From a virus (taxonomy: Duplodnaviria > Caudoviricetes): DNA of 64,000 nucleotides. Positions within the stretch are counted from its first letter, which is position 1. Every line of letters begins with the position of its first letter. The DNA lies in the IMG/VR virus record IMGVR_UViG_3300037067_016777, positions 128,001 through 192,000 of that record, one strand, 5' to 3'. Below are positions 1 through 64,000 of this stretch, one piece after another. A program made the translations under genes and the position numbers. Below the pieces are notes generated by a model. The model ran no database searches and was not told the origin of the DNA. It worked only from the letters and a program-made list of their open reading frames with translations.

Positions 1-1257
1 ATATTTCAGCATTTGGGCTATTGTTCCTTCTTTAACTATCCTATTTAATAGCCCCGGCACAACCATCGCTGTTGCGGCGACATAACCTATAGCGTTATCG
101 AGATTCTCGAATAACCAGTATTTTTCAAATTGTGGCCAGCGTTTCTTCGTGGTTTCTGCTAGACGTACAGCAGCTTCGCTGTCATGTGTGTCCGCGATGG
201 TGTTTATTAGTGCGTTTGGGATTTCCTCGCGATCTCCAACTCTATCGATCAATGATTTTAGTGCTTGGTCTATTGCCTGTGGATGGACTGATCGTATTGT
301 ATCTAAAAATTCTTTGACAAAAGGTATCTCATCACCGAACTTCGATATGTAGTGGGAACAATGATGAATGCTAGCAGAAACTGATCCTTTTGCTGAAGAT
401 CTATTGTCGTCTGGTTCGGCTGTTTTCAATTCGCTGAGTAGTGCTTTTTCAGCTTCTAGGTCTGGTATGCCCAACAGCGCAGAGTAATTTGATCGAACAT
501 CAATTAGATTTAGACTTGTGCCTTGTATTTTCCCTGATAATATATCGGGGTCTGGAGCCATCAATTTTGCCAATTCTTTTGGTGGTATAAAGCGTGATGT
601 TGACCTGGCTGGCTGGATCTCCTTATAGTTTGGAGTATATTGTACAAATTGTTTACCATCTTTGAAGATAGTATAGATAGCACCAAATCTCTTCAAATAA
701 GAAGGCGCTAGAGATTGAGTACCATAACTCTTTCTGGTACACCAGATACTTCCTTCACCAATTTCAGCAAGCGATTCTGCATTAGTAGATCTCAAGATAA
801 CATAAGGCCCACCCCTCGCATAAATCTCAACTCCGGGCATTTTTGATGGGTCGAATCCAAGACCGCCTTGTCGCTTACTTTCCACTTCACCAAGCTGGTC
901 AAGCATATCTCTAGCGCTATCGACAGTATGTTTATTAAGATCTGGTTCTGGTAGCCTTCCCACTCTTTTCTGCTCTATAAACCGTCTCAATAATTCATTT
1001 ATGGCGTGTGCGTCATCCGGTAGAATTATCGCCTTATTCCCGACCTGTTTTAATATCCAACCAACACTCTTCTTTTTGGGGTCCGGATCAGTCTCTATAG
1101 TTTGTTGTAATAATTGTTTAGCAAGATCTTCATAATCTAAGTTTGGATAATTGTCGTGTACCTTTTTAGCAATATTGACTGCATTCTTACTGAACTTAGC
1201 GATTGCATTGGCAACAGGATCGAGCGCTTCTAATAGATATAAATTACTAAGTAGCAT
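1..1257 (-). CDS. Hypothetical phage protein, partial (runs off window start), possibly head-associated
   Basis: Not in ORF track (no stop in window). Manual translation from ATG 1257 gives MLLSNLYLLEALDPVANAIAK...GSIWCTRKSYG..., with no stop found in the stretches I translated. Confidence 0.8.
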   Translation of the reverse strand, partial: MLLSNLYLLEALDPVANAIAKFSKNAVNIAKKVHDNYPNLDYEDLAKQLLQQTIETDPDPKKKSVGWILKQVGNKAIILPDDAHAINELLRRFIEQKRVGRLPEPDLNKHTVDSARDMLDQLGEVESKRQGGLGFDPSKMPGVEIYARGGPYVILRSTNAESLAEIGEGSIWCTRKSYGTQSLAPSYLKRFGAIYTIFKDGKQFVQYTPNYKEIQPARSTSRFIPPKELAKLMAPDPDILSGKIQGTSLNLIDVRSNYSALLGIPDLEAEKALLSELKTAEPDDNRSSAKGSVSASIHHCSHYISKFGDEIPFVKEFLDTIRSVHPQAIDQALKSLIDRVGDREEIPNALINTIADTHDSEAAVRLAETTKKRWPQFEKYWLFENLDNAIGYVAATAMVVPGLLNRIVKEGTIAQMLKY

Positions 1258-1300
1258 TATGTGCAAATCTTTTTATGGGAAATTTAATTAGGAACATCTA

Positions 1301-2656
1301 ATGGTATATTTCGACAAAGCACTATCAAGAATTCTTGAAAATACTGCATCGCCAGTAGCACCTCCGGTTAAGACCCCTGTGCGACCAAAGCAGCCGCCAG
1401 AGCGAAAGCCCTGGAATCCCCCAAGGCCAAAACAATTACCACAGCCCAAGAATCAGACAACTACTCCAACTAAGCCGAAACCCGGTACAATACCGAAGCC
1501 TAAACATCCACCAGAGCGTAAGCCTTGGAATCCCCCCAAGCCAAAACAATTACCGCAACCCAAAAATTATACTGCACCGAATCTTCTCGCACAACTTATG
1601 ACCGAAGCGTATGAGGACGAAGTAGAGCCCGGTACGCAGGAATTTTGGCGGGGGTTACGTCGTAATCGTGAGCATACACTTGGTAAGCATCCTATCTTCG
1701 CTATGTCCGGCGACGACCTGTCACGCAAGTCATGGGAGCACACTGACCAACGTACCAAGGCTTCAGGTGCCAATATGGGCAATATGATGCGTGTGGTTCA
1801 ACAAATCATGCGTATCGAAGCAACCCACGAAGATGAGCTGGTGGAACTAGCGAAGACGATTACTTGCAAGATTTGGCATATTCCTGAAGAGATGTTGAAT
1901 GGTCGCCTAACTGATGATGTCGAAGAGAACGAGGCGGATGAGGATTTGGGAGCCGAAGAGGAAGGTCCAGAAGAAATCGACGACGTGACTCGTAAGCACA
2001 TCAACAAGCGCCTGACCTTGAATGCTATGACTCATGGGTCGGCAATCCATGCCATGCTATCTCTGCACCATGCGATTGACAAAGAGATAGAGGCGATAGA
2101 CCCACGGCTGCTCAGATTATACGATCAAATAGCCTCGGGTTCGCATGGGATGTACTGGTTGATTGACATTCCGGCGATGTTTGCGAATTTGGGCGCTATG
2201 GCTGTTGGCTCTGCAAAGGTTGAATATCCTGAAGAGGAAGACGGTGAACCTATCATACAAGCTCGCGGTATCGTCTTCCCGGTATTGGCACAAGAGATGA
2301 ATAAGGGTGTCGCCGAGCTACTCAGCCACCATGGATTGGCTGACTTGGATGAGCCCACAACTAAGACCGTCTTGAAGCATGCAGACGACATCAAGCACGA
2401 GCCATATTTGATGCAGGTCGGACCAGAGATGTGGCGTAGATTCTTAAAGGTTAAACCGCGTGAAGTGTCTCTGTCTGATTTGTACGTAGCTCTATCAAAA
2501 CAAGAGCCGGATGAGCTACACAAAATAATAGCCGCAGCTGTTGAAGATCCAGAAAATGCGAAGGCTATGTTGAATGAGTTGATCTCAGAACCAAATGAAT
2601 TTGAGATCGATCGATGGACACCAGAATCCGAAGACGACGAAAGTGAAAACTGGTGA
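1301..2656 (+). CDS. Hypothetical large-phage protein with N-terminal Pro/Lys-rich repeats and acidic helical body
   Basis: 451-aa ORF; duplicated PPERKPWNPP(R/K)PKQLPQPKN; AGGA upstream. Confidence 0.85.
   Translation: MVYFDKALSRILENTASPVAPPVKTPVRPKQPPERKPWNPPRPKQLPQPKNQTTTPTKPKPGTIPKPKHPPERKPWNPPKPKQLPQPKNYTAPNLLAQLMTEAYEDEVEPGTQEFWRGLRRNREHTLGKHPIFAMSGDDLSRKSWEHTDQRTKASGANMGNMMRVVQQIMRIEATHEDELVELAKTITCKIWHIPEEMLNGRLTDDVEENEADEDLGAEEEGPEEIDDVTRKHINKRLTLNAMTHGSAIHAMLSLHHAIDKEIEAIDPRLLRLYDQIASGSHGMYWLIDIPAMFANLGAMAVGSAKVEYPEEEDGEPIIQARGIVFPVLAQEMNKGVAELLSHHGLADLDEPTTKTVLKHADDIKHEPYLMQVGPEMWRRFLKVKPREVSLSDLYVALSKQEPDELHKIIAAAVEDPENAKAMLNELISEPNEFEIDRWTPESEDDESENW
1390..1570 (+). repeat. Two imperfect ~60-bp coding direct repeats
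   Basis: ccgccagagcgaaagccctggaatccccca... and ccaccagagcgtaagccttggaatcccccca... Confidence 0.8.
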
Positions 2657-2665
2657 TAACAGCTA

Positions 2666-2920
2666 CTAGTCGTTGACTATCTTTTTAATTTTTAATAATT
2701 TACTGTTTTCTATAGTTAGTCGTGCTATAGTAATATCACAATCGTGTACTTCATTTCTATAAGCATCTAACATAGCAATGACAGTTTTGGTGTTTGTAAT
2801 CTGATTAGATAGTTCACCGTGTTCATTTGAATCTTCTAAGTATAGTCTATTGAGCCACGATGCAATATCTTGCATTGCTTGTTTTGCTTTGTGTTCCGCA
2901 TCTGGCAGAATCGTTCGCAT
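2666..2920 (-). CDS. Hypothetical coiled-coil protein
   Basis: 84-aa ORF at the end of the minus-strand operon. Confidence 0.65.
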   Translation of the reverse strand: MRTILPDAEHKAKQAMQDIASWLNRLYLEDSNEHGELSNQITNTKTVIAMLDAYRNEVHDCDITIARLTIENSKLLKIKKIVND

Positions 2921-2927
2921 GTCTGAC

Positions 2928-3959
2928 TCAGCCTTTCAACAAAACTAATTTTCTATTTTGCATTTGAATAATAGTTTTATCCTTATATCTTGATCGAATA
3001 AGGTCATGCATATCTACATCTTGATACATCCAAGCATACTGCTCTTCGTTTGGCTCTGGTAATTCATAGAGCAACATATTTGATATTCTTCTAATATGAT
3101 CCAACAGTTTTTCAAATTTTTCTATTGGATTTTCTTTCGAAAAGTGGTGTAGTACAGCCAGAGCAAAAACACAATCAACGCTTTGGCTGCATTGCTCTAC
3201 GACATCAAAGAAGTTATCATTACGTGCAACAAACCCAATTTTATCAAACAATAGTTTCAACACATTATATCTAGTGCGATTGTATTCAACACCTATTGCT
3301 GAATTAAGTAGCTTTTTTATGCTATAGAGGACATGACCGTGGCAGCTACCAAGATCGAGCACTGATTTAATCTTGTGCTCTTCGACAATACCTTTAATAG
3401 CCAGTTCTTTTATATCGTTGTTGCAGTAATTCCAATCTTCGAAGTCTGGATGTGGTATAGATTGATACATTAGAGTTGGATATAACTGTCTTAAATCGTC
3501 TACGATTTTCTGCCACTTATCTTGTCGCTCGCAAATTGTAAATCGAATAGGATAACCTAAAGCAAATAGAATTGATATTCTATGCATGCCATCCCAAATA
3601 GATATACCGCCGTCATTTTCGATTTTTACACAAATGGGACCAAAGTAATGCGTGCACCCGTTTATCACACGATTCATCATTTCGTGTTCTACAAAATTAG
3701 GTGCTATTCTAAATAGACGCTTGAAATTTTCATATTGTTTTGTAATATCATACTCGTTATTTAATATTCCATTCCAAACACTACCATTAATATCTAATTC
3801 ATTCTTTAGCCATTGATAATATGGTGTCTCCACCATCGCAATATCTATATTCTCTATCCACATCTTAGCCGTTTTATAATGTGGAAATTCAAGAATTTTT
3901 AACTTTAATTCTTCGCTCCATGGATCACAACCCAAATTAACAACTTTATAATTGTCCAT
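2928..3959 (-). CDS. ParB/Srx-like N-terminal domain fused to class I SAM-dependent methyltransferase
   Basis: IWDGMHRISIL (ParB-like DGxHR); VLDLGSCHG, GVEYN, CVFALAVLHH (MTase motifs). Confidence 0.7.
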   Translation of the reverse strand: MDNYKVVNLGCDPWSEELKLKILEFPHYKTAKMWIENIDIAMVETPYYQWLKNELDINGSVWNGILNNEYDITKQYENFKRLFRIAPNFVEHEMMNRVINGCTHYFGPICVKIENDGGISIWDGMHRISILFALGYPIRFTICERQDKWQKIVDDLRQLYPTLMYQSIPHPDFEDWNYCNNDIKELAIKGIVEEHKIKSVLDLGSCHGHVLYSIKKLLNSAIGVEYNRTRYNVLKLLFDKIGFVARNDNFFDVVEQCSQSVDCVFALAVLHHFSKENPIEKFEKLLDHIRRISNMLLYELPEPNEEQYAWMYQDVDMHDLIRSRYKDKTIIQMQNRKLVLLKG

Positions 3960-4569
3960 TGCTTTCCATCGCTTTCCACTCTTCGACAGTCAAAAGATTT
4001 AAAATATCATGTCTATGTTCGTGTAAGAAATCAAAAGTAAAAGATGCACAAAATGCATCCGGCTCAAGTGGGATTGATAAACCTGGCATAAAAAGTTGTT
4101 GCTTCATAAAAGGCTTAATAATGCCTATTCCTTCATCAACATCCACAGTATAGATACTGATGTTTGGCTCTGTTATTCTATAGAAAAGAATAGCCTTCCA
4201 CACTGAGCCATTCCAGTGTGCTACTACAATTTCGTCTCTCTGATGTATCTCAAGCAGCGGGTTGCAATCATGTAATAAAATGATTCCATGTGGTGTGATA
4301 AATTTAAGAGCGTTGCGGATATCTTTAATAACTTGGACGGCCCTATGGTCGCCATCGATAAAAATAACATCATATTTTCTTTGGTTGTTAGAAAAGAAGT
4401 CGTCGGACTTCATTTTATACGTAGCACCTTGCGTACAAGGATCTACACAGAACTTATTAGCAGCTTTTATTTTAAGGAAGTTCGCTGACAGATTTCCAGT
4501 GCCGATTTCTAAATAAGCACATTCTGTGAATTTAGACGTATAAAAGTTGATAATATCTGTTCTATTCAT
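3946..4569 (-). CDS. Class I SAM-dependent methyltransferase (Methyltransf_24-like)
   Basis: YLEIGTG, YDVIFIDGDH, GIILLHDC; start MNRTDII overlaps the upstream stop (ATGA). Confidence 0.8.
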   Translation of the reverse strand: MNRTDIINFYTSKFTECAYLEIGTGNLSANFLKIKAANKFCVDPCTQGATYKMKSDDFFSNNQRKYDVIFIDGDHRAVQVIKDIRNALKFITPHGIILLHDCNPLLEIHQRDEIVVAHWNGSVWKAILFYRITEPNISIYTVDVDEGIGIIKPFMKQQLFMPGLSIPLEPDAFCASFTFDFLHEHRHDILNLLTVEEWKAMESNGQL

Positions 4570-5270
4570 TTTTCCAGTAAACTCCCCCATGAGTCGATAA
4601 TTACAATCGGATTTGTAATTTTGTTTTTTGTGCGAAATTCAGTTACAGCCGCTTTGCAAGCTGGGTGTGTATAATCGTCAATAATGATATAACCACCCTC
4701 AGACACTTTATGATATAAAGCGTTCAAAGAGTCCATAGTAGATTCATATAGATCGCCATCTAGTCTTAATATGGCCAGTTTTTCAACTAAATCAGTATCT
4801 AGAGTGTCTTTAAACCAACCTTCTAAGAAAACAACGCTTGAATCAAGTAGATCGAAAGCTTTGAAGTTCTTCTCAACTTGTTTTCTTGTTACTTTTAGCG
4901 ATTCAACTTTATAGAGAGTACTTGTCTTATCTATCGGATATTTTTCGGCATTTGGTGGAGGTACTCCTTGAAAAGAGTCAGCAACGAATACCCTGCGTTC
5001 TTCTTGGTAAGCTTTCAGCATGCCCTGCATAAAAATAGTCGACCCACCACGCCAGACTCCTGTCTCAATAAAATCCCCAACGATTTTATTTTTAATAACG
5101 TCCTCTATACAGAACTGTAGATTGTTTAATCTCTTGAAACCTATCATAGTGAAAGCTCTAGGAGGCCAATATGTTCCGTTTTCAGCAGCCTCATGCATCT
5201 TAGAATATATGCCAATATCCATCAAAGACTTCTTCAATAGATCTATATAAAGAGCCCTTAGTGTTTCCAA
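4566..5270 (-). CDS. TylF/MycF/NovP-family sugar O-methyltransferase
   Basis: TMIGFKRLNNL, GDFIETGVWRGGS, VADSFQG, GWFKDTL, LRLDGDLYEST, GGYIIIDDY. Confidence 0.92.
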   Translation of the reverse strand: METLRALYIDLLKKSLMDIGIYSKMHEAAENGTYWPPRAFTMIGFKRLNNLQFCIEDVIKNKIVGDFIETGVWRGGSTIFMQGMLKAYQEERRVFVADSFQGVPPPNAEKYPIDKTSTLYKVESLKVTRKQVEKNFKAFDLLDSSVVFLEGWFKDTLDTDLVEKLAILRLDGDLYESTMDSLNALYHKVSEGGYIIIDDYTHPACKAAVTEFRTKNKITNPIVIIDSWGSLLEK

Positions 5271-6061
5271 GTTTTAATCTCTGCAAAGATTTGACAAGTA
5301 TTTTGTAAGTTTCCTCTGAGAATACAAATCCACAAACCCGCATTATTTGTGTCAAAGACAACATGAGCACATTTGCTCATAATTGAAACTGCCGCCAAAT
5401 AGTTCAATCCAAGTGTGTAGTTGCAAACACCTACTTGTTGATGCATTACTCCGTCGTTATCTGTCATCGGCATTTCATCTATATATATCAACCGATCTCC
5501 AAGTACTTGCTGAAAATATTTCAGCGTCTGGATCTGATCAGTTTGTAGTAAAATCTTATAATCTTTGGGCAGATCTTTAGCGATATCTAAATAAAAATGA
5601 GGATGGACTCTCGGCACCTCTAGCATTTTGTCAGTACCCCTATACAGAACAGCAATGGTTTTATCTGGGGCGATTCTATATTTTGTTAAGAAATGTTGTT
5701 CTGTTTGAAGCACTTCATCTGAAAAACCGAAATAGAAGTCTCGGAAGATTGATAGATGTTGAAAATCAAATTTTCCACAATCACCTATCATACAACAAAA
5801 ATAGACATCGGGATTAGCATACCGCAACTGTTTCCCTTGATTGGCCTTGAAGTACAGTTCAAACACATTTCGGTCTTTTCTATCGTCTTTGTTCCAAACA
5901 CTCGTATAAGGCCATATTACCTGGATTGGATCTGACGTAAGTTTGTGCGTTTGTAGAAGACCATTAAAAGTTACTGAAGCGTTTGATAACAGGCCGCAAT
6001 CGTGTTTGTCTAAAATTAATTGCTTAGATTCTGGATTAAAGGTTACTCCATAAATATTCAA
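5258..6061 (-). CDS. NodZ/GT23-like (O-fucosyltransferase fold) glycosyltransferase
   Basis: AVLYRGTDK (HxRxTDK-like), ILLQTD, IMSKCAHVV...NNAG motifs. Confidence 0.6.
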   Translation of the reverse strand: MNIYGVTFNPESKQLILDKHDCGLLSNASVTFNGLLQTHKLTSDPIQVIWPYTSVWNKDDRKDRNVFELYFKANQGKQLRYANPDVYFCCMIGDCGKFDFQHLSIFRDFYFGFSDEVLQTEQHFLTKYRIAPDKTIAVLYRGTDKMLEVPRVHPHFYLDIAKDLPKDYKILLQTDQIQTLKYFQQVLGDRLIYIDEMPMTDNDGVMHQQVGVCNYTLGLNYLAAVSIMSKCAHVVFDTNNAGLWICILRGNLQNTCQIFAEIKTWKH

Positions 6062-6062
6062 T

Positions 6063-6602
6063 TTAAGTGTCCTTTTTAAAGGCTTGCATATTTAAGCTAA
6101 TTAAGGTTCCATCCTTTTTTGCCATGTGCGGTATGTATGCTTGGCTATAGTCATCAACCGAAGCGTGCTCTGTTGTTCTCCAATCATATCTGGCGATTTC
6201 TATTGCGCCAGCCTCTGATAAAACAGCAGACAATGTTTGAAGGTCAAAAGCTGTATAGTGAATATTATATAAATAATTTCCTCTGCCGAAAAGAGGCCCA
6301 ATAATTAAATTCAGGTCATGTGTTTGTTGATAAACCTTGAGTAATGCCTCTACGTCTGGCACAGATATTCTTAAAATTCCGCCTTTCTTTAGAACCCTTA
6401 ACCATTCTTTTAGAACTGGTAGGATTTGTTTCTTGTGAAAATGCTCTAATACATGACATGCGTATACAACGTCGCATGATTCGTCTTGAACCATAGGTAA
6501 GGATTCAACACTATGAATTATATCGATGTGTGGAAATTCAATCACATCAATATGGCAATATCCAGGAATGAAAGTTTTACCACAGCCTAAATGTAATTTC
6601 AT
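6063..6602 (-). CDS. Class I SAM-dependent methyltransferase (Methyltransf_11-like)
   Basis: KLHLGCG, VYACHVLEHF, EWLRVLKKGGILRISVPD. Confidence 0.88.
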   Translation of the reverse strand: MKLHLGCGKTFIPGYCHIDVIEFPHIDIIHSVESLPMVQDESCDVVYACHVLEHFHKKQILPVLKEWLRVLKKGGILRISVPDVEALLKVYQQTHDLNLIIGPLFGRGNYLYNIHYTAFDLQTLSAVLSEAGAIEIARYDWRTTEHASVDDYSQAYIPHMAKKDGTLISLNMQAFKKDT

Positions 6603-6615
6603 ATCAATTTACCTA

Positions 6616-7527
6616 CTATATAGTATTTTTACTAGCAACAAAATTGGTCAACTCGATCAGTTGTGTGTGATATGGCGACTCACAATCAAACCCGAGATCT
6701 TTACAAACATATCTAACACACGATTCAAATGTTCTCATATTAACTAATATATCACGTGCCTGTAGTATTGCAGATTGATATTTGCTTATTTCGTTGCAAG
6801 ACATGTTTTTGATATATGCCATCAATTCTGATTCAGACCAAAAATCTCGATAATTGATGTAACAATTTTCTGGAATAAATAGCGGAGTGTCTAAAGGACC
6901 AAGATAAACCAAAATACAGCCAGCAGACAAAGCATCGAACGGCTTCTCTGTAAGATGACCTAAATCTAATTGATTTTCGCAAGCAAAAGCGAATTTATAT
7001 TGAGACATAACCATCAATTTAGCAGCGTAGCTTCTAGAAGTGGGAGTATCTCCCAAAACTGGCTTGTTGTTTGCACCATAAACGTCCATTCCAAGATTTT
7101 GCAGCCTGCTAGTTGCTTGATGTCTCGGCTCTCTATTACAATTATGGTTTGTCACCACGGAGCATATTAATTTCTCTCTTTTCATTACTGTTGTAATTGG
7201 CTTGATCCATACAGGTACTGGAAAATATTTTACTGTATCGCCATCAACGTCAGTAGAGCAATTGGTATATATTCTTCCGAATTGTTGTTGGTATCTAACA
7301 CTATATCCATACGGTCTTTTATATCTTCCTTCATAATGGATTAAAACCCTCTTAGAATATTCAAACCTATTAATAACAGCCATCACCTTATTAAATTCGT
7401 CTTGTGTTACTGGCTGCCAAACTACAAGCCAATCTTCTGCTGTTGGTTTAATATCTAATGAAATATGCGTTACTTGCTGGTTATTTAGGAAACTATGCCA
7501 GCAAACGTAAGTCGATGTATAAATCAT
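6616..7527 (-). CDS. GT10 alpha-1,3/4-fucosyltransferase-like protein
   Basis: YKFAFACEN...GHLTEKPFDALSAGCILVYLG matches the GT10 alpha-1,3 motif; start refined to MIYTSTY. Confidence 0.8.
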   Translation of the reverse strand: MIYTSTYVCWHSFLNNQQVTHISLDIKPTAEDWLVVWQPVTQDEFNKVMAVINRFEYSKRVLIHYEGRYKRPYGYSVRYQQQFGRIYTNCSTDVDGDTVKYFPVPVWIKPITTVMKREKLICSVVTNHNCNREPRHQATSRLQNLGMDVYGANNKPVLGDTPTSRSYAAKLMVMSQYKFAFACENQLDLGHLTEKPFDALSAGCILVYLGPLDTPLFIPENCYINYRDFWSESELMAYIKNMSCNEISKYQSAILQARDILVNMRTFESCVRYVCKDLGFDCESPYHTQLIELTNFVASKNTI

Positions 7528-7528
7528 A

Positions 7529-8170
7529 TCATTTGCTCCACCAGAGGCGCAAATCTTCACTATAAGTATCTTCAACAATATGTCGCAATTCTGGTGTGTA
7601 ATAACAATCTGGCGGTTTATGGATACTAATATTGAGGTGCCCTAAATCTGGGAACCCATAACGCTTTTGTAATCCGGACCAAAAAACACTCACCTCGCGC
7701 ATTTCTCGTACAACTTTCGCTACACATTTTCCTTCGTATAATAGAAAATGTGACATCGGAGTTATATGAGTATCTAATATCTCATCCTTTGGTGGATTTT
7801 GAACTAAATCGCACACAGCACGACAAAACACATCAAACTGTTGCCCTACTAATCGCCGTAATTGAGGTCCTAGGCACGGCCTTGCCACTGACGTGCAACA
7901 TTTTTCTTGCCAAACTGATACAAGTCGATCAAAAGGATTTCGAATAATCGCCCATGTATACCAACTATCATCAAGCCTCGAAATCCACCTCATTGATTCA
8001 ACGTGTGGCCACTTTCGGCTATGAACCATTTCATAATGTTCAGACGGTTCTAATTTGAAGTGTTTTTCTAAAGCACAACGAATAGAACTACATGCACATT
8101 TAGGGATAGACACATGTGCCCATTTTTGTTTGTCGTCGACGATAATCAATGGTGGAAACTTCTTTGCCAT
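7529..8170 (-). CDS. Sulfotransferase family 2 (HNK-1/CHST-like)
   Basis: HVSIPKCACSSI (5'-PSB), IIRNPFDRLVSVW (3'-PB), H..P, YSEDLRL. Confidence 0.85.
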   Translation of the reverse strand: MAKKFPPLIIVDDKQKWAHVSIPKCACSSIRCALEKHFKLEPSEHYEMVHSRKWPHVESMRWISRLDDSWYTWAIIRNPFDRLVSVWQEKCCTSVARPCLGPQLRRLVGQQFDVFCRAVCDLVQNPPKDEILDTHITPMSHFLLYEGKCVAKVVREMREVSVFWSGLQKRYGFPDLGHLNISIHKPPDCYYTPELRHIVEDTYSEDLRLWWSK

Positions 8171-8173
8171 AAT

Positions 8174-9820
8174 TTAATCAGGTTGCCAATTGCGGAAACA
8201 TTTTTTACAGATTTCACACTGTTCGCCAGCTTTCATCTCACGAAATTTCTGGCAGTATTCATTTTGCCAAATTATATTATCTGTGATTATACCATTTTCT
8301 TTTCTTGGCGGTGATACGCTATTGCATATAGTTATTGATTTGTTTCCATTTATTCCAATCGTTTTCCATGGAAATAGACAATTTCTTCTGACTTCATCTT
8401 TGGCTATAAGCACAGGATATCGCAATATAATATCAGCATCCGGCAAAGCTTTAATGGCATCAATCGCGGTTTGATCGTCTTTTGTCAGAACTAAATCCCA
8501 AAATTTAATGTTTTCATTATCGTCGAAGTGTGGAAGAATATTGTGTAGATGCACACCTTGTACACCAAGTGATTTAGCTAATGCGATGAATTCTGCGATA
8601 TTTGATAGATTGTTTTTATTGCAGACACGAGACAGATAAGTTGGAACGCCCATATCAAGGCTAGCTCGAACGCCAGACAATGCCTGTTCGAATAAATCGC
8701 TTCCTGTAATCTGTTTATATTCAGTTGCATTTGATGCATTCAGGCTGATAGATAAATAATCTGGTAAGCATCCAGCATCTCGAAGCTGTGGTAAGCGTTC
8801 AGCTGCTAACGTCCCATTTGTGATGAGACCAACATAAAGATGTTTGCCATATGAGTGAAAGCTTTGTGCTGGTGTTTTAATATATCGCATCAGCGATACT
8901 AAGTTTTCACACATGAATGGTTCACCAAATCCACACACGCATAACGATTGTATTGTTGGAAACTTGAATAATAAATCATCAATAACACCAGACGTCATAT
9001 CTGGGAAATCTTCAAGCTCTTTGTGCTGCCGCCAGCAGAAATTGCATTTCAAATTGCATTTGTTAGTGATATATAATGTAGCTGAAATTGGTTGCTCTAG
9101 AAAACTCTGCATTTTCTGGTACTCCGATCGCTTATTGGTGAAATTCTTTTCTCCAAGTTGCAATCTATCTGTGCTAGCGATACTTGTATATGCTCCAAGC
9201 AATGCGAAGAGATTCAGCTCTGTAGGATCTCTTTTGAAAATCTCAAATAATTTTTTTGGAAGACTCTCTAGCCAAGTGTATCTAAATTCTTTGAATTTTT
9301 CCATTAAGTTTAGATATCGCTCGAAGATAAGCTCATTGCTCCATAATGGCGAATGCTTACCTACAATATCTTCCTTTAGCGTATAAGTGTATCCGTCTAT
9401 TTTCATCCTATCAAGTTGTTCAACTTCACATGACATATGACTAAGGTTGTATGGATAATTTTTGAAAATATCGAATTTATATATCTTGATACCATAGATA
9501 GCGAAATCAATATGAACGTCTCGCAGACGAAAAGCGACCATCGAACATTTAGAATCTGCACTAACAACTGCAGCATACATTTTCTCAATAGCATTAGAAT
9601 CTAATACCATATCTTCATCAACTTCAATATAATATGGTGTTTTACATCTAACTAGCATCTGTTGAAAAGCAACAGACATTGGACTATAATCTCTAATAAT
9701 ATCGATGGATGCTTTAACGGTCTGGTTCTTTAGAGCATCCAAACATAGTTGATAATTAGGATTAGCTCCGGAGCTAATAACAAATACCGTTATTACATTC
9801 GACAAATCTGGCTGGTCCAT
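8174..9820 (-). CDS. GT-A-like domain fused to radical SAM / SPASM-twitch domain
   Basis: N-terminal YYIEVDEDMVL (DxD); CNLKCNFC, GFGEPFM, ITNGTL; C-terminal CLFPW...ITIC...CEICKKC. Confidence 0.8.
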   Translation of the reverse strand: MDQPDLSNVITVFVISSGANPNYQLCLDALKNQTVKASIDIIRDYSPMSVAFQQMLVRCKTPYYIEVDEDMVLDSNAIEKMYAAVVSADSKCSMVAFRLRDVHIDFAIYGIKIYKFDIFKNYPYNLSHMSCEVEQLDRMKIDGYTYTLKEDIVGKHSPLWSNELIFERYLNLMEKFKEFRYTWLESLPKKLFEIFKRDPTELNLFALLGAYTSIASTDRLQLGEKNFTNKRSEYQKMQSFLEQPISATLYITNKCNLKCNFCWRQHKELEDFPDMTSGVIDDLLFKFPTIQSLCVCGFGEPFMCENLVSLMRYIKTPAQSFHSYGKHLYVGLITNGTLAAERLPQLRDAGCLPDYLSISLNASNATEYKQITGSDLFEQALSGVRASLDMGVPTYLSRVCNKNNLSNIAEFIALAKSLGVQGVHLHNILPHFDDNENIKFWDLVLTKDDQTAIDAIKALPDADIILRYPVLIAKDEVRRNCLFPWKTIGINGNKSITICNSVSPPRKENGIITDNIIWQNEYCQKFREMKAGEQCEICKKCFRNWQPD

Positions 9821-9829
9821 GATTGTTTC

Positions 9830-10822
9830 CTATGCTACACCAAAATGGTGGTTTATTGAATGCATAATTCCAATATTGCCCTCGACTGCAGCAGAGAAGG
9901 CCGCATCCCAATATGGCGATAAAATTTTCCAGCTTAATGATTTCTCGATTCTTTGTCTATTGTCAGCGCCAACCTTTTGTCTTAAATCTTTATTTTCTAA
10001 TGAATATAGTTTCTTATTCATCTCTTCTACTACTGTTTTCTCTGGATTGACTGGAATGATCCAGTCTGGAGCTAAAATCATTCTTATCGAGCCAACGTCA
10101 GTGCTCACAACTGGAAGCCCACATGCACAAGCTTCTAGTACCACTCTAGGCATACACTCACTCAGGCTCGTCATAACTAGGACATTAATAGCATTGTAAA
10201 ATCGCAACATATGATCTAACGTTCTTTCTATAAAGAACTGCTTGCCATGCTGCGATTGTATTTCTACCTTGAAATCAAGTTGATCTAATAAATGCATTCT
10301 CTTAATATCATCTCGTCTACCAGCCCAACCGACAATTAAATTAGTGACATATCCATTACCCTTTTTTGATAATGACGGAATTGGTAGCCTCTCACCTGTA
10401 CATTTCCAATTCTTTTTTGTTTTCCATGTTGAAATTATTGGAACTTTTTTAATTGGCTTAAAAAATTCTGTATCTATGCCTTCTGGAAGGAATATCGTTG
10501 GACATGAATAGTGCGATTTACAAAAATCGAACGTTTGTGGAGAAATACCGACTGCGAGATCTAGATATGGGTATGGTTGTAAGTTTAATGTTGGCCCAGC
10601 GTGTCCCCCGATAACCTTTACTCCTGCGCGTTTAGCTTTTAAACACAATTCGAGCGCTTCAGGAGATATATCTGGCCCATGAATGTAGATCGCATCAAGA
10701 CCTTCTAATTTACATTCATTGTGCCGATAAATTGTGATCTGGTGTTTTGAGTATCTCTGTTGTTCTTTATCTAGGAAATAATATGCCCATCCAAACTGAT
10801 CAACAATTTTAGCTATTCTCAT
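9830..10822 (-). CDS. GT4-family glycosyltransferase
   Basis: SLSECMPRVVLEACACGLPVVSTDVG (EX7E), GIDTEFFKP. Confidence 0.88.
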   Translation of the reverse strand: MRIAKIVDQFGWAYYFLDKEQQRYSKHQITIYRHNECKLEGLDAIYIHGPDISPEALELCLKAKRAGVKVIGGHAGPTLNLQPYPYLDLAVGISPQTFDFCKSHYSCPTIFLPEGIDTEFFKPIKKVPIISTWKTKKNWKCTGERLPIPSLSKKGNGYVTNLIVGWAGRRDDIKRMHLLDQLDFKVEIQSQHGKQFFIERTLDHMLRFYNAINVLVMTSLSECMPRVVLEACACGLPVVSTDVGSIRMILAPDWIIPVNPEKTVVEEMNKKLYSLENKDLRQKVGADNRQRIEKSLSWKILSPYWDAAFSAAVEGNIGIMHSINHHFGVA

Positions 10823-10867
10823 TAAATTAATTTTTGGATTTAGTACTTATCTAGTTACATCTATGTA

Positions 10868-11260
10868 CTAAAAAGAGATTGGTACTCTTAGTTCTTCTGG
10901 TAAATTGTCGCCTTCGCAATGCTCTGGATGCTCATTGAGATGATGCCAGCGACAAAGAACAATAAGATCTTCTTTCTTTTCACACCAAAGCCTAGTGTAA
11001 CGTAAATGGTGAACTTCTAAATCATGTTTTTCATCGCATCGTTGACATTTATGATTTGCATTACGCAGCGCTTGCCTGCGTCTGCACTTCCACCATTTTG
11101 TTTTTAGATATTCATTATATGGTAATTTTGGGTAGCATTTACCATTAATTGTTAATATTATTTTATGCCTTTTTGTCTGCCGAGTCTTCTCTCGTCTCTC
11201 TCGTTTTGCTCGCTTGCGTAAAATCTCAATGCGTTCATCTTCAGTAAGTTTAGTTGGCAT
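10868..11260 (-). CDS. HNH endonuclease with Arg/Lys-rich N-terminal helix
   Basis: YLKTKWW..RR...CQRC...LEVHHLRY...DLIVLCRWHH. Confidence 0.85.
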   Translation of the reverse strand: MPTKLTEDERIEILRKRAKRERREKTRQTKRHKIILTINGKCYPKLPYNEYLKTKWWKCRRRQALRNANHKCQRCDEKHDLEVHHLRYTRLWCEKKEDLIVLCRWHHLNEHPEHCEGDNLPEELRVPISF

Positions 11261-11261
11261 G

Positions 11262-11642
11262 ATGATCTAGATCAGGACCCTTTTCCCGGCAGGGATAGTG
11301 GCCAAACCTTAAAACAAACGCTCTTTTATCAGTACTCAATGACGTTAAAGTTGGAGTTCATGGAAGCCTTTTTATCCCCGCACGGCCCAGGTCATAGGGT
11401 TGGAGGTTGCCTGGAGTTTTTTAATGGCTTCTTACACTACCGCTGCGGCATCCTGTTCCGGTTCGTGCCGGTGCCGCTTTCCCGTCGCCAATCTGGTTGA
11501 AAGCATCATGGCTTGTACTTTTGACGCCTCATGACTCAACGCTCGGCTCGACTTTAACGAGAACCACGATGATTAGGTTCTATCACAGATCATTCTTGAT
11601 AAAAGCACGCGTGACAACTAAACTGCCAATTTATATTGTCAC
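11262..11642 (-). ncRNA. Putative large structured RNA directly upstream of the HNH gene
   Basis: No long ORF, raised GC, nested complementary pairs: 11323-31/11597-605, 11338-42/11590-94, 11343-51/11551-59, 11358-62/11530-34, 11363-68/11426-31, 11387-91/11410-14, 11445-50/11472-77, 11561-65/11576-80, 11611-17/11636-42. A G-U wobble favours the minus strand. Confidence 0.55.
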
Positions 11643-11660
11643 TAAGCAAGAAAGAACACG

Positions 11661-11793
11661 CTGAGATTGTCTATCATCCCCAGTGTGTTCAAAAGTCCAC
11701 ACTGAGATTGTCTATCATCCCCAGTGTGTTCAAAAGTCCACACTGAGATTGTCTATCATCCCCAGTGTGTTCAAAAGTCCACACTGGGGATGA
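11661..11793. repeat. Three perfect tandem 41-bp repeats ending in a 14-bp inverted repeat
   Basis: ctgagattgtctatcatccccagtgtgttcaaaagtccaca at 11661, 11702, 11743; final tcatccccagtgtg-N10-cacactggggatga. Confidence 0.95.
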
Positions 11794-12033
11794 CTGCGAC
11801 AGCTTTGAGATTAGGCTCGACAGATCTAACCGGTCAGTCTTTAGACATCAACGGCTGCGATCACTGTGTGAGATTTTGGATTTTTGGGATTAGGTGCTGC
11901 TTGACTTTTGACGTTTGTGACGGTAAATCTAACCGTAAAGACGGCTGCGATCATGTGTGTCTATTTGTCGTTAGTCGAAATTGAAATACATCTATCTACT
12001 CATTGAGATTGATCTCTGATTTATGTCAAGTGT

Positions 12034-12264
12034 TTAAAATCCGATCCTAGTACGGTTCTTATTGGTATGATGGCTTTTGTAATTTATCAATATCAACCAG
12101 CAATAGGTGGTCAGACTGCCAGTTATAAATCCAATTATGCCTTGAATGTATACTAGTGAGAAGTTAATTACCAGACTGCAAAGTAGACATAAAGATATAT
12201 ATAGTAACAGCTTTACCACTTCCTCTTCTGTAATTCGGCTGTGCATAGTATTCAAATACGCCAT
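12034..12264 (-). CDS. Small hypothetical membrane protein
   Basis: Two hydrophobic segments; start trimmed to MAYLNT to avoid overlap with dUTPase. Confidence 0.4.
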   Translation of the reverse strand: MAYLNTMHSRITEEEVVKLLLYISLCLLCSLVINFSLVYIQGIIGFITGSLTTYCWLILINYKSHHTNKNRTRIGF

Positions 12265-12310
12265 ATGGAACGCTTGGGATATATCTAGGCTTGAGATGTA
12301 TTTTAATATT

Positions 12311-12736
12311 ATGCAAATAAAATTCCAGAAATTAGTCGATCGTGCCATAATCCCAACAAAGGCTACACCATTCGCTGCTGGGTTTGATATCGCTAGTATT
12401 GACACCTATGAAATCTGCCCTGGCGAATCCCATATCTTCCCTACTGGTTTAGCTGCCAGCATTGAAGAGGGATATTGTGTCGTCTTATTTGATCGGTCTG
12501 GGATGGGTGCGAAGAAGAACATGCATCGGCTTGCTGGTGTAATCGATAGTGATTATCGAGGGGAGTGGTTGATCTGTCTTGTGAATCTCAGCCGTGATAC
12601 TTATGTTATTCACGAAGGCGATAATATAATTCAGGGATTGGTAATTCCAGTACCCCAATTATCTATCGTCGAGGTGAATAATCTTGACGAGACGGATCGT
12701 GGTAATAAAGGTTTTGGAAGCTCTGATAAGCGCTAG
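12311..12736 (+). CDS. dut: Trimeric dUTPase
   Basis: AAGFDI, DRSGMG, GVIDSDYRGE, IIQG, RGNKGFGSS; start refined to MQIKFQKL. Confidence 0.95.
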   Translation: MQIKFQKLVDRAIIPTKATPFAAGFDIASIDTYEICPGESHIFPTGLAASIEEGYCVVLFDRSGMGAKKNMHRLAGVIDSDYRGEWLICLVNLSRDTYVIHEGDNIIQGLVIPVPQLSIVEVNNLDETDRGNKGFGSSDKR

Positions 12737-12779
12737 TTGAATAGTATCTGTCCCATAACTTACTTAAGGAATTTCAATT

Positions 12780-13256
12780 ATGAAGAGATTCGTAGGTGTC
12801 ATGTGTTTATTGATTATTTTCGTTTCAGTGAACACAGCGTTTGCACGTGGGCGTGGTGGGCGTCGGCAATCTAGTGGTGGAGGACAAACCTCTGCCTCTC
12901 AAAACGCAACAGTGGATAAGGCACCCACCTATGAAGTTGAGCATCGACTTCTCAACGCCATCAATGCTATTCGAGAGAAATATGGGTTGAAGGCTCTTAT
13001 ATTAGATGTACAATTACACCGCACTGCCCGCCAACACTGTGGATGGATGGCAAATGCTCACAATATGGTCCATTCTACTTTCCCATATGCTGAGAATATT
13101 GCCATGGGCCAACCCGATGTTGACGACGTTATGAATGCTTGGATGAACAGTAGTGGACATCGTGCTAATATCCTAAATCCAAGCCATACCAAAGTTGGGT
13201 TATCTGGATATTACTCTCCAAGTGGGAGTCCGTTTTGGTGCCAACAGTTCGAATAA
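12780..13256 (+). CDS. Secreted CAP (SCP/PR-1) domain protein
   Basis: Signal peptide ending AFA; INAIREKYGL, AENIAMGQ, WMNSSGHRANIL. Confidence 0.9.
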   Translation: MKRFVGVMCLLIIFVSVNTAFARGRGGRRQSSGGGQTSASQNATVDKAPTYEVEHRLLNAINAIREKYGLKALILDVQLHRTARQHCGWMANAHNMVHSTFPYAENIAMGQPDVDDVMNAWMNSSGHRANILNPSHTKVGLSGYYSPSGSPFWCQQFE

Positions 13257-13359
13257 AGCACTCCCTAGATGGGTGGTTCAGATGAAGCTTAAATTACCGC
13301 CCATTGGATTTTACTACAATCGTTCACTCGCAGTTTCAGAAGAAATACGAAAGGAAATC

Positions 13360-13629
13360 ATGGCTAAAATTGAATTGGATATGGGTGTCGAAGCACGCGA
13401 TCGCGTTACTGGACTCAAGGGAATTATTACCGGGAAGACGATCTACATCAACGGTTGTGTTCAATGGCTTTTGAAGCCCCCTGTTGATAAGGACGGCAAG
13501 CTCGTTGATGGTTGTTGGATTGATACAATTCAACTAGAAGTAACAGGTCCAGGTATTTCAATCGAGACACCAGAGGTTACTCCGGGTGGCCCCAGGGTGG
13601 ACGCACCACCAACGGCTTATCGCAGTTAA
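13360..13629 (+). CDS. Conserved small phage protein (SH3-like)
   Basis: ARDRVTGLKGIITG...GCVQWLLKP...W.D..QL pattern; AAGGA RBS before MAKIEL. Confidence 0.7.
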   Translation: MAKIELDMGVEARDRVTGLKGIITGKTIYINGCVQWLLKPPVDKDGKLVDGCWIDTIQLEVTGPGISIETPEVTPGGPRVDAPPTAYRS

Positions 13630-13668
13630 CGAAAACACCAAAACTATCAGACTAATAGGAGAATTGAA

Positions 13669-14406
13669 ATGGCAAAGCTGCATCAGATTGTGGCGTTGGT
13701 GAAATCGAAGAAGGCACAAGCGGAATCGGGCCTAACGAAATTGTATCATCTTCTCCAGAAGACCGACCTGCTCGGCGGCATTGCGAGGAACTATCGCCCC
13801 GTCAATGACGAGGATACCGACAAGTTGCCGTCCGAATCCAAGCGGGTTCAGCTGCGCATCCCTGAGGCCATCGAACAGGCGAAGGATGTTCTTGGTCCGA
13901 TGATTGACCTCGTTGCCACTCAGGATGTTGCGAACACGCAGGCTTTCGCCGATATCGTTATCGACGGCACTGTCATCGTCGCACATGTTCCGGCAACACA
14001 TCTGTTGTTCCTTGAACACCGACTTGAAGATCTGTCTACTTTCGTCAGCAAGCTTCCGACTCTTGATCCGTCCGAGGTTTGGCGTCTCGACGACCAAGAG
14101 GGCTGTTATGCGACGGAGCCGTCCGAAACAGTTCGGACGAAGAAGATTCCGCGCAACAATGTCAAGTATGACGCGACCGACAAGCATCCAGCACAGGTCG
14201 AGACATGGATGGAGGACGTTCCTGTTGGCCGCTGGATGACAACGAAGTTCTCCGGTGCGATTCCCGAGGCCGACCGGCGAGCAATGGTCGTCCGAATCCG
14301 CAAGATGCAAGACGCCGTTAAGACGGCGCGATGCGAAGCGAATTGCATCGACGTTCAGAACGTTTCGGTAGCTAAGGATTTCCTCGGCTACATCTTCGGC
14401 GATTAG
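13669..14406 (+). CDS. Conserved uncharacterised helical protein (resembles the DUF7873-type family, recalled from memory)
   Basis: MAKLHQIVA..., R.Y.P..E....LP.ES.RVQ, VPATHLLFLE..L, LPTLDPSE.W, TKK.PR..VK..ATDKHPAQVE...EDVPVG.W...KFSGA, AVK.AR.EAN; AGGAG RBS; visibly higher GC than flanks. Confidence 0.85.
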   Translation: MAKLHQIVALVKSKKAQAESGLTKLYHLLQKTDLLGGIARNYRPVNDEDTDKLPSESKRVQLRIPEAIEQAKDVLGPMIDLVATQDVANTQAFADIVIDGTVIVAHVPATHLLFLEHRLEDLSTFVSKLPTLDPSEVWRLDDQEGCYATEPSETVRTKKIPRNNVKYDATDKHPAQVETWMEDVPVGRWMTTKFSGAIPEADRRAMVVRIRKMQDAVKTARCEANCIDVQNVSVAKDFLGYIFGD

Positions 14407-14439
14407 ACGCATCAGAAGATCTATAAGATCGATGCGTTT
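14405..14439 (+). other. Stem-loop at the stop codon (possible processing or boundary hairpin)
   Basis: agacgcatc/gatgcgttt with inner gatct/agatc. Confidence 0.6.
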
Positions 14440-14449
14440 GATTTATAGT

Positions 14450-14846
14450 TAGTACAGACTCAGACTTTTGTTCAGATTCAGAGACGGTTAACAGTCCAGG
14501 TTCGAATCCTGGTCCCCGCACTTACGAAGAAAACACGCGGGGGTAGCCCAACGGCAGAGGCAAAGCCGCCCATCAATTTCAGACTATTACTACAGACTTA
14601 GCATTACGTCGAGGACCAAATCGAAGTCTCCAGCCAAATTGACCCCGTGGATGCCTGTGCAACTCAGGTCGGCCGCTCTTGGGCAGATTAATTAAGCGGT
14701 CGTCGTACAATCGAAGTACACATGGGTATAAGACTTAGGCTGTAGATTAAATGGAGATAGTTGGTCTGTGAATTCGACGCGTAAATTGCTTGCAACAATT
14801 TCACACAGCCCCGGTGGACCGGATATGTCCACTGGGGCGCTTTTTT
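14450..14846 (+). ncRNA. Putative ncRNA with two circularly permuted tRNA-like modules (YrlA-like topology) and CAGACU repeats
   Basis: Module 1 (14483-14570): T-arm ccagg-TTCGAAT-cctgg, 7-bp acceptor tccccgc/gcggggg, UA, D-arm gcc..GG..ggc. Module 2 (14644-14726): gcctg-TGCAACT-caggt, cggccgc/gcggtcg, gtac/gtac. Long enclosing stem 14601-32/14752-89. Confidence 0.8.
14808..14846 (+). terminator. Rho-independent terminator
   Basis: gccccggtggac-cggatat-gtccactggggc followed by gcTTTTTT. Confidence 0.85.
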
Positions 14847-14874
14847 ATCAGATAAAAATATCTAAGAGGTGTAA

Positions 14875-15174
14875 ATGAGTGAAAAAAGATGCCCTACTTG
14901 TGGGCTATTTTTAATAAAGGAGATTGTTGAATTATCTCCTGCTTATATGTGGGATTGCCCTAACTGTGGCCGTGAAAACTTTCAAAGATCTATAACCCTA
15001 GCAATGTCAGATGAAGATCGCTTTCACATGGGATTAGGTCCAGAGGAAAGTGGATGCTGGCAGAGTTATCCAGACACTGTGATATGCCGCTTTTGTGAGC
15101 AACAGTATAAAACTAAGCATGTAAATCGATCTCGTGAAGATAATGATGAGGGGGAAGAAGATGATTTAACGTAG
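14875..15174 (+). CDS. Zinc-ribbon protein
   Basis: CPTC, CPNC, CRFC; GAGG RBS. Confidence 0.7.
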   Translation: MSEKRCPTCGLFLIKEIVELSPAYMWDCPNCGRENFQRSITLAMSDEDRFHMGLGPEESGCWQSYPDTVICRFCEQQYKTKHVNRSREDNDEGEEDDLT

Positions 15175-15534
15175 GTGTGTAAAGACAATCACACCATACT
15201 CATCATCAGAAATAGAATAATAAACACGTCGAATGCCACGTAGTCTAATCATATTCTGACATTTGATACAAGGACAAGCATTACCAAGGGAATTATCGCT
15301 TAATATTCTAACGACAAAAATTTCCGACCCACGGTTTAGTTTTCTCACCAATCTGGCTTCAGCATGAGAGCATGCTCTGGCGTGTGGCTGGCGGCATATA
15401 ACATTATTGGCAGTAACAACAGTCCCATCATTTCTGATACCAACAGCACCAAGCCGATACATACGTTTAATACCGTTATCGCCCTTAGCAGCAATTGTTT
15501 TAGCAAGACGGAAATAACGTTCTACTTTCGACAT
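15166..15534 (-). CDS. Cytidine/dCMP deaminase-like zinc protein
   Basis: HAEARL ... ACPCIKC ... GIRRVYYS. Confidence 0.8.
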   Translation of the reverse strand: MSKVERYFRLAKTIAAKGDNGIKRMYRLGAVGIRNDGTVVTANNVICRQPHARACSHAEARLVRKLNRGSEIFVVRILSDNSLGNACPCIKCQNMIRLRGIRRVYYSISDDEYGVIVFTHLR

Positions 15535-15604
15535 AATATGTACTAGCACGAATCGCGGTAGAAGTTAACCAAGAAAATCTCTCTGACTATAACGGTATAG
15601 ATCT

Positions 15605-16153
15605 ATGATTCAATCAATAAGGTTTAAGACAGATTGGCGATGTTTCAAAGAAGGCGATCTATTTGAGTTTAATCCCAGCGTCAATCTATTGGTAGGCGAT
15701 CAAGGGACAGGGAAAAGTTCTCTTCTATCGTTGTTCCGGACGTCAATATACAACAAGCCGGATTTCAGGAAGTTAGTCGACCTCAAAAGTGATGGCGCGG
15801 TCGAACTGCGGTTATTCGACTTCGAACACGATAACCCAAGAACACGGGGATACGTCAAATTCGCGGCTGATGTATACATGCGTTATCAGTCGCACGGTAA
15901 CTGTGTTCTTGCTTTATTTGATGTTTTAGATGAGCAGGCCGATACACGGAAGTGTTTCGTGCTCGACGAACCAGATATGGCTTTGAGCGTCCGCTCGATA
16001 AATAAAATCACTGCGAAACTACAGGCAACGAACCATCAGGTTATCGCTGCCGTACATAATCCTTTTCTGATACGTGCTTTCTCGCAGGTTTTGTCTATCG
16101 AGCACAAGCGTTGGATGTCGTCCGAAGAGTTCATCACACTTCATATTCAATGA
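15605..16153 (+). CDS. Small ABC-type (AAA_21-like) ATPase
   Basis: GDQGTGKSS Walker A, SHGN signature, FVLDEPD Walker B, AVHNP H-loop. Confidence 0.85.
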   Translation: MIQSIRFKTDWRCFKEGDLFEFNPSVNLLVGDQGTGKSSLLSLFRTSIYNKPDFRKLVDLKSDGAVELRLFDFEHDNPRTRGYVKFAADVYMRYQSHGNCVLALFDVLDEQADTRKCFVLDEPDMALSVRSINKITAKLQATNHQVIAAVHNPFLIRAFSQVLSIEHKRWMSSEEFITLHIQ

Positions 16154-16806
16154 GGATAAACATGAGTACGGTATTATTTATCAATTTTATTTGTATATGG
16201 ATTGCTATAGCCGCATTACAAATAAGGGTTTCTTTAGCGTCAAAACGATTGAATATGTATCTAAAAACGATACAGCTTATGTCTGACAGACTTAATACTC
16301 AATCTGACATACTCAAGATTCATTCTATGCGAATGGATATTCAATCTACACGTGTAGATTCTATTCAACATCCGATGCAACCGCCCAAAGATATCATATC
16401 TGGTTTCTCTAGTAATTATAGATTCCTGTCGAATTTCTTTCCGGTTACCATGGTCGTTGATGGTGTCGAATATCCGTCGCTTGAAAATGCATACCAGGCG
16501 GCGAAAACGACTGATCTACAAGAAAAGCTATCTTTCGTTTCGATGACAGCAGGGCAAGCTAAGCGGGCTGGTAGCAAAGTTACATTACGTCCGGATTGGT
16601 GTGATGTTCGTATCGGTATCATGGAAGAGTTGGTTCGTAAGAAATTTACGGAAAATCACGACTTAGCCGATGCACTGATGGCGACGGGCACTCTTGAATT
16701 GGTCGAAACTAATGACTGGGGAGACTGTTTCTGGGGTGTCTGCGAAGGAAAAGGCGACAATTGGCTTGGCAAGATATTGATGAAAGTACGGTCCGAACTA
16801 AAATAG
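16150..16806 (+). CDS. NADAR (YbiA-like) domain protein with N-terminal hydrophobic segment
   Basis: FLSNFF, ENAYQAAK, M..LVRKKF, LVE....DCFWG...G.NWLGKILMKVR. Confidence 0.88.
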   Translation: MRINMSTVLFINFICIWIAIAALQIRVSLASKRLNMYLKTIQLMSDRLNTQSDILKIHSMRMDIQSTRVDSIQHPMQPPKDIISGFSSNYRFLSNFFPVTMVVDGVEYPSLENAYQAAKTTDLQEKLSFVSMTAGQAKRAGSKVTLRPDWCDVRIGIMEELVRKKFTENHDLADALMATGTLELVETNDWGDCFWGVCEGKGDNWLGKILMKVRSELK

Positions 16807-16808
16807 GT

Positions 16809-17063
16809 ATGGGAATGATGAGTTTATCGAGCGACGACATCAATGAACTTTCCAAGATGATTTCTGAGGATGTTAATGAATCGCCACTCATAACAGTCCC
16901 AGGTTTCGGGCAGATGACAAAGCAGCAAGCTTTGCAGACCACCATTACTTATCTTCGTCAGATGACCGAGCAACTAGAGCAAGGTACAGCGATCCCGCCG
17001 CATTACTTCGATATGGCTAAAGATCACTACCAAGCTTTTCTTGGTGAATCTATCGCGCCTTAA
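16809..17063 (+). CDS. Hypothetical protein
   Basis: ORF in operon; start refined to first ATG after the NADAR stop. Confidence 0.6.
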   Translation: MGMMSLSSDDINELSKMISEDVNESPLITVPGFGQMTKQQALQTTITYLRQMTEQLEQGTAIPPHYFDMAKDHYQAFLGESIAP

Positions 17064-17125
17064 TTTTTGATTATTCTCTCAGCATAGCCAGTATGTATAT
17101 AACATATTGGTCTAGGAGAATGATT

Positions 17126-17461
17126 ATGGCTGTCGATCTTGAATTGGCTAACCGCGTTGTTGTTTATCTAAATGAATTGGCCGAACTCGATAGACCATGT
17201 GTTGGGGCTCTAATCGCAAATAGAATCCCATGTAATGAAGCTCTTGCCGATCATCCTACATGTCAAGTTTCAGCACAGCATGGTGGTTGTCATGTAGGTC
17301 TATTAGGATTGCTCAATGGCCTATGTGGAAGCTATGATGATGGTCCTAGGAAGGGATGGGGAGCTATAGCGGCGGTGTTTGATGAAGCACCTAAAGGGCA
17401 GTATGCTTGTCTAAGGGAATTTAATATCGTCTTAAACGAAGAACAGAAGCAAAATGAATAA
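17126..17461 (+). CDS. Hypothetical phage protein
   Basis: AGGAG RBS before MAVDLE; RIPCNEALADHPT..V...GLLGLLNGLCG. Confidence 0.7.
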   Translation: MAVDLELANRVVVYLNELAELDRPCVGALIANRIPCNEALADHPTCQVSAQHGGCHVGLLGLLNGLCGSYDDGPRKGWGAIAAVFDEAPKGQYACLREFNIVLNEEQKQNE

Positions 17462-19055
17462 AGCTAGATTTCACACAATAGATCAGCCTGAGTCAGATAC
17501 AACGACGTTCGTTTTGAGTTGTAATAGGCTTGATGTACTTAGAAAGACTTTGGCGTCATTTCTAGCGACACGAGACTACACCACCAAGATGGTGATAGTC
17601 GACGACAGTGCGGTCGAGGGTGTTTTTGAGAAGCTTGTTGAAGAATATGGCGTCTATTGTGATGTTATTTGTTTTCCGAGAAATCGTAGCCAATGGTGGG
17701 CTATGGATTTCATGGTCTCCTATTGTGATAGTGAGTACATTTTCTACCTTGAAGATGATTGGGAGTTTTTGAGGTCAGGTTATTTAAACGATTCAAAGAG
17801 AATTCTTAAAAAGTACAGAAACATCGGAACAATTGATATCTCTTGGAGAACGTTTGAATGGCAAGGAATTAAAGCCTACGACAAGCAACTAGTTACGTTC
17901 AAGGCAGATGATGGAGTTGATGTCTCATATTATAATAAGATCCCATGGACAATTACAGATTACCATTTGGCTTGGTATGGTTGGGTCGGTAGCCCGAATC
18001 TTAAGCGCCGCGATGATCTAATATGGCTAGGTCGTGTTGAGAAATGGCACAATGAGTGGAATATCGATAGAAAATTCTATGCAATGGGTTATAAGGCTGT
18101 TTTCCTCGGTGGTCAAGAGTATGTTAGACATCTTGGCGATAACTGTAGTGCGATAGCTGGTAGAAGGCCAGATGATTCTAAGACACCAGATGACTACGTT
18201 CCAAACGAACTAAAGCATGACAGAATTTATCCACAATTAAACTATCGTTGGCTTGATAAAGGTTACCGCCATCCGTATGATATTACTGTAGTATCAATGA
18301 TGGTTGATCTCAACAGGGGTGATAGAAGTTTTGAAGGTCATTATCTGGAAGGAATTAAAAAACTCCTAAACACACGTCATCGGTTAGTACTGCATTGCGA
18401 TGAGAAGTACTTTGAGCAGATGAGGCAATTAAGAGGCGGTCGCGAAATAACGCTAATACCATTCAATACGGCGATTATTGAACAATCTGATTTCTTTCAG
18501 GGCGTTCAAGATGTTATCTCAAAATATGGATGGCTTAATCAATCGGCTTGGATGAATAATAGCGTTATTGGATCTCGATATTATATTGCGATGACGCTTA
18601 TGAAGCAGCGTTTACTGAATGAAGCAACGCTAAATAGTAATAGTAGTTATTTCTATTGGGTAGACTCTGGGATGACTAACAGTTTTCATATTGAAGGTGA
18701 GTTAGATCAGTTCTATTTTACAAGAATACCAAAAGATAAATTTTTTCTAACATCATATCCATATTATACTAATACTGAAGTGCATGGTTATAATATGAAT
18801 GGGATGATCGAAAGATGTGCTAGAAATCCGAACTATGTCTGTCGTGCTACTTTATTTGGCGGGACGAAGGAACAAATACAACAACTTACGCCAATATTCT
18901 ATGATGAAGTAAGCTGGGCAATTAAGAATGGATATATGGGAACTGAAGAGGCATTTTATACAATATTGAGTGTTTTATATCCCGATTTGTTCAATAGAAT
19001 AGAAATGCCAAATGGCGATATCAAGAATTTTTTGGGTACATTGAGGCAATGCTAG
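17454..19055 (+). CDS. GT2-like glycosyltransferase fused to HtrL/YibB-like domain
   Basis: SCNRLDVL, IVDDS, FYLEDDW; C-terminal FYWVDSG, LFGG, MGTEE. Confidence 0.75.
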   Translation: MNKARFHTIDQPESDTTTFVLSCNRLDVLRKTLASFLATRDYTTKMVIVDDSAVEGVFEKLVEEYGVYCDVICFPRNRSQWWAMDFMVSYCDSEYIFYLEDDWEFLRSGYLNDSKRILKKYRNIGTIDISWRTFEWQGIKAYDKQLVTFKADDGVDVSYYNKIPWTITDYHLAWYGWVGSPNLKRRDDLIWLGRVEKWHNEWNIDRKFYAMGYKAVFLGGQEYVRHLGDNCSAIAGRRPDDSKTPDDYVPNELKHDRIYPQLNYRWLDKGYRHPYDITVVSMMVDLNRGDRSFEGHYLEGIKKLLNTRHRLVLHCDEKYFEQMRQLRGGREITLIPFNTAIIEQSDFFQGVQDVISKYGWLNQSAWMNNSVIGSRYYIAMTLMKQRLLNEATLNSNSSYFYWVDSGMTNSFHIEGELDQFYFTRIPKDKFFLTSYPYYTNTEVHGYNMNGMIERCARNPNYVCRATLFGGTKEQIQQLTPIFYDEVSWAIKNGYMGTEEAFYTILSVLYPDLFNRIEMPNGDIKNFLGTLRQC

Positions 19056-19083
19056 TATTTTAAAAAGGTTAAAGGAGCATATC

Positions 19084-20817
19084 GTGCGATTCCACGTCAT
19101 GGGACTCCAACATACTGTTTCGTCCAAAGAGTTTGTTGCTTGTGCATACACTCAGAAGGTCGTCAAATTCGCGAAGATGATGACTGACCGTGGTCATACT
19201 GTTATTCATTATGGACACGAAGATTCAGATCTACAGTGTTCGGAACATGTACCAGTCCTTACAGATAAGGATTGGAAGGTAGCTTATGGTAATCATGATT
19301 GGAGGAAGCATTTCTTCAAATTCGATACCGGCGACCACGCTTATACGACATTCAATGCGAATGCAATAAGAGAGATCGGCAAACGCAAACAGAGGAACGA
19401 TTTTATTTTGCCTTTCTGGGGATCTGGACACAGACCTATTTGCGATGCTCATCCAGATCTTATTTGCGTCGAGCCAGGGATCGGCTATGCTGGTGGACAC
19501 TGGGCTAAATATAAGATCTTCGAATCTTATGCTATTTATCATGCCTATTATGGCCTGACATCTGTTAGCTCTTGCATACAGAATTGGTATGATACCGTTA
19601 TACCGAATTATTTCAATCCAGATGAGTTTGAATTCTCCGCTGAGAAAGACAACTATTTTTTATTTTGTGGCCGCGTATATGTTGGTAAGGGCATCCATAT
19701 TGCTGAGCAAATTGCAAAAGCAATCGGTGTTAAGCTTATTGTAGCAGGACAGAAGGGTGATGATTATGAATTGTCTAAAGATCCACTTATTGAATTTGTC
19801 GGATATGCGGATATTGAAAAGCGTAAGAAACTTATGTCACGTGCTAAAGGTTTAATTTTAGCCAGTCAATATAACGAGCCTTTTGGTGGTGTCCAGATTG
19901 AGAGTTTGTTCTCTGGTACGCCGACAATTACAACAGATTGGGGCGCTTTTACAGAGAACAATCTACACGGAATTACCGGTTATCGGTGCCATACTTTCGA
20001 GCAATTTGTTTGGGCTGCGAAGAATATTGATAAGATTAGTCCACATGCTTGCCGTGCCTGGGCACTTAATAATTTTTCGATGGAACGGATTGCCGGAATG
20101 TATGAGGAGTTTTTCGAGTCTATCTTGGATATTCATGGAAAACAGGGGTGGTACGAGCCAAAGCCAAATCGAACAGACTTATTGTTCAATAAGAAGTTCT
20201 ACCCAGTTGTTGAGGAGAAGATTGATTATACACAAGTAGCAAAAGAGGAAGAGCCGTTTGCGAAACAGTTAGCTACTTGGATTAAGGAGGCTGTCGACCC
20301 GAAAGATGTAATCGATATCGGATGCGGTCCTGGGATTTATACTTATGCGATGACTAATGTAGGTATTAAGTGTATAGGTATAGATATCGACCCGCGTATC
20401 GCCGACGAGGAGGGTCTATTTGTTGAAGATCTGTTGCAATTAAATGGTAAATTTCAAAAGCAACTTGCGATTTGTTTAGAAGTAGCAGAACACATCGACC
20501 CACAATATTCTAACCAAATCGTAAAGCAAGTCTATGATTGTGTTTTGCCAGGAGGTATTCTGTTATGGACAGCGGCGTGTCCTGGTCAGGGTGGTGTCGG
20601 GCATATTAACTGCCGACCGAAGCAATATTGGCGTGAGAAGTTCGAAGCGCTTGGTATGGTCTATGATGACGCTTTGCATTCCAAGTGTATAGAGTATTGT
20701 CTGCAAGGCCCACACATGGGCTGGTTTATCAACAATCTACTATGCTTCCGCAAATACGCACCAGTTGTGGCGGAAGAGAACATTATTGTTAAGAAACCGA
20801 GTAAAAAGAAAGTCTAG
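19084..20817 (+). CDS. GT4 glycosyltransferase fused to class I methyltransferase
   Basis: EPFGGVQIESLFSGTPTITTDWGAFTE; IDIGCGPG, CLEVAEH, PGQGGVGHIN. Confidence 0.85.
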   Translation: MRFHVMGLQHTVSSKEFVACAYTQKVVKFAKMMTDRGHTVIHYGHEDSDLQCSEHVPVLTDKDWKVAYGNHDWRKHFFKFDTGDHAYTTFNANAIREIGKRKQRNDFILPFWGSGHRPICDAHPDLICVEPGIGYAGGHWAKYKIFESYAIYHAYYGLTSVSSCIQNWYDTVIPNYFNPDEFEFSAEKDNYFLFCGRVYVGKGIHIAEQIAKAIGVKLIVAGQKGDDYELSKDPLIEFVGYADIEKRKKLMSRAKGLILASQYNEPFGGVQIESLFSGTPTITTDWGAFTENNLHGITGYRCHTFEQFVWAAKNIDKISPHACRAWALNNFSMERIAGMYEEFFESILDIHGKQGWYEPKPNRTDLLFNKKFYPVVEEKIDYTQVAKEEEPFAKQLATWIKEAVDPKDVIDIGCGPGIYTYAMTNVGIKCIGIDIDPRIADEEGLFVEDLLQLNGKFQKQLAICLEVAEHIDPQYSNQIVKQVYDCVLPGGILLWTAACPGQGGVGHINCRPKQYWREKFEALGMVYDDALHSKCIEYCLQGPHMGWFINNLLCFRKYAPVVAEENIIVKKPSKKKV

Positions 20818-21050
20818 CAGTGTCGCCAATTCTTCTTGCGGTATTTTGGTTTGATTTCTATCTCATTAGTGGTAGAGTACAAAATGGTTCCGTCGCATAG
20901 CTCTACACGGCCACGCTGCTCGTCTCTTTCGATATTACTCAAGCTATTAAAATCGCAGTAGCTGATCTTATACTCTCGCACCACCGATAGAGGAATTTCA
21001 ATTGTTCCAAGATAGGCTGTGTCGAACATTAAACTAGATTGATTGATCAT
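20814..21050 (-). CDS. Hypothetical protein
   Basis: 78-aa ORF coupled to upstream gene. Confidence 0.5.
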   Translation of the reverse strand: MINQSSLMFDTAYLGTIEIPLSVVREYKISYCDFNSLSNIERDEQRGRVELCDGTILYSTTNEIEIKPKYRKKNWRHC

Positions 21051-21381
21051 TTTGTTTTAATATAATAATAGCTGCTTCTACGAGTGCTTTGCCAGAATTG
21101 CCTGCTATGGCAGTTTGTCGTTCAAATCGATTTTGTGAAAGAACAGTGACTCTCGATTTATGCTCTGGATAATACACGATTTGTATACAATAGCCAAGGT
21201 TGTTTAATAACTGTATCACGAATCGTTCGTCATAATGTGACGTAGATGGGGAGAAGCGTGTTGTTGTTCCATCATCTAATACAACTTGCTCGGTATTATC
21301 ACGCATACGGACGACGGTCATTCCCAATAATTTAGCTAATTCTAAATCATCAGATTGCGTCTGGATCTGCTCGTTTGGCAT
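21034..21381 (-). CDS. Hypothetical protein
   Basis: ORF downstream of the SbcD-like gene. Confidence 0.6.
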   Translation of the reverse strand: MPNEQIQTQSDDLELAKLLGMTVVRMRDNTEQVVLDDGTTTRFSPSTSHYDERFVIQLLNNLGYCIQIVYYPEHKSRVTVLSQNRFERQTAIAGNSGKALVEAAIIILKQNDQSI

Positions 21382-22453
21382 ATAGCTCGTTCCCCTCATC
21401 GACAATTTCACGATTTAATCTAATTGCCAGATTACGTCGTAGATCTTTCGCTCCGCGTAGATCTTGATCGAACCATTTGGTGAATAGGTCTTCTATTTTG
21501 ATCGGCTCAATCTCGGCTAGTTTCGCGTTTGGTGCTTCATCTTCAGATAGGTTAACAAATGTAACCTTCTTAGCACCCATTGCCAAGAATTTCTCGCGCA
21601 CATCATTAATCTCATTTTGTGTGTAGTCTCTAGTAGTAGTTATTCTGATTATATTACCTGATATATCAGATTCTGTCTTACTATCTAGAAATTCATCAGC
21701 AAAAGTGCAGTATTGGGGTGGTATGGCTATATTAGGTTCTTGTAATCGTCCCTCTTTGAAAACATCTACAAAAATATGTTCATTCTTGTCTTGATCAAAA
21801 ACAAAAAATCCATGCTCGGTGTCTCCCTCATCGAATTTGAACGGGATAATACTACCAGGATACCAAAGGTTATTTGACACTTGTTGACATAAATGAAAAT
21901 GCCCAGCATAAACGCGATCGAATTTACTTTGGATAAACGTTACCATTGACCATCGCTGTAATAAGAAACATACATTTTGAATCGCATTGTTGACACCGAT
22001 ATGTGTCAACAATATGTCTTCTTTGTTTGCTTGTTTTTCTATTCGCTCTAATATCCGCATATAAGCAGATTCCGAGTAAACGAATGGAAGTATCCAATAT
22101 CGCCTATCATCTATTTCTAATACCTTAACTGTATTAACAATAGTCAATAATTCACCAAATGGTTTTATGCTATTGATATTCCAACTATGCTTCAGGAACA
22201 TATCGTGATTGCCTGGGAACGCAATCCACTGTTGGTTAAAATCATTCTTGGTCTCTTGAAAGAAATCGTAGGCTCCGCAAAGTATTTCTATTGATAGGTG
22301 TTGCCTATCGTGAAATAAATCACCAAGAACGACGATAGTATCAATATCATTCTTAAAGCAATAATTTCTTACAGTTTTGAGAGCCCACAAGATATCATCA
22401 TTACGTCCAGAGTAACCGAGATGAACGTCAGCGACAATCGCTATTTTCGTCAT
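21350..22453 (-). CDS. SbcD/Mre11/gp47-like metallophosphoesterase nuclease subunit
   Basis: ADVHLG, LGDLFH, PGNHD, LLTH, AGHFH, YPGS. Confidence 0.9.
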   Translation of the reverse strand: MTKIAIVADVHLGYSGRNDDILWALKTVRNYCFKNDIDTIVVLGDLFHDRQHLSIEILCGAYDFFQETKNDFNQQWIAFPGNHDMFLKHSWNINSIKPFGELLTIVNTVKVLEIDDRRYWILPFVYSESAYMRILERIEKQANKEDILLTHIGVNNAIQNVCFLLQRWSMVTFIQSKFDRVYAGHFHLCQQVSNNLWYPGSIIPFKFDEGDTEHGFFVFDQDKNEHIFVDVFKEGRLQEPNIAIPPQYCTFADEFLDSKTESDISGNIIRITTTRDYTQNEINDVREKFLAMGAKKVTFVNLSEDEAPNAKLAEIEPIKIEDLFTKWFDQDLRGAKDLRRNLAIRLNREIVDEGNELYAKRADPDAI

Positions 22454-22480
22454 GTCAAATTTCTTTTAATGGAGACTGTT

Positions 22481-22732
22481 ATGTTTACTGAAAAACTAAA
22501 TCGTGCTCTCGGCAATGTCGATCTCAATACGGATAAAGTGGCTTGGTTGAGATTCTGTGAATGGGCTCACTCATTTCATGACATAGACGTAAACTCACTA
22601 ATAAAATATGATAATTTTGCAATGTTCGAGAAAAACGAGTTTAAGCTACCATTAAAATACTTGGAAGCAATTAAAGATTTATGGATTAAATGGAGTAAAG
22701 CAGTAGAGTTTGATAGATTAGCTAATATCTAG
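22481..22732 (+). CDS. Hypothetical protein
   Basis: GGAG RBS before MFTEKL. Confidence 0.6.
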   Translation: MFTEKLNRALGNVDLNTDKVAWLRFCEWAHSFHDIDVNSLIKYDNFAMFEKNEFKLPLKYLEAIKDLWIKWSKAVEFDRLANI

Positions 22733-22754
22733 TTCTGATAGTATTTTATAAATC

Positions 22755-24491
22755 ATGCAATTTGATTTATCAAAAATTGATGAGTATTTTCCATTCGATT
22801 CATTTAGAGATGGGCAGCGTGAATGTATCGAATTTATATTGAAATCCTTCGAATCAGGTAAGAAATTCGTAGTATTCGAGGGTCCGACTGGCTCCGGTAA
22901 GTCGGCTATCGGTATGACTATTACTAAATTCTTTCAGGCTAGTTATTACCTTACAGTCCAGAAAATTCTCCAGACCCAACTGATGAACGATTTTGGAAGT
23001 GGAGAAGTCGTTGATTTGAAGGGGCGATCTGCATACAATTGCGCTTTTTATGAGAATTTTGGCGCTGCAGCAGTAGCTAGGAAAGGTATGTTTCAAAAGG
23101 ACTTGAACAAACATCTTACTTCTCCGCCATCATGCGACAAGGGCTACTGCCGTAAGAAAGACAAAGCCCGTCGCTGTGAATTATGTTTTCCATATTATCC
23201 TGATAAAGATGCAAATGTTGATCGAACATACGAGATTTTCATACACGGCACCTGTCCTTATTACAAACAAATTGCTAAAACGATGGTTTCTAGAGTAGCC
23301 ATCATGAATTATAGCAGCTTTTTATATCAAAGAGGTGCTGGTAGATTCACAGTACGTGATTTGCTAATTGTCGATGAAGCCCACCAATCGGAGCCTCAAC
23401 TACTTGATTTTATTTCAGTCACTATTGACGATAAGCGACTAAAGAAGCTTGGATATACTTTAGAAGAGCATGATATACCAGAAGCATATTATATATCCTT
23501 TAAAGACAATGAGATTCTAGCTAAAGTCCAAGCTATAGCTCAGATGGCGGATGATAATGAGGATCTAGAAACGGCGGATGAATATGAGAGACTATCACGT
23601 CGATTGAGCTCATTTTTTAGGAGTATAGAAGAAGAGGAGGAGTGGGTAGCTGAATTTAAGAAACTTGACGGATATAACGTCGTTACTTTAAAGCCGGTAT
23701 TTGTACACTCAAAGTCGCACAAGCTATTGTTTAATCATGGTGATAAGATATTGTTGATGAGTGCAACAATATTAGATGTCGACATATTTTGCGCATCATT
23801 AGGAATACCAAGGAGCCAAGTAGCAGCTTATCGTATGAAGAATCGATTCCCCGTCAATAATCGACCAGTTGTTGTTGACGCTGCTGCGAAGATTGTTGGC
23901 GGTCCTGCTAAGATGCACGAATGGTCGTCGAAGTTAGTCAGAAAAACCGACCAGATATTAGATAAGTATGAAAATGTTCGCGGTATTATCCATACTCACA
24001 ATTTTGCAATAGCTGAATTGTTGGTGGCGAAATCACACCATCGGGAAAGATTCTTATTTCAAAAGAAATTCGCTAGTAAAGAGGACATGCTTAGGAGGCA
24101 TAGCGATAGTGAGAACACTATCATCGTTGCACCAGCATTGCATGAGGGATTAGATTTACGTGGAGACCTGAGCCGTATTCAATTGATTTGCAAAGTACCA
24201 TGGCCAAATTTTAAAGATAATAAGCAGTTAGCAAGAAGACTGGAATTAGATCAGAGATATTACACATGGCTAACTGCTCTCAAACTCATCCAATCGTGCG
24301 GTCGCTCAATCCGTAGTGATACAGATTGGGCTCACACTTATGTTTTAGATGAGGTTTTCTACAGATTTATGAGAGATGCTGCGTCTATGATACCAGGGTG
24401 GTTCAAAGATGCTGTAGAATATGGGGATTTACATAGGTTGCAGATTCAGTCTGCAGATCAAAGTGAGGTAGAAGACGATATTCCATTTTAG
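22755..24491 (+). CDS. DinG/Rad3/XPD-family SF2 helicase
   Basis: FRDGQ, EGPTGSGKS, LKGRSAYNC, CPYY, VDEAH, MSAT, EGLDL, KVPWP, QSCGRSIRS..D. Confidence 0.92.
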   Translation: MQFDLSKIDEYFPFDSFRDGQRECIEFILKSFESGKKFVVFEGPTGSGKSAIGMTITKFFQASYYLTVQKILQTQLMNDFGSGEVVDLKGRSAYNCAFYENFGAAAVARKGMFQKDLNKHLTSPPSCDKGYCRKKDKARRCELCFPYYPDKDANVDRTYEIFIHGTCPYYKQIAKTMVSRVAIMNYSSFLYQRGAGRFTVRDLLIVDEAHQSEPQLLDFISVTIDDKRLKKLGYTLEEHDIPEAYYISFKDNEILAKVQAIAQMADDNEDLETADEYERLSRRLSSFFRSIEEEEEWVAEFKKLDGYNVVTLKPVFVHSKSHKLLFNHGDKILLMSATILDVDIFCASLGIPRSQVAAYRMKNRFPVNNRPVVVDAAAKIVGGPAKMHEWSSKLVRKTDQILDKYENVRGIIHTHNFAIAELLVAKSHHRERFLFQKKFASKEDMLRRHSDSENTIIVAPALHEGLDLRGDLSRIQLICKVPWPNFKDNKQLARRLELDQRYYTWLTALKLIQSCGRSIRSDTDWAHTYVLDEVFYRFMRDAASMIPGWFKDAVEYGDLHRLQIQSADQSEVEDDIPF

Positions 24492-24499
24492 GTATCATC

Positions 24500-24874
24500 A
24501 TGAATTATTATCAACCACGGGAGCTTATTAAAGATGGTAAACCTGCTGGCCTATTTCACTATACGTGCCAAAACAATAATAGAGTATGGCCTGTCGGATT
24601 ATGCGCAGAAGATTGCCCAGGCCATACGACGGAACAAGAAGCTCGCGATCATTGGCGGTCATATCTAATTCTAGGCATCGAATTCACTCCAATTACCCAG
24701 GAGTGGCCAAAAGAAAAGTGTGAATCTGAAGGTTGTAATGAGCAGGCAACAATGGTTGGATGTACTAAAAACGAACCTGGAATTTTCAACCATCGCAGAT
24801 TCTGTACTAAGCATGCAACAATAGAAGAGATGGCTAAGTTTATCGAAGCTGGCGATTCTATGTCGTCCTATTAA
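24500..24874 (+). CDS. Hypothetical Cys/His-containing protein
   Basis: 124-aa ORF; CAEDCPGH, CESEGC, FCTKH. Confidence 0.7.
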   Translation: MNYYQPRELIKDGKPAGLFHYTCQNNNRVWPVGLCAEDCPGHTTEQEARDHWRSYLILGIEFTPITQEWPKEKCESEGCNEQATMVGCTKNEPGIFNHRRFCTKHATIEEMAKFIEAGDSMSSY

Positions 24875-25489
24875 TTATCTCAGAGCTGCAATAATCTTCT
24901 GAATGACTGGAGATTTTAAGATTTCCTTCATTTGATCTGATTGAGCAATTTTTATAATCATCTTTTTAGCAGCAGTTTTACCATGTTTCTTAATAGTATT
25001 GACGATTTCGTCACCGACTCCAGTAATGGTGCCACTATCTTCTAGAGGAATACATACAACTGCACAAATATACACACGGCCATCGTTAGAAGGCTGTACT
25101 GCTACACCAATTTCTTCGACATCTGGATGTAAAATTGCTTCTCTATGTGGTTTTGAACCTATCCACAGCGACACCACCATTTCTGGATCGCTTCCGTTCC
25201 CCGCATATAATACCTCACCAGAGCTAGAATAAGCATAACCGGATGCTCGCATCCTATCGGATAATTTTGGGTATTTTACACCTCTCAAGACATGCCCAAA
25301 CTGCCCAGTATCAGCCATTTGCTTAGCTTGTATTGTAGCCGCTATATCGATAGTATTATTATGCTTCAATAGGTTCAGTTTTTTATGCTTGCGTGTTTGA
25401 TTTATAGTACTGATTATCTCTGTAGTTGCTACTGATTCGGCCAACAACAGAGATAATTGGTGTTCAAACTTGATAGTGCAGGCATCCAT
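24875..25489 (-). CDS. CAP domain protein without signal peptide
   Basis: INQTRKH..L, FGH, GEVLY, WIGSKPHREAIL....EEIGVAV; start refined to MDACTIK. Confidence 0.85.
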   Translation of the reverse strand: MDACTIKFEHQLSLLLAESVATTEIISTINQTRKHKKLNLLKHNNTIDIAATIQAKQMADTGQFGHVLRGVKYPKLSDRMRASGYAYSSSGEVLYAGNGSDPEMVVSLWIGSKPHREAILHPDVEEIGVAVQPSNDGRVYICAVVCIPLEDSGTITGVGDEIVNTIKKHGKTAAKKMIIKIAQSDQMKEILKSPVIQKIIAALR

Positions 25490-25540
25490 GTATTTATGTT
25501 TGAATGATTTCGAAAGTAGGTATTGCATCAAGGAGACAGC

Positions 25541-25753
25541 ATGAAAACAAGTAAGACGAAAATCGATATTGCTGTAACGTGTGAGGGATGCGGGCGAAAA
25601 ATACCAAAGGAGAGATTAAAAGCTATCCCAGATACAGTTCTTTGTGTACAATGTGCAACACAGTCTGAAAGTGAGAATAATATGGATTATATTGTTCCAC
25701 TAGTGGATTATGATCCCAGCGAACTACTTGATGCAATATCATCGGATGATTAG
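25541..25753 (+). CDS. DksA/TraR C4-type zinc-finger protein
   Basis: CEGCGRKIPKERLKAIPDTVLCVQCA; AGGAG RBS. Confidence 0.85.
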   Translation: MKTSKTKIDIAVTCEGCGRKIPKERLKAIPDTVLCVQCATQSESENNMDYIVPLVDYDPSELLDAISSDD

Positions 25754-25758
25754 ATAAT

Positions 25759-27615
25759 ATGACCAATATCACACATCTGCCACAAACAGCGTCTGATGGT
25801 TTGGAGGTATGTGATGCCTATGGCTCGATATGGAAATATGACCTCCAAACTAATTCTTGGGTTAATATTGGTGCAGTTGGCGACTCACCGATTGTGACCG
25901 AATCAAAAGACGGGTTAGTTTCTCCAGTTATTTATACTCGTATTAATGCAATATCTCAAGCGGTTCGAGATGGTCTCAGTTTCGACTTCTTAAAGATATA
26001 TCCATATGTGCATGGATATTATTATTTGTTTCAATCTTCAAATCACACAATCACATTTGAACCAGAATCGAATAGTGATTTGAGAATGGAGATAAGTAGA
26101 CCAAGGCTACTTTCGCTTTTATCGCAATTAAAATGTCCAGGAGAACAAGGTGTAGTCGGCGATCAAGGAGATGTTGGATTAGATGGGGAAACCGGGGCAG
26201 CAGAGTTAAAATATTCTGCTGTAATATCTGATTCAATACTATCAATAAATGTACCTGTCGATAATTCATTAGGAACTCCGATATCGCTGAGAGTTTTTGC
26301 TAATAGCTCCAACACTCCGACAATTACAATAAAAATAATTGGTTCAGAGTTTGAAGTTCTACAGTCTACTATAGAAATAGATTTAGACTTTACATTTTTT
26401 GATTATTCTGATGGCCAGTTGGTTGGCCAAATAACGAGTTCAGAATGGGGAACAATAAGATGGTATTATAAAGCCCTACAAATGGGTAGGAAAGGTATAA
26501 AGGGCGCTGATGGCGGAGAGTTTTTAAGTGTTATATCTGATACTATTAATGATTCTAATTTAAGATCGAATACAGCTGTTATATTGATGCGTGATGGTGA
26601 TGGTGTCGGAATAATTAATTATCTTTCGGCAGCACTATTTAAAATAAACTGCGTGTCGAAAGTGGCTGTTAATCATTTGTGCTCTACCACAACAACATCA
26701 TTAACAGATTCATATGCAGCGTTGCAGATGAGTATAAATAATTGCAAGAATATAACTAGATTTATTATGGATCCGATAGTTGTAGATATACCAAAGCTTG
26801 TTTTCAGTGAATGGACACCGACAAGTACGTGTTTGCGGCAACGCCATCTTGCCGCTACTAAGCTATCTTGGATGGATTTTACCAAAGTTGGTTCTGATAT
26901 GAAACCCTGGCATAAAGCTAATGAGAATACTGCCAGCGATCCTGGTTACCCATGGGCAATAGTCGAAGAATCAGATCCTGGGCAATTGTGTTGCCAGGAG
27001 GATTTTTTCTTTTGCTCAAATGTAAATGACGTAACAGGTGCCTGCCCAATTAATCTTGTAGATGATTTACAAACGCCAGCGTCGTCCGCTTATGGCTGTG
27101 ATTGTGATTGTCCTATATCATTCTTATTAGAGGGTGGATATGATTTTGAAGATGTTAAAATGATTAGCGTAGATGATAAATCTTCACAAATTGCTGTTTG
27201 TAGTATAAATGGCGAGGCGCACGAATATAATCTTACTGTCGATGTCGATACACCGACAGCGACTATAACTGTCAGTTGGAAGTTGGAATATGACTCATTA
27301 TGTGATGAGGCTAGAGAGGTATATGCTGCACAAGTTAGCAACATACCGAATTTTGTGTTTGATCCAAGAGATGCGGTTTCTGAAGCAAATTGCCCAATAA
27401 GCTGGGGAATTACAGACAAAACAACACAAACAACAACAATATCACGATCTGATAGTAGCCCACAGTCGCTATCTACAATAGGGACGCTATCGTTTAATTT
27501 TGTCGGTACGTCAGGAACAATTATCACTACAGCTACCATCAACACCTTAAGATTAAATTGCTGTCTTGGATATAAATTGACTGTTTCTGTTAGTGCAGTG
27601 GAGGCGACATCTTGA
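25759..27615 (+). CDS. Cys-rich putative virion structural protein (paralog of next gene)
   Basis: Shares YYYLFQSSNHTITFEPES..DLR.EISRPRLLSLLSQLKCPG and CCQEDFFFCSNVNDV with 27612; short Gly-X-Y tracts. Confidence 0.7.
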   Translation: MTNITHLPQTASDGLEVCDAYGSIWKYDLQTNSWVNIGAVGDSPIVTESKDGLVSPVIYTRINAISQAVRDGLSFDFLKIYPYVHGYYYLFQSSNHTITFEPESNSDLRMEISRPRLLSLLSQLKCPGEQGVVGDQGDVGLDGETGAAELKYSAVISDSILSINVPVDNSLGTPISLRVFANSSNTPTITIKIIGSEFEVLQSTIEIDLDFTFFDYSDGQLVGQITSSEWGTIRWYYKALQMGRKGIKGADGGEFLSVISDTINDSNLRSNTAVILMRDGDGVGIINYLSAALFKINCVSKVAVNHLCSTTTTSLTDSYAALQMSINNCKNITRFIMDPIVVDIPKLVFSEWTPTSTCLRQRHLAATKLSWMDFTKVGSDMKPWHKANENTASDPGYPWAIVEESDPGQLCCQEDFFFCSNVNDVTGACPINLVDDLQTPASSAYGCDCDCPISFLLEGGYDFEDVKMISVDDKSSQIAVCSINGEAHEYNLTVDVDTPTATITVSWKLEYDSLCDEAREVYAAQVSNIPNFVFDPRDAVSEANCPISWGITDKTTQTTTISRSDSSPQSLSTIGTLSFNFVGTSGTIITTATINTLRLNCCLGYKLTVSVSAVEATS

Positions 27616-30326
27616 ATTGCCACGCATTTAGTAATAGAACAGATATCACAGATGGCACTATTGTTCTAGACAATAGTGGCGATCAGTGGCAATATAATAG
27701 TAAATTGAATATATGGTCTTGTATTGGTAGCTTTCAGACTATTCCAGTTGTTACAAGCACTAATGATGGATTGATTTCTCCGGCTATTTATTCACGCATC
27801 AATGCAATATCAGAAGCAGTCGCCAATGGGCTAAAGTTTGATGCTCTTAAAATATATCCACACACATTAGGTTATTATTATTTATTTCAATCTTCGAACC
27901 ATACGATTACATTTGAACCTGAATCAGCAAACGATCTCAGGATCGAAATAAGCAGACCAAGATTGCTATCACTTTTATCACAATTGAAGTGTCCGGGAGC
28001 ACAAGGAGAAGTCGGCGAACAGGGTGCTACAGGTGATTCTGGTGTTGCTGGAAAAGCAGAAGCAAAACATATAGCTGTTGTAGAAGGCTCAACATTAACG
28101 ATTGATGCTATTGTCGGATCTACGATTGATACTCCAATATCGTTGCGTTTATTCAGAAATGACTCTTCTGAAAGCTCATTAACAATTTGGCAGCCAATCA
28201 ATGGTGATGATTTTATTATAATTTATTCAGAATTCGAACTTAGCATAGGTTCGTTTTTAAATTATGATCGTGTCGGATCTATTCTATATGGAGAGTTGAT
28301 ATCTAATGAATGGTCTAGCGACACATGGTATTACAAAGCAAACGAGATTGGACGAAAAGGAACACAAGGTGTAGATGGTTCTGGGTTCTTTGATGTTGTC
28401 GAGAATAGCTTAGTAGATGATACTCTTAATGCAACAGAAGCTATTATAACATTGCGTTATAACAATCCACAGCCAGATATCTATTTCTTTTCTGATACTT
28501 TATTTTCAAAGAATTGTGTTTCTAAACTTGCTATTTCGCATACTTGTAGCACTACTAATGTTGATGATCTTAGTACTGTTGTTGATCTCTCGCTTGCTGC
28601 TGTTAGATCAACAACGGAAACTTGCAAAAATATTACACGATTTCAATTTATAGAAAAGCAAACTACTGCACCTACACTAGAGTTCGTTGAGTGGACTCCT
28701 ATAGAAGCCTGCTGGACACAGCACCAAGCAAATCAATTTAATTGGAAGGATTTTACTCCAGCATCAATAGTTGCTTGGAGAGAAGCAAATTCAAGTACAA
28801 ATCGAGACACACGATATCCGTGGTCTATTATCGAACCGCAGTTTCCGGGGCAGAGATGTTGCCAAGAGGATTTCTTCTTTTGTTCGAATGTGAATGATGT
28901 TGCTGGTGGTTGTCCTGTTTTGCTTATCGAGCCTTTTGTTCCGCCGACAACAGAGTTATGCTGTCCGTGCGATTGTCCTAGTTATTTAGATAATAGCCTT
29001 GAGATAAACCTGCCATATAATGCAGACTCGTCTGTTGATCCGACCTGTGTAGGATTCGATTGTGTAATTGATGGTACGTTACAACATTATGATATCACAA
29101 TTAATGTCCCATCCACCAATAATGGCTCTATAACTACGAATATCACACTTAGCACAATTTTTAATTCGATTTGCGACGAAGCCAGAGCGATCAGTAGTGC
29201 ATCATGTCCGGAGTATCCAGACACAAGTACATGCCCCGTCTCATGGTCAGCAGTATGTTCAAATAGTAACGTCCCTGGTGGGAAGAAATATTCTACAATT
29301 GGTTCAGCATTAACGTTTGCATATTCTGGACCAAGCGGTGTTGCACTTGAATTTGGAATTGATATTAACTTAGCAGGCACTAGTTGCTGTTTAGGGTATT
29401 CGGTTTTAGCTTGTGCGATTGGTCCGTCAACTCGACCAACAACGACGCCAGCTCCGTCTACGACACCATCACCTACACTCGGACCAACACCAACTCCGCC
29501 GACAACAATATCGCCATATCCGACGACGACGCCAGCTCCATCTACGAGCTACACTCCGCCCATAACTACGCAAAAGCCAACAACAACGCCTGGACCAACT
29601 ACATCTGAAGCGCCTCCTGAAGTAATATGCCCAGGAAAATGCACGTGGTATTTGTCCGCTGGCGGTGGTACATGGTCTAAAGCTACCAACCCATGTACGC
29701 CAGGATGTTATTGTCCGACGCCAACCAGCAGTACACCAAGGGCACCATATGGCGGAGGATATATTGCTTATACAAGATGCAAACCCGGTAGCGGACCAGA
29801 GCCATCGCCGTCGCCATCACCAGAGCCACCAGGATCGCCATCGCCATCGCCATCACCAGCAGGAGTTTGTAGTTATACTATAACAGCGCAAATAGATTGG
29901 GCTACACAGACTGATTTCGATTTGTATGGTAAGCGTGGATCTGAAGCCGCATGCTATTTTGGTTCGCCAATCGTTGGTGGCCACCATGCATCTGGCGGAT
30001 TAACGTTAAATAACGATGTGTACCCATCATGTGATGTAGGTCCACCAGATCCGCCTGAAATAATTAGCGGCACATATGCTGTTGGACATACTTTCCAATT
30101 TTGGTATAATAGATGGAGTGAGGACGGTGCTGCGGGATGTATAGATGGTGATGTAACTTCGCAGAGCATAGTTGTACAGAACACAGGAACCGGCAATATA
30201 ACTGTTAACGGTATAAATCTAACACCAGGCAGTTTCGCGGCGTTTGGATCGTCTATAACATTCGATATGAGGCGTCATGATGTGCCTGATGGTAGTGGTA
30301 CACCTATTGTTGTAGCTTGTGCGTAG
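27612..30326 (+). CDS. Cys-rich putative virion protein with mucin-like Pro/Thr/Ser linker
   Basis: Paralogous N-terminal ~600 aa, then PTTTPAPSTTPSPT... tract and PSPSP tract. Confidence 0.75.
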   Translation: MNCHAFSNRTDITDGTIVLDNSGDQWQYNSKLNIWSCIGSFQTIPVVTSTNDGLISPAIYSRINAISEAVANGLKFDALKIYPHTLGYYYLFQSSNHTITFEPESANDLRIEISRPRLLSLLSQLKCPGAQGEVGEQGATGDSGVAGKAEAKHIAVVEGSTLTIDAIVGSTIDTPISLRLFRNDSSESSLTIWQPINGDDFIIIYSEFELSIGSFLNYDRVGSILYGELISNEWSSDTWYYKANEIGRKGTQGVDGSGFFDVVENSLVDDTLNATEAIITLRYNNPQPDIYFFSDTLFSKNCVSKLAISHTCSTTNVDDLSTVVDLSLAAVRSTTETCKNITRFQFIEKQTTAPTLEFVEWTPIEACWTQHQANQFNWKDFTPASIVAWREANSSTNRDTRYPWSIIEPQFPGQRCCQEDFFFCSNVNDVAGGCPVLLIEPFVPPTTELCCPCDCPSYLDNSLEINLPYNADSSVDPTCVGFDCVIDGTLQHYDITINVPSTNNGSITTNITLSTIFNSICDEARAISSASCPEYPDTSTCPVSWSAVCSNSNVPGGKKYSTIGSALTFAYSGPSGVALEFGIDINLAGTSCCLGYSVLACAIGPSTRPTTTPAPSTTPSPTLGPTPTPPTTISPYPTTTPAPSTSYTPPITTQKPTTTPGPTTSEAPPEVICPGKCTWYLSAGGGTWSKATNPCTPGCYCPTPTSSTPRAPYGGGYIAYTRCKPGSGPEPSPSPSPEPPGSPSPSPSPAGVCSYTITAQIDWATQTDFDLYGKRGSEAACYFGSPIVGGHHASGGLTLNNDVYPSCDVGPPDPPEIISGTYAVGHTFQFWYNRWSEDGAAGCIDGDVTSQSIVVQNTGTGNITVNGINLTPGSFAAFGSSITFDMRRHDVPDGSGTPIVVACA

Positions 30327-30337
30327 TATATAACCAC

Positions 30338-32182
30338 ATGGCTAAATTAACTATTGGTATGGCACATTACGATGATTTTGACGGAGTGTATTTCTCCGTG
30401 CAAGCTCTTCGAATGTATCACGATATGAGTGATATTGAGCTAATTGTTATTGATAATTCGCCACACACAGATGCTGGTAAGACAGTTGCTACATTTATTA
30501 ATGACACGGCATTCGCAAAATATGTAGCCTATGATGAGGTTATCGGCGCAGCGAATGCAAAAAATCGTATATTTCATGAGGCACAAAGTGATCTGGTTTT
30601 ATGTATAGATTGTCATGTTATGCTACCGCCTGGATCTATTAGACGTCTTATTAATTGGTATGATTTCAACCCGAACAATAAAGACTTATTAACAGGGCCA
30701 TTGGTTTACAATAATTTGCAAGACATTTCAACACATTTTGATTTATCTTGGCGTGGCGATATGTGGGGTATTTGGAGTAGGGCTTGGTCGTGTCGGTGCG
30801 GTAATCATTTTTCGATTTCTATCCCAGTTAATTTATTGACAGATGCTATAGTTCATGATCTGATGAATTACAATTCAGTATACACGCAATGTCCTAATTG
30901 CGGAATAGTCTATCCCAAGATCTCATATGCTGGCCACGAAGCATATTTTCATAATATTGGATGCAGACAATTAGGTCTCAATATAAACGATTCTCCTTTT
31001 GAGATACCAGCTAATGGAATGGGTCTTTTTTCTTGTCGTAAAGAGGCTTGGCTTGGATTTAACCCAGCATTTCGTGGATTTGGTGGAGAAGAAGGCTACA
31101 TCCATACCAAATATCGCCAAGCTGGCCGGCGATGCTTGAACTTACCGTTTCTTCCATGGGTTCATCGTTTCCTACGTGCGAGTTCCGTTTCTTATCCATT
31201 GAATTATTGGGATAGGGTACGCAATTATGTCATAGGACGTCAAGAGCTTCATTTATCTGTAGATGATGTCCATAATAACTATGTCGGCCATGAGAAACCG
31301 ATAGATGGAAAATCATGGGACTATCTTATTGAAGATCCAATTGCACATATTGATGCACCATGTTCAGAATGCCAGCATATAGGTTCTAATATTGATGAAG
31401 CATTCACTTGGACGGCAACGCATCCACACAATATGGGATGTCATATGCCACGTTTTCGTGAGCTTGCTTCGAAATGTGAACACATAACAGCCATGGTTAA
31501 GCAAAAAGAGTTTGATGTTGCTCTGTTAGCGGGCCACCCAAAAACTTTGCGTGTCTATACATTAGAGCCGTCGCCAATTCATAAACAATTAGCTGACTTA
31601 GTCAATGATATAGATTACAAAACTGAAAGTGTCGACTGGTTGGCATTGGATGATATTGAAGAAACAGATCTTTTAGTGATTCATTCTTTCCATCGTGCAG
31701 ATAGACTATATGCAGAGTTGTCGAAATTTGGTAAGAAAGTTCGTCGTTGGATTTTGTTGCGGTCTACTGAAGTATATGGAGAACAAGGAGAATCTTTTGG
31801 ACCTGGTTTATTCCCGGCTATGCGAATGTATATGCGCGAACATCCCGAGTGGTCAGTGATCGAGCACGATAAACGTGATTTTGGTTATACTCTGCTTAGT
31901 CGAGATCCAGCAGATAAAAAGAAGTTGCCGCCATTCACTAAAATGGTTTGGAATTACACAAAAGCGATTGCAAAACATAATCTTTCTGGTAGAAAGACGG
32001 CGAGATTAGAAACTATCGAAACTAGATTGGATAAATGTGCTCTTTGTATGTGTCGCACTCGTAATCGTTGTACAATATGTGGTTGTTTTTTGGATATAGG
32101 ACCAGGCGAAATGGATGGTAAAGCTCTATGGCCTGAATCTTTTTGCAGTTTAGGTGAATGGTTTGAAGAGGATGATCGATGA
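30338..32182 (+). CDS. Multidomain GT2-like glycosyltransferase with methyltransferase-like middle and C-terminal Cys cluster
   Basis: IVIDNS, LCIDCH, GFNPAFRGFGGEEGY; TDLLVIHSFH; RLDKCALC..RCTICGC..K......CSLGEW. Confidence 0.75.
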   Translation: MAKLTIGMAHYDDFDGVYFSVQALRMYHDMSDIELIVIDNSPHTDAGKTVATFINDTAFAKYVAYDEVIGAANAKNRIFHEAQSDLVLCIDCHVMLPPGSIRRLINWYDFNPNNKDLLTGPLVYNNLQDISTHFDLSWRGDMWGIWSRAWSCRCGNHFSISIPVNLLTDAIVHDLMNYNSVYTQCPNCGIVYPKISYAGHEAYFHNIGCRQLGLNINDSPFEIPANGMGLFSCRKEAWLGFNPAFRGFGGEEGYIHTKYRQAGRRCLNLPFLPWVHRFLRASSVSYPLNYWDRVRNYVIGRQELHLSVDDVHNNYVGHEKPIDGKSWDYLIEDPIAHIDAPCSECQHIGSNIDEAFTWTATHPHNMGCHMPRFRELASKCEHITAMVKQKEFDVALLAGHPKTLRVYTLEPSPIHKQLADLVNDIDYKTESVDWLALDDIEETDLLVIHSFHRADRLYAELSKFGKKVRRWILLRSTEVYGEQGESFGPGLFPAMRMYMREHPEWSVIEHDKRDFGYTLLSRDPADKKKLPPFTKMVWNYTKAIAKHNLSGRKTARLETIETRLDKCALCMCRTRNRCTICGCFLDIGPGEMDGKALWPESFCSLGEWFEEDDR

Positions 32183-32838
32183 TCAAATCACTTCACAATC
32201 TTTATAAAGGTGCAACAATTGCTGTTGTTGGATCGGGGCCGACAGCCACCAATTACACACAAGGTAAGGTTGATGTTTCAATAGGTGTTAATGGGGCAGC
32301 TAAATTTTGTTCGAACCCTAGAGCAGATAAGTTCGATTATTTTATGTGTGGAGATGTTAAATCATCAACATTTGATTGGTTTAACATTGTTTGCTCTAGA
32401 GTTAGAGTAATTGCAAAGTTGACTGCTGCACCAGACAAAATTCTTTATCCAGATGCGCTATTTCCAAACATTAAGCGTGATGCTGTCCCAACCGCAAAGC
32501 AAAATTCAATAATATTACCTTTACCAATTAAGCCACATCTTACTTTTATATATAAATGGTGGAAACCAGATCGGCTTAAAAATGACATGAATTATCTGAT
32601 GTTTGGTGGGACTATCAGTTGTTGTGCTGTTCAGTTAGCTTATATTATGGGAGCTGCTAAGATTGTATTATACGGTTGTAGCTTCACAAGCACAGGCAAT
32701 CACTATTTTTATTACACAAGAAGACCGGGCACTATTTCTGATAGCCAGCGTGCAGTTATGAGTATGGTTATTAGCGAAATAAAGAAACGCGGAGTCAAGA
32801 TTGAAGCTGTTGGTCACACGATGCTTGAATTAACTTAA
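32179..32838 (+). CDS. Maf/DUF115-like (sialyltransferase-like fold) protein
   Basis: IAVVGSGPT, IGVN, TISCCAVQLAYIMGAAKIVLYGC. Confidence 0.65.
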   Translation: MIKSLHNLYKGATIAVVGSGPTATNYTQGKVDVSIGVNGAAKFCSNPRADKFDYFMCGDVKSSTFDWFNIVCSRVRVIAKLTAAPDKILYPDALFPNIKRDAVPTAKQNSIILPLPIKPHLTFIYKWWKPDRLKNDMNYLMFGGTISCCAVQLAYIMGAAKIVLYGCSFTSTGNHYFYYTRRPGTISDSQRAVMSMVISEIKKRGVKIEAVGHTMLELT

Positions 32839-32855
32839 CAATAGAAAGACGAAAA

Positions 32856-34361
32856 ATGTCAACTGCTACAATTATAATGTCGGTATTGAATGAGGAATAT
32901 ACAGAAAAGACGATTGATACAATTGTAGCCAACACGACGCCTGGATTGATCGATGAATTTATTATTGTTGACGATTGTAGTAAAGTACCTGTTGTAATAG
33001 ATAGGCCGAATGTTAGAATTATACGAAATCAACTGCGGGAAGGCTTGCAACGATCGCGTAATATTGCTGCTTCTGCTGCAAAATCGCCAATTATAGTATC
33101 AATAGATGCACACGTTAAGGTTGCATCAAATTGGTTACCGCCGATTATTGCTAGATTGACAGAACGGTATAATTGTGTTGGTGTACCTCTAACTAGAGGT
33201 CTTGATGCGCCGACTTGGATGGAAACTACAGCCGCTTATGCCAAGACTGGTTGGCGTTGGAATCTTGATTTTAATTGGATTCACGACGATGGTCGCGATA
33301 TAACACCATGCTTAGCTGGCCATTGTTTTGCATTTACTAAACAATGGTGGGACGAAATCGGTGGATTTGATATTGGGATGTATAAATGGGGATGTGAAAA
33401 TATTGAATTCTCATTGCGTACTTGGCTGGCTGGCGGCTCAGTTGAGATTATTCGCGATTCGATAGTAGCGCACTGGTTCAAGAAAAATTTCAACTATGAT
33501 CTTGATACTACGACTCTCGAACAGAACAAAGCACGGATAGCTGAAGTATGGTTCAATGATTATAAGAAACTTTTTTATCAGGCCATACGCAAGAAACCTG
33601 GCGATATCAAGTTCGGCGATATATCAGAACGCACAGCTATACGAGATCGAATTCAGAAGCGACCATTTGAATGGTTTTTAGATAATTTCTTGCCGGACCT
33701 GCGTGGTATAGAAATGTTGAAAAATAAGCATGCTAATGCACGTATCGCCATATTAGGTGCTGGGCCATCTTTAGATCATGTAACTAGTGGGATATTAGAT
33801 GATTTTGATGTTGTTATTGGCGTGAATTATAATGCATTAGTATTCAGTTGCGATTATGTTATTTTCCATGATTTAAAACCAGCAGAAGCAGTAATAGATG
33901 CCAATCGTTATCTTCCAAACCAGTTACTTATTCCTAAAAAATTGAAAACTGGGGCTGGTTCTACGTTGGTTGAGCCGCCACATAAGTTTTCCGATTGTGT
34001 GACTTTTGAGCTCGGATCGCAAGATAATGATTCTTGCTTGAATAATAAAGACCAACCATTCTTTCACCATGCCTCTACCGTTCATACAGCGATACATATA
34101 GCAGCGTTCATTGGAGCGAAGTCTATAACTCTATTTGGGTGTGATGCAAGACTTGCTCCTGACGGTCGCAGCCACACTACCTTGGTTCCGCAGTATAATA
34201 AAGGTAAATACTGGCCTGACAACAAAGATACTGAAAATTATATAGCTCGAATCAACCGGGGATACGATATGCTACTTGGGCCATTAAAGAAATGGAATAT
34301 TCAATTGCTGCGTTATGAATATATGGTTAGCAGTCAAAGAGCAGCAGGGCTTCAAAGGTAA
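32856..34361 (+). CDS. Polypeptide GalNAc-transferase (GT27)-like domain fused to Maf/DUF115-like domain
   Basis: REGLQRSR, IDAH, WLPPI, TPCLAG, GGFDIGMYKWGCENIEFSLRTWLAGG, NKARIAEVW, GDISER, F.WFLDN; second domain ILGAGPSL, IGVN, STVHTAIHIAAFIGAKSITLFGCD. Confidence 0.8.
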   Translation: MSTATIIMSVLNEEYTEKTIDTIVANTTPGLIDEFIIVDDCSKVPVVIDRPNVRIIRNQLREGLQRSRNIAASAAKSPIIVSIDAHVKVASNWLPPIIARLTERYNCVGVPLTRGLDAPTWMETTAAYAKTGWRWNLDFNWIHDDGRDITPCLAGHCFAFTKQWWDEIGGFDIGMYKWGCENIEFSLRTWLAGGSVEIIRDSIVAHWFKKNFNYDLDTTTLEQNKARIAEVWFNDYKKLFYQAIRKKPGDIKFGDISERTAIRDRIQKRPFEWFLDNFLPDLRGIEMLKNKHANARIAILGAGPSLDHVTSGILDDFDVVIGVNYNALVFSCDYVIFHDLKPAEAVIDANRYLPNQLLIPKKLKTGAGSTLVEPPHKFSDCVTFELGSQDNDSCLNNKDQPFFHHASTVHTAIHIAAFIGAKSITLFGCDARLAPDGRSHTTLVPQYNKGKYWPDNKDTENYIARINRGYDMLLGPLKKWNIQLLRYEYMVSSQRAAGLQR

Positions 34362-34366
34362 TTATT

Positions 34367-34684
34367 ATGGCTGTTGTGGCGCTATTAGTTGCATTGGTGG
34401 CTCTAGCTGTCGCACTCATAGCACTCGGACTAGTTGTAATAATTTATCGAGAAGCCTTTGTTAATCGCAACTTGGAAAGACCGATTACGCAAGCTCCCAC
34501 CGGAGGAAATTCCAGAGAGCAAAGAGCTACAGCGCGAACTGCTAATGCCACCGAGCAGCCTATTTCCTCTTCATTTCTCAACGCGCCAGATATTACCCCC
34601 GAAACGCTTGCCCCATTGCTTGGACGACCACCCTTGCCTAAAGGTGGATTTGGAACAAAAGTCGTCACAAAGCGTAATAGCTGA
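34367..34684 (+). CDS. Single-pass membrane protein
   Basis: N-terminal ~25-aa hydrophobic helix followed by low-complexity tail. Confidence 0.7.
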   Translation: MAVVALLVALVALAVALIALGLVVIIYREAFVNRNLERPITQAPTGGNSREQRATARTANATEQPISSSFLNAPDITPETLAPLLGRPPLPKGGFGTKVVTKRNS

Positions 34685-34760
34685 CGAAGAGTTAGAGGAA
34701 TCAATTTTTGTATTTGGATTAGATGGATTACAGGACGACTGTATAACCAGGAGAACGGCA

Positions 34761-35831
34761 ATGAATGCAATCGGTATTGATATTGGAACTAAGAATATAG
34801 TTCTTTCTTTTCGCAATAATAAAAAATTAATATTTATTAAAGAGATTAATGGCTATTACTTAATTCCGCGTCCTAGTAAATTCATAGAAAATATGTTGGA
34901 CGATCCCAACAAGACACGCTCTGATGGGACACGCCGACCAGCAAAATGGATTCGTTTAGATGGCAAGGATGGGATTTATATTTTGGGCAAGGATGCTGAA
35001 GAATTAGCTTATGCACATAACGATACTTTATTGCGACCGATGGCAGAAGGTGGAGTCGCTCCAGACGAAGATGCATTGATGATCCTATCAAGCATTGTAC
35101 AAGGTTTGCTGTCGATGTGTGAACATGATGCTGGTGTATTCGAACCAGAGATTACATTATGCTATTGCACAACAGCAAAAGCATTGAATCATGCAATGAA
35201 TATCGACTACCATCAGCAAGTTTTGAATTTAATTATCTCTAGCTATGAGACGACATCGACAATCAAGACAACTTCTATCAAAGAATCGCATGCACTTGTC
35301 CTAAAAGAGACAGCTGATGCTACTGGTATTGGTATATCATGGGGAGCAGGAACTGTTACAGTTAGTTATGTTTTGTGGGGTAATGAGATTTATTCGTTTA
35401 GTTGGGTTGGTGCTGGCGATTGGATTGACTCAGAAGTTGCTAAACGACATGGATATGATCCAGATGCACCTCGTAAGAAATCAGCAGAAACACCAACAAC
35501 CGTTTGTCGCACAAAAGAAACGATTGATTTGACACATAGTTATACATCGCGGCTTGAATTAGACATTATATTGCATTATCGCATTCTTATTCAAAATGTG
35601 ATTCGTGGAATTGTTCAAGGTTTTATCGATAACGAAACAAACGCGCGTATTGATAAACCGATCGATGTATTTATGGCTGGTGGGACGTCAAGTCCGTCTG
35701 GATTTGAGGAAATGGTCGCCGAATTATTCCAAGAAGAGAAGATGCCGTTTGCTATCAACAAAATAAAACGATGTAAAGATCCGCTATTTGCTGTTAGCGA
35801 AGGGTGTCTTATCGCAGCAGAAACATCTTAA
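34761..35831 (+). CDS. Actin-like ATPase (MreB/ParM/FtsA superfamily)
   Basis: IGIDIGTKN (phosphate 1), LRPM..G, ES.A, GISWGAGT (phosphate 2), AGDWID, MAGGTS (adenosine); AGGAG RBS. Confidence 0.85.
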   Translation: MNAIGIDIGTKNIVLSFRNNKKLIFIKEINGYYLIPRPSKFIENMLDDPNKTRSDGTRRPAKWIRLDGKDGIYILGKDAEELAYAHNDTLLRPMAEGGVAPDEDALMILSSIVQGLLSMCEHDAGVFEPEITLCYCTTAKALNHAMNIDYHQQVLNLIISSYETTSTIKTTSIKESHALVLKETADATGIGISWGAGTVTVSYVLWGNEIYSFSWVGAGDWIDSEVAKRHGYDPDAPRKKSAETPTTVCRTKETIDLTHSYTSRLELDIILHYRILIQNVIRGIVQGFIDNETNARIDKPIDVFMAGGTSSPSGFEEMVAELFQEEKMPFAINKIKRCKDPLFAVSEGCLIAAETS

Positions 35832-35835
35832 AAAT

Positions 35836-37233
35836 ATGCAAGTCGACGCTAGTCAATATTCCGGTCCCAAAGAATTTGCGCATTTACATGTGCATTCTCT
35901 GTTTAGCTCTTTAGATGGCGTTCCTTCTGCAGAGCAATATGCTGATGCATGTTTGAAATCTGGTTTTCCGGCTATGGCCGCTACAGAGCATGGCCATATG
36001 GCGTCGTTTCCCGATATGTATTTTGCTTTCAAGAAACGAGGCTTAAAATATGTCGCCGGATCAGAAGTATACTATAATGATTATGAAGAGCTACGTAGAA
36101 AATTCGATGGAGTTGGCAAGAAACCGAAATCTTTACCAGAGTCTTTGCAATTTCGTATCACACGTAATCGCCACCTTACTATCCTGGCAAAAAACGCTAT
36201 TGGTGTTTCCAATTTAATAAAATTGACGACTTTGGCGTGGGAAGACGCTTATGGTGGTAAACCGCGTATTTGGTTTGAGAAGCTGTGCGAACGTAAAGAG
36301 GGTTTAATAGTCTTATCTGGCTGTATAAATGGCCCATTAGCATATGAATTGCGATTAGATATTGAATCCAATATTCAAAAAGGTAAACCGTGCTCGCGTA
36401 GTAAAGCCGATAGAACGGCATTGGAATATCTGAAGAAATTCAAGGATGTGTTTGGTGAGGACTTCTTTATAGAAGTGCAGATGCCATGTATCCCCGAATT
36501 GCATGACGTAGAGGTATTCCGCAGTTTAATTGAATATGCTGATGGGTGTGGTGTCAAAGCAGCAGTCACCAACGATAGCCACTACCTGACACGTGACGAT
36601 GCATATCTTCAAAAGATTATGATGGCGGTCGATCAAAAGACCAATATTTATGATAAAAACATGTTCGCATCGCAGGGCGACGAGCAATTTTTTAAAACGA
36701 GGGCTGAGCTTTGGGCAACATTCAAGAATGGTGGTTATTCAGATGGTATAGATGACGCTAAATTTGAGGAGATATGCGATAATACGTTACTGATAGCAGA
36801 GCGATGCGACAAGCTTGCACCAGATACATCTCCTAAAATCCCAAATTGGTCTACTATAGAGCCAGGCACAAATGCAAATGATGCATTGCGCAAAATAGTA
36901 GACCAACAACTCCAATTGCGTAGCTGGGATAAGAGTACTGAAAGATTTCCTTGTGATGGGCGAGATGTTACATATGCAGAACAAGCAGAGATAGAGCTGA
37001 ATAGGTTTATTGATAAAGGCTTCTCCAGTTACTTCTTAATCACTAGAGACTGGATACAATGGGGTAAAAAGCAAGGATGGATTTTCGGACCACGCGGTTC
37101 GGCTGCTGGTTCACTCGTATGTTATCTGTTGGGGATTCATAATATCAATAGCCTTAAATGGAAATTGAGTTTTGATCGTTTCTTAGCTAGTTCGCGTGGT
37201 GGTTATCTTTTAAAGGTTAAAGTTGATGGATGA
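35836..37233 (+). CDS. dnaE: DNA polymerase III alpha, N-terminal part (PHP domain plus start of palm)
   Basis: HLHVHSLFSSLDG, TEHG, HLTILAKN..G..NL, TNDSHY, GF.SYFLI, GPRGSAAGSLVCYLLGI, LSFDRFL; ends before PDIDID. Confidence 0.9.
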   Translation: MQVDASQYSGPKEFAHLHVHSLFSSLDGVPSAEQYADACLKSGFPAMAATEHGHMASFPDMYFAFKKRGLKYVAGSEVYYNDYEELRRKFDGVGKKPKSLPESLQFRITRNRHLTILAKNAIGVSNLIKLTTLAWEDAYGGKPRIWFEKLCERKEGLIVLSGCINGPLAYELRLDIESNIQKGKPCSRSKADRTALEYLKKFKDVFGEDFFIEVQMPCIPELHDVEVFRSLIEYADGCGVKAAVTNDSHYLTRDDAYLQKIMMAVDQKTNIYDKNMFASQGDEQFFKTRAELWATFKNGGYSDGIDDAKFEEICDNTLLIAERCDKLAPDTSPKIPNWSTIEPGTNANDALRKIVDQQLQLRSWDKSTERFPCDGRDVTYAEQAEIELNRFIDKGFSSYFLITRDWIQWGKKQGWIFGPRGSAAGSLVCYLLGIHNINSLKWKLSFDRFLASSRGGYLLKVKVDG

Positions 37234-37648
37234 ATATATAGATTCTTTGCGATCACTACATGCTGCAATGAGCGATTATTTATTATTAGTTGGTGAACCA
37301 TGTCCATTATTAGGACAACTCTGCATGCGTCTTGTTGAGATAATAGGTTGTCTGCCTCCAGGCAATGAACCACAGACGGATAACTTAGACAAACTCACAT
37401 CACTTATTTTAGAAGCTGCTATACTTGGTGTTATAAATAGATTAGAAGAACTACAACCAAAATCTGAACCGTGTCTGCGAAGTGCAAAGGATTGTATGAA
37501 AATCACAGGCACACTTAATACACACGATCGTTGTGGCGTATTTTTCAAAGTGCTTGGCATAGCAATAGCTGGTTTACAGGAAATTACTGGTAGCGAATAT
37601 CCACAACTTTCAGACGGCAGTGGCAAAAAGCTTAGAGGTACACAATGA
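37226..37648 (+). CDS. Hypothetical helical protein between the dnaE halves
   Basis: 140-aa ORF overlapping neighbours on both sides. Confidence 0.65.
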   Translation: MDEYIDSLRSLHAAMSDYLLLVGEPCPLLGQLCMRLVEIIGCLPPGNEPQTDNLDKLTSLILEAAILGVINRLEELQPKSEPCLRSAKDCMKITGTLNTHDRCGVFFKVLGIAIAGLQEITGSEYPQLSDGSGKKLRGTQ

Positions 37649-38118
37649 AGATTTCAATATACGCTTGCGGCTATAGTATTGACAATGGCAAGCCTACGCA
37701 ACGTGGTGCTTGTGCTGCTGGGCTGCATTATGTTGATGATCACGATCGTAGGGCTATTAGAGTTATCAGTGAACCTGTTGGTAATAGTACAGGGCCTCAA
37801 TGCGATTTAAAAGCCGCTATATTGGGTTTGATGAGTATTAAGGCGACTCCTGTATTACGATTGCGCAAAGCATCAGTTGAGTTAATTACAACAAAGTATG
37901 TTGCGCAATTTATGGAGCGTACGGATGGTGAATTTAAATTAATACCAAAGAAGAATATTGAATTGATACGCCGATTTCGCGAAAAGGCTGACTTGTTCGA
38001 TAATTTGGCTGTGCAGGTAGGGACAAAAGAGCAATTACAACAATCTTTCGACATAGCCAAAACAACAGTAGAAACTGGTATTGGTAGTGACAGCGAAACA
38101 ATCATGACAACAACATAA
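37645..38118 (+). CDS. RNase HI-like fold protein lacking the canonical catalytic acids
   Basis: KISIYACG..., STGPQCDLKAAILGL, VELITTKYV, KKNIELI align with IYTDG, TNNRAELxAxIxAL, IxTDSxYV, KNxDL. Confidence 0.55.
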   Translation: MKISIYACGYSIDNGKPTQRGACAAGLHYVDDHDRRAIRVISEPVGNSTGPQCDLKAAILGLMSIKATPVLRLRKASVELITTKYVAQFMERTDGEFKLIPKKNIELIRRFREKADLFDNLAVQVGTKEQLQQSFDIAKTTVETGIGSDSETIMTTT

Positions 38119-38135
38119 TAGACATAGATCTCAAT

Positions 38136-40937
38136 ATGGGAAAATATGATTTTGATACCATTGTGAAGGCCGCATACAAGAAAATCAATCGGCTTGGATT
38201 ACCTGTGATCTATACCAAGAGATTAGATTTTGAGATAGAACAAATTCGTATGCAGGGAGCTCAAAGGTATTACGAAGATTTAATAGAGTCTGGTAAGAAG
38301 TTTGATAAAAACCCAAACCAGTTGCTGCTGCCGTGGTTGCTAGATCGATTTACTGGTGATGCTGATATTGATCCTATTGCGCATAGAGACGGACCGCTGA
38401 TGCTCAGTGCGAAGTATGATGATGTTCAAGATATTCTAAAGAAAACTGGAAAATTGCCAGTAGATATTCGCCAAGATGATGATAAACCGGATATTGATAT
38501 TGATTGTTTACCAGAGGTAAGGAACCAAATTAAGGATTATGTCGCTAAACGCTATGGCAAGCATAATGTGGCCAGTGTTGGTACTTGGCAAGCTTATTTA
38601 TTTAAGCAAGCCATTGCAGATGCTTATGCTGGTCTTGGCCTGGAAAAAATCAATCGAGATCAAGGAGCCAAGAACAGAGCGATCGAATTAACAAAGATTC
38701 TGCCAGATGAAGTTAATGAGATGCGAGAAGGTGGATATGGTGTTTGTAAGGGGCGTGTGAAAGAAAACGGTGTCGATAAAGAATGTGGTGTTAAGCACAA
38801 AGGTTTAAAATGTCCGCAATGCCAGAGTGAAGATACTGATACGCCAACTATTGCTATGATAATGAGAGATTATCCAGAAATTGGGAAATTCATAGCAGAA
38901 GATAAAGAAGTACATCAACAAGTAATTGATACCGCTATTCGTCTAGTTGGTCGCATCAAGCATGCTGGTAAACATGCTGGTGGTCTTATTATTGCAGATC
39001 GAGACTTATTCGGTAATGTGCCGATGCAATATGATAAAAAGACCAATCAATGGGTTAGTATTTGGACGGAAGGTCGTAATACACAACTGTCGAAGTTTGG
39101 TTATGTTAAGTGGGATGTGCTCGGATTAAAGAATCTGTCTTATATAAAGACAGCTTGTGCGATGATTAATGAGAATCACGGAATTTCTTTTGGCGACCGG
39201 CTCGAAGGTTGGGATGAATCAGATCCTATTAATAATGTTGCTGGATATTATTGGGAGAATGGTGAAAGAAAAGCGATACCGCTTGAGGATCCGGCAGCAC
39301 TAAAATTAGCTAATGACTCGCAGACTGACAGCATTTTCCAATTTGATACTGACCTTGCTAAACGGACGCTATCTGCTGGCGTGCACGGTTTTCGCGATTT
39401 ATTGATCTTCAATGCAATGGGACACCCTGGCCCGATGCAATCTATACCTGATTACGTTAAGAATAGAGATGATTACAGCAATAAATGGGCAAAAGGAGAA
39501 CATCCAGATATTGTTGAAATTCTGAAACCAACGAGCGGTGTGATTGTGTTTCAAGAACAGCTTACATCTATCTGGCAATGCGTTGCCGGGTTTACAGGTC
39601 CAGAGTCTCAAGACGCTAGAAAAGCTGTTGCAAAGAAATGGAAGGAAAAGCTTAAGCCAGTTAGGGAACATTGGCTAGTTGGTGCTAGCAAAAAGATCGG
39701 TGAATCGAAAGCACGTGAATATTGGGATAAGATGGAGACATTCGGCCGCTACGCCTTTAATTTGAGTCACGCTATTTGCTATTGTTTATGGGCGTATCGC
39801 TGTTTGTGGCTTAAGGCACATTATGCTGAGGAATGGTGGGCTAGTGTGATGGGGACGTGCGATCAAAAAGCACTTGAGCGTTATATGAGTGCTGCACGTG
39901 GTGAGAATGTAAATTTTGGTGAGATTGATATTGCAAAGCTTACATTGCGTCCTACTGCACATTCTGGCCCGAGTGTGCAGGATAAACATATTGCATTAGG
40001 ATTAACCAGTTTAAAGAAGATTGGTGATAAGGCGGCAGATGCTTTTGTAGATAAAGTTGGCAATAATGTTTATGTTGATATTGATGATTTTATAGAGAAG
40101 AAAGGTAAGAGTAAGATTCTCTTTGAGCGTCTTATTAAACTAGGCGCATTTACAAAATTACATCCCAACAAAAGAGCTACTTGGATGTGGTATTTGCACC
40201 AGCACGGTACTGGGACTGTTGAGGAATTTGAATTTAAGGATGTTGACGAACAGGCTAAGGTGGAGATAGTTGAATCTAAAGCACAGCAGCTTAGTAAAAA
40301 ATCGAAGTTGAAGACTTTTAGCTATCCAATTAAAATTCTGAAGGCTTATCATGTTCGTCGCCTTATGGCGAAAGCTAATTGGACTGAAGAGACGATTGCT
40401 GCAGAAAGAGATCGTCAAATCGCAGTATTCAAACAGACATATCCTAAACGAAAAGTAATACCAGCTAAAATCTTGAACTATCGGCCTACTATTAAAGTTA
40501 CACATAAAGATATTATTGATTTATATCCTGATGACTACGAATTTATTCAAGTGCTTAAATTTGAAAAGGAATTTTTGGGTTATCATTGGCATTCTCCGAT
40601 CGATCTATATCGAACTAGTGGCAATCATACAGTCGACAAATCCAAGTTAAATGATTGTTTAGAAGGGGTGATAGAATCTATTGTGCAAGCTAAGACTAAA
40701 AAAGGCTCTGATATGCTTCGTATCGTGGTCTCTGATGGTCATAAGACGTGCTTGGTGCTAGTTTGGGAACAAGATATAAGAAACCAAACTAAGAAGAATC
40801 TGACTGTAGATAAAGGTGTTAGAATGAGGGTAGATTATGACAAAGATCGCAATAGTTTTGTTTTGAAGAGAGGTACTGTTATTGAACCTCTATGGACAGA
40901 AGAAGCCTGGCAAAGGCGACAATCTGACGCAGAATAA
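38136..40937 (+). CDS. dnaE: DNA polymerase III alpha, C-terminal part (palm, fingers, HhH, OB)
   Basis: KPDIDIDC, GKHAGGLII, VKWDVLGLKNL, IFQF, PGPM, GVIVFQEQ, RKAVAKK, FGRYAFNLSHA..Y, LKAHY, EKEFLG. Confidence 0.92.
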   Translation: MGKYDFDTIVKAAYKKINRLGLPVIYTKRLDFEIEQIRMQGAQRYYEDLIESGKKFDKNPNQLLLPWLLDRFTGDADIDPIAHRDGPLMLSAKYDDVQDILKKTGKLPVDIRQDDDKPDIDIDCLPEVRNQIKDYVAKRYGKHNVASVGTWQAYLFKQAIADAYAGLGLEKINRDQGAKNRAIELTKILPDEVNEMREGGYGVCKGRVKENGVDKECGVKHKGLKCPQCQSEDTDTPTIAMIMRDYPEIGKFIAEDKEVHQQVIDTAIRLVGRIKHAGKHAGGLIIADRDLFGNVPMQYDKKTNQWVSIWTEGRNTQLSKFGYVKWDVLGLKNLSYIKTACAMINENHGISFGDRLEGWDESDPINNVAGYYWENGERKAIPLEDPAALKLANDSQTDSIFQFDTDLAKRTLSAGVHGFRDLLIFNAMGHPGPMQSIPDYVKNRDDYSNKWAKGEHPDIVEILKPTSGVIVFQEQLTSIWQCVAGFTGPESQDARKAVAKKWKEKLKPVREHWLVGASKKIGESKAREYWDKMETFGRYAFNLSHAICYCLWAYRCLWLKAHYAEEWWASVMGTCDQKALERYMSAARGENVNFGEIDIAKLTLRPTAHSGPSVQDKHIALGLTSLKKIGDKAADAFVDKVGNNVYVDIDDFIEKKGKSKILFERLIKLGAFTKLHPNKRATWMWYLHQHGTGTVEEFEFKDVDEQAKVEIVESKAQQLSKKSKLKTFSYPIKILKAYHVRRLMAKANWTEETIAAERDRQIAVFKQTYPKRKVIPAKILNYRPTIKVTHKDIIDLYPDDYEFIQVLKFEKEFLGYHWHSPIDLYRTSGNHTVDKSKLNDCLEGVIESIVQAKTKKGSDMLRIVVSDGHKTCLVLVWEQDIRNQTKKNLTVDKGVRMRVDYDKDRNSFVLKRGTVIEPLWTEEAWQRRQSDAE

Positions 40938-41044
40938 TTCTTAGATCTTCTAATCAAAAGCGTTGCTATAGTTTGTGTTATTCTAGGTATATATATCTAG
41001 ATAAAATTTAATTATAGATTGGAGGCTCAAAACACAGGTACAAC

Positions 41045-41453
41045 ATGTCGACTAATATAACTGAAAACAATATCAATGTGCTATTATATAAAATCAAGAA
41101 TTTGGTATATTTCGATACTTTATTTGCGCTTGAAGAAGACTTTAATAAAACTGGATTGAGTGTGCAACTTTCTGGTGGCAATAGAGTAATATTGTGTAAG
41201 ATTATTGGAGGTAAAGCAAAAGCATCGGTAGCGATGGAAGATTATATATTCCTTGGTCCTTTTGCGTATGCTGAAGCTAAACAAGAAATATCGGGGCGCT
41301 TAATTTCATCAATTTCTGATTTTGTAATGAACCATGCTGGATCGCCAGACAAAATTGAGAACTTGCCACGTTTATGGCAGCAGGGCGTGAAAACGTACGG
41401 TCAAGTGATTCGCATAATAGATGAAGATATACAAGAAATTGCACAAAGCATAA

Positions 41454-41461
<8 letters not shown>
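41045..41461 (+). CDS. Hypothetical protein
   Basis: 138-aa ORF preceding the fibre genes. Confidence 0.7.
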
Positions 41462-43361
<1,900 letters not shown>

Positions 43362-43454
43362 TATTTGGTTTTTCCGATTATGTGTGCAGTTATACTAAGA
43401 AACAAATTTTAATTGTTGATCGCACCTAGATAGGCACCCTTGCATTTAGAGTAA

Positions 43455-47870
<4,416 letters not shown>

Positions 47871-47954
47871 GGTTTAGAATATCTGACACATCCAACCAAA
47901 CATAATGAGGATGGTATCGTGTTTGACTATCTGGACTAGGACCGCCAGTATATT

Positions 47955-49568
47955 ATGAAATTCAAAGAATTCAGAACTATTCAGCTTACTAGCGTGCCAG
48001 TTTTTGGCGACAATCCTCCAGAAAATACTGTATATGAGTGGTTTGTTAATATTGGTTTAACTACACAGACGTTATATTATCGATATCCAGATGGAACTGA
48101 GAGGATTGTTGCTGGCGGTGGCCAAATCGGATTGACCGGCGCAAGCGGTGCAACTGGGATAGCTGGGGCTACTGGTAGTGGCGATACAGGTGCTTCAGGG
48201 GCAACTGGCCCAGGCGGTGGTCCTACCGGTGCGACAGGATCGACAGGCCCTGCTGGTCTTGTCGGTGCAACCGGTATTGGGTTATCTGGTGCCACTGGTT
48301 CAACTGGACCACTAGGTGCTTCCGGCGCTACGGGGCCATCAGGAGGGCCTATTGGCTCGACAGGTGCTACTGGCCATGTTGGTGCTACTGGTGCAACCGG
48401 ACCGTCAGGAGGGCCTACGGGAGCCACAGGAGCAACCGGTATTGCTGGAGCCACCGGATTAATTGGTCTGTCTGGCTCGACTGGAATCGCAGGCGCTACT
48501 GGCACTGGTATAGCTGGGGCTTCAGGAGCAATTGGTGCTACTGGGCCTATAGGCTCAAGTGCGACAGCTGGCGCTAACGTAATAATAAATGGTGGCTTTG
48601 ATTTTTTCCAGCGTAATGGAAATACAGCAGTATCTTACTATTCTGCTACTGACGACACATATTGTTTTGATCGCTGGGTTAGCTTAAGCGAATCAGCCGC
48701 AACTTCTACTCTGCGATACAATCTAACGACAGGTACGTCAGCTCAGCCTGGCCCATTTGTTGGAGTTTTGAGAAATTTATCTGGATCAGCGCAAAGAATG
48801 GGATTATTGCAGATCGTTGAGGGATTTAATTCATTTCTATTGCGTGGACAATCTATAACTTTACAAGCAACAATAACTACTAGCGTTGCCGTCCGATATG
48901 CAATATTGGAGTGGACTGGTGTGGCTGATACTGTGACGAGCGATATTGTTAGAGACTGGGCGAGTACTTCATACACTGCAAATAATTTCTTTTTGAGTAG
49001 TAATCTTGCAGTTACAGCTATTGGTTCCATCGCTTCTACAGGATCTATCGCTTTAACTGCGACCGTAAGTGGTTCCTGCAATAATTTGATTGTTTTTTTC
49101 TGGACTGAATCACAATTAGCAAACAACGCACAGATATATCTAGCAAATGTTGATTGCCATACTGGTAGTGCTCGCGTTATGAGTCCAAGACCATACGCAG
49201 AAGAATTAACACTATGCCAACGATATTACGAGAAGAGCTATAACGTTGATGTAAAACCAGGCACAGTAGCAACGCGAGTTGGAGCAGTTGGCTCGACTGT
49301 CTTGTATGGCAATACCTGGTACTTAAATAACTTTATGGTATACTATACGACTGAAAAGCGTACACATGCAGGCCCGAGATTATACTCGCCGCAAACTGGT
49401 GCAACGAATTATGCTGGTGAGTATACTATGCAGCAGGCTTATGTAGCAGATCGACGTTTGCAAATTCTCAATAATGGTACAAAAGCATATGGTGTTGCGT
49501 CTGACGATGGAACTTTTAATGTGAACAACGTCATATGGCATCAATTTACGACAGAATGCGAATTATAA
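47955..49568 (+). CDS. Collagen-like fibre protein (paralog 1)
   Basis: [24 protein letters not shown] head, GAT tract, shared C-terminal domain ending ECEL. Confidence 0.85.
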
Positions 49569-49584
49569 AACTGGCAAAAGATTT

Positions 49585-51210
49585 ATGAAATTCAAAGAAT
49601 TCAGAACAATTCAGCTTACTAGTGCGCCAGTCTTTGGTGATAATCCACCAGAAAATACCATTTATCAATGGTTTACTGTTGGTAGTAGTTCTACAGTCGT
49701 TATTAACTGCCGATTCTCTGATGGTAGTGAAAAAACTGTATCTGGTGGATCTGGATCTATAGGCGCGACCGGCAGTACTGGGCCTGTTGGCTCTACTGGT
49801 CCTTCTGGCGGCCCAATAGGTGCCACTGGTCCAATTGGTCTAGGTGCAACTGGTTTTACTGGTGCAACTGGTGCAACTGGAATTGGTGCAACTGGGCCTT
49901 TAGGTGCTTCCGGGGCAACCGGGCCGTCAGGAGGTCCTACAGGTGCTACTGGAGTCACTGGCGCTTCTGGCGCTTCTGGTGCCACTGGCCCAGCAGGAGG
50001 CCCTGTAGGTGCCACTGGAGCAACTGGTACTTCTGGCGCTTCTGGAGTAGGAATAAACGGTGCTTCTGGAGTAGGAATAAACGGTGCTTCTGGAGTAAAT
50101 GGCGCTTCGGGATCTGCTGGATCAATAGGACCGACAGGTGCTACTGGTATATCCGGATCTGCTGGTGCTACAGGCCCTACTGGCCCGAGCGGTGAGTTAA
50201 TAGGTGCCAACGTAATAATAAATGGTACTTTCGACTTTTTTCAACGAAATACCAATACAACACTTACAGCATTTACTTCTGTAGATGATACTTATTGTTT
50301 TGATCGCTGGGTGGCTTTAACTCAATCTAATGCAATATCAACATATCGATGGAATCCCGCTACAGGTACATCAGCTTTACCTGGCCCATTTGGTGGGCGG
50401 ATAGTACAAAGCAACGCAACAGCACAAAGAATGGGCTTACTACAGATTGTTGAAGGAAGTAACTCTTTTGCGTTGCGAGGGCAGACAGTAACACTTCAAG
50501 CGTCGATAACTAATACATCAGGAAATACGCGTTTTGCAATATTGGAATGGACTGGTGTGTCTGATACAGTAACGAGTGATGTTGTTAGAGATTGGACGAG
50601 TACAACATATACTGCGAATAATTTCTTTTTGAGTAGCGGTATAACGGTTGCCGCTGTTGGTAGCGTAACATCTGGGACTAATATACCTGCTGTTCTTACA
50701 GGAACGATTAGCGGTTCTTGCAACAATTTGATCGTTTTCTTTTGGACTGAATCACCAGCTGCACAAAATATTGCAATGGTTGCATACAATGTAGACTGTC
50801 ATATTGGCAGTTCGCGAATTTTTAGTCCTCGCTCATTCGGAGAAGAATTGATGCTGTGCCAGCGATATTATGAGAAGAGCTATAATATCGATACTAAACC
50901 TGGCGCAATTACACGGCAAGGATCGCTAGGAGCGCTTGTGGCTGTCGGTCAGGGCAATTTTTGGTTGATGCAGTGCACACATACATATATGGTGCAGAAA
51001 CGTGTTTATGTTGCTCCAAGATTTTACTCTCCTTATACTGGTACTTTGGGTTATTGTAGTGAATATAATACATCGCAAGGTTATACTGCTGATCGCGGTC
51101 TTCAAATTATGGAGGCCAGCCCAAGAACATATAGCATAGCATCAAATGATGGTACTTTCACCCAGGGCGCTGCAGAGTGGCATCATTTCGTGGCAGAATG
51201 TGAATTATAA
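49585..51210 (+). CDS. Collagen-like fibre protein (paralog 2)
   Basis: Same head and C-terminal domain as 47955. Confidence 0.85.
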
Positions 51211-51232
51211 AAATTGACAGATTGGGCGTAAA

Positions 51233-51697
51233 ATGGCTGCAATCACAATCAGCATCGGAATTACTGGTCTGACTAATGTTAAGGCATTGCCATATAATGT
51301 TGATTTCACACAGGTGTGGAATGGCACTAGCCTCGTGGCGATTGGATCAGCTGTCCCATCATTTATTAATATGATCGAGGTAATAGTCAACGGTGTTGGC
51401 AGCGGCAATTATAAAGCTGAGCTACCAACATCACTTAACACTATAAGTGATAATGACGGTCTTGCGATTTCAATATACAGTTCTGGTAATCCAGCATCTG
51501 TTAGCGATCCACTTTACGGATATATTCCGCCATCGTGTCAGTCGACGTTAATAAAAGCTGTAACAGATGCAATTGCTGCACTCGAAATAAATATAGATCC
51601 TTGTGAATTACGCCGTGCATTAGAGGGCATCACAATTAAACCGACACGCACTATATTGGGTCCTTGCCAACAAAATGCTGTTACTTTATGTCGTTAA
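51233..51697 (+). CDS. Hypothetical (possibly structural) protein
   Basis: 154-aa ORF following the fibre genes. Confidence 0.7.
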   Translation: MAAITISIGITGLTNVKALPYNVDFTQVWNGTSLVAIGSAVPSFINMIEVIVNGVGSGNYKAELPTSLNTISDNDGLAISIYSSGNPASVSDPLYGYIPPSCQSTLIKAVTDAIAALEINIDPCELRRALEGITIKPTRTILGPCQQNAVTLCR

Positions 51698-52603
51698 TGT
51701 GACTTTACGACGTAGTAATTTTACAAGGCAACTCCCTAAATCCATAAAATAATCATGTTCTGCCATAGCACCAATACATTCAATGCCTAATTTATTGAGT
51801 GTAGTTAAATCGGGTTTTTGGCCCTTGGGTATGGCTTCTGCAATAGTTGTACCATCAATTAGTTCAAATTGCTGTATGAACTGCATAAAATAAGGACCTG
51901 GGATTGGTATGTCGCGTAAGAAATAAAACATATATCGGTTTTTAGCTACGTTGCTTACTTTGAAGAAATTAATATAATCATCAACAACTAAGACTTGATT
52001 TGCACCTTCGAAGTTCAGGTCGTTTGTCTCAACATGATAATACCACACTTGTGTTGTTGATAATTTTGGATGTGGAACTCTTGTTAGTTCATACAATTTA
52101 GACAATTGAATTGTGCTAATCATATGATCAAACTCGATTCTCTTCCCTCCCCATATTACATAATGATCACCAATTTCAGATACTGCACCTTTGTTACTAT
52201 TATCAACCAAACTCTGGCCATATTTTATTTGCAATTGATTATATAATTGATTAACTTTTATGCTATAAACGAAATGATCGCCTCTAGATTTAATGCAGGG
52301 CAATGCTTGCGATGGGACTTCTTGACCAAATACTTTATTTAGCCATCCATTAATAATAAGATCGTCTGATGGTAATAAGCCGCCACCTAGTGAATAAAGG
52401 GTTTTGTAGATAAATGATATTTTGCCACCAAAATGCGCAATTAGATCATCTATTCGTTCATCTCTAATAATGAAGTTATCGGCTAATGCTGGACGAAAGC
52501 TATAAAAACGAGAGCGTGAAAATGGTATAACTAACCATTGGTCACCTAGAATTTCTTTAGCAAGCAGCCCAACGATGCCACTACCTAATATTACTCCTTG
52601 CAT
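51686..52603 (-). CDS. FAD/NAD-binding oxidoreductase-like protein
   Basis: N-terminal VILGSGIVG Rossmann motif; FDHMISTI.L; C-terminal IGAMAEHDY.MD. Confidence 0.6.
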   Translation of the reverse strand: MQGVILGSGIVGLLAKEILGDQWLVIPFSRSRFYSFRPALADNFIIRDERIDDLIAHFGGKISFIYKTLYSLGGGLLPSDDLIINGWLNKVFGQEVPSQALPCIKSRGDHFVYSIKVNQLYNQLQIKYGQSLVDNSNKGAVSEIGDHYVIWGGKRIEFDHMISTIQLSKLYELTRVPHPKLSTTQVWYYHVETNDLNFEGANQVLVVDDYINFFKVSNVAKNRYMFYFLRDIPIPGPYFMQFIQQFELIDGTTIAEAIPKGQKPDLTTLNKLGIECIGAMAEHDYFMDLGSCLVKLLRRKVTLTT

Positions 52604-53040
52604 GCTAATCTCGATATTTTTTGTGCGACAGTGAGAGAATCATCATTAGATATTTTTTCTATTGGTGTTACTGCTTCATCAAGCTCACATCGAGATAATT
52701 GCTTGCTATCAAAAGGGTTTACGAATGGATCGATAAATGTTGGAAGCGGTGGGACAACTTCTGGTTTGCCAACACCACATTCTGGGCATGCGACAAATTT
52801 GTATCCATATTGTTCTACAATATTGCATGCATCAATATAAAAACCTGCACAACAGAAAGGACACATAGCAGAGAATTTAGATGGTAAGTCAAGTACAAAT
52901 TCAAATGGTCTTGCTGATGTTATAGCTGCTGGATTTGGTTTTTCTGTTGGTACGGAGACAATAAAGTCAACCAACTGAAATTGTGTTGGATGCTCATTTG
53001 GTAATAATATTATCTTGTTTGAATCGCTTGCGATGACCAT
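52591..53040 (-). CDS. Zinc-ribbon protein
   Basis: CPFC, CPECG. Confidence 0.65.
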   Translation of the reverse strand: MVIASDSNKIILLPNEHPTQFQLVDFIVSVPTEKPNPAAITSARPFEFVLDLPSKFSAMCPFCCAGFYIDACNIVEQYGYKFVACPECGVGKPEVVPPLPTFIDPFVNPFDSKQLSRCELDEAVTPIEKISNDDSLTVAQKISRLACKE

Positions 53041-53498
53041 TCTTTATCCTTGCTATTTTGAATTTCTATTGCTTTGGTTTTTAGTTGTGTGAAAACATCA
53101 TTAGATACCCACAATTCTACATACTTTTCATCTATAACTTGAGTAGATGGATTTCCATTTATATCGACAGCAACAACAGATACACAAATATAGAAGCATG
53201 TAAAATTCCCATGCATGAGAATACCGCTCAGATCGCAAAAAATCCCGTTTGGGCACGATCTATTATCAATTATTCTACTTGGTTTATAACATTTAATAAT
53301 GATAGCCTTCAGCTCTGCCATGCATCGTGAGCAGATATCAAAAGAATATGTAGGAGTAATTCCATGTGCAAAAGACATAGAATTATTGGTGACGGTGACT
53401 TCTTTGGCATCGAATGAATAGTATGTAAATTTCTCCACAATCTGCATGCCACAGCGGTCGCAGTTGATGCCATGTTTATCTTGTGTTAACATATCCAT
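53010..53498 (-). CDS. Hypothetical Cys-containing protein
   Basis: CDRCG, DICSRC, CDLSG. Confidence 0.7.
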   Translation of the reverse strand: MDMLTQDKHGINCDRCGMQIVEKFTYYSFDAKEVTVTNNSMSFAHGITPTYSFDICSRCMAELKAIIIKCYKPSRIIDNRSCPNGIFCDLSGILMHGNFTCFYICVSVVAVDINGNPSTQVIDEKYVELWVSNDVFTQLKTKAIEIQNSKDKEWSSQAIQTR

Positions 53499-53527
53499 CC
53501 TGGAGTTGATTTTAGTATTATTTACAT

Positions 53528-54238
53528 ATGGATTTAAAAACGTTTGATTGGCAATGCGGTTCTAATTATCCTTACAGACAGAGAGAAATAATTTCTAATT
53601 GGGATGTTGCGAAAATGGCTATACAAGAAACACATCACGAGCGTAAATTGCGAATGCTTAGACAACTCAGCTTATGCTGTAGTGCTTGTAGTTGTTGTGA
53701 GCTTGGTAGGAAAGACGCAGAGAAGAATGGGATTTGCCGTGATCCGCATGTATTGTCTTCTATGACCCCATCGCGAATATTTGTTGTCGGACAGAATCCT
53801 GGCATTGAGGAGTTGAAACAAGGAATACCGTTTGTTGGTCAGTCTGGTAAAAACTTCGATAAGGAGTTAGCTAAGCATAATGTTGATCGATCGCAATTTT
53901 ATATAACTAACGCAGTGCGATGCTATACAACTGATAACATTAAACCGCCGCAATTATGTGTCGACAAATGTAAGCCATTCCTGATGATGGAAATTGGCTT
54001 GATGAATCCGCAATTGGTCGTTACATTAGGTGCGGTGGCTTTTGAATGCCTTTGTCCTGGATGTGTTTACAGTCAAGCATTGGGGAATATTACTACAAGC
54101 ATTATGTACGGCGTTAAAGTGTTTGCTATTTTGCATCCGTCGCCATTAAACTTGACACAATCAGATAGAAGAACTGCTTTTGAACGACAAATAGCCGTAT
54201 TATGCAAGATTTTAAATCGGATTACTGAGGTTGAATAG
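53528..54238 (+). CDS. Uracil-DNA glycosylase, family 4
   Basis: C..C.L, VGQNPG..E...G.PFVG.SG, YITNAVRC, C.PFL..EI, VTLGAVA, HPSP. Confidence 0.92.
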   Translation: MDLKTFDWQCGSNYPYRQREIISNWDVAKMAIQETHHERKLRMLRQLSLCCSACSCCELGRKDAEKNGICRDPHVLSSMTPSRIFVVGQNPGIEELKQGIPFVGQSGKNFDKELAKHNVDRSQFYITNAVRCYTTDNIKPPQLCVDKCKPFLMMEIGLMNPQLVVTLGAVAFECLCPGCVYSQALGNITTSIMYGVKVFAILHPSPLNLTQSDRRTAFERQIAVLCKILNRITEVE

Positions 54239-54638
54239 ATTCTGTATTCTCTGGCTCTTCGAGATTATATGGTGCTAATCGATATACTGGCTTTCTGTCA
54301 TGTGTACTTTTGCGCAAGACATATTCATTGCCATTTTGCCGTAGTAAACCTTTCATTCTCATCATGAGTGATGATGGATTAGTAACAGCTGGGCTCGAAG
54401 CTTCTAACAATTTACTGATTTCTACAGATTCTCCAGTTGGAAACGCAGCTAACAATATATTATAAGCGGCTTGTGTAGCTAGGGTTTCAGGATCTGTCCT
54501 AATCGGTCCTCTAGCTTTCTCGTTCGCTGCAGATTTAATATTCTCTAATGTTTCTGCGCTAAGCTGCCGAACGTCCTCGGCAATAATCTTTTCAATTGGA
54601 TCGCCTAGGTCGACAGATATGACATTGATTCTCGCCAT
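54222..54638 (-). CDS. Hypothetical protein (possible winged helix)
   Basis: GGAG RBS before MARINV. Confidence 0.65.
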   Translation of the reverse strand: MARINVISVDLGDPIEKIIAEDVRQLSAETLENIKSAANEKARGPIRTDPETLATQAAYNILLAAFPTGESVEISKLLEASSPAVTNPSSLMMRMKGLLRQNGNEYVLRKSTHDRKPVYRLAPYNLEEPENTESIQPQ

Positions 54639-54660
54639 AGTAATTCTCCATTTTTGTTGT

Positions 54661-54687
54661 GTATTTAAATTACAGGGATTTAAATAC
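54661..54687. promoter_or_regulatory. 10-bp inverted repeat between divergent genes
   Basis: gtatttaaat-N7-atttaaatac. Confidence 0.45.
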
Positions 54688-54736
54688 GAGTGTGAAATGT
54701 ACAAACCACACGCGTGGCAAGACGAGAGAATAGCCG

Positions 54737-55501
54737 ATGCAGAACAACAGTTGCATAATATGCGGATCTGATAAGAATCTCAACACTGAATTCGTCGTGA
54801 CCGTCGACGATCAGAAAGTTACGGTCAAGGTTTGCGATGAGCATGCAGACGATATAACTCCGAAAGCAGCTAAGGTTGCATATTTGAAATGGAAGTCGAC
54901 TCGCGACACACAGATGCAGGAGTTTTTAGCACAGGCTGCCAAGCTTGGTATGACTGTAGTACCACAAGGTAGCGGATTAGTTGTAGCGACATCAGCGACA
55001 TCAGCTATACCAGCGCCGATACCATCTACACCAAAATCTGTTATAAGCGAATTACATGGTGGCCGAGAAGACGGTATATTGCCATCTTCAGAAGTTGACA
55101 ATGTTATGCAGAGACGTGTGGCAGGTATGTCTGGATCTATTGATGGACAAGGAGTTGAAAGGCATAATGCCTATGATCCATCTGAACTAGATTCGAAGCT
55201 GCCAGATGGTGCAAGAGATGGTTTAGTGAAAATGGAATTGGCTGAGGGCAGGCATGGGACGCCATTGGCTATCCCAGCAATTAGACAAGATGGGCTTGGC
55301 ACGACGAGGGTGAGGATTGCAAAGACTGTGACCGATGCAGATTTGCAAAAGCGGTTCAAGCAGCAAGCAGCCGCTGATCATTCTTTTAAAGACGGCTATG
55401 ATATTCACCCTTGTCCGATGTGTAAGGGTGACGGTATGATCCGGAAAAGCCCGTCAGAAACTATAGTATGCCCCAAATGTGGTGGCTCAGCATTGCTTTA
55501 G
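54737..55501 (+). CDS. Hypothetical protein with N- and C-terminal Zn-binding motifs
   Basis: CIICG...VCDEH; CPMCKGDG...CPKCGGS. Confidence 0.75.
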   Translation: MQNNSCIICGSDKNLNTEFVVTVDDQKVTVKVCDEHADDITPKAAKVAYLKWKSTRDTQMQEFLAQAAKLGMTVVPQGSGLVVATSATSAIPAPIPSTPKSVISELHGGREDGILPSSEVDNVMQRRVAGMSGSIDGQGVERHNAYDPSELDSKLPDGARDGLVKMELAEGRHGTPLAIPAIRQDGLGTTRVRIAKTVTDADLQKRFKQQAAADHSFKDGYDIHPCPMCKGDGMIRKSPSETIVCPKCGGSALL

Positions 55502-55746
55502 AGACCGGGCGGCGATAAACTGAATTGCCTAGTAGACACACCTAAAAATCTGCGATGTCGCGGTTTCATTGGTGTGCCTGTTGCTTGAGACGTAAAACCA
55601 GAAACTCTAGAACCAAAATCACCACAATTATCAGGTTTGGTGTCGATAGTACTCATGCCCAATATTGGTTTTCGGCCATATTGATGACCTGAAGCACGAG
55701 CTAGAGCTTTAATAAGATCACCTTCGCTCAACAATAATAATTTCAT
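55498..55746 (-). CDS. Hypothetical protein
   Basis: 82-aa ORF coupled (ATGA) to upstream gene. Confidence 0.55.
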   Translation of the reverse strand: MKLLLLSEGDLIKALARASGHQYGRKPILGMSTIDTKPDNCGDFGSRVSGFTSQATGTPMKPRHRRFLGVSTRQFSLSPPGL

Positions 55747-56186
55747 TGTGTGCTACCGGGTGATTGTCCTGGCTTGCTAACAGCAATTATCCCTTCAAGA
55801 TCTGGATGGTATCCGGCATCTTGTTCGCACCATCCATCTCCATCGCCAACTTCTTCTTTAATAGTTTCGAGTATTCCTATTGCTTTTTCTCGTTCAGTAC
55901 CACAAATGCCCTGGGTGCACATTTCTTGCATCATAGCTTTTTCGAACAATGGATCGGTAATATATTTATAATTATGGACTTTGCGAAAAGCCCGGCATAC
56001 TCCCTCATGACAGACTAAATCAATTGTTTTCAACTCGAATAGATCGTTAATCTGTTCTTGTAGGTATTGGAGAGATTTAGCATCCATATCAGCTAGATCT
56101 TTGGGCGGATCTTGTAGCCCTAATTTAACCTTATGTTGTAGATATGTTTGAATCGCTTCAGTTAGCAATTTTTCGTTGCTGTTCAT
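55743..56186 (-). CDS. Hypothetical protein
   Basis: AGGAG RBS; 147 aa. Confidence 0.7.
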   Translation of the reverse strand: MNSNEKLLTEAIQTYLQHKVKLGLQDPPKDLADMDAKSLQYLQEQINDLFELKTIDLVCHEGVCRAFRKVHNYKYITDPLFEKAMMQEMCTQGICGTEREKAIGILETIKEEVGDGDGWCEQDAGYHPDLEGIIAVSKPGQSPGSTQ

Positions 56187-56221
56187 TTGTATTCTCCTGT
56201 ATAATGTTTGCTTGACGATAG

Positions 56222-56551
56222 ATGGGTATAAATAACTACTTACCAGAGGAACCTCAACCGATAATTCAACAATTAGATCAGGTTGAATTATTAACTGTTA
56301 AGCGGGTAAAATATTTATCTACTAAACCAGGATATGCTCCAAGCCCACATGGCAAATGGAGTGTTGTAGGGATAATTGAGGGAGATGCTTTGCTTGCAAA
56401 AGACAATACTCTCATCCGTATTCCACTTGGGGATATTAGAAAGGCTTGCACACACAATCGCCAACAAGTCATAGATTGTTTGGCAGAAATCTGCTATAAA
56501 GGCAAAAGCAATGGCAAAAAAGAAACCAGTACCGAAACCAGATCAGGGTGA
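56222..56551 (+). CDS. Hypothetical protein
   Basis: 109-aa ORF upstream of recA. Confidence 0.6.
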   Translation: MGINNYLPEEPQPIIQQLDQVELLTVKRVKYLSTKPGYAPSPHGKWSVVGIIEGDALLAKDNTLIRIPLGDIRKACTHNRQQVIDCLAEICYKGKSNGKKETSTETRSG

Positions 56552-57653
56552 AACGGATGACTTCGGTGAGCCGATTCAGAAGATGACGTTTGATGAGATG
56601 TATGCCGAATTGGAAAAGAAATTCGGCGATTCGATTCACTGGGGCGGCGAAACGGCTATTAAACCGACAAAATCAATATCAACCGATTTGCCTAGTTTGG
56701 ATATAGCATTAGGTTGTCGTGGTATTCCAGATGGTAGGATTGTAGAAATATATGGTGCGGAATCAAGTGGTAAGACAACACTTGCTTTACAAATAGTTGC
56801 TAGTTTTCAAAAGCACGATAAACTGGTTGCTTATATCGACGCGGAACACGCTCTAGATTATGATTGGGCAACACATATTGGTGTGGATGTTAAGAAATGG
56901 TTACTGTCTCAACCTGACAGTGGCGAACAAGCATTTGATATTCTGACTTCACTTGTCCATTCAGGCATAGTCGGACTTGTAGTAGTAGATTCAGTGGCTG
57001 CGCTTGTGCCTCAAGAAGAGTTAGATTGCGATATAAGTGATGTTAAGATTGGTGCTCAGGCAAGATTGATGTCCAAAGGTTTACGCAAATTAGCTGGTAA
57101 ATGCCTTAGGACGGGAACTACTGTGATATTTATCAATCAGCTTCGCGATAAGATTGGCCAAGGCGGACCTAGCTATATTAAGCAAGAAACCACTCCTGGC
57201 GGTAGGGCTTTGAAATTCTACTCATCTGTTAGGCTAGAGGTTCGCAGAGCAGAGACGTTGCGTGAAAACGACCGGCCGTATGGGTTAGTCAGTAAGATCA
57301 AAATTGCGAAGAATAAGGTTGCTCCGCCATTTCGTTCTGCGAGCCTAGAAATCCATTTCGGTGCAGATGGGATTTATGGTTATAACAAAACGTTGTCGCT
57401 GATTGATGCTGGAATTGAAACCAAGGCGATTTCGCTAAAAGGCTCTAATTACTATCTTGGCGATCGCAAGATTGCTGTAGGTAAGAAGAAGTTAATTGAC
57501 ATATTAACTTCAGATGAGGAATTGCTTAGGCTTGTTTCTGACGAAACATATCGCATAATGGAGACAGGGCAAATAACTGGTCCTGTAGTGGCCGATAGTT
57601 CTACCAAAGATACAGAAGAGGTAGATACTCAGAGTTTCGACGAAGAAGGATAG
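56511..57653 (+). CDS. recA: RecA recombinase
   Basis: GRIVEIYGAESSGKTT, IDAEHALD, SQPDSGEQA, VDSVAAL, QARLMSKGLRK, IFINQLR, TPGGRALKFY, KNKVAPPF. Confidence 0.97.
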   Translation: MAKKKPVPKPDQGETDDFGEPIQKMTFDEMYAELEKKFGDSIHWGGETAIKPTKSISTDLPSLDIALGCRGIPDGRIVEIYGAESSGKTTLALQIVASFQKHDKLVAYIDAEHALDYDWATHIGVDVKKWLLSQPDSGEQAFDILTSLVHSGIVGLVVVDSVAALVPQEELDCDISDVKIGAQARLMSKGLRKLAGKCLRTGTTVIFINQLRDKIGQGGPSYIKQETTPGGRALKFYSSVRLEVRRAETLRENDRPYGLVSKIKIAKNKVAPPFRSASLEIHFGADGIYGYNKTLSLIDAGIETKAISLKGSNYYLGDRKIAVGKKKLIDILTSDEELLRLVSDETYRIMETGQITGPVVADSSTKDTEEVDTQSFDEEG

Positions 57654-57663
57654 GTAACCATAG

Positions 57664-57981
57664 ATGGCCAAAGCCCCACTCTACGATATTGGTCAAATAG
57701 TATATCTAAAAGAGTCAGCTGCCTTGGGATTCTTAGAGGCTTATGCTATTAAGGATATGGGATATCAACCTAATGGCAAGCTAATTTATACGTTAGTGAC
57801 ATCTCTGAAATCACCGGCAGCCGTTCAAACAATCGGTGACAGAATAACTGGCCAACGAGTTTTACCAATCAGGTTTTATGAAGAAGATCTGATTGAATAT
57901 AGAGAAGCACTTGAGATGTGTATATTAAACTTGCAAACTCAACTCAATGCTTTGCAACGTTTATATCAAGGGCTCACATGA
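57664..57981 (+). CDS. Hypothetical protein
   Basis: 105-aa ORF between recA and helicase. Confidence 0.7.
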   Translation: MAKAPLYDIGQIVYLKESAALGFLEAYAIKDMGYQPNGKLIYTLVTSLKSPAAVQTIGDRITGQRVLPIRFYEEDLIEYREALEMCILNLQTQLNALQRLYQGLT

Positions 57982-59393
57982 TTGAAGCGCTTCAGGTTGA
58001 ACAGGACGCTATTTCCATTGATAGCCCTTTTGGTCCAAACATGGAAGCTGGCGTTATATCGCTAATTCTTGATTTTCCTGAATTATACATACCAATAGCT
58101 AAGTTTTTTACTGCAGAATTATTTTCAAGGCCAGAAATAAAGTATGTCGTGGCTGCGCTAAAGCAAGATTATGAAAAATTTGGCGTTATACCATCACGTG
58201 CTTTGCTTCACGATCGTTTAGCTAAGCAATTAACTGCAGACGATCCACATCAAGAAATATTAGGTGCTGTTAAAAGATTATCTGATCCAAGAGAAACGCC
58301 AATAATACGCCAAATCTTACGTGAATGGGTTGAACACCGATCCTATGAGCAGTTATACTCTGATGAGGCAATAGCAGCACATGCGCGTGGGGATCATGAG
58401 TTTCTCCGCAAGATTGTCGACTCTGCTTCTAGCATCAATTTAATCGGAAACCAGGGTTTTTGGTTTTTCGACCAAATTGATGAAGTGTTCGTAGATACAG
58501 CCATAGAACATATTGGTACTGGTTTTAAGGGATTAGATGAGAAACTCAACGAAGGCGGCCCATCTCCTGGCGAAGTGCTGATTATTTTGGCACCGACAGG
58601 GGTTGGGAAAACATTGACGATGATCAATATGGCGTTCGCTGCGATGGCTAAAGGCCATAATGTTCTATTCGTTACGTTCGAATTATCGACATATAAAACA
58701 GCTATACGATTAGTTAGTCGTATGTCGCATACAGCTATAAGAGATTTCGCTCGCGCTAATATTGATACATTATCTGAAACAGATCAGAGTAGTATACGTG
58801 AAAACCAAAATAAAGTGCGTAATATTGTTCGAGTCAATAGAGGTAAAATGGGTGAATTGGTTATTTATGAATTACCACCAGATGAATGTAGTGTCGACAA
58901 TATTTATGGCATTATAGAAACCAATCGTAAAACAAGGGGATGGGAACCGAAAGTAGTGGCTCTCGATTATTTAGAATTAATGCTTAGTCGCCACAGCTAC
59001 AATAATACTGAGGGCGACTACACTAGGCAGAAGAGTGTAGCTACTGAAATGCGCGGATTGGCAAAAAATGAAAATGTGCTTGTTTATTCTGCTACACAGA
59101 CCAATCGTAGTGGGGCAAAAGCTGATAAGCAAGGGCAAAACCCAAACCAAAATGCTGAAGCTGCCCATATAGATCTAGACAAAGCGGCGGAGAGTTTTGG
59201 AAAGGCTATGCCAGTTGATTATGTGGTTAGCCTGAATCAGACAGAAGATGAGTATAAAAGAGGTGAAACCGACAAAGTGAACGGCTCTGTTATCAGGCTT
59301 TGGATAGCGAAAAACCGCAATGGTCCAAAGTTTTGCTCTATATCTACAAGCGTATTTTATGATAGAATGGAAATTGTTGAAGTTAATGGCTAA
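57978..59393 (+). CDS. DnaB/gp41-like replicative helicase
   Basis: TGFKGLD..L.GG, APTGVGKT, FVTFEL, LDYLELM, ATQTNRSG, AESFGK, KNRNG. Confidence 0.9.
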   Translation: MIEALQVEQDAISIDSPFGPNMEAGVISLILDFPELYIPIAKFFTAELFSRPEIKYVVAALKQDYEKFGVIPSRALLHDRLAKQLTADDPHQEILGAVKRLSDPRETPIIRQILREWVEHRSYEQLYSDEAIAAHARGDHEFLRKIVDSASSINLIGNQGFWFFDQIDEVFVDTAIEHIGTGFKGLDEKLNEGGPSPGEVLIILAPTGVGKTLTMINMAFAAMAKGHNVLFVTFELSTYKTAIRLVSRMSHTAIRDFARANIDTLSETDQSSIRENQNKVRNIVRVNRGKMGELVIYELPPDECSVDNIYGIIETNRKTRGWEPKVVALDYLELMLSRHSYNNTEGDYTRQKSVATEMRGLAKNENVLVYSATQTNRSGAKADKQGQNPNQNAEAAHIDLDKAAESFGKAMPVDYVVSLNQTEDEYKRGETDKVNGSVIRLWIAKNRNGPKFCSISTSVFYDRMEIVEVNG

Positions 59394-59411
59394 TAAACCA
59401 GGGAGCCAATC

Positions 59412-59813
59412 ATGGCTGAAGACGCTTTACTCGCTCGATCTTTCTCTGCCGTTATTGAAATGATACAGCCGAAGAAAGATAAGTATCAAGTGACTCCGAT
59501 TTTGGTCGGAAACGATTTTGTTGCGATCGCACCAATTACAGTAAAGAAAGAAAGCACCATTTTTGTGCCCGATGAGGAACCGACTATCGGTATCATCGTT
59601 GGCATGGGGCCGCTTGTTCCGGAAGGTATGCGATCGGCTTTTGTTGTTGGCAACGTGGTTAAGTTCAATCCGAAACAGTTTATTTGTAACTTGGATGGAT
59701 TGTACCAAGCGTACGGCAAGGCGCGTGTCGTATTGACTCGTTACATCAATATTTTGGCGGCAGTACCCGGAGAGTCGGTCATGGTGATCGGACTCGACAA
59801 AGCGAAAGAATAA
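59412..59813 (+). CDS. GroES/Cpn10-like co-chaperonin
   Basis: STIFVPDE..TIGIIVGMGP...VGNVVKF...ILAAV. Confidence 0.55.
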   Translation: MAEDALLARSFSAVIEMIQPKKDKYQVTPILVGNDFVAIAPITVKKESTIFVPDEEPTIGIIVGMGPLVPEGMRSAFVVGNVVKFNPKQFICNLDGLYQAYGKARVVLTRYINILAAVPGESVMVIGLDKAKE

Positions 59814-59823
59814 TGGGATAATA

Positions 59824-60234
59824 ATGCCGCGATATAACTATATCTGTAATGATTGTGTGGCTGCTCGTGAGAAGGAAGTTTGTAGGCCGCTCACTGATGA
59901 CGAGCAATCCGAAATCGTCTTTGAGGTTTCGCATAGTATCGTGTTTCCTCCAAAAAAGGAACTGCGAAAACTGACGAAGTGTCCCTTATGCGATAGCTAT
60001 GACACACACATTACTTTGCTGGGGACAGACCAGAGTATTCGTATTCGCGGCGGCGATTGGCGTGAATTTCGAAAGAAAAACGCCAAGGCTCTGCAACGTG
60101 ATATGGCATTGCACCAGTTGCAGAACGACGACCCATATGGGTACATGAGAACGTCAGATGATAAGGCAGAGCTAGCTGATAAGCTTCGCACAGGTGGTAG
60201 AAGACAGACTGACAAGAAGCATTTTTTAACATAA
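59824..60234 (+). CDS. FmdB-like zinc-ribbon protein
   Basis: MPRYNYICNDC...FEV....CPLCDS. Confidence 0.7.
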   Translation: MPRYNYICNDCVAAREKEVCRPLTDDEQSEIVFEVSHSIVFPPKKELRKLTKCPLCDSYDTHITLLGTDQSIRIRGGDWREFRKKNAKALQRDMALHQLQNDDPYGYMRTSDDKAELADKLRTGGRRQTDKKHFLT

Positions 60235-61425
60235 ATGGCTCGTACTGATAATAACATCAGCTATTTCTGTGCATTATATGACAGAAGGATGCTACCGGTT
60301 GCCGCTGGGGTAAAAACTCCGAATAGTAGTAACATTTTTCCTCTTTACCATTCTGGTGCTGGTAGATCGATATATGACATTGAGCAATCAGTCAAGAAAC
60401 TCAATCGCTGGATGGAGCAATCTTTATTACAAGATAGAGTTCTTGTTGTAAATGACTTCAAGTCAATACTAACTGGTTTTAAATTCGGTTTACCAAGAGA
60501 AGCCTTGAATGTCTACGATGTCTTTACGCCTATACCAAAGGTGCAATTGACATTTGAGGAGACTTCATTTGTAATCAATGATATGCTATCTGATATACAG
60601 AAGCAAAGATTGAGGCTTTGGCAGAAGGTTGCGGCGAATGCTTCTGTCGTCTATGAAAGCCTAGAACGACAAGGAATCTTGGTTGGCGGTTTACACAAGT
60701 TCCCACATTGGACGCATCGTACGGTCAGTGGTCGTAGTAAAAACACAGGTTTCAACCTTCAAGGAACATCTGCAAATGATGATATATCAGACCCATGTGG
60801 TAATAATTTAGATTATTTCATTAATTTCGATTGGAGAGCAGCAGATATACGGATAGCTGCTATACTTAGTAGGGACAAACATTTAAATGAGATGTCGATT
60901 GAGTCAGATCCATATTTGAAATTGTCAGAAATGCTTGATATGCCGCGAAAAGATTGCAAAATAATGTTATTGCGTGCAATTAATTCTATTGATATTGACA
61001 ATCCTATTTTTCAATTATTCCCAGACTTGCGTGAGTGGATGATTGCGCAGAAAGAAAAATTAGATAATAGCCAACCGATCACTAGTATTCTCGGCAGAAC
61101 ATTCTTTAACGCTGAAAAGCCAAGATCTGCTTTCAATTCAACTATGCAAGGGTCAATTGCACAAGCAATGCAATTGACTATAAGGAGAGTGTGGGAACTA
61201 TATTTCAGGCTATTAGCTGAGACTCATGATTCTATAACTATAGCCTGCGCTAGAAACGAGGTAAAAAATACGATGCACACGATAGCTAATATTATGTGCA
61301 GACCGTTTGAGGGAATATTAAATAGCAACCCAGTATTTCCTGTACGAGTCAATATTGGGAAAGAATGGTGCAAATGGAAGCCATGCAGACTATATCTCGA
61401 TGTAGATAAATTTCAACCATGTTGA
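60235..61425 (+). CDS. Compact family A DNA polymerase-like protein
   Basis: TVSGRS....NLQG, FDWRAADIRIAA (motif A), SILGR, AFNSTMQGS, ETHDSI (motif C). Confidence 0.75.
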   Translation: MARTDNNISYFCALYDRRMLPVAAGVKTPNSSNIFPLYHSGAGRSIYDIEQSVKKLNRWMEQSLLQDRVLVVNDFKSILTGFKFGLPREALNVYDVFTPIPKVQLTFEETSFVINDMLSDIQKQRLRLWQKVAANASVVYESLERQGILVGGLHKFPHWTHRTVSGRSKNTGFNLQGTSANDDISDPCGNNLDYFINFDWRAADIRIAAILSRDKHLNEMSIESDPYLKLSEMLDMPRKDCKIMLLRAINSIDIDNPIFQLFPDLREWMIAQKEKLDNSQPITSILGRTFFNAEKPRSAFNSTMQGSIAQAMQLTIRRVWELYFRLLAETHDSITIACARNEVKNTMHTIANIMCRPFEGILNSNPVFPVRVNIGKEWCKWKPCRLYLDVDKFQPC

Positions 61426-61457
61426 TGTATTTGATAAGATAATAAAGGCAACTTATT

Positions 61458-61976
61458 ATGGTAAATGAAAAAAACGACGCATTACCACAATGGTTTCAAG
61501 AGCATGTTCCGCTCGATTTAGCCAACAGTCCTTTATTTCAATTCAAAATCAAATTACAAAATGGCAATACCTGTGAAATTAATTTAGTAGCAGATATCGA
61601 CATAAATTTCGAGATATTAGAAGAACAACACGAGCGGATTCCAGCACAATATATTTATTGGGCAGCAATTTATAGCGAATTAAGATGTGCCGTTGCTATA
61701 TTAGAATTGAAAATGCGGTCGAAAAAGAATGTAGTGCTGCGTAAAACACTCGAAGAATTCAGAGCGCGTAACGCGAAAACTACAGATAAGCAGATAAATG
61801 CGATTGTTGACGGCGATCAGGATTTAGTTAAGTCTGAGGCTGAACTTGCTATATTACAGAGAAATTGTGGAAAAGTATATCATATGGTTGAAGCAATCAA
61901 GCTAAGATCGGAGCATTGCCGATCGTTGGCTGGCTTTAAGCGTCAAGAAAAAGAACAATCTGGTAGACAAACCTAA
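61458..61976 (+). CDS. UvsY-like recombination mediator (putative)
   Basis: Helical protein with Y.YW, KTTDKQINAIVDGD; located beside the SSB gene. Confidence 0.5.
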   Translation: MVNEKNDALPQWFQEHVPLDLANSPLFQFKIKLQNGNTCEINLVADIDINFEILEEQHERIPAQYIYWAAIYSELRCAVAILELKMRSKKNVVLRKTLEEFRARNAKTTDKQINAIVDGDQDLVKSEAELAILQRNCGKVYHMVEAIKLRSEHCRSLAGFKRQEKEQSGRQT

Positions 61977-62019
61977 TCCTTGTCAGGCGACTACAAGGAC
62001 AAACTCAAGGAGATTTAAG

Positions 62020-63204
62020 ATGGCATATGACATTGAAGCTATCAGGCAACAAGTCAGAAGCAAGATGAAGAAGGGGAAAGATCCGACTGAATTTCGTGCA
62101 CCGAAAGCCGAAGGCGATAAAACGCTGAAGTTCAGGTTTTACATTCTGCCACCACTACAGATTGGTGATATTTGTAATGATGGCAAATCAACGTGTGAAC
62201 GCGAAATGGAATTGTTTGCGATTGCAAATGGCAGCCATTATATCGATAACAAGCGAATTGGCTGCCCTCGCGCCATAAATGAAGAAGAATGTGCAATTTG
62301 CAATTATGGTTTTGATCTTCTGAATGAGGTCGATGGCTCTAGCGAAGAGGGTAAGAAGAGACGCTCAGAAATCAGCAGAGCACTCCTACCAGCTCAATAC
62401 AATTTGGTCAATATTTATTTCCCGGCTATCGACGCCAATCCGGAAGAAGTTCGCGGCAGAGTTTTTTGGTACAACGCTCCAAAGACTCTTGTTGATATGT
62501 GGCTTGAATGTCTCTATCGTGATGATGATGGTGGCGACCCAGATGAACCGTTGCCGTTTGGTGTGTTCTACGATGAATGCAATGCGTATCTTTTCCAGCT
62601 TGAGGTGTTCAAAGATGGTCAAATGAACAGCTACAAGCGATCGAAGTTCATGGTTTCGACAGCGCTCAAATCGCGTCCAATCGCTGTCGACAAGGCTACC
62701 AAGAAAATAGATATGAAGCGGATCAAGGAAATTCTTGCTAAGCGACATAACTTATGGGAGAAAATGCCAGCAGTTGATCTTGAAGAGGTGGCTAAGGTCG
62801 CTGCGGCTCTTAGTGGTCGTGCAGTAGCAAAAGCCGCAGCGACTGGCGGATTTGATCATGACGAAGATGCATTTTCTGAAGGCGAAGAGCCAGTACAAGA
62901 GGCTCCAAAGCCAGTATCTAAGCCGGTTGCTACGAAAGCTGTAGCGAAACCAGTGGCGAAACCAGTGGCTACGAAAGCTGTTGCAAAGCCTACCGCTAAA
63001 GTTGTTGCAAAACCTGCTGCAACAAAGCAGAAAGAATCGCCTGTAGAAGAACCAGTTGCACAGGAGTTAGAAGACGAAGAGTTGTCCGGTGAGACTCCTG
63101 TTGACGAAACCGAAGAGATTGAAGCTGAGGCTGAGGAAGCTTCTGAAGAATTAGACGAAGTTGATGGTGAGGTCGACCGTCTACTAGACGAACTTAACGG
63201 TTAG
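62020..63204 (+). CDS. gp32-like single-stranded DNA-binding protein
   Basis: FYILPP, H....CPR.....CAIC, Y.RSKF, AKPV repeats, acidic tail ending VDRLLDELNG; AGGAG RBS. Confidence 0.75.
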   Translation: MAYDIEAIRQQVRSKMKKGKDPTEFRAPKAEGDKTLKFRFYILPPLQIGDICNDGKSTCEREMELFAIANGSHYIDNKRIGCPRAINEEECAICNYGFDLLNEVDGSSEEGKKRRSEISRALLPAQYNLVNIYFPAIDANPEEVRGRVFWYNAPKTLVDMWLECLYRDDDGGDPDEPLPFGVFYDECNAYLFQLEVFKDGQMNSYKRSKFMVSTALKSRPIAVDKATKKIDMKRIKEILAKRHNLWEKMPAVDLEEVAKVAAALSGRAVAKAAATGGFDHDEDAFSEGEEPVQEAPKPVSKPVATKAVAKPVAKPVATKAVAKPTAKVVAKPAATKQKESPVEEPVAQELEDEELSGETPVDETEEIEAEAEEASEELDEVDGEVDRLLDELNG

Positions 63205-63224
63205 TCAAAAAGTTACGAGATTAC

Positions 63225-63270
63225 ACAGGACGTAAGAGAGGGATCCCTCTCTTACGTCCTGTTCTTTATT
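63225..63270 (+). terminator. Perfect 38-bp palindrome, probable terminator after the SSB gene
   Basis: acaggacgtaagagaggga/tccctctcttacgtcctgt (63225-63262), then tctttatt. Confidence 0.65.
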
Positions 63271-63285
63271 ATAAGGTTTAATAGT

Positions 63286-64000
63286 ATGGGCGATCAGAAA
63301 TGCACACTACTTGTAGATGCTAGAAATTTGATGTATCGCGCGATCTGGGCTGGTAGGAAGCCTTCGGCCAAGTATCAGCATCAACATTCATTCACCATTA
63401 TGCTTAGGTTTATGGTTGGTTGGATTGATCGTTTTAAGCCTGAGAGTGTGAGCATATTTTGGGATGCTAAACGAGCAACCCTGTGGCGGATGAAAATTTT
63501 TGCTGGATATAAAGATAAATCAGCAGATAAACATGCGATAGATATTAAAGATGAATTAATTAGTACACAGCTTGCTGCGAAAGCTATGTTCGCTAAAATG
63601 GGTTGTAGACAATTTAGTAAGGAGCATATGGAAGCAGATGATTTAATTTATGCTGCTTGCAAAATTTTAGCGCCATCTCCGGTCATAATATGTTCTTCTG
63701 ACAGCGACTATAATCAAATAGTATTCCGAATGCCTCATGTTCGATGTTTTGACCCAATGAAAGAGCATTTTGTACAGCAAATTAATTACGACCCAGTAGT
63801 TCAAAAAGCTTTATGTGGTGATACATCTGACCGTGTAAATGGTTATGAAGGAATAGGCCCTGTGAAAAGTACGGCGATGGCAAAATCCAGCAAAGATCGA
63901 GCGGAGTTCTTATCTAAAAGAGGGATTGCACTATTTATTAGGAATATGTTGTTAATAGATTTGTCACTATGTCCTGAACTTCTAAAAAACCAACTATATG
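63286..64000 (+). CDS. 5'-3' exonuclease / T4 RNase H (FEN-like), partial
   Basis: Manual translation: LLVDARNLMYR, IFWDA, WR....GYK, EADDLI, SSDSDYNQ, GDTSD...G..GIGP; runs off window end. Confidence 0.9.
   Translation, partial: MGDQKCTLLVDARNLMYRAIWAGRKPSAKYQHQHSFTIMLRFMVGWIDRFKPESVSIFWDAKRATLWRMKIFAGYKDKSADKHAIDIKDELISTQLAAKAMFAKMGCRQFSKEHMEADDLIYAACKILAPSPVIICSSDSDYNQIVFRMPHVRCFDPMKEHFVQQINYDPVVQKALCGDTSDRVNGYEGIGPVKSTAMAKSSKDRAEFLSKRGIALFIRNMLLIDLSLCPELLKNQLY

Follow-up and report, generated by a model that had tools for sequence, protein, structure and literature searches.

A predicted structured RNA ahead of a glycan-tailoring operon in uncultured jumbo phages, with a putative homing-type HNH gene inserted beside it

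Does a stretch of RNA-like structure that lies directly beside a small HNH nuclease gene in a giant phage belong to that nuclease, or does it have a role of its own? This question is raised by a locus in a window of 64,000 nt, the whole stretch of DNA that was analysed, which represents bases 128001–192000 of a 269,105-bp IMG/VR virus record judged to be 74% complete. From the size and completeness of the record, its source is an uncultured jumbo phage. The genetic code is standard, with long ORFs terminating at TAA, TAG and TGA. ORF maps, Pfam and alignments revealed a leftward operon on the minus strand, which ends at 10822. It contains nine genes assigned to glycan tailoring, including those for glycosyltransferases, a glycosyltransferase–radical SAM fusion, a sulfotransferase and methyltransferases, and its first gene encodes a GT4-type glycosyltransferase (9830–10822, minus strand). 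Next to it, an HNH ORF of 130 aa is located on the same strand (10868–11260). A gene-free region of about 1 kb was found beyond this ORF, followed by a rightward dUTPase gene with a probable start near 12311; the non-coding region is located between these divergent genes.

The sequence-only reading had described about 380 nt of nested RNA-like structure immediately upstream of the HNH gene. Both inverted pairs that it quoted, cttttatca/tgataaaag and cgttaaagt/actttaacg, are perfect and nested (11323–11331/11597–11605 and 11343–11351/11551–11559, respectively), and about 0.28 perfect 9-mer inverted pairs are estimated to occur by chance in 382 nt. The G+C content is 45–51% in the folded stretch versus 30–40% in its flanks. 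The MFE z-score of the stretch relative to shuffled sequences was −1.20 for the minus strand and +0.04 for the plus strand, and that of the core defined below was −1.41. Taken singly, the sequence thus gives weak evidence for structure, its folding energy being no better than that of shuffled sequence. The single-sequence MFE fold nevertheless matches the fold obtained by comparison almost exactly.

In order to compare the locus with related ones, five related phage records (G001–G005) were reached through the neighbouring DUF7873 protein. A DNA search of these records matched the window segment 11265–11613 at 80–83% identity in G002, G003 and G005. A covariance model, named R1, was built on the core of the structure, and a metagenome pattern scan added R1 copies in contigs L029, L030 and L032 as well as two partial copies. 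Including that of the window, which is the most divergent, six distinct R1 sequences with 82–95% identity were available. In the 14-helix fold, 99.5% of 645 alignment cells contained canonical pairs (alignment A4). Changes on both sides of a pair were found for 13 pairs in 7 of the 14 helices (H1, H2, H4, H7, H9 and H12 among others); the six distinct sequences come from one clade, and for 9 of the 14 helices informative changes are few or absent. When the pairing partners were slid by 1–3 columns, only 0–1 such pairs remained, and none of 500 shuffles reached the observed values. This comparison shows R1 to be a real, uncatalogued structured RNA of about 345 nt encoded on the minus strand (11268–11612). 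The nested structure proposed earlier was thus confirmed, with limits at approximately 11268–11612 rather than 11261–11642. The strand named for it, the minus strand, also proved correct, since the alignment contains 43 G·U cells and canonical pairing reaches 99.5% when the minus strand is read versus 93.0% for the plus strand, which indicates an RNA read leftwards.

The R1 core (11318–11610, minus strand), as delimited by the alignments and the covariance model, consists of 14 helices inside a 13-bp terminal helix. The terminal helix H1 (11597–11610 with 11318–11331) encloses H2 (11583–11589 with 11336–11342) and the H3 hairpin (11576–11581 with 11560–11565). The 9-bp helix H4 (11551–11559 with 11343–11351) encloses a four-way junction of three arms, namely H5–H8 (arm 1, 11487–11547), H9–H10 (arm 2, 11445–11477) and H11–H14 (arm 3, 11353–11440). 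Some of the junctions and loops are invariant in the alignment. In the L030 copy, 16 nt are inserted into the H1/H2 joiner (approximately L030:11640–11660, minus strand), apparently through local duplication, which shows that this joiner tolerates a change in length. Directly 5′ of R1, the fold and alignments show a hairpin (11611–11642, minus strand) that is found in this phage only; a different small hairpin occupies this place in G002. A pseudoknot between the H3 loop and the H1/H2 joiner was also considered, and is not claimed because it was compensatory in one relative and mismatched in others.

R1 is non-coding: all six frames are closed by stops, and the relatives differ from each other by 1-nt indels. 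With all three stop codons in use and every frame interrupted, an alternative genetic code and a hidden ORF at R1 were rejected. Nucleotide identity between the window and its relatives is 82–84% for R1, 74–77% for the GT4 gene and 72–81% for the dUTPase gene, while the spacers adjoining R1 cannot be aligned between the window and the relatives. This higher conservation next to unalignable spacers suggests that R1 is under selection.

The conservation extends beyond the core. According to the alignments, a 3′ extension (11268–11317, minus strand) consists of a variable linker of 20–28 nt and a 30-nt block (11268–11297) that is invariant among the relatives and occurs only together with R1. Within this block, positions 11289–11297 are complementary over 9 bp to an invariant core junction in arm 3 (11373–11381). 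This pairing is a candidate pseudoknot; both partners are invariant, so that it shows no covariation. Such a pseudoknot, if real, would account for the conservation of the tail.

R1 did not resemble any catalogued RNA. The Rfam scan that had been proposed as a check was performed and gave no match to HEARO or any other family, which leaves R1 undescribed. At the gathering score, no Rfam match was found in the whole window, and a search at E-values up to 10 of the locus, three relatives and the corresponding region of G001 gave only noise (miRNA and snoRNA models). ARAGORN predicted no tRNA or tmRNA genes in the whole window. The cobalamin riboswitch (RF00174) was considered on account of short junction look-alikes and the downstream radical SAM gene; at E-values up to 10 it had no match in the whole genome, although control genomes were matched.

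The R1 family is narrow and is confined to a small clade of uncultured jumbo phages. No R1 match was found through a DNA search of cultured phages, and two pattern scans of 185,579 bacterial and archaeal species did not reveal an R1 copy. The only addition from a GT4-based search was a fusion gene of 38% identity that lacks R1. Two further sets of candidates were discarded: the seven matches of a 17-mer pattern scan for R1 were all due to chance, and 19-mer matches in two high-GC contigs proved to be Walker-A coding sequence.

The identification of the neighbouring ORF as an HNH nuclease was upheld by a match to PHROG 119 at 1e-7 and by the presence of PF01844 in 20 of 24 aligned relatives, the ORF itself being below the Pfam reporting level. 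It has the pattern of the HNH superfamily, with a beta-beta-alpha-metal core of the form His-His...Asp/Asn...His and Cys/His zinc ligands, and residues C72, C75, H84, H85, D98, C103, H107 and H111 are invariant in the family alignment. A full HMMER search revealed about 12,000 distant HNH relatives, 288 of them at E ≤ 1e-10, most of which are 90–250 aa long and which occur in unrelated contexts. Word-seeded searches found no near relatives in viral contigs or in a set of 5.8 billion proteins. The profile matches in the PDB were to HNH domains in general, with weak ones to the HNH domain of IscB. The gene is present in a single copy in the genome, and its protein had no match in G001–G005 or in any fetched locus besides the window's own genome.

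These data bear directly on the partnership that the sequence-only reading had inferred, in which R1 and the 130-aa HNH protein would together make up a nuclease element guided or activated by the RNA, like a small counterpart of IscB with its omega-RNA. The two do lie on the same strand in immediate adjacency, with the start codon of the HNH gene only 8 nt past the conserved tail of R1, and the protein combines a basic N-terminal segment with an HNH core that weakly resembles that of IscB in profile searches. However, the structure occurs independently of HNH genes, in five other distinct R1 sequences, and no other R1-bearing contig contains the HNH gene; this is the outcome that the sequence-only reading had itself named as refuting. 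In the window, about 445 nt separate the R1 tail from the start of the GT4 gene, versus about 95–130 nt in G003, L029, L030 and G002, where the spacer is variable and AT-rich; the extra DNA of the window is the HNH ORF, an insertion of about 400 bp with clean borders (alignment A5). The protein itself also argues against the partnership: no RuvC was found through Pfam and there is no bridge-helix region, and the HNH family is huge and occurs in unrelated settings. A Lys/Arg-rich N-terminus was found in nearly every member, which makes the Arg-rich helix a family trait rather than a sign of RNA binding. Together with the lack of a match to HEARO or another Rfam family, these observations did not bear out an RNA-associated HNH element, which we now regard as highly improbable.

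A second way to link the two would be to take R1 as a self-splicing intron, of group I or of another kind, or as what remains of one, with the HNH gene as its homing endonuclease. Phage group I introns often carry HNH genes, which speaks for this reading, and R1 is of the right size. Nevertheless, neither a group I nor a group II model matched R1 even at E-values up to 10, and its helices are all nested, with the two ends of the RNA closing the fold, in place of the P3/P7 pseudoknot layout. Furthermore, no interrupted gene surrounds it, as the upstream flank is non-coding and the downstream GT4 start is intact, and the HNH gene lies outside the fold and is missing from the relatives. An intron origin thus seems scarcely credible.

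The layout of the HNH gene is instead that of a homing endonuclease gene, with presence or absence between syntenic relatives and clean insertion borders. By these comparisons it is shown to be a free-standing homing-type endonuclease gene that is found in this phage only and is unrelated to the function of the RNA; homing activity itself is predicted from the layout. The invariant tail DNA of R1 is a plausible recognition site of the enzyme in phages that lack the gene. Base 11272, which adjoins the insertion point, is A in the window and G in all relatives, and this G-to-A change could plausibly have served self-protection, that is, immunity of the target site. More generally, the insertion of a homing endonuclease gene next to a conserved RNA can produce an RNA-then-HNH layout by chance, which is a reason for caution in screens for miniature RNA-guided nucleases.

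Upstream of R1, the non-coding region has a regular organization. Read leftwards, it consists of an 18-nt motif, two CGCAG units, phage-specific tandem repeats, a third unit of a strong hairpin followed by GATAGAC, and R1. The 18-nt motif (11985–12003, minus strand), a candidate promoter or operator, is conserved in all seven phages at the upstream edge of the non-coding region and has a single occurrence in the genome. Two units composed of CGCAG, a small hairpin and TTAGAT are located on the minus strand within 11824–11953 (approximately 11927–11949, and 11824–11859), and a third, which starts at 11799, leads into the 41-nt repeats. All seven phages keep the CGCAG–hairpin units, even the two that lack R1, and within the 269-kb genome these units cluster at this place only. 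The tandem repeats were detected by TRF as 3.2 copies of a 41-nt unit with 98% identity (11657–11786, minus strand), each comprising a hairpin followed by GATAGAC. In the relatives, one hairpin with GATAGAC is found about 30 nt upstream of R1, and its stem sequence differs completely between phages. This suggests a conserved RNA hairpin signal. Clustered copies of GATAGAC occur only at this locus in the genome. The upstream motifs may be promoter, operator, RNA-processing or nut-like antitermination sites.

Small genes were also noted in this region. Three of the R1 phages contain, at the upstream end of the non-coding region, a 60-aa gene for a DksA/TraR-type C4 zinc-finger protein (PF01258, 3e-11) on the minus strand (L004:4317–4499, L029:8775–8957 and L030:12046–12228). 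Neither the window nor G002 contains this gene, so that it is not an obligate partner of R1. At the place where the relatives have this gene, the window contains a possible small ORF for a hydrophobic protein of 70 aa (12034–12246, minus strand) without a Pfam match. A longer version of 123 aa is unlikely because it would overlap the start of the dUTPase gene.

The non-coding region of about 1 kb, including R1, could also be a replication origin or protein-binding locus that acts at the DNA level, with the folds formed by single-stranded DNA or by a primer or R-loop RNA. Its position between divergent genes would suit such a role, as would the short repeated motifs found only here and the tandem repeats that differ between phages (three copies of 41 nt in the window, and short simple repeats in L029, G001 and G004). 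Compensatory changes and strand-specific G·U pairs, however, indicate selection on the pairing of one strand, which duplex DNA sites do not need. R1 itself is also free of iterons and has no linked initiator gene. We consider this explanation very unlikely.

It remains to compare two ways in which R1 could act as an RNA, beginning with its relation to the operon. The best reading, which we hold with slightly more belief than doubt, is that R1 is a new structured leader or 5′UTR-derived RNA of the glycan-tailoring operon, with a homing-type HNH gene beside it. A structured leader had been the fallback proposal for this locus, and it is preferred here. R1 is consistently co-directional with and upstream of the GT4 gene; in every contig that reaches that far, it lies about 95–170 nt upstream of the GT4 start. 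On this leader reading, transcription would run leftwards from the conserved upstream region of hairpins and motifs, and R1 would form the 5′ leader of the nine-gene operon. The R1 fold, with its 3′ tail docked into the core junction, would bind a ligand or a protein and would set how much transcription or translation enters the operon. In addition, R1 may accumulate as a 5′UTR-derived RNA. The narrower proposal that R1 is a 5′ leader that senses a ligand or protein and thereby controls the operon is evenly balanced in our judgement.

The elements that would connect such a leader with expression could not be recognized. No terminator/antiterminator pair and no pair sequestering the RBS was recognizable in the spacer between R1 and GT4, and a sigma-70 promoter scan gave background levels. 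In favour of a leader, no intrinsic terminator was recognized after R1, although the phage has a strong canonical one with a 12-bp G+C-rich stem and a T run (14808–14838, plus strand), which closes the DUF7873 unit and shows that classical terminators are employed by this phage.

Some of the observations fit another role of R1, that of a stand-alone, stable RNA acting in trans, for instance as a decoy, as a ribozyme or as the scaffold of an RNA-protein particle. It would then have a promoter and a 3′ end of its own and would be no more than a neighbour of the operon. The spacer between R1 and the GT4 gene is not conserved and no expression platform can be named in it, and an insertion of about 400 bp has been tolerated there, which an independent RNA gene would explain no less well than a leader. 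A promoter for the operon could be located in the AT-rich spacers. In addition, R1 is about 345 nt long, folds into 14 helices and contains junctions and loops that are invariant; it exceeds most riboswitch aptamers in size and intricacy and is as complex as ribozymes and particle RNAs. It is also enriched in G+C over the genome. Against an independent gene, no terminator lies behind R1, and its orientation and position relative to GT4 are always the same. No protein gene co-varies with R1 either, the TraR/DksA-type gene being present in only three R1 phages. The replacement of R1 by unrelated folded sequences in two of the relatives, as described below, likewise looks like an effect in cis. 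A stand-alone RNA is thus possible, though we doubt it.

The two phages concerned, G001 and G004, have the operon and the upstream motifs as in the window, yet they lack R1. The G001 genome is complete and is the closest one by DUF7873. The R1 model, applied with filters off to the corresponding slots of both phages, revealed no homology. The slot of G001 contains an unrelated G+C-rich element of about 350 nt (L002:4285–4720, minus strand; z-score −3.4 versus shuffles), which lies behind eight copies of an 8-mer tandem repeat and a strong hairpin and has no Rfam match. A scan with a 22-mer from this element matched G001 only and thus gave no comparative support. A third unrelated G+C-rich folded sequence occupies the slot of G004 (L005:2389–2829, minus strand; z-score −2.5). 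Note that G004 also has an extra ORF of 376 aa (L005:3159–4289, minus strand), which has no Pfam match, between its slot element and the dUTPase gene.

Among related phages, the slot of R1 seems to be open to different folded RNAs, and unrelated folded sequences in one slot ahead of one operon suggest a positional role in cis. The R1, G001 and G004 elements might even be alternative classes of a single switch or ribozyme that senses a ligand or protein and governs the operon; this is an unlikely proposal, which we put forward as a conjecture. If it is true, the folds would be interchangeable within a regulatory RNA system restricted to phages, and R1 would rank with the largest aptamers of this kind. 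It is rare for a complex RNA of more than 300 nt to combine many junctions with invariant loops, and the majority of those solved so far are riboswitches, ribozymes or scaffolds of particles. To these complex RNAs, R1 contributes a well-supported case that comes from uncultured giant phages and lies ahead of an unusual glycan-tailoring operon.

A comparison of the locus with known systems indicated partial similarity to several of them. Like HEARO or omega-RNA with IscB, it shows a structured RNA ahead of an ORF that contains an HNH, with both on one strand. The protein, however, has 130 aa versus approximately 400–500 aa with a split RuvC and an HNH in IscB, the HEARO model does not match, and R1 persists in relatives without the protein, the adjacency being a recent insertion. 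Free-standing HNH homing endonuclease genes occur in large lytic phages, namely the T4-type mob genes and similar ones. The HNH ORF of the window resembles them as a small ORF that is present or absent among syntenic relatives and is located in an intergenic region beside highly conserved sequence. It differs from them in that the conserved neighbour is an RNA gene or leader rather than a protein gene, and its homing is putative.

GOLLD and ROOL are large "ornate" orphan RNAs with Rfam families of their own, which are often found in phages and prophages and whose function is unknown. R1 is similar to them in being a large, multi-junction and highly conserved RNA carried by phages, but it matches neither model, is smaller, lies away from tRNA genes and is limited to one small clade. 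Riboswitch classes, such as SAM-I/II/III and preQ1, are known to replace one another upstream of orthologous genes. The slot elements of R1, G001 and G004 recall these interchangeable classes, their nearest precedent, as unrelated folded RNAs in one slot ahead of one operon in related genomes; this is an analogy only, since here the G001 and G004 elements are known from folding and no expression platform was found.

In the Pseudomonas jumbo phage 201phi2-1, eight 5′UTR-derived sRNAs have been mapped (PMC11512511), which counts in favour of the leader reading of R1. These sRNAs are shorter than 250 nt and are defined by transcript ends, with no covariation-supported fold reported (PMC11512511), whereas R1, of about 345 nt, was defined solely through covariation and does not resemble any catalogued RNA in sequence or by model. 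They are nevertheless similar to R1 in that, rather than being a separate terminator-bounded gene, each is a folded non-coding RNA that heads a co-directional operon of a giant phage (PMC11512511).

What the first reader, a model, noticed from the sequence alone, without database searches (positions are those of the whole stretch)
13641..14748. Repeated CAGACU-like hexamers in the RNA's unpaired linkers and beside the gene's own RBS
CAGACT occurs at 14455, 14461, 14580 and 14593, with variants CAGATT 14473, AAGACT 14730, TAGGCT 14736 and TAGATT 14743. They form three clusters flanking the tRNA-like modules. One more CAGACT (13648-53) lies 3 nt before the AGGAG RBS of the upstream gene. Inference: these are binding sites for the protein, with translational autoregulation titrated by the RNA (CsrA/CsrB-like sponge logic).
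Basis: partly seen in the sequence, partly recalled or inferred. Interest (0 to 1): 0.75.

Follow-up and report, generated by a model that had tools for sequence, protein, structure and literature searches.

The report
Six-base repeats in phage tRNA-mimic RNA
A jumbo-phage RNA made of two tRNA look-alikes carries rows of a six-base word (consensus B-A-R-R-Y-U, e.g. CAGACU) in its unpaired stretches, the word recurs beside the ribosome-binding site of the neighbouring unknown gene (DUF7873), and this pattern holds across phages and bacteria, making these words the best candidate docking sites for that protein.

Summary
All nine hexamers sit where stated. Across 95 non-redundant relatives the RNA after DUF7873 genes carries four tandem B-A-R-R-Y-U hexamers 5' of tRNA-like module 1, two after it, two in the inter-module linker and one after module 2. 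Sequence identity is 0.54 at lag 6 against about 0.2 at other lags. Variable positions do not co-vary, so base pairing does not explain the tracts. Ro60-adjacent Y RNAs in the same genomes lack them.

One correction: TAGGCT 14736 and TAGATT 14743 lie in a co-varying helix strand, so they are not linkers.

The leader copy is conserved in the window's clade. Across the family it is enriched but present in a minority: tandem pairs in about 10% of genes against 0.7% of control ORFs, in 9 of 49 protein clusters.

The reading (protein sites plus autoregulation) is consistent with this but unproven; no binding or expression data exist. A CsrA/CsrB sponge is a poor analogy, because there is no regulon and no GGA motif. 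Ribosomal-protein-type feedback fits better.

The scan has noted the DUF7873-RNA pair before in at least 52 genomes, and six-base repeats in five. I found no paper on it.

The parts
13648..13653 (+). Leader hexamer CAGACU, 3 nt 5' of the Shine-Dalgarno sequence
   Evidence: Scores 7.4 bits against the family hexamer matrix, in the top 9% of DUF7873 leaders. Aligned relatives carry 2-3 tandem hexamers at this place.
13657..13661 (+). Shine-Dalgarno AGGAG, 7 nt before the ATG at 13669
   Evidence: The leader folds no better than shuffles (z = -0.16).
13669..14406 (+). DUF7873 gene (245 aa)
   Evidence: Pfam PF25283, E 1.1e-94. Single copy in the 269-kb phage record. AF2 model pLDDT 89 with no solved structural relative found. 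Homodimer model passes its controls.
14407..14437 (+). Hairpin between the stop codon and the RNA (ACGCATC...GATGCGT); possible processing or pause site
   Evidence: MFE and centroid fold. No promoter-like site between gene and RNA. Function not tested.
14450..14454 (+). P1 5' strand (UAGUA), pairs with 14588-14592
   Evidence: Family helix GGAGCG/CGCUCC: 85% paired, and all 6 pairs show compensatory changes.
14455..14484 (+). Tract A: five in-phase hexamers CAGACU CAGACU UUUGUU CAGAUU CAGAGA
   Evidence: The family has four tandem B-A-R-R-Y-U hexamers here (A2 90%, U6 90%; identity 0.54 at lag 6).
14496..14561 (+). tRNA-like module 1 in permuted order: T arm 14496-14512, acceptor 3' strand 14513-14519, capping loop, acceptor 5' strand 14537-14543, D arm 14546-14561
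   Evidence: Covariation: T arm 100%, acceptor 98.7%, D stem 99% paired. The CM R1 hit spans 14446-14608 at 127.7 bits.
14574..14585 (+). Tract B: CAAUUU CAGACU, followed by AU
   Evidence: Two hexamers are conserved at this place across the family.
14588..14592 (+). P1 3' strand (UACUA)
14593..14604 (+). Tract C: CAGACU UAGCAU, the linker between units 1 and 2
   Evidence: Family consensus is CAGNCU CAGCAU U.
14607..14619 (+). 5' strands of the long-range helices that close unit 2: CGUCGA (14607-14612, pairs with 14774-14779) and GACCAA (14614-14619, pairs with 14761-14766)
   Evidence: Paired in 77-90% of sequences, with 3-4 pair types per position.
14627..14635 (+). Helix strand UCUCCAGCC, pairs with 14738-14746
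   Evidence: 9 bp, 81% paired, 4-6 pair types per position.
14650..14719 (+). tRNA-like module 2 in permuted order: T-like arm (CCUG UGCAACU CAGG), capped acceptor-like stem (CGGCCGC / GCGGUCG), D-like arm (GUAC AAUCGAA GUAC). End coordinates are approximate.
   Evidence: The three helices are 97-99% paired. The equivalent module in relatives scores 30-37 bits against Rfam YrlA (gathering score 69).
14730..14735 (+). Tract D hexamer AAGACU, the conserved unpaired position 3' of module 2
   Evidence: Family consensus is uAAGACUGA, then a variable helix strand, then CUUAAAC.
14738..14746 (+). Helix strand GGCUGUAGA.
14808..14848 (+). Intrinsic terminator (12-bp stem, then a U run) that ends the gene-RNA unit
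   Evidence: Conserved in relatives.

Best explanation
The gene at 13669-14406 and the roughly 400-nt RNA at about 14446-14850 form one conserved two-part module. The RNA is two Y-RNA-like units, each a stem closing onto a back-to-front tRNA look-alike.

Its unpaired tracts are built from a six-base word, B-A-R-R-Y-U. CAGACU is the second most common form in the family. There are four words 5' of module 1, two 3' of it, two in the inter-unit linker and one 3' of module 2.

I propose that these words are the docking sites of the DUF7873 protein, probably acting as a dimer, so that several copies load onto one RNA. I also propose that the one to three copies of the word directly 5' of, or overlapping, the gene's Shine-Dalgarno sequence let surplus protein block ribosome loading on its own mRNA. 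That would be autogenous control of the ribosomal-protein or T4 RegA type, keeping protein matched to RNA.

Shown: the motif, its six-base period, its conservation without pairing, its restriction to DUF7873-linked RNAs, and its enrichment beside the SD.
Inferred: that DUF7873 is the binder, and that binding represses translation.
The job of the particle itself (tRNA-mimic decoy or scaffold) stays open.
For: 1. Linkage. The RNA lies directly after the gene on the same strand in 143 of 153 unique loci from phages and at least seven bacterial lineages. Five genomes that seemed to lack it each hold exactly one copy elsewhere (134-139 bits). In Herpetosiphon aurantiacus it is 1.8 Mb from the gene.

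2. Periodic motif. In tract A of 95 non-redundant RNAs, A is at position 2 in 90%, U at position 6 in 90%, R at position 3 in 92% and Y at position 5 in 87%. Identity is 0.54 at lag 6 and 0.51 at lag 12, against 0.15-0.26 at other lags. A coding control gives 0.32. A three-hexamer score of 14 bits or more occurs in 114 of 141 RNAs and in 1 of 141 matched coding segments.

3. Not base pairing. P1 and the T, acceptor and D helices co-vary, but proposed hexamer-to-hexamer pairings fail at their variable positions (13-24 of 43 sequences unpaired). Positions 3 and 5 within a hexamer do not co-vary, and the non-pairing A3/C5 combination is the most common.

4. Specificity. Ro60-adjacent YrlA-like RNAs in the same Streptomyces and Deinococcus genomes lack the tracts: best three-hexamer score 3.5 and 6.9 bits, against 23.5 and 18.6 bits.

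5. Leader copies.
- All five close relatives carry 2-3 tandem hexamers ending at the SD, and so does Gordonia phage Phendrix.
- Tandem pairs of 10 bits or more occur in 15 of 153 leaders, against 0.7% of 757 control ORF upstream regions.
- A single hexamer abutting the SD occurs in 20% of leaders against 4.2% of controls (odds ratio 5.8, P = 3e-5).
- With one representative per 65%-identity cluster, 7.7 of 49 are positive against 2% in controls (P about 6e-6).
- Herpetosiphon keeps CAGATTCAAATT in its leader although its RNA is unlinked.

6. Dimer. The homodimer model scores 0.75, and the best of 3 controls scores 0.00. That mark was reached by 20 of 30 proteins solved as pairs of one chain and by 1 of 23 solved as single chains. 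Runs agree in at least 96% of contacts, and partner pLDDT is at least 89. My own alignment was used, so these counts hold only roughly. This supports dimerisation, not RNA binding.
Against: - There are no binding, footprint, transcript or reporter data of any kind.
- The protein has no recognisable RNA-binding fold.
- The tandem leader motif is absent from about 85-90% of family members. High-GC actinobacterial genes appear leaderless, so autoregulation at the SD cannot be a general property of the family.
- The window's own leader has only one good hexamer; the second is degenerate and out of phase.
- A two-fold symmetric dimer does not obviously fit head-to-tail repeats spaced by six bases.
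- The loci are phylogenetically related, so the P values are approximate. At 55% single-linkage clustering the cluster test loses power.
- Tandem B-A-R-R-Y-U is nearly its own reverse complement, so strand controls are weak.
Confidence: 0.45

Rival explanations
1. The hexamer tracts are real recognition elements, but for another factor rather than DUF7873. Candidates are a host single-strand RNA binder or nuclease, such as PNPase S1/KH domains (as on Deinococcus Y RNA), ribosomal protein S1, or an RNase. In this view DUF7873 binds or acts on the tRNA-like modules.
For: In characterised Y RNAs, single-stranded loops recruit effectors such as PNPase (PMC4201824). DUF7873 has many invariant acidic and histidine residues (E56, D80, D86, H173, E182, D183), which would suit an enzyme. 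It has no known RNA-binding fold.
Against: The tracts occur in phages and in at least seven bacterial lineages whose only shared, co-travelling component is DUF7873. The motif beside the DUF7873 SD is hard to explain if the binder is a general host factor. Ro60-linked Y RNAs in the same cells lack the motif.
Confidence: 0.2
2. The hexamers are structural RNA. They would form a non-Watson-Crick or weakly paired zipper, within one RNA or between RNA copies in a multimeric assembly, with no sequence-specific protein contact.
For: A-R-N-Y-U is a quasi-palindrome, so tandem arrays can pair antiparallel with four of six positions matched. RNAalifold proposes a short pairing between tracts A and B. 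Cells paired reach 80-82% because A2 and U6 are invariant.
Against: Variable positions do not compensate: 13-24 of 43 sequences are unpaired there, about what base composition alone predicts. A3/C5 is the commonest combination within a hexamer. The window's own tracts A and B have no complementary CUGA/UCAG. This idea does not explain the copies beside the SD of the protein gene.
Confidence: 0.15
3. In this phage the leader CAGACT at 13648 has no function: the RNA motif is real, but the single leader match here is a decayed remnant or chance.
For: There is only one good hexamer in the window's leader. The upstream AAAACT is 2 nt out of phase. The extended -10-like TGCTATAAT found upstream in relatives is missing here, and the gene starts 39 nt after the preceding ORF, so it may be read from a longer transcript. 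About 85-90% of family members lack a tandem leader motif.
Against: The hexamer aligns with the conserved hexamer column in all five relatives, while the flanks diverge. A consensus CAGACT within 10 nt of an SD is rare in controls: 1% reach 7 bits or more.
Confidence: 0.25
4. This is a true CsrA/CsrB-type sponge: the RNA's main job is to titrate a global translational regulator (DUF7873) away from many phage or host mRNAs.
For: There are many sites on one RNA and a site at an SD.
Against: Outside the RNA, tandem hexamers in the 269-kb phage record occur at the shuffled rate (15 found against 9-14 expected), and none stands out at other gene starts. The RNA is a large structured molecule with two conserved tRNA mimics, which a pure sponge does not need. 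The protein is not CsrA-like. Host targets could not be tested because the host is unknown.
Confidence: 0.05

Closest known systems
YrlA-type bacterial and phage Y RNAs with Ro60/Rsr (Rfam RF02553; Chen et al. 2014, PMC4201824)
   Same: Both have a tRNA-like domain in the order T arm, loop-capped acceptor stem, D arm, closed by a stem formed from flanking sequence. Both contain large single-stranded regions, and two RNAs or units occur in tandem. Module 2 of relatives gives sub-threshold YrlA hits (30-37 bits). The family consensus has GCCGAACG, which fits the GNCGAAN0-1G Ro-site motif, just 5' of module 2.
   Different: There is no Rfam hit in the window even at E of 10 or less, and no TROVE gene in the phage record. 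In bacteria Ro60 is absent or 70-140 kb away. The co-travelling protein is DUF7873. The periodic hexamer tracts and P1 are absent from Ro60-adjacent Y RNAs of the same genomes.
Autogenous translational control by RNA-binding proteins of RNPs and phages (ribosomal proteins such as S8 and L20; T4 RegA and gp32). From general knowledge.
   Same: The protein's main site lies on a structured partner RNA, and a look-alike site sits at its own SD, so surplus protein would shut off its own synthesis. Here the same word occurs in the RNA tracts and beside the SD.
   Different: The site here is a short repeated word rather than a structural mimic. Control is inferred, not shown, and is present in only a minority of family members.
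From general knowledge.
   Same: There are many repeats of a short motif on one non-coding RNA, and a copy at an SD.
   Different: The motif is B-A-R-R-Y-U in linear six-base tandem arrays, not GGA in hairpin loops. The protein is a 245-aa DUF7873, not a 61-aa CsrA. No regulon was detected in the phage. The RNA carries conserved tRNA mimics.
Proteins that read single-stranded RNA with a fixed period: TRAP ((G/U)AG triplets with 2-3 nt spacers), HutP (UAG repeats), and the Cas7 backbone of Cascade (6 nt per subunit). From general knowledge.
   Same: The pattern is a NAR triplet plus a 3-nt spacer repeated at an exact six-base period in unpaired RNA. The predicted protein self-associates.
   Different: No sequence or fold relation was shown. 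Cas7 chains top the Foldseek list only at E of about 0.01 and TM of about 0.1, which is noise level. The arrays have only 2-5 repeats.

Membership tests
DUF7873 (Pfam PF25283) | Full-length match above the curated cut-off | tested here: met
   317 bits against a cut-off of 27, E 1.1e-94, covering residues 1-243.
YrlA / Y RNA-like (Rfam RF02553) | Score at or above the Rfam gathering threshold (69 bits) | tested here: not met
   No match in window 13000-15500 at E of 10 or less. Relatives' module 2 scores 29.6-37.2 bits.
YrlA / Y RNA-like (Rfam RF02553) | tRNA-like domain ordered T arm, capped acceptor stem, D arm | tested here: met
   Read directly at 14496-14561 and about 14650-14719. Covariation in 43 and 95 sequences.
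YrlA / Y RNA-like (Rfam RF02553) | Encoded within about 4 kb of, and on the same strand as, a Ro60/TROVE gene (criterion of Chen et al. 2014) | tested here: not met
   No TROVE match in the 269-kb record, which is 74% complete. Among five bacterial genomes with DUF7873, three have TROVE, none of them adjacent.
YrlA / Y RNA-like (Rfam RF02553) | GNCGAAN0-1G motif (putative Ro60 contact) near the 5' end | tested here: inconclusive
   The family consensus GCCGAACG fits the motif. The window has GUCGAGG at 14608-14614, one mismatch. Motif definition taken from PMC4201824.
CsrA/CsrB-type sponge system | Regulator of the CsrA family | tested here: not met
   The only Pfam hit is DUF7873.
CsrA/CsrB-type sponge system | GGA-containing motifs presented in hairpin loops | tested here: not met
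   The repeats are B-A-R-R-Y-U in unpaired tandem tracts.
CsrA/CsrB-type sponge system | The motif also sits at the SD of a set of target mRNAs (a regulon) | tested here: not met
   Within the phage record only the DUF7873 leader and the RNA stand out; elsewhere tandem hexamers occur at the shuffled rate. Host mRNAs could not be tested.
Autogenous (ribosomal-protein-type) translational control | The leader carries a copy of the element found in the partner RNA, at or overlapping the SD | tested here: met
   Window: CAGACT lies 3 nt before AGGAG. Relatives carry 2-3 tandem hexamers abutting the SD. Enrichment over control ORFs.
Autogenous (ribosomal-protein-type) translational control | The protein binds both sites and represses its own translation | not testable with these tools
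   Needs EMSA, toeprinting or reporter assays.
Cas7/RAMP-like periodic RNA binders | RRM-like palm plus thumb fold | tested here: inconclusive
   Cas7 chains top the Foldseek list, but at E 0.013-0.1 and TM 0.09-0.13. They are not among the VIA-align top rows.

The most novel reading that the evidence does not exclude
DUF7873 is a new kind of sequence-specific single-strand RNA binder. It loads as dimers or higher oligomers onto six-base-periodic B-A-R-R-Y-U arrays. In this way it builds a Ro60-independent particle around a two-headed tRNA mimic, and it sets its own level through the same word at its SD. The particle would be widespread in phage tRNA islands and in many bacterial phyla.
Probability: 0.3. 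Interest if true: 0.8.

Novelty: new variant of a known kind. Interest (0 to 1): 0.6.

Why it matters
It often lies inside phage tRNA gene clusters. I found no paper describing it ('DUF7873' gave 0 papers).

Until now the pairing rested on gene neighbourhood alone. The hexamer tracts give a concrete, mutable candidate interface. They also give a simple prediction: the same word at the SD means feedback. That turns an unknown protein next to an unknown RNA into a set of direct experiments.

If the tracts prove to be a periodic protein-loading platform, this would add a new mode of RNP assembly next to Ro60/Y RNA. It would also help to explain what phage-encoded tRNA mimics are for.

Tried and rejected
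- RNA family searches. ARAGORN finds no tRNA or tmRNA in the window. Rfam 15 finds nothing in the region at E of 10 or less.
- Protein relatives. The PDB sequence profile search gave no hit at E of 10 or less. Foldseek against the PDB gave nothing at E of 0.001 or less. VIA-align wide gave only helical-hairpin-level matches, Z of 8.2 or less. The ESM Atlas shape search returned only the DUF7873 cluster itself. PHROGs gave no family for the protein.
- Hexamer-to-hexamer pairing. I tested the RNAalifold proposal and an A1:B2/A2:B1 zipper. Both were rejected because the variable positions do not compensate.
- A hexamer regulon in the phage. None found.
- Conserved neighbours of the pair in bacteria. 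None: 6PGD, an acyltransferase, a sulfotransferase, a sigma-54 activator, an ABC permease and PMT_2.
- Expression. No RNA holder was listed among public runs, only DNA metagenomes from groundwater and landfill, so expression and RNA ends could not be examined.
- Literature. The 2026 preprint on three tRNA-mimic families covers the skipping-rope, DUF2693-FD and salivarius-1 RNAs, not this RNA.
- Antisense strand as a control. It is unsuitable because the tandem motif is quasi-palindromic.
Full report
**What is in the window.** The ORF at 13669-14406 (+) is a full-length DUF7873 protein (PF25283, E 1.1e-94). It is followed by about 440 nt without a credible ORF, ending at a strong intrinsic terminator at 14808-14848. 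No promoter-like site lies between the gene and the RNA, so the two probably form one transcription unit. A small hairpin at 14407-14437 separates them. The window lies in a 269-kb virus record (a jumbo phage, 74% complete). That record holds one DUF7873 gene, one copy of the RNA and no Ro60/TROVE gene.

**Check of the observation.** CAGACT is not over-represented in the window as a whole (25 found, 25.0 expected), but it is clustered. The only + strand place in 64 kb with three or more YARAYT words within 45 nt is 14455-14473. CAGACTCAGACT is the best-scoring tandem pair in the whole phage record.

**The RNA is a conserved family that travels with the gene.**
- Five related jumbo-phage contigs align along the whole RNA.
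- I gathered 160 further loci from viral contigs and bacterial genomes and three cultured phages.
- nhmmer finds the RNA directly downstream on the same strand in 143 of 153 unique loci.
- Five genomes that seemed to lack it were searched whole with a covariance model of unit 1 (R1). Each holds exactly one strong match (134-139 bits). In two Nocardia genomes it lies just beyond my flank. In three Herpetosiphon genomes it is unlinked, 1.8 Mb from the gene in H. aurantiacus.
- Flanking genes in bacteria are not conserved.

The pair is therefore a self-contained module.

**Architecture**, given in window coordinates:
- P1 5' strand, 14450-14454
- tract A, 14455-14484
- tRNA-like module 1 in the order T arm, loop-capped 7-bp acceptor stem, D arm, 14496-14561
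- tract B, 14574-14585, then AU
- P1 3' strand, 14588-14592
- tract C, 14593-14604
- three nested long-range helices: CGUCGA 14607-12 with UCGACG 14774-79; GACCAA 14614-19 with UUGGUC 14761-66; UCUCCAGCC 14627-35 with GGCUGUAGA 14738-46. These enclose tRNA-like module 2 (about 14650-14719) and the tract D hexamer (14730-14735).
- the terminator

On a 43-sequence alignment, P1 is 85% paired, the T arm 100%, the acceptor stem 98.7% and the D stem 99%. Of the 21 pairs in these four helices, 19 show compensatory changes, and no shuffle reached the observed covariation.

**The hexamers as a family feature.** In 95 non-redundant RNAs, tract A is almost always four tandem hexamers. The position matrix is:

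| Position | Content |
|---|---|
| 1 | C/G/U |
| 2 | A, 90% |
| 3 | A/G, 92% |
| 4 | mostly A/G |
| 5 | C/U, 87% |
| 6 | U, 90% |

Sequence identity is 0.54 at lag 6 and 0.51 at lag 12. It is 0.15-0.26 at other lags, and 0.32 at lag 6 in a coding control. CAAGCU (33) and CAGACU (29) are the commonest forms. Tract B holds two hexamers followed by AU. Tract C reads CAGNCU CAGCAU U. Tract D reads uAAGACUGA. A three-hexamer score of 14 bits or more occurs in 114 of 141 RNAs, against 1 of 141 size-matched coding segments.

In cluster 3 only AAGACT (14730) sits at the conserved unpaired position. TAGGCT (14736) and TAGATT (14743) fall inside GGCUGUAGA, the 3' strand of a helix that co-varies. The window has UCUCCAGCC/GGCUGUAGA, and L001 has UUCACAAUC/GAUUGUGAA. 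Family-wide the helix is 9 bp, 81% paired, with 4-6 pair types per position.

**Are the tracts paired?** RNAalifold suggested a short pairing between tracts A and B. A-R-N-Y-U is also a quasi-palindrome, so I tested two registers. In both, only the invariant A2/U6 positions pair. The variable positions are unpaired in 13-24 of 43 sequences, roughly what base composition alone gives. Within hexamers, positions 3 and 5 do not co-vary, and the non-pairing A3/C5 combination is the commonest (109 of 284). The tracts are therefore conserved as sequence, not as helix. That is the signature of a single-stranded recognition element.

**Specificity.** In the same Streptomyces and Deinococcus genomes, the YrlA-like RNAs beside the Ro60 gene match model R1 only over the tRNA-like core (model positions 54-119). 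They have no hexamer tract: best three-hexamer scores are 3.5 and 6.9 bits, against 23.5 and 18.6 bits in the DUF7873-linked RNA. Ro60 is absent from two of five DUF7873 genomes tested and is 70-140 kb away in two others. The hexamers go with DUF7873, not with Ro60.

**The copy at the RBS.**
- In the window, CAGACU ends 3 nt before AGGAG, and the leader folds no better than shuffles.
- All five close relatives have two or three in-phase hexamers ending at or overlapping the SD, for example CAGACU UAGAUU UAGAGGAG and CAGUUU CAAACU GUGGAG, while the flanks diverge.
- Gordonia phage Phendrix has GAAACU CAGACA AGGAG.
- Tandem pairs of 10 bits or more occur in 15 of 153 leaders (9.8%), against 0.7% of 757 control ORF upstream regions. 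They start at -23 to -43.
- Among genes with an SD-like element, a hexamer of 6 bits or more abuts the SD in 20%, against 4.2% of controls (odds ratio 5.8, P = 3e-5).
- Positives fall in 9 of 49 protein clusters. Taking one random representative per cluster gives 7.7 of 49, against 2% in controls (P about 6e-6).
- Herpetosiphon keeps CAGAUUCAAAUU in the leader although its RNA is unlinked. That fits a trans-acting binder.

There are limits. Most members lack the leader motif. High-GC actinobacterial genes look leaderless. The window itself has only one good copy. The P values ignore deeper relatedness.

**The protein.** The AF2 model is confident (pLDDT 89). It has four long helices, a sheet and a long conserved basic hairpin (RTKKVPRN...TDKHPAQV). 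I found no solved or predicted structural relative. The Cas7 chains at the top of the Foldseek list are at noise level. A homodimer model passes its controls: score 0.75, best of 3 controls 0.00. That mark was reached by 20 of 30 proteins solved as pairs of one chain and by 1 of 23 solved as single chains. Runs agree in at least 96% of contacts, and partner pLDDT is at least 89. My own alignment was used, so the counts hold only roughly. This supports self-association. It says nothing about RNA binding.

**Mechanism.** The most economical reading is that DUF7873 recognises the B-A-R-R-Y-U word in single-stranded RNA. Several copies would load on the 9-10 sites of the RNA to form a particle around two tRNA mimics. 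Where a leader copy exists, surplus protein would occlude the SD of its own mRNA. This is ribosomal-protein or RegA-type feedback rather than a CsrB-type sponge, for three reasons:
- the phage shows no other mRNAs with the motif;
- the motif is not GGA in hairpin loops;
- the RNA is a large conserved structure, so it is likely the functional partner and not merely a decoy for the protein.

The binder's identity and the regulatory effect are inferences. What the particle does is open. Possibilities are a decoy or scaffold for enzymes that recognise the tRNA elbow and acceptor, which would be in keeping with its place inside phage tRNA clusters.

**Prior knowledge.** A full-text search for 'DUF7873' found no paper. 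The closest described system is YrlA/Ro60 (PMC4201824). A 2026 preprint on new bacterial tRNA mimics covers other families. This scan has reported the DUF7873-RNA pair before in at least 52 genomes, and it noted six-base repeats in five other phages. One of those notes cites Burroughs and Aravind (2016) as nearest in print, and I could not obtain that paper.
- the family-wide definition of the word and its period;
- the tests against base pairing;
- the contrast with Ro60-linked Y RNAs in the same genomes;
- the quantified leader enrichment;
- the unlinked Herpetosiphon case;
- the correction of two mis-assigned hexamers.

Noticed in passing
L006:3390-3400 and 3545-3560; L007:3340-3352: In the actinophage versions (Gordonia phage Phendrix, Arthrobacter phage Mimi) the loop capping the acceptor-like stem begins with N-CCA (ACCA, UCCA), like a tRNA 3' end. 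The window's clade has ACUU instead. Chen et al. [quoted passage not shown]
   Followed up: no
window 13684-13689: A further CAGATT lies at codons 6-7 (Gln-Ile of the conserved MAKLHQI start), inside the ribosome footprint. Relatives have CARATT in 4 of 6. This may simply reflect coding constraint.
   Followed up: no
L009:1455-1475, also L011-L013: Relatives have an extended -10-like TGCTATAAY about 15-25 nt before the leader hexamers, so their mRNA would start almost at the hexamers. The window lacks this and has only 39 nt between the preceding ORF (13195-13629, phrog_16275) and the gene.
   Followed up: partly
L175:4300-4800: The two or three Ro60-adjacent YrlA-like RNAs of a Streptomyces genome share their own repeated flanks (GGUGCGCAGG...CUACUUC and CCGCCGACYCUGAUCUC), presumably the Ro60-binding stems. 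They are distinct from the hexamer tracts.
   Followed up: no
L095:2-1279 (- strand): In one Ktedonobacteraceae locus the gene-RNA pair sits next to a divergently oriented sigma-54 activator (RtcR-like class). This was seen only once among eight loci checked.
   Followed up: no
window 14875-15174 and 15605-16806: Directly after the terminator comes a 99-aa protein with several CxxC zinc-ribbon-like motifs. It is followed by two adjacent ORFs; the first (15605-16153) carries both the N-terminal (AAA_23/SMC_N) and C-terminal (AAA_21) pieces of an SMC/ABC-type ATPase, so this may be a split or compact ATPase.
   Followed up: no
window 10868-11642: Earlier notes of this scan flag a structured, ORF-poor segment next to a 130-aa HNH-like gene. 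I did not examine it.
   Followed up: no
L008 (Pseudanabaena phage PA-SR01): This distant DUF7873 gene (38% identity) is followed at once by a terminator, with no detectable RNA within 2.4 kb. Its genome was not searched for an unlinked copy.
   Followed up: no

What the first reader, a model, noticed from the sequence alone, without database searches (positions are those of the whole stretch)
14483..14789. Two circularly permuted tRNA-like modules lacking anticodon loop and CCA end
Both modules run T-arm, acceptor 3' strand, linker, acceptor 5' strand, U8-N9, D-arm. Module 1: T-arm 14496-14512 (TTCGAAT loop), 7-bp acceptor 14513-19/14537-43, D-arm TAGCCCAACGGCAGAGGC, closing stem 14483-89/14564-70. 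Module 2: T-arm 14653-69 (TGCAACT loop), 7-bp acceptor 14670-76/14696-702, D-arm gtac-N7-gtac, closing stem 14644-49/14721-26. Module 2 sits inside a long interrupted helix (cgtcga/tcgacg, gaccaa/ttggtc, tctcca/tggaga). The two modules share geometry but not sequence, which argues for selection on the tRNA elbow shape. Standard tRNA finders would probably miss them.
Basis: partly seen in the sequence, partly recalled or inferred. Interest (0 to 1): 0.85.

Follow-up and report, generated by a model that had tools for sequence, protein, structure and literature searches.

The report
Two-headed tRNA-mimic RNA beside DUF7873
The two back-to-front tRNA look-alikes are real; they are the two heads of one roughly 400-base structured RNA that follows an uncharacterised gene (DUF7873) in hundreds of bacteria and phages, resembling bacterial Y RNAs but not tied to their usual Ro60 partner.

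Summary
At 14483-14570 and 14644-14726 the + strand encodes two four-way junctions in the order T-arm, acceptor 3' strand, linker, acceptor 5' strand, U8-N9, D-arm, closing stem. Neither has an anticodon loop or an encoded CCA. They are two domains of one noncoding RNA (about 14440-14846), which also has a repeat-rich leader, long interrupted helices and a terminal hairpin with a conserved loop. It lies directly downstream of a DUF7873 gene (13669-14406). A strict motif for such a module occurs downstream, on the same strand, in 146 of 160 DUF7873 loci from phages and at least five bacterial phyla, against 2 of 160 upstream. Helices that the motif did not select also covary. The closest known kind is YrlA, the Ro60-bound Y RNA-like tRNA mimic. 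However, the Rfam YrlA score is 13.8 bits (cut-off 69), this phage record has no Ro60 gene, 22 of 35 DUF7873-bearing bacterial genomes have none, and related phages that do have Ro60 keep separate YrlA-like RNAs beside it. DUF7873 has no recognisable fold and is predicted to form a homodimer. The function is inferred: a Ro-independent RNA-protein particle whose heads may be cut by RNase P and given CCA. There is no expression or binding evidence. Earlier reports of this scan found the same pairing on other DNA.

The parts
13669..14406 (+). DUF7873 gene (245 aa), the conserved upstream neighbour of the RNA
   Evidence: Pfam PF25283, E 1e-94. AF2 model with pLDDT 88 has no PDB or Atlas fold match. 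Homodimer predicted at ipSAE 0.75 against a best control of 0.00.
14407..14437 (+). Hairpin directly after the stop codon, between the gene and the RNA
   Evidence: Minimum-free-energy and centroid folds. Not conserved in sequence among relatives.
14450..14466 (+). Leader with CU[C/G]A-type hexamer repeats; 5' strands of the interrupted helix around module 1 (14450-54, 14459-66)
   Evidence: RNAalifold pairs these with 14575-92. The change TAGTA/TACTA to TAGCG/CGCTA is compensatory. The repeat columns are invariant across phyla.
14483..14570 (+). Module 1: closing stem 14483-89/14564-70, T-arm 14496-512, acceptor 14513-19/14537-43, linker 14520-36, U8-A9 14544-45, D-arm 14546-61
   Evidence: The D-arm UAGCCCAA..GGCAGAGGCA is nearly invariant across phyla. 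Weak full-length YrlA alignment.
14575..14592 (+). 3' strands of the interrupted helix around module 1
   Evidence: columns 229-247 paired with 92-109.
14607..14635 (+). 5' side of the long interrupted helix of module 2: CGTCGA 14607-12, GGACCAA 14613-19, conserved AAAUCGAAG 14618-26, AGUCU 14625-29, CAGCC 14631-35
   Evidence: These helices were not used to select loci, yet 79-94% of cells are canonical pairs against a maximum of 53-77% in 200 shuffles. The AUCGA motif is invariant.
14644..14726 (+). Module 2: closing stem 14644-49/14721-26, T-arm 14653-69, acceptor 14670-76/14696-702, linker 14677-95, D-arm 14705-19
   Evidence: Acceptor and closing stem show compensatory changes in L001, L003 and L005.
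14738..14779 (+). 3' side of the module 2 helix: GGCUG 14738-42, AGAUU 14744-48, conserved UUAAAUGG 14747-54, UUGGUCU 14761-67, UCGACG 14774-79
14784..14802 (+). Small hairpin, specific to this phage lineage
   Evidence: fold. Present in L001-L005; variable or absent elsewhere.
14808..14846 (+). Terminal hairpin (12 bp, loop CCGGAUAUG) plus U-tract; both terminator and conserved RNA element
   Evidence: Terminator scan. The loop GG-N-U-A is kept in 90% or more of 53 sequences, including Actinomycetota that lack a U-tract.

Best explanation
The finding is the core of a single structured noncoding RNA of roughly 400 nt (about 14440-14846, + strand) that is transcribed with or just after the DUF7873 gene. 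Each half is a long interrupted helix capped by a circularly permuted tRNA body: T-arm stacked on a loop-closed 7-bp acceptor stem, a D-arm, and a closing stem where a tRNA has its anticodon stem. The RNA ends in a hairpin with a conserved loop.

It belongs to a widespread, apparently unnamed class that is a sister of the YrlA-type bacterial Y RNAs. It shares their tRNA-like core but has different flanks and is not coupled to Ro60.

Shown here:
- The anatomy of the RNA.
- Covariation in its helices.
- Tight gene-RNA linkage across phages and several bacterial phyla.
- Independence from a Ro60 gene.

Inferred:
- The RNA is the partner of the DUF7873 protein, which is predicted to be a symmetric homodimer. 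One protomer per head would explain two heads.
- The two form a ribonucleoprotein that presents tRNA-shaped handles to tRNA-recognising enzymes.
- The heads have 7-bp acceptor stems, mostly G1-C72, and a conserved C at position 74. They are therefore probably cut by RNase P in the linker, trimmed and completed to CCA, as reported for M. smegmatis YrlA.
- In phages, where the cassette often sits inside tRNA gene clusters, the particle probably serves tRNA or RNA quality control or repair during infection, or acts as a decoy for tRNA-directed host nucleases.
For: Anatomy:
- Sequence and folds of both modules.
- Both are read as cloverleaves after re-permutation.

Conservation:
- The whole RNA aligns with five related jumbo-phage contigs.
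- It also aligns with Gordonia, Rhodococcus and Arthrobacter phages and a Planobispora chromosome.

Linkage to DUF7873:
- A strict module motif lies downstream of DUF7873 in 146 of 160 loci, against 2 of 160 upstream and 1 of 160 on the reverse strand.
- It is also present in far relatives of 27-35% protein identity (Vibrio, Rhizobium, Klebsiella and Ralstonia phages).
- DUF7873 relatives are found in 347 viral stretches and at least 577 bacterial stretches.

Covariation:
- 45 of 47 RNAalifold pairs have compensatory changes.
- Unselected helices exceed all 200 shuffles and all slid controls.
- Closing stems of 5 bp or more occur in 64% of 207 modules, against 23% in cross-locus controls.

Independence from Ro60:
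- No TROVE gene in this 269-kb record.
- None in 6 of 10 phage genomes checked.
- TROVE is present in only 13 of 35 DUF7873-bearing bacterial genomes, and was never reported next to DUF7873.
- Related phages G001-G003 carry separate YrlA-like RNAs beside their TROVE genes.

Distinct class:
- My model R1 gives 97-99 bits over all 117 positions next to DUF7873.
- Of the five weaker hits in DUF7873-negative genomes, four match only the tRNA-like core (31-47 bits) and three of these lie just upstream of TROVE genes. The fifth spans the full model at only 36 bits.

Processing clue:
- Position 73 is A in module 1 and U or G in module 2. Position 74 is C in 78-91% and position 75 is a pyrimidine.
- G1-C72 is found in 171 of 208 modules.
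- M. smegmatis YrlA, with a 7-bp stem, is cut by RNase P and gains CA in vivo (PMC4201824).

Dimer:
- ipSAE 0.75 against a best control of 0.00. The runs share at least 96% of contacts and the partner pLDDT is at least 89.
- The mark was reached by 20 of 30 proteins solved as pairs of one chain and 1 of 23 solved as single chains.
Against: - There is no transcript, end-mapping, binding or processing evidence for this RNA in any organism.
- DUF7873 is mildly acidic (pI 5.9) and has no recognisable RNA-binding fold.
- Gene adjacency alone does not prove binding.
- TROVE occurs in 37% of DUF7873-bearing genomes. That is far above the roughly 5% of bacteria quoted in PMC4201824, so some functional tie to Ro60 is not excluded.
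- A motif resembling the Ro-binding GNCGAAN0-1G (AAAUCGAAG at 14618-26) is conserved.
- The module 2 T-loop here has G at position 55, and its D-loop lacks GG, so its elbow may be non-canonical.
- The locus samples are the best-scoring relatives, and the strict motif selects for paired T and acceptor stems. Only the unselected helices give independent covariation.
Confidence: 0.55

Rival explanations
1. It is an ordinary Y RNA pair of the YrlA/YrlB type that works with Ro60 (Rsr) supplied by the host or by a missing part of the phage genome. DUF7873 would be only a neighbour or an accessory factor.
For: - The tRNA-like core has the YrlA layout, and the Rfam YrlA model aligns end to end. The Gordonia phage homologue reaches 38 bits, E 8e-7.
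- The tandem arrangement recalls YrlA plus YrlB processed from one precursor in M. smegmatis (PMC4201824).
- The conserved AUCGA(A/C)(N)G motif resembles GNCGAAN0-1G.
- This record is only 74% complete, and close relatives G001-G003 do encode TROVE proteins.
- TROVE is enriched among DUF7873 genomes (13 of 35).
Against: - Complete genomes with the cassette lack TROVE: a Nocardia and a Ktedonobacterales chromosome and six complete phage genomes.
- Where TROVE exists, it was more than 80 kb away in the related jumbo phages and 5.5 kb away in one Rhizobium phage. It has its own YrlA-like RNA beside it.
- Three of the four core-only R1 hits lie beside TROVE genes and score 32-47 bits, against 97-99 bits for the full-length hits beside DUF7873.
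Confidence: 0.15
2. It is a cis-acting 3' untranslated element of the DUF7873 mRNA. The tRNA-like bodies would recruit RNase P or 3' processing enzymes to define or stabilise the mRNA end, with no function in trans.
For: - The RNA is always on the same strand, 40-130 nt after the stop codon.
- No sigma-70-like promoter is found between the gene and the RNA here.
- 7-bp acceptor stems make good RNase P substrates.
Against: - About 400 nt with two heads, conserved internal-loop motifs and a conserved terminal-loop sequence is far more than end formation needs.
- In places the RNA is more conserved than the protein. An exact 24-mer is shared with contigs whose DUF7873 is only 64-66% identical.
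- A hairpin separates the gene and the RNA here.
Confidence: 0.12
3. They are functional permuted or split tRNA genes that are rearranged into decoding tRNAs, or a two-piece tmRNA-like molecule.
For: - The 3' half lies before the 5' half, as in permuted tRNA and permuted tmRNA genes.
- Many relatives encode N-CCA after the acceptor 3' strand.
- There is a weak tmRNA_permuted hit in the Gordonia phage copy (19.3 bits, E 0.084).
Against: - No anticodon loop exists. The closing stems continue into conserved long helices.
- ARAGORN finds no tRNA or tmRNA in the window and no tmRNA in two relatives.
- The G3.U70 alanine identity pair occurs in only 7 of 208 modules.
- There is no ORF of 50 aa or more in 14407-14874.
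Confidence: 0.03
4. They are decayed neighbouring tRNA genes or a chance resemblance.
For: - Fold z-scores are modest.
- In many phages the cassette sits among tRNA genes.
Against: - The 3' and 5' acceptor strands that face each other are mutually complementary in 138 of 152 distinct loci, with dozens of different sequences. Two adjacent unrelated tRNA genes would not give this.
- Covariation in the other helices.
- Conservation across phyla.
Confidence: 0.01

Closest known systems
YrlA, the Y RNA-like tRNA mimic bound by Ro60/Rsr (Rfam RF02553; Chen et al. 2014, PMC4201824; crystal structure preprint 10.1101/312249)
   Same: - Circularly permuted tRNA body: T-arm, loop-closed acceptor stem, D-arm, and a stem in place of the anticodon stem.
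- No anticodon loop and no free CCA.
- tRNA tertiary-contact nucleotides are kept.
- Sits on a long terminal helix.
- Occurs in bacteria and phages, sometimes next to tRNA genes.
   Different: - Scores 13.8 bits against a cut-off of 69.
- Not encoded beside a TROVE gene, and present in genomes without one.
- Two full heads in one RNA, a repeat-rich leader, different conserved internal-loop motifs and a conserved terminal hairpin loop.
- Always follows DUF7873.
- Core-only R1 hits (31-47 bits) include three beside TROVE genes.
Mycobacterium smegmatis YrlA/YrlB precursor (PMC4201824)
   Same: - Two T-arm-bearing RNAs in tandem from one transcript.
- 7-bp acceptor stem.
- Reported RNase P cleavage, and completion of an encoded C to CCA. 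This matches the conserved C74 seen here.
   Different: - Encoded upstream of rsr and co-immunoprecipitated with Rsr.
- I could not fetch that locus to compare it directly.
Two-piece (permuted) tmRNA with SmpB
   Same: - Permuted gene order, with T-arm and acceptor 3' strand before the acceptor 5' strand.
- A tRNA-like domain without an anticodon arm.
- A dedicated small protein partner.
   Different: - A full D-arm is present here.
- No G3.U70 in general.
- No tag reading frame or pseudoknots.
- ARAGORN finds none.
Large phage-associated structured RNAs found near tRNA genes (GOLLD, ROOL; named from my own knowledge)
   Same: Several hundred nucleotides, ornate conserved structure, found in phages and often beside tRNA genes, function unknown.
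   Different: - No Rfam match to these families at gathering score, nor among the E<=10 matches in 14300-14950.
- This RNA is built from tRNA bodies and has a fixed protein-gene neighbour.

Membership tests
YrlA / bacterial Y RNA (Rfam RF02553) | tRNA-like domain in the order stem, T-arm, loop-closed acceptor stem, D-arm, stem | tested here: met
   Both modules have this order.
YrlA / bacterial Y RNA (Rfam RF02553) | Reaches the Rfam gathering score (69 bits) | tested here: not met
   13.8 bits, E 9.4 at 14469-14589; nothing at gathering score. YrlA-like RNAs beside TROVE genes in related phages also reach only 30-37 bits, so the cut-off is strict for this lineage.
YrlA / bacterial Y RNA (Rfam RF02553) | Encoded within about 4 kb of a Ro60/Rsr (TROVE) gene on the same strand (criterion of PMC4201824) | tested here: not met
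   No TROVE match in the 269-kb record (the record is 74% complete). In relatives G001-G003, TROVE lies more than 80 kb from the DUF7873 locus.
YrlA / bacterial Y RNA (Rfam RF02553) | GNCGAAN0-1G motif near the 5' end (proposed Ro60 contact) | tested here: inconclusive
   A conserved AAAUCGAAG at 14618-26 lies 5' of module 2 and keeps CGAA-G but not the first G. Relatives have AUCGAC(N)G.
YrlA / bacterial Y RNA (Rfam RF02553) | Bound by Ro60 in vivo | not testable with these tools
   Needs immunoprecipitation.
Canonical tRNA | Anticodon arm with a 7-nt loop, and 5' to 3' order acceptor, D, anticodon, T, acceptor | tested here: not met
   ARAGORN finds 0 genes in the window and there is no Rfam tRNA hit. 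The cloverleaf is recognised only after I re-permuted the halves and added a loop.
Permuted (two-piece) tmRNA | G3.U70 in the acceptor stem, a tag reading frame, and detection by ARAGORN or Rfam tmRNA_permuted | tested here: not met
   Both window modules have G3-C70. G3.U70 occurs in 7 of 208 modules. No tmRNA call.
DUF7873-linked two-headed tRNA-mimic RNA (unnamed class delimited here and in earlier reports of this scan) | Lies directly downstream of a DUF7873 gene on the same strand | tested here: met
   Gene 13669-14406. Module 1 starts 90 nt after the stop codon, and the typical distance is 42-130 nt.
DUF7873-linked two-headed tRNA-mimic RNA (unnamed class delimited here and in earlier reports of this scan) | Full-length match to a model of module 1 plus its 3' conserved segment | tested here: met
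   R1 gives 97.2 bits over positions 1-117, but the window sequence was in the training alignment. The independent case is a Nocardia chromosome not in the training set: 99.5 bits next to its DUF7873 gene.

The most novel reading that the evidence does not exclude
A DUF7873 homodimer and the two-headed tRNA-mimic RNA form a previously undescribed ribonucleoprotein that does not need Ro60. [quoted passage not shown] Bacteria would use the particle for RNA surveillance or repair. Phages would carry it within tRNA gene islands to protect or replace the tRNA pool, or to decoy tRNA-directed defence nucleases.
Probability: 0.3. Interest if true: 0.85.

Novelty: new variant of a known kind. Interest (0 to 1): 0.7.

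Why it matters
Bacterial Y RNAs are the only described class of anticodon-less, circularly permuted tRNA mimics, and they are defined by their Ro60 partner.

- **What differs here.** The same tRNA-shaped core is doubled and embedded in a larger conserved RNA. It is coupled to a different, highly conserved protein of unknown fold.
- **How widespread it is.** DUF7873 relatives gave at least 577 bacterial stretches (one genome per species; at least five phyla among those listed) and 347 viral stretches. These include cultured phages of Gordonia, Rhodococcus, Arthrobacter, Rhizobium, Vibrio, Klebsiella and Ralstonia.
- **If the two form a particle.** That would be a second, independent use of tRNA mimicry for an RNA-protein machine. 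The question becomes directly testable, because several hosts and phages are in culture.
- **Annotation.** Part of this RNA is annotated as a stop-codon (suppressor) tRNA in at least one Klebsiella jumbo phage.

Tried and rejected
- **Expression.** No RNA holder was listed among public runs for 13669-14860.
- **Protein function.**
  - The sequence search of solved structures gave nothing.
  - Foldseek against the PDB gave no match at E <= 0.001.
  - The wide structural search gave a best Z of 8.0, to helical designs and bundles, within the background range.
  - The Atlas structure search returned only DUF7873 itself.
  - The Atlas feature search gave scores of 0.80, at chance level.
  - PHROGs gave no family for DUF7873.
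- **Direct comparison with M. smegmatis YrlA/YrlB.** Two primer-derived patterns from PMC4201824 found no exact match in the genome collection.
- **Literature.**
  - No paper holds the word DUF7873.
  - A search for permuted tRNA-mimic RNAs in phages found nothing relevant.
- Burroughs and Aravind 2016 and the 2020 Ro60 review are not held.
- **First search of genome contigs with the single protein.** It found nothing. The profile search succeeded.
- **Co-occurrence within one family.** DUF7873 is in only 2 of 81 sampled Mycobacteriaceae genomes, too few for a contingency test.
- **R1 model.** It missed the second DUF7873-bearing genome of that sample (G078).
- **Nocardia loci.** In loci such as L027 the strict scan found only one module, with a divergent D-arm.
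- **The count of structure pairs.** I did not use it, because it needs a 642-character structure string typed in. Equivalent shuffle and slide controls were scripted instead.
Full report
**1. What is in the sequence**

The region 14407-14874 has no ORF of 50 aa or more on either strand. It lies between a DUF7873 gene (13669-14406, +; Pfam PF25283, E 1e-94) and a small zinc-ribbon ORF (14875-15174). The window is part of a 269-kb IMG/VR phage record, estimated 74% complete.

- **Module 1** has these parts:
  - T-arm 14496-14512, with the canonical loop TTCGAAT.
  - A 7-bp acceptor stem 14513-19 / 14537-43, closed by a 17-nt linker.
  - U8-A9, then a D-arm 14546-61 with GG in its loop.
  - A closing stem 14483-89 / 14564-70.
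- **Module 2** has these parts:
  - T-arm 14653-69 (loop TGCAACT).
  - Acceptor 14670-76 / 14696-702.
  - D-arm 14705-19.
  - Closing stem 14644-49 / 14721-26.

Minimum-free-energy folds reproduce both four-way junctions. The fold z-scores are only -1.1 to -1.7, so thermodynamics alone proves little.

ARAGORN finds no tRNA or tmRNA in the window, and Rfam finds nothing at gathering score. I re-permuted each module (5' half, a synthetic 7-nt loop, 3' half, CCA). ARAGORN then draws both as cloverleaf tRNAs. I supplied the loop and the CCA, so this shows tRNA-like geometry and nothing more.

**2. The two modules are domains of one larger conserved RNA**

Five related jumbo-phage contigs encode DUF7873 at 64-82% identity. 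Downstream of the gene they keep the whole stretch: the leader, both modules, the helices between and around them, and the terminal hairpin. An exact 24-mer of module 1 is shared with two contigs whose protein is only 64-66% identical.

RNAalifold on this six-sequence alignment predicts 76 pairs, 14 of them with compensatory changes.

- 14450-54 / 14588-92 and 14459-66 / 14575-82 around module 1.
- 14607-19 / 14761-79 around module 2.

The pairing 14631-35 / 14738-42 is kept through double changes in L001, L002 and L005 (read).

The same architecture aligns with unrelated hosts: Gordonia phages GodonK and Guey18, Rhodococcus phage NiceHouse, Arthrobacter phage Mimi and the chromosome of a Planobispora species. 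Features shared across these are:

- A leader of CU[C/G]A-type hexamer repeats.
- A nearly invariant module 1 D-arm.
- An AUCGA motif 5' of module 2.
- A UUAAAYG motif 3' of module 2.
- A terminal hairpin whose loop keeps GG-N-U-A, even in Actinomycetota that have no U-tract.

In this phage the hairpin 14808-38 plus U-tract also scores as an intrinsic terminator.

**3. Linkage to DUF7873 and statistics**

- **Distribution of the gene.**
  - tblastn finds DUF7873 in 75 deposited phage genomes.
  - A profile search finds 347 viral stretches and at least 577 bacterial stretches, in a collection that holds one genome per species. The 80 listed include Planctomycetota, Chloroflexota, Actinomycetota, Myxococcota and Armatimonadota.
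- **Strict motif.** I defined it as a perfect 5-bp T-stem, a T-loop of the form T-[T/G]-C-[A/G]-A, and a perfect 7-bp acceptor stem closed by 3-69 nt.
  - Downstream on the same strand: 146 of 160 loci, 86 of them with two copies.
  - Upstream: 2 of 160.
  - Opposite strand: 1 of 160.
- **Deposited phages.** Twelve of the 13 that I fetched pass the scan, and the Microcoleus phage has the module with a longer linker. This set includes far relatives at 27-35% protein identity: Vibrio, Rhizobium, Klebsiella LPKP23 and Ralstonia RSL1.
- **Bacterial context.** In Nocardia and Planobispora the gene stands alone among ordinary chromosomal genes, again followed by a gap of about 500 nt.
- **Module statistics.** Among 152 distinct loci the two modules are 143-212 nt apart. 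There are 46 and 56 different acceptor stems for the two modules.
- **Independent covariation.** The motif itself demands paired T and acceptor stems, so I tested the other helices on a 53-sequence MAFFT alignment.
  - 45 of 47 RNAalifold pairs show compensatory change.
  - The D-stems and the four outer helix segments of module 2 have 79-98% canonical cells. The maximum in 200 column shuffles is 53-92%, and slid controls are much lower.
  - Closing stems of 5 or more contiguous pairs occur in 64% of 207 modules, against 23% when 5' and 3' flanks from different loci are combined.

**4. Relation to YrlA and Ro60**

YrlA is described as a circularly permuted tRNA with a loop-closed acceptor stem and no anticodon loop. 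It is encoded within about 4 kb of rsr and bound by Ro60 (PMC4201824; 10.1101/312249). The layout here is the same.

- **Rfam score.** The YrlA model aligns end to end on module 1, but at 13.8 bits against a cut-off of 69. The GodonK module 2 reaches 38.2 bits.
- **Ro60 is not required.**
  - This record has no TROVE gene.
  - GodonK, NiceHouse, Mimi, PA-SR01, Vibrio D517 and RHph_TM16 have none either.
  - Among 35 DUF7873-bearing bacterial genomes, 13 have TROVE. Where positions were reported, it is never next to DUF7873. A complete Nocardia chromosome and a complete Ktedonobacterales chromosome have none.
- **Separate YrlA-like RNAs.** The close relatives G001-G003 do encode TROVE proteins, more than 80 kb from the DUF7873 locus. 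Each has its own YrlA-like RNA of 30-37 bits beside the TROVE gene.
- **A covariance model separates the two classes.** I built R1 from module 1 plus its 3' conserved segment.
  - It scores 99.5 bits over all 117 positions next to DUF7873 in a Nocardia chromosome that was not in the training set.
  - In 79 DUF7873-negative relatives it gives five weaker hits. Four match only the tRNA-like core (31-47 bits), and three of those lie just upstream of TROVE genes. The fifth spans the full model at only 36 bits.
  - The two RNA classes therefore share a core and differ in everything else.
- **Caveat.** 37% TROVE among carriers is well above the roughly 5% quoted for bacteria, and the AUCGA(A/C)(N)G motif resembles the proposed Ro contact. 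A functional overlap with Ro60 cannot be excluded.

**5. Clues to mechanism (inference)**

- **Processing.**
  - After the acceptor 3' strand, position 73 is A in module 1 (77 of 85) and U or G in module 2.
  - Position 74 is C in 78-91% and position 75 is a pyrimidine. Many copies encode N-CCA outright. This phage has ACUU and UCUU, the commonest non-CCA forms.
  - G1-C72 is present in 171 of 208 modules.
  - M. smegmatis YrlA, the one YrlA with a 7-bp stem, is cut by RNase P and its encoded C is extended to CCA in vivo (PMC4201824).
  - I therefore think linker cleavage and CCA completion are likely here.
- **Aminoacylation of the tmRNA kind is unlikely.** G3.U70 occurs in only 7 of 208 modules.
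- **The protein.**
  - DUF7873 folds confidently (pLDDT 88) but matches nothing informative.
  - Its pI is 5.9.
  - Two copies are predicted to form a large symmetric interface: ipSAE 0.75 against a best control of 0.00. The runs share at least 96% of contacts and the partner pLDDT is at least 89. The mark was reached by 20 of 30 proteins solved as pairs of one chain and 1 of 23 solved as single chains.
  - A dimer facing a two-headed RNA is an attractive fit, but it is only a fit. One-headed RNAs exist in Vibrio and Rhizobium phages.
- **Phage context.** The cassette often sits inside tRNA gene arrays, which points to tRNA or translation-related biology. Here it does not: the four tRNA genes of this record are elsewhere. 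The cassette lies in a block of higher G+C (0.48 against about 0.38).

**6. Rivals**

- **Ordinary Ro60 Y RNA:** see section 4.
- **Cis-acting 3' element of the DUF7873 mRNA.** This is possible, because no promoter is seen between the gene and the RNA. The size, the conserved loops and a conservation that exceeds that of the protein argue for more.
- **Functional permuted tRNA or tmRNA.** Rejected: there is no anticodon loop, no tag frame, and no ARAGORN or Rfam call.
- **Decayed tRNA genes or chance.** Rejected: the facing acceptor strands are mutually complementary across loci, and the other helices covary.

**7. Novelty and prior notes**

I found no paper naming DUF7873 or this RNA, and Rfam has no family that reaches threshold.

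Earlier reports of this scan describe the same pairing in at least 51 other genomes. My reading was formed before I consulted them, and it agrees. One note records that later checks kept the observation but priced the protein-binds-RNA reading at 22 in 100. It also cites Burroughs and Aravind 2016 for the idea of a Ro-independent tRNA-like RNA. I could not read that paper.

I rate this a new variant of a known kind (Y RNA-like tRNA mimics).

Noticed in passing
L196:3013-3096 (Klebsiella phage LPKP23, PV112478.1): The record annotates a tRNA-Stop(tta) between the two tRNA-mimic modules downstream of its DUF7873 gene, and ARAGORN reproduces the call. Its 3' half is the T-arm and acceptor 3' strand of module 2 (3070-3093). 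The suppressor tRNA is therefore probably a mis-call on the mimic RNA.
   Followed up: partly
L021-L026 (related jumbo phages G001-G003) and L019/L020 (Rhizobium phage RHph_TM21B): These phages encode Ro60-like TROVE proteins (474-529 aa). YrlA-like RNAs of 30-37 bits lie beside those genes, separate from the DUF7873 locus. They therefore appear to carry two tRNA-mimic RNA systems.
   Followed up: partly
window 13000-15000: G+C is 0.48 here against about 0.35-0.43 in the flanks. The DUF7873 gene and its RNA lie in a compositionally distinct block, which suggests a horizontally acquired cassette.
   Followed up: no
window 12146-13256 and 15605-20817: The neighbouring genes are auxiliary. They include a dUTPase and a CAP/SCP-family protein (matching a PHROG labelled sporulation protein). 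There is also a short SMC/SbcC-like P-loop ORF overlapping a NADAR-domain ORF, and two large glycosyltransferases, one fused to a methyltransferase.
   Followed up: no
L027:6900-7150 (Nocardia chromosome): Several Nocardia species have a variant in which the strict scan finds only one module, with a divergent D-arm (GGCGUAAAGG). It is followed by an element in normal tRNA order that has an anticodon-like arm. My R1 model missed the second DUF7873-bearing genome (G078) of the Mycobacteriaceae sample.
   Followed up: no
window 14453-14482 and 14575-14598: Short CAGAC/CAGAU-type repeats with 6-nt spacing flank module 1 on both sides. The spacing and the U/A positions are invariant from phages to Actinomycetota. 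This is more conservation than the base-pairing between the two sides would require.
   Followed up: partly

Follow-up and report, generated by a model that had tools for sequence, protein, structure and literature searches.

A bacteriophage gene in the window (the whole 64,000-nucleotide stretch of DNA analysed here) encodes a 501-residue protein in which a catalytic domain of glycosyltransferase family GT27 is joined to a Maf/GT42-like domain. The catalytic domain is a GT27 member on the evidence of sequence, fold and tree, and its mode of action is very probably like that of a ppGalNAc-T. We propose, at a probability of roughly 0.6, that the enzyme O-glycosylates linkers of the phage's own fibre proteins in the cytoplasm, and that its second domain adds a sugar of the ulosonic-acid type. 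Since two canonical features fail, the lectin domain with the anchor and the N-acetyl pocket, a suitable name is GT27-family protein O-glycosyltransferase candidate, not GalNAc-T. The open reading frame lies on the + strand, from its ATG at 32856 to its stop at 34361, and is divided as follows.

32856..34361, + strand: GT27-Maf fusion gene; 501 aa, soluble, without transmembrane segment, signal or ricin lectin domain
32856..33707, + strand: GT27 (ppGalNAc-T-type) GT-A catalytic domain, residues 1-284
33708..34325, + strand: Maf/GT42-like domain, residues 285-490, in which D430 aligns with Maf D415

The original prediction had recognized the GALNT motif series in the N-terminal part of the protein and had placed it well beyond generic GT2 similarity. 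All nine named motifs occur, each in a single copy and in order (starting at residues 61, 84, 93, 150, 169, 204, 224, 254 and 271), which is far beyond chance. In a phmmer search of the PDB, 16 of 16 matches are polypeptide GalNAc-transferases (best E 3e-46, residues 17-284), and GT2 matches at E ≤ 0.001 are absent. Structure comparisons used the full-length AlphaFold model (pLDDT 92), which superposes on GalNAc-T2 with an rmsd of 1.8-1.9 Å over ~304 columns; the fold scores are Z 35.0 for GalNAc-T1 and 31.8 for Toxoplasma T3, compared with 20.5 for the best GT2 enzyme. The profile search gives family members at least 214 bits and generic GT2 proteins at most 62, with one protein at 94. Likewise, phage enzymes and GT27 proteins form one clade against the GT2 outgroups in the tree (95/96). 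Sequence, fold, profile and tree therefore all place the domain in GT27, and the prediction was borne out on this point. An ordinary bacterial GT2 enzyme is ruled out by the Z gap, the profile gap, the tree and the best NCBIfam match of the enzyme, 35 bits against a cut-off of 280. GT60 (Skp1 GlcNAc-T) was also considered and rejected, as PF11397 is absent from the Pfam matches of the enzyme at E ≤ 0.1.

We counted residue conservation over 50 phage copies and mapped it on GalNAc-T2. The active-site and donor-pocket features are listed here.

33105..33113, + strand: DxH metal motif D84-A85-H86 (GalNAc-T2 D224/H226)
33192..33194, + strand: T113, which replaces gatekeeper I253 of GalNAc-T2; T in 48 of 50 phage copies
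33321..33326, + strand: H156-C157 of the N-acetyl pocket, which replace G309 and gatekeeper L310; H in 49 and C in 50 of 50 copies
33387..33398, + strand: W178-G-C-E181 of the Gal/GalNAc-T motif (GalNAc-T2 W331, E334)
33471-33473, + strand: third metal ligand H206 (GalNAc-T2 H359)

The catalytic domain is alike over its entire length to those of human T2, mouse T1, Drosophila PGANT9 and Toxoplasma T3, with 32% identity, and shares with them the DxH motif and third histidine, W331 and E334 of the Gal/GalNAc-T motif, R201, R208, D176 and Y367. The metal triad D84, H86 and H206 is kept in 48-49 of 50 phage copies, and the UDP contacts D40 and R61 are conserved. F280, W282 and F361, which we take to be the peptide-groove aromatics of GalNAc-T2, have retained counterparts in F139, W141 and F208. 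R208, E334, A307, W331 and Y367, which have galacto-sugar O4/O6 or leaving-group roles in GalNAc-T2 (PMC4388629), correspond to R68, E181, A154, W178 and Y214 in 45-50 of the 50 copies; the galacto O4/O6 holders of the phage enzyme are R68 and E181.

The N-acetyl pocket differs. The replacements I253>T, G309>H and L310>C occur in nearly every phage copy and in neither eukaryotic group, where most copies have I, G and L at these positions; R362 is also exchanged, for lysine. In bump-and-hole GalNAc-Ts the gatekeepers I253 and L310 have been mutated so that larger N-acyl groups can enter (PMC7276986), and the N-acetyl carbonyl is hydrogen-bonded by the backbone of G309 (PMC4388629). The predicted donor is a galacto-type UDP-sugar that may carry something other than N-acetyl at C2, because the pocket is replaced throughout the phage lineage; GalNAc is a possible donor too, since the G309 contact runs through the backbone. 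With three pocket residues replaced in nearly all phage copies, however, a GalNAc donor as first suggested is not established. Substitutions at the two gatekeeper positions predict a new donor range.

GT27 enzymes in the literature are eukaryotic, Golgi-anchored and equipped with a lectin domain. The phage enzyme, in contrast, is encoded by a bacteriophage and lacks the transmembrane anchor, the stem and the ricin lectin domain; there is no hydrophobic segment or PF00652 match in the 501-aa protein. Cys345 and Cys354 are both missing in this copy, and Cys354 is missing in all intact copies but one. A cytoplasmic enzyme fits the absence of the anchor and of the two cysteines.

In place of the ricin lectin domain the original prediction had named a Maf/DUF115-like domain, and this assignment is confirmed by Pfam, structure and profile matches. 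The PF01973 match has E 1e-6, at 28.7-30.1 bits against a gathering cut-off of 34.6 and thus below it. Residues 284-489 superpose on Magnetospirillum Maf (5mu5) with Z 12.0 and an rmsd of 3.4 for 168 aligned residues, and the family profile of the domain finds 5mu5 (E 1.6e-4) and then CstII (E 1.5e-3). Like Maf and the GT42 enzyme CstII, the domain has a GT-A core, the GxGPS motif and counterparts of the catalytic acids: D430 for Maf D415 and, once a 2-residue gap is closed, probably D339 for Maf E324, both Maf residues being catalytic (bioRxiv 2020.06.03.131540). It differs from Maf in its low identity (~16%), its lack of the other Maf domains and its fusion to GT27; folded alone from the single sequence it reaches a pLDDT of 38. 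The donors of Maf/GT42 enzymes are CMP-ulosonic acids. CMP-sugar synthetase (cytidylyltransferase, PF02348) genes lie near the locus in two relatives, and neither a CMP-sugar synthetase nor NeuB was found in the source record, which is ~74% complete.

The C-terminal domain may either cap the first sugar, as CstII would, or modify Ser/Thr directly, as Maf does. The prediction that the phage initiates and caps O-glycans on its own proteins is thus upheld in part. Its first half agrees with the GT27 assignment and with the Ser/Thr/Pro-rich fibre-like neighbours described below, but capping is not established, because in Maf-type transfer the ulosonic acid goes straight onto Ser/Thr, so that the domain may act independently. 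The roles might be reversed or independent, with the Maf-like domain or domains attaching the ulosonic acid to Ser/Thr and the GT27 domain extending the glycan or serving another acceptor. Mafs are proven Ser/Thr O-glycosyltransferases (bioRxiv 2020.06.03.131540), 5mu5 is the best match of the domain in both structure and profile, and the altered GT27 donor pocket points the same way. We nevertheless regard such a reading as unlikely: GT27 keeps its peptide-groove aromatics, the Maf domain has been lost from a marine clade within the phage family whose GT27 domain is intact, and what the C-terminal domain retains is only the GT-A core, which is common to the glycan-acting CstII.

To the preferred reading, in which GT27 acts on fibre linkers, the gene neighbourhood contributes candidate acceptors. 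In the fetched loci the gene order is conserved: a helicase precedes one or two Cys-rich fibre-like proteins, after which come a GT2 in some loci, then a Maf-like gene and the fusion, usually followed by Volactin and Pol III alpha. The neighbours in the window are as follows.

25759..27615, + strand: 618-aa paralogue of the 904-aa fibre-like protein; linker absent
27612..30326, + strand: fibre-like protein, 904 aa, Cys-rich, with short Gly-X-X runs; candidate acceptor
29424..29618, + strand: Thr/Pro-rich mucin-like linker (residues 605-669 of the 904-aa protein)
29784..29858, + strand: Ser-Pro repeat linker (residues 725-749 of the 904-aa protein)
30317..32182, + strand: GT2-type glycosyltransferase with a DxH-like motif and a Cys-rich insert; candidate extender
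32179..32838, + strand: stand-alone Maf/GT42-like protein, 219 aa; nearly always immediately upstream of the fusion
34458..35831, + strand: Volactin-like actin-fold gene; conserved downstream neighbour

Mucin-like stretches occur in two of the 286 ORFs of the genome. One is the 904-aa gene, which lies 2.5 kb upstream of the fusion and forms one co-directional, tightly packed gene run with it. The other is a 970-aa protein of the tail/baseplate cluster with a Ser-Pro-rich linker (G000 223460-226372). At 17 loci with an intact enzyme, the fibre-like protein upstream has a low-complexity linker of 24-60% Ser+Thr; among relatives the linker sequence is hypervariable while its Ser/Thr/Pro-rich composition persists, and orthologues of the 618-aa paralogue carry long Ser/Thr tails. 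A PHROG tail fibre match (E 0.005) for one fibre-like protein, with nothing for the other, hints weakly that these proteins may be virion parts. The GT2-type gene is missing from several relatives. The Volactin-like gene (E 1e-43), whose relatives in GenBank are confined to two huge-phage records, probably lies outside the glycan system. Five collagen-like fibre genes (window 41454-51210 and G000 922-2907) have 63-74% Thr/Ser at the Y position, and their products are possible further acceptors.

In the proposed mechanism, the soluble fusion protein would act in the host cytoplasm during infection. Its GT27 domain would bind Mn2+ through D84, H86 and H206 together with a galacto-configured UDP-sugar; given the rebuilt N-acetyl pocket, this sugar would be either GalNAc or a variant at C2. 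A retaining transfer would place it on Thr/Ser residues of the Pro-rich linkers in the fibre-like proteins, whose genes lie just upstream. The Maf/GT42-like domain and the stand-alone Maf-like neighbour would then add a CMP-activated ulosonic acid, for which sialic-, pseudaminic-, legionaminic- and Kdo-type sugars are candidates. The expected product is a stiff, protected, sugar-coated mucin-like stalk on a virion appendage, which suggests that some phages make mucin-like glycan stalks.

The comparison of intact and degenerate copies bears on this proposal. In a 17-locus group that includes the 501-aa copy, the metal ligands and catalytic residues are invariant. One sub-clade has lost DxH, W331, H359 and the Maf-domain signature together, and the full-length gene is kept at the same locus in this pseudo-enzyme clade (L058, L060, L062, L063, L064, L066, L068). 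Of six motif-less loci, four have Pro-rich linkers with 2-10% Ser+Thr, a fifth has no linker and the sixth has one with 25% Ser+Thr. Linker composition that tracks the catalytic state is what an enzyme-acceptor pair would predict, and hints weakly at such a pair; as all the 'dead' copies form a single clade (100/99), the correlation counts as one evolutionary event. There are exceptions: the dead locus L058 retains Ser-Pro-Pro-Val repeats, and at L051 and L052 the fibres are poly-Ser although the fetched flanks contain no GT27 gene. More broadly, distant fibre-like members (L051, L052, L053, L054, L056, L065, L067) carry long poly-Ser, with no GT27 in the fetched DNA.

The retention of a full-length gene in the same position by a sub-clade without the signature residues of either domain would also be expected of a non-catalytic partner of the fibre protein, a chaperone or binding subunit for which catalysis is dispensable, and the fusion's architecture recurs in an Atlas cluster of 54 viral proteins. 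A structural role does not, however, require the invariant metal ligands and catalytic residues of the 17-locus group, and we give this explanation little credence. It is also improbable, if slightly less so, that the enzyme acts on host targets (surface proteins, flagellin or envelope glycans, for example in receptor masking against superinfection) and stands beside the fibre gene incidentally. Many further glycan genes do lie in other clusters, including a gmd/fcl-like pair, and no mucin-like gene accompanies the stand-alone copies. Homologs only 27-60% identical nevertheless keep their place beside the fibre-like gene, and linker composition follows the catalytic state. Finally, the position of the gene between helicase and split DNA polymerase III alpha genes would suit the glycosylation of modified DNA bases as an anti-restriction measure, and some virus glycosyltransferases are known to hypermodify DNA (cited in PMC12619734). 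The probability of this is very small, as the fold and acceptor groove are those of the peptide-acting GT27 family and the co-variation of the linkers would be left without explanation.

A stand-alone GT27 domain of 282 aa occurs in a different phage lineage (L011:10001-10849, from marine samples, and L023:9992-10840), directly 3' of a UDP-galactopyranose mutase gene and near other GT-like genes; no mucin-like gene lies within 10 kb of either copy. It is the smallest natural version for assays.

We next consider the origin of the phage enzymes. The tree has three strongly supported groups. Two are eukaryotic, the canonical GalNAc-Ts and a divergent clade of alveolates and rhizarians; the third, the phage clade (100/98), falls inside neither of them and is sister either to the protist clade or to all eukaryotic GT27. 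In the tree with GT2 outgroups the phage-protist join reaches only 83/70, and monophyly of eukaryotic GT27 is not rejected by the AU test (p-AU 0.23); for these two reasons we claim no direction of transfer. Among the best 150 matches in 1.8 billion representatives, the phage family comes first, followed by proteins whose place in the tree is with eukaryotic GT27s, and nearly all the non-phage matches with a named source are alveolate or rhizarian. The protist clade (Chromera, Vitrella, Porospora, Alphamonas, Effrenium, gregarines and one rhizarian, Lapot) gives the best non-phage matches, with 38-44% identity and E down to 1e-64. It shares K88, L116, W121, K130, K225 and the loss of Cys354 with the phage clade, as well as a loop of 8-9 residues compared with 20 in the canonical enzymes. 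In contrast to the phage enzyme, the protist enzymes retain I253, G309 and L310 and are mostly membrane-anchored. The nearest eukaryotic relatives thus appear to be this clade and not the animal GALNTs, and either direction of transfer would fit. In these trees the phage enzymes are an old, third deep GT27 lineage. A full-length GT27 homolog in bacteriophages bears on the origin of mucin-type O-glycosylation. A stronger reading would see an ancient third lineage, possibly sister to all eukaryotic GT27, as a cytoplasmic mucin-type initiator that has neither anchor nor lectin, uses a donor other than GalNAc or one with a modified N-acyl group in its rebuilt gatekeeper pocket, and is fused to its own capping enzyme; we find it conceivable and still doubtful. 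If it were true, a single chain would be enough to assemble a sialyl-Tn-like disaccharide on virion mucins. A 338-aa GT27 protein with no recorded ricin domain, encoded on a gene-dense 3.6-kb contig (P0054, JGI 3300059473), groups with the rhizarian Lapot; its source could be a giant virus or a compact eukaryote.

The source is a tailed phage, a T4-like jumbo myophage, as the record is 269 kb long and encodes T4-type major capsid, portal and tail-sheath genes. The IMG/VR record is linear. Identical DNA occurs in a groundwater metagenome and near-identical pieces in landfill metagenomes; no RNA dataset is among the sources listed for the record's DNA, and a promoter scan gave a result at chance level. 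The crude pN/pS of the GT27 domain is 0.07-0.14 against six relatives, and purifying selection acts on the domain. We found ~60 phage homologs of the fusion enzyme, and the ESM Atlas holds many phage clusters with similar features. No homolog was found in 50,697 GenBank phage records, BFVD yielded solely distant GT-A folds (best match 17% identity), and pattern searches of GTDB species genomes, which are insensitive, brought up no GT27 domain, so that homologs in cellular prokaryotes are still conceivable. Two NCBI proteins with 83-91% identity to the phage protein carry a MAG-bacteria label (P0002, P0021); they probably come from phage contigs caught in the binning.

A literature search that covered few subscription journals found no paper on phage GT27. 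New here are the change of the N-acetyl pocket across the phage lineage, the Ser/Thr/Pro fibre linkers at 17 loci and the Ser/Thr-poor linkers of the motif-less sub-clade. Mycobacteriophages offer a precedent for self-glycosylation of virions (PMC11256854, PMC12363180): like the enzyme proposed here, the phage glycosyltransferases Che8 gp108-110 are reported to modify the phage's own structural proteins. Unlike the fusion enzyme they are not GT27, and a Che8-type enzyme was rejected as an identity, the family profile giving 13.6 bits on gp108 and nil on gp109 and gp110. The phage protein should be easy to assay, because it is a small soluble cytoplasmic protein and neighbouring genes encode its candidate acceptor peptides, and it would be a natural starting point for O-glycoprotein production in E. 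coli.

Several features of the surrounding DNA were also observed. A 105-aa ORF with a strong N-terminal transmembrane helix lies directly 3' of the fusion (window 34367-34684), and in L070 the fusion is likewise followed by an ORF of 105 aa. Further glycan clusters (window 2928-10822 and 17454-20817; G000 102617-106764 and 262247-265098) contain methyltransferases, a GT-radical SAM fusion and fucosyltransferase-like genes besides the gmd/fcl-like pair, and could elaborate the same glycan as the fusion. Lastly, the DNA polymerase III alpha gene is in two pieces, with a pair of small ORFs separating them (window 35788-40937); in the relatives L016, L017, L019 and L022 extra ORFs or longer versions interrupt both parts, which suggests introns or inteins.
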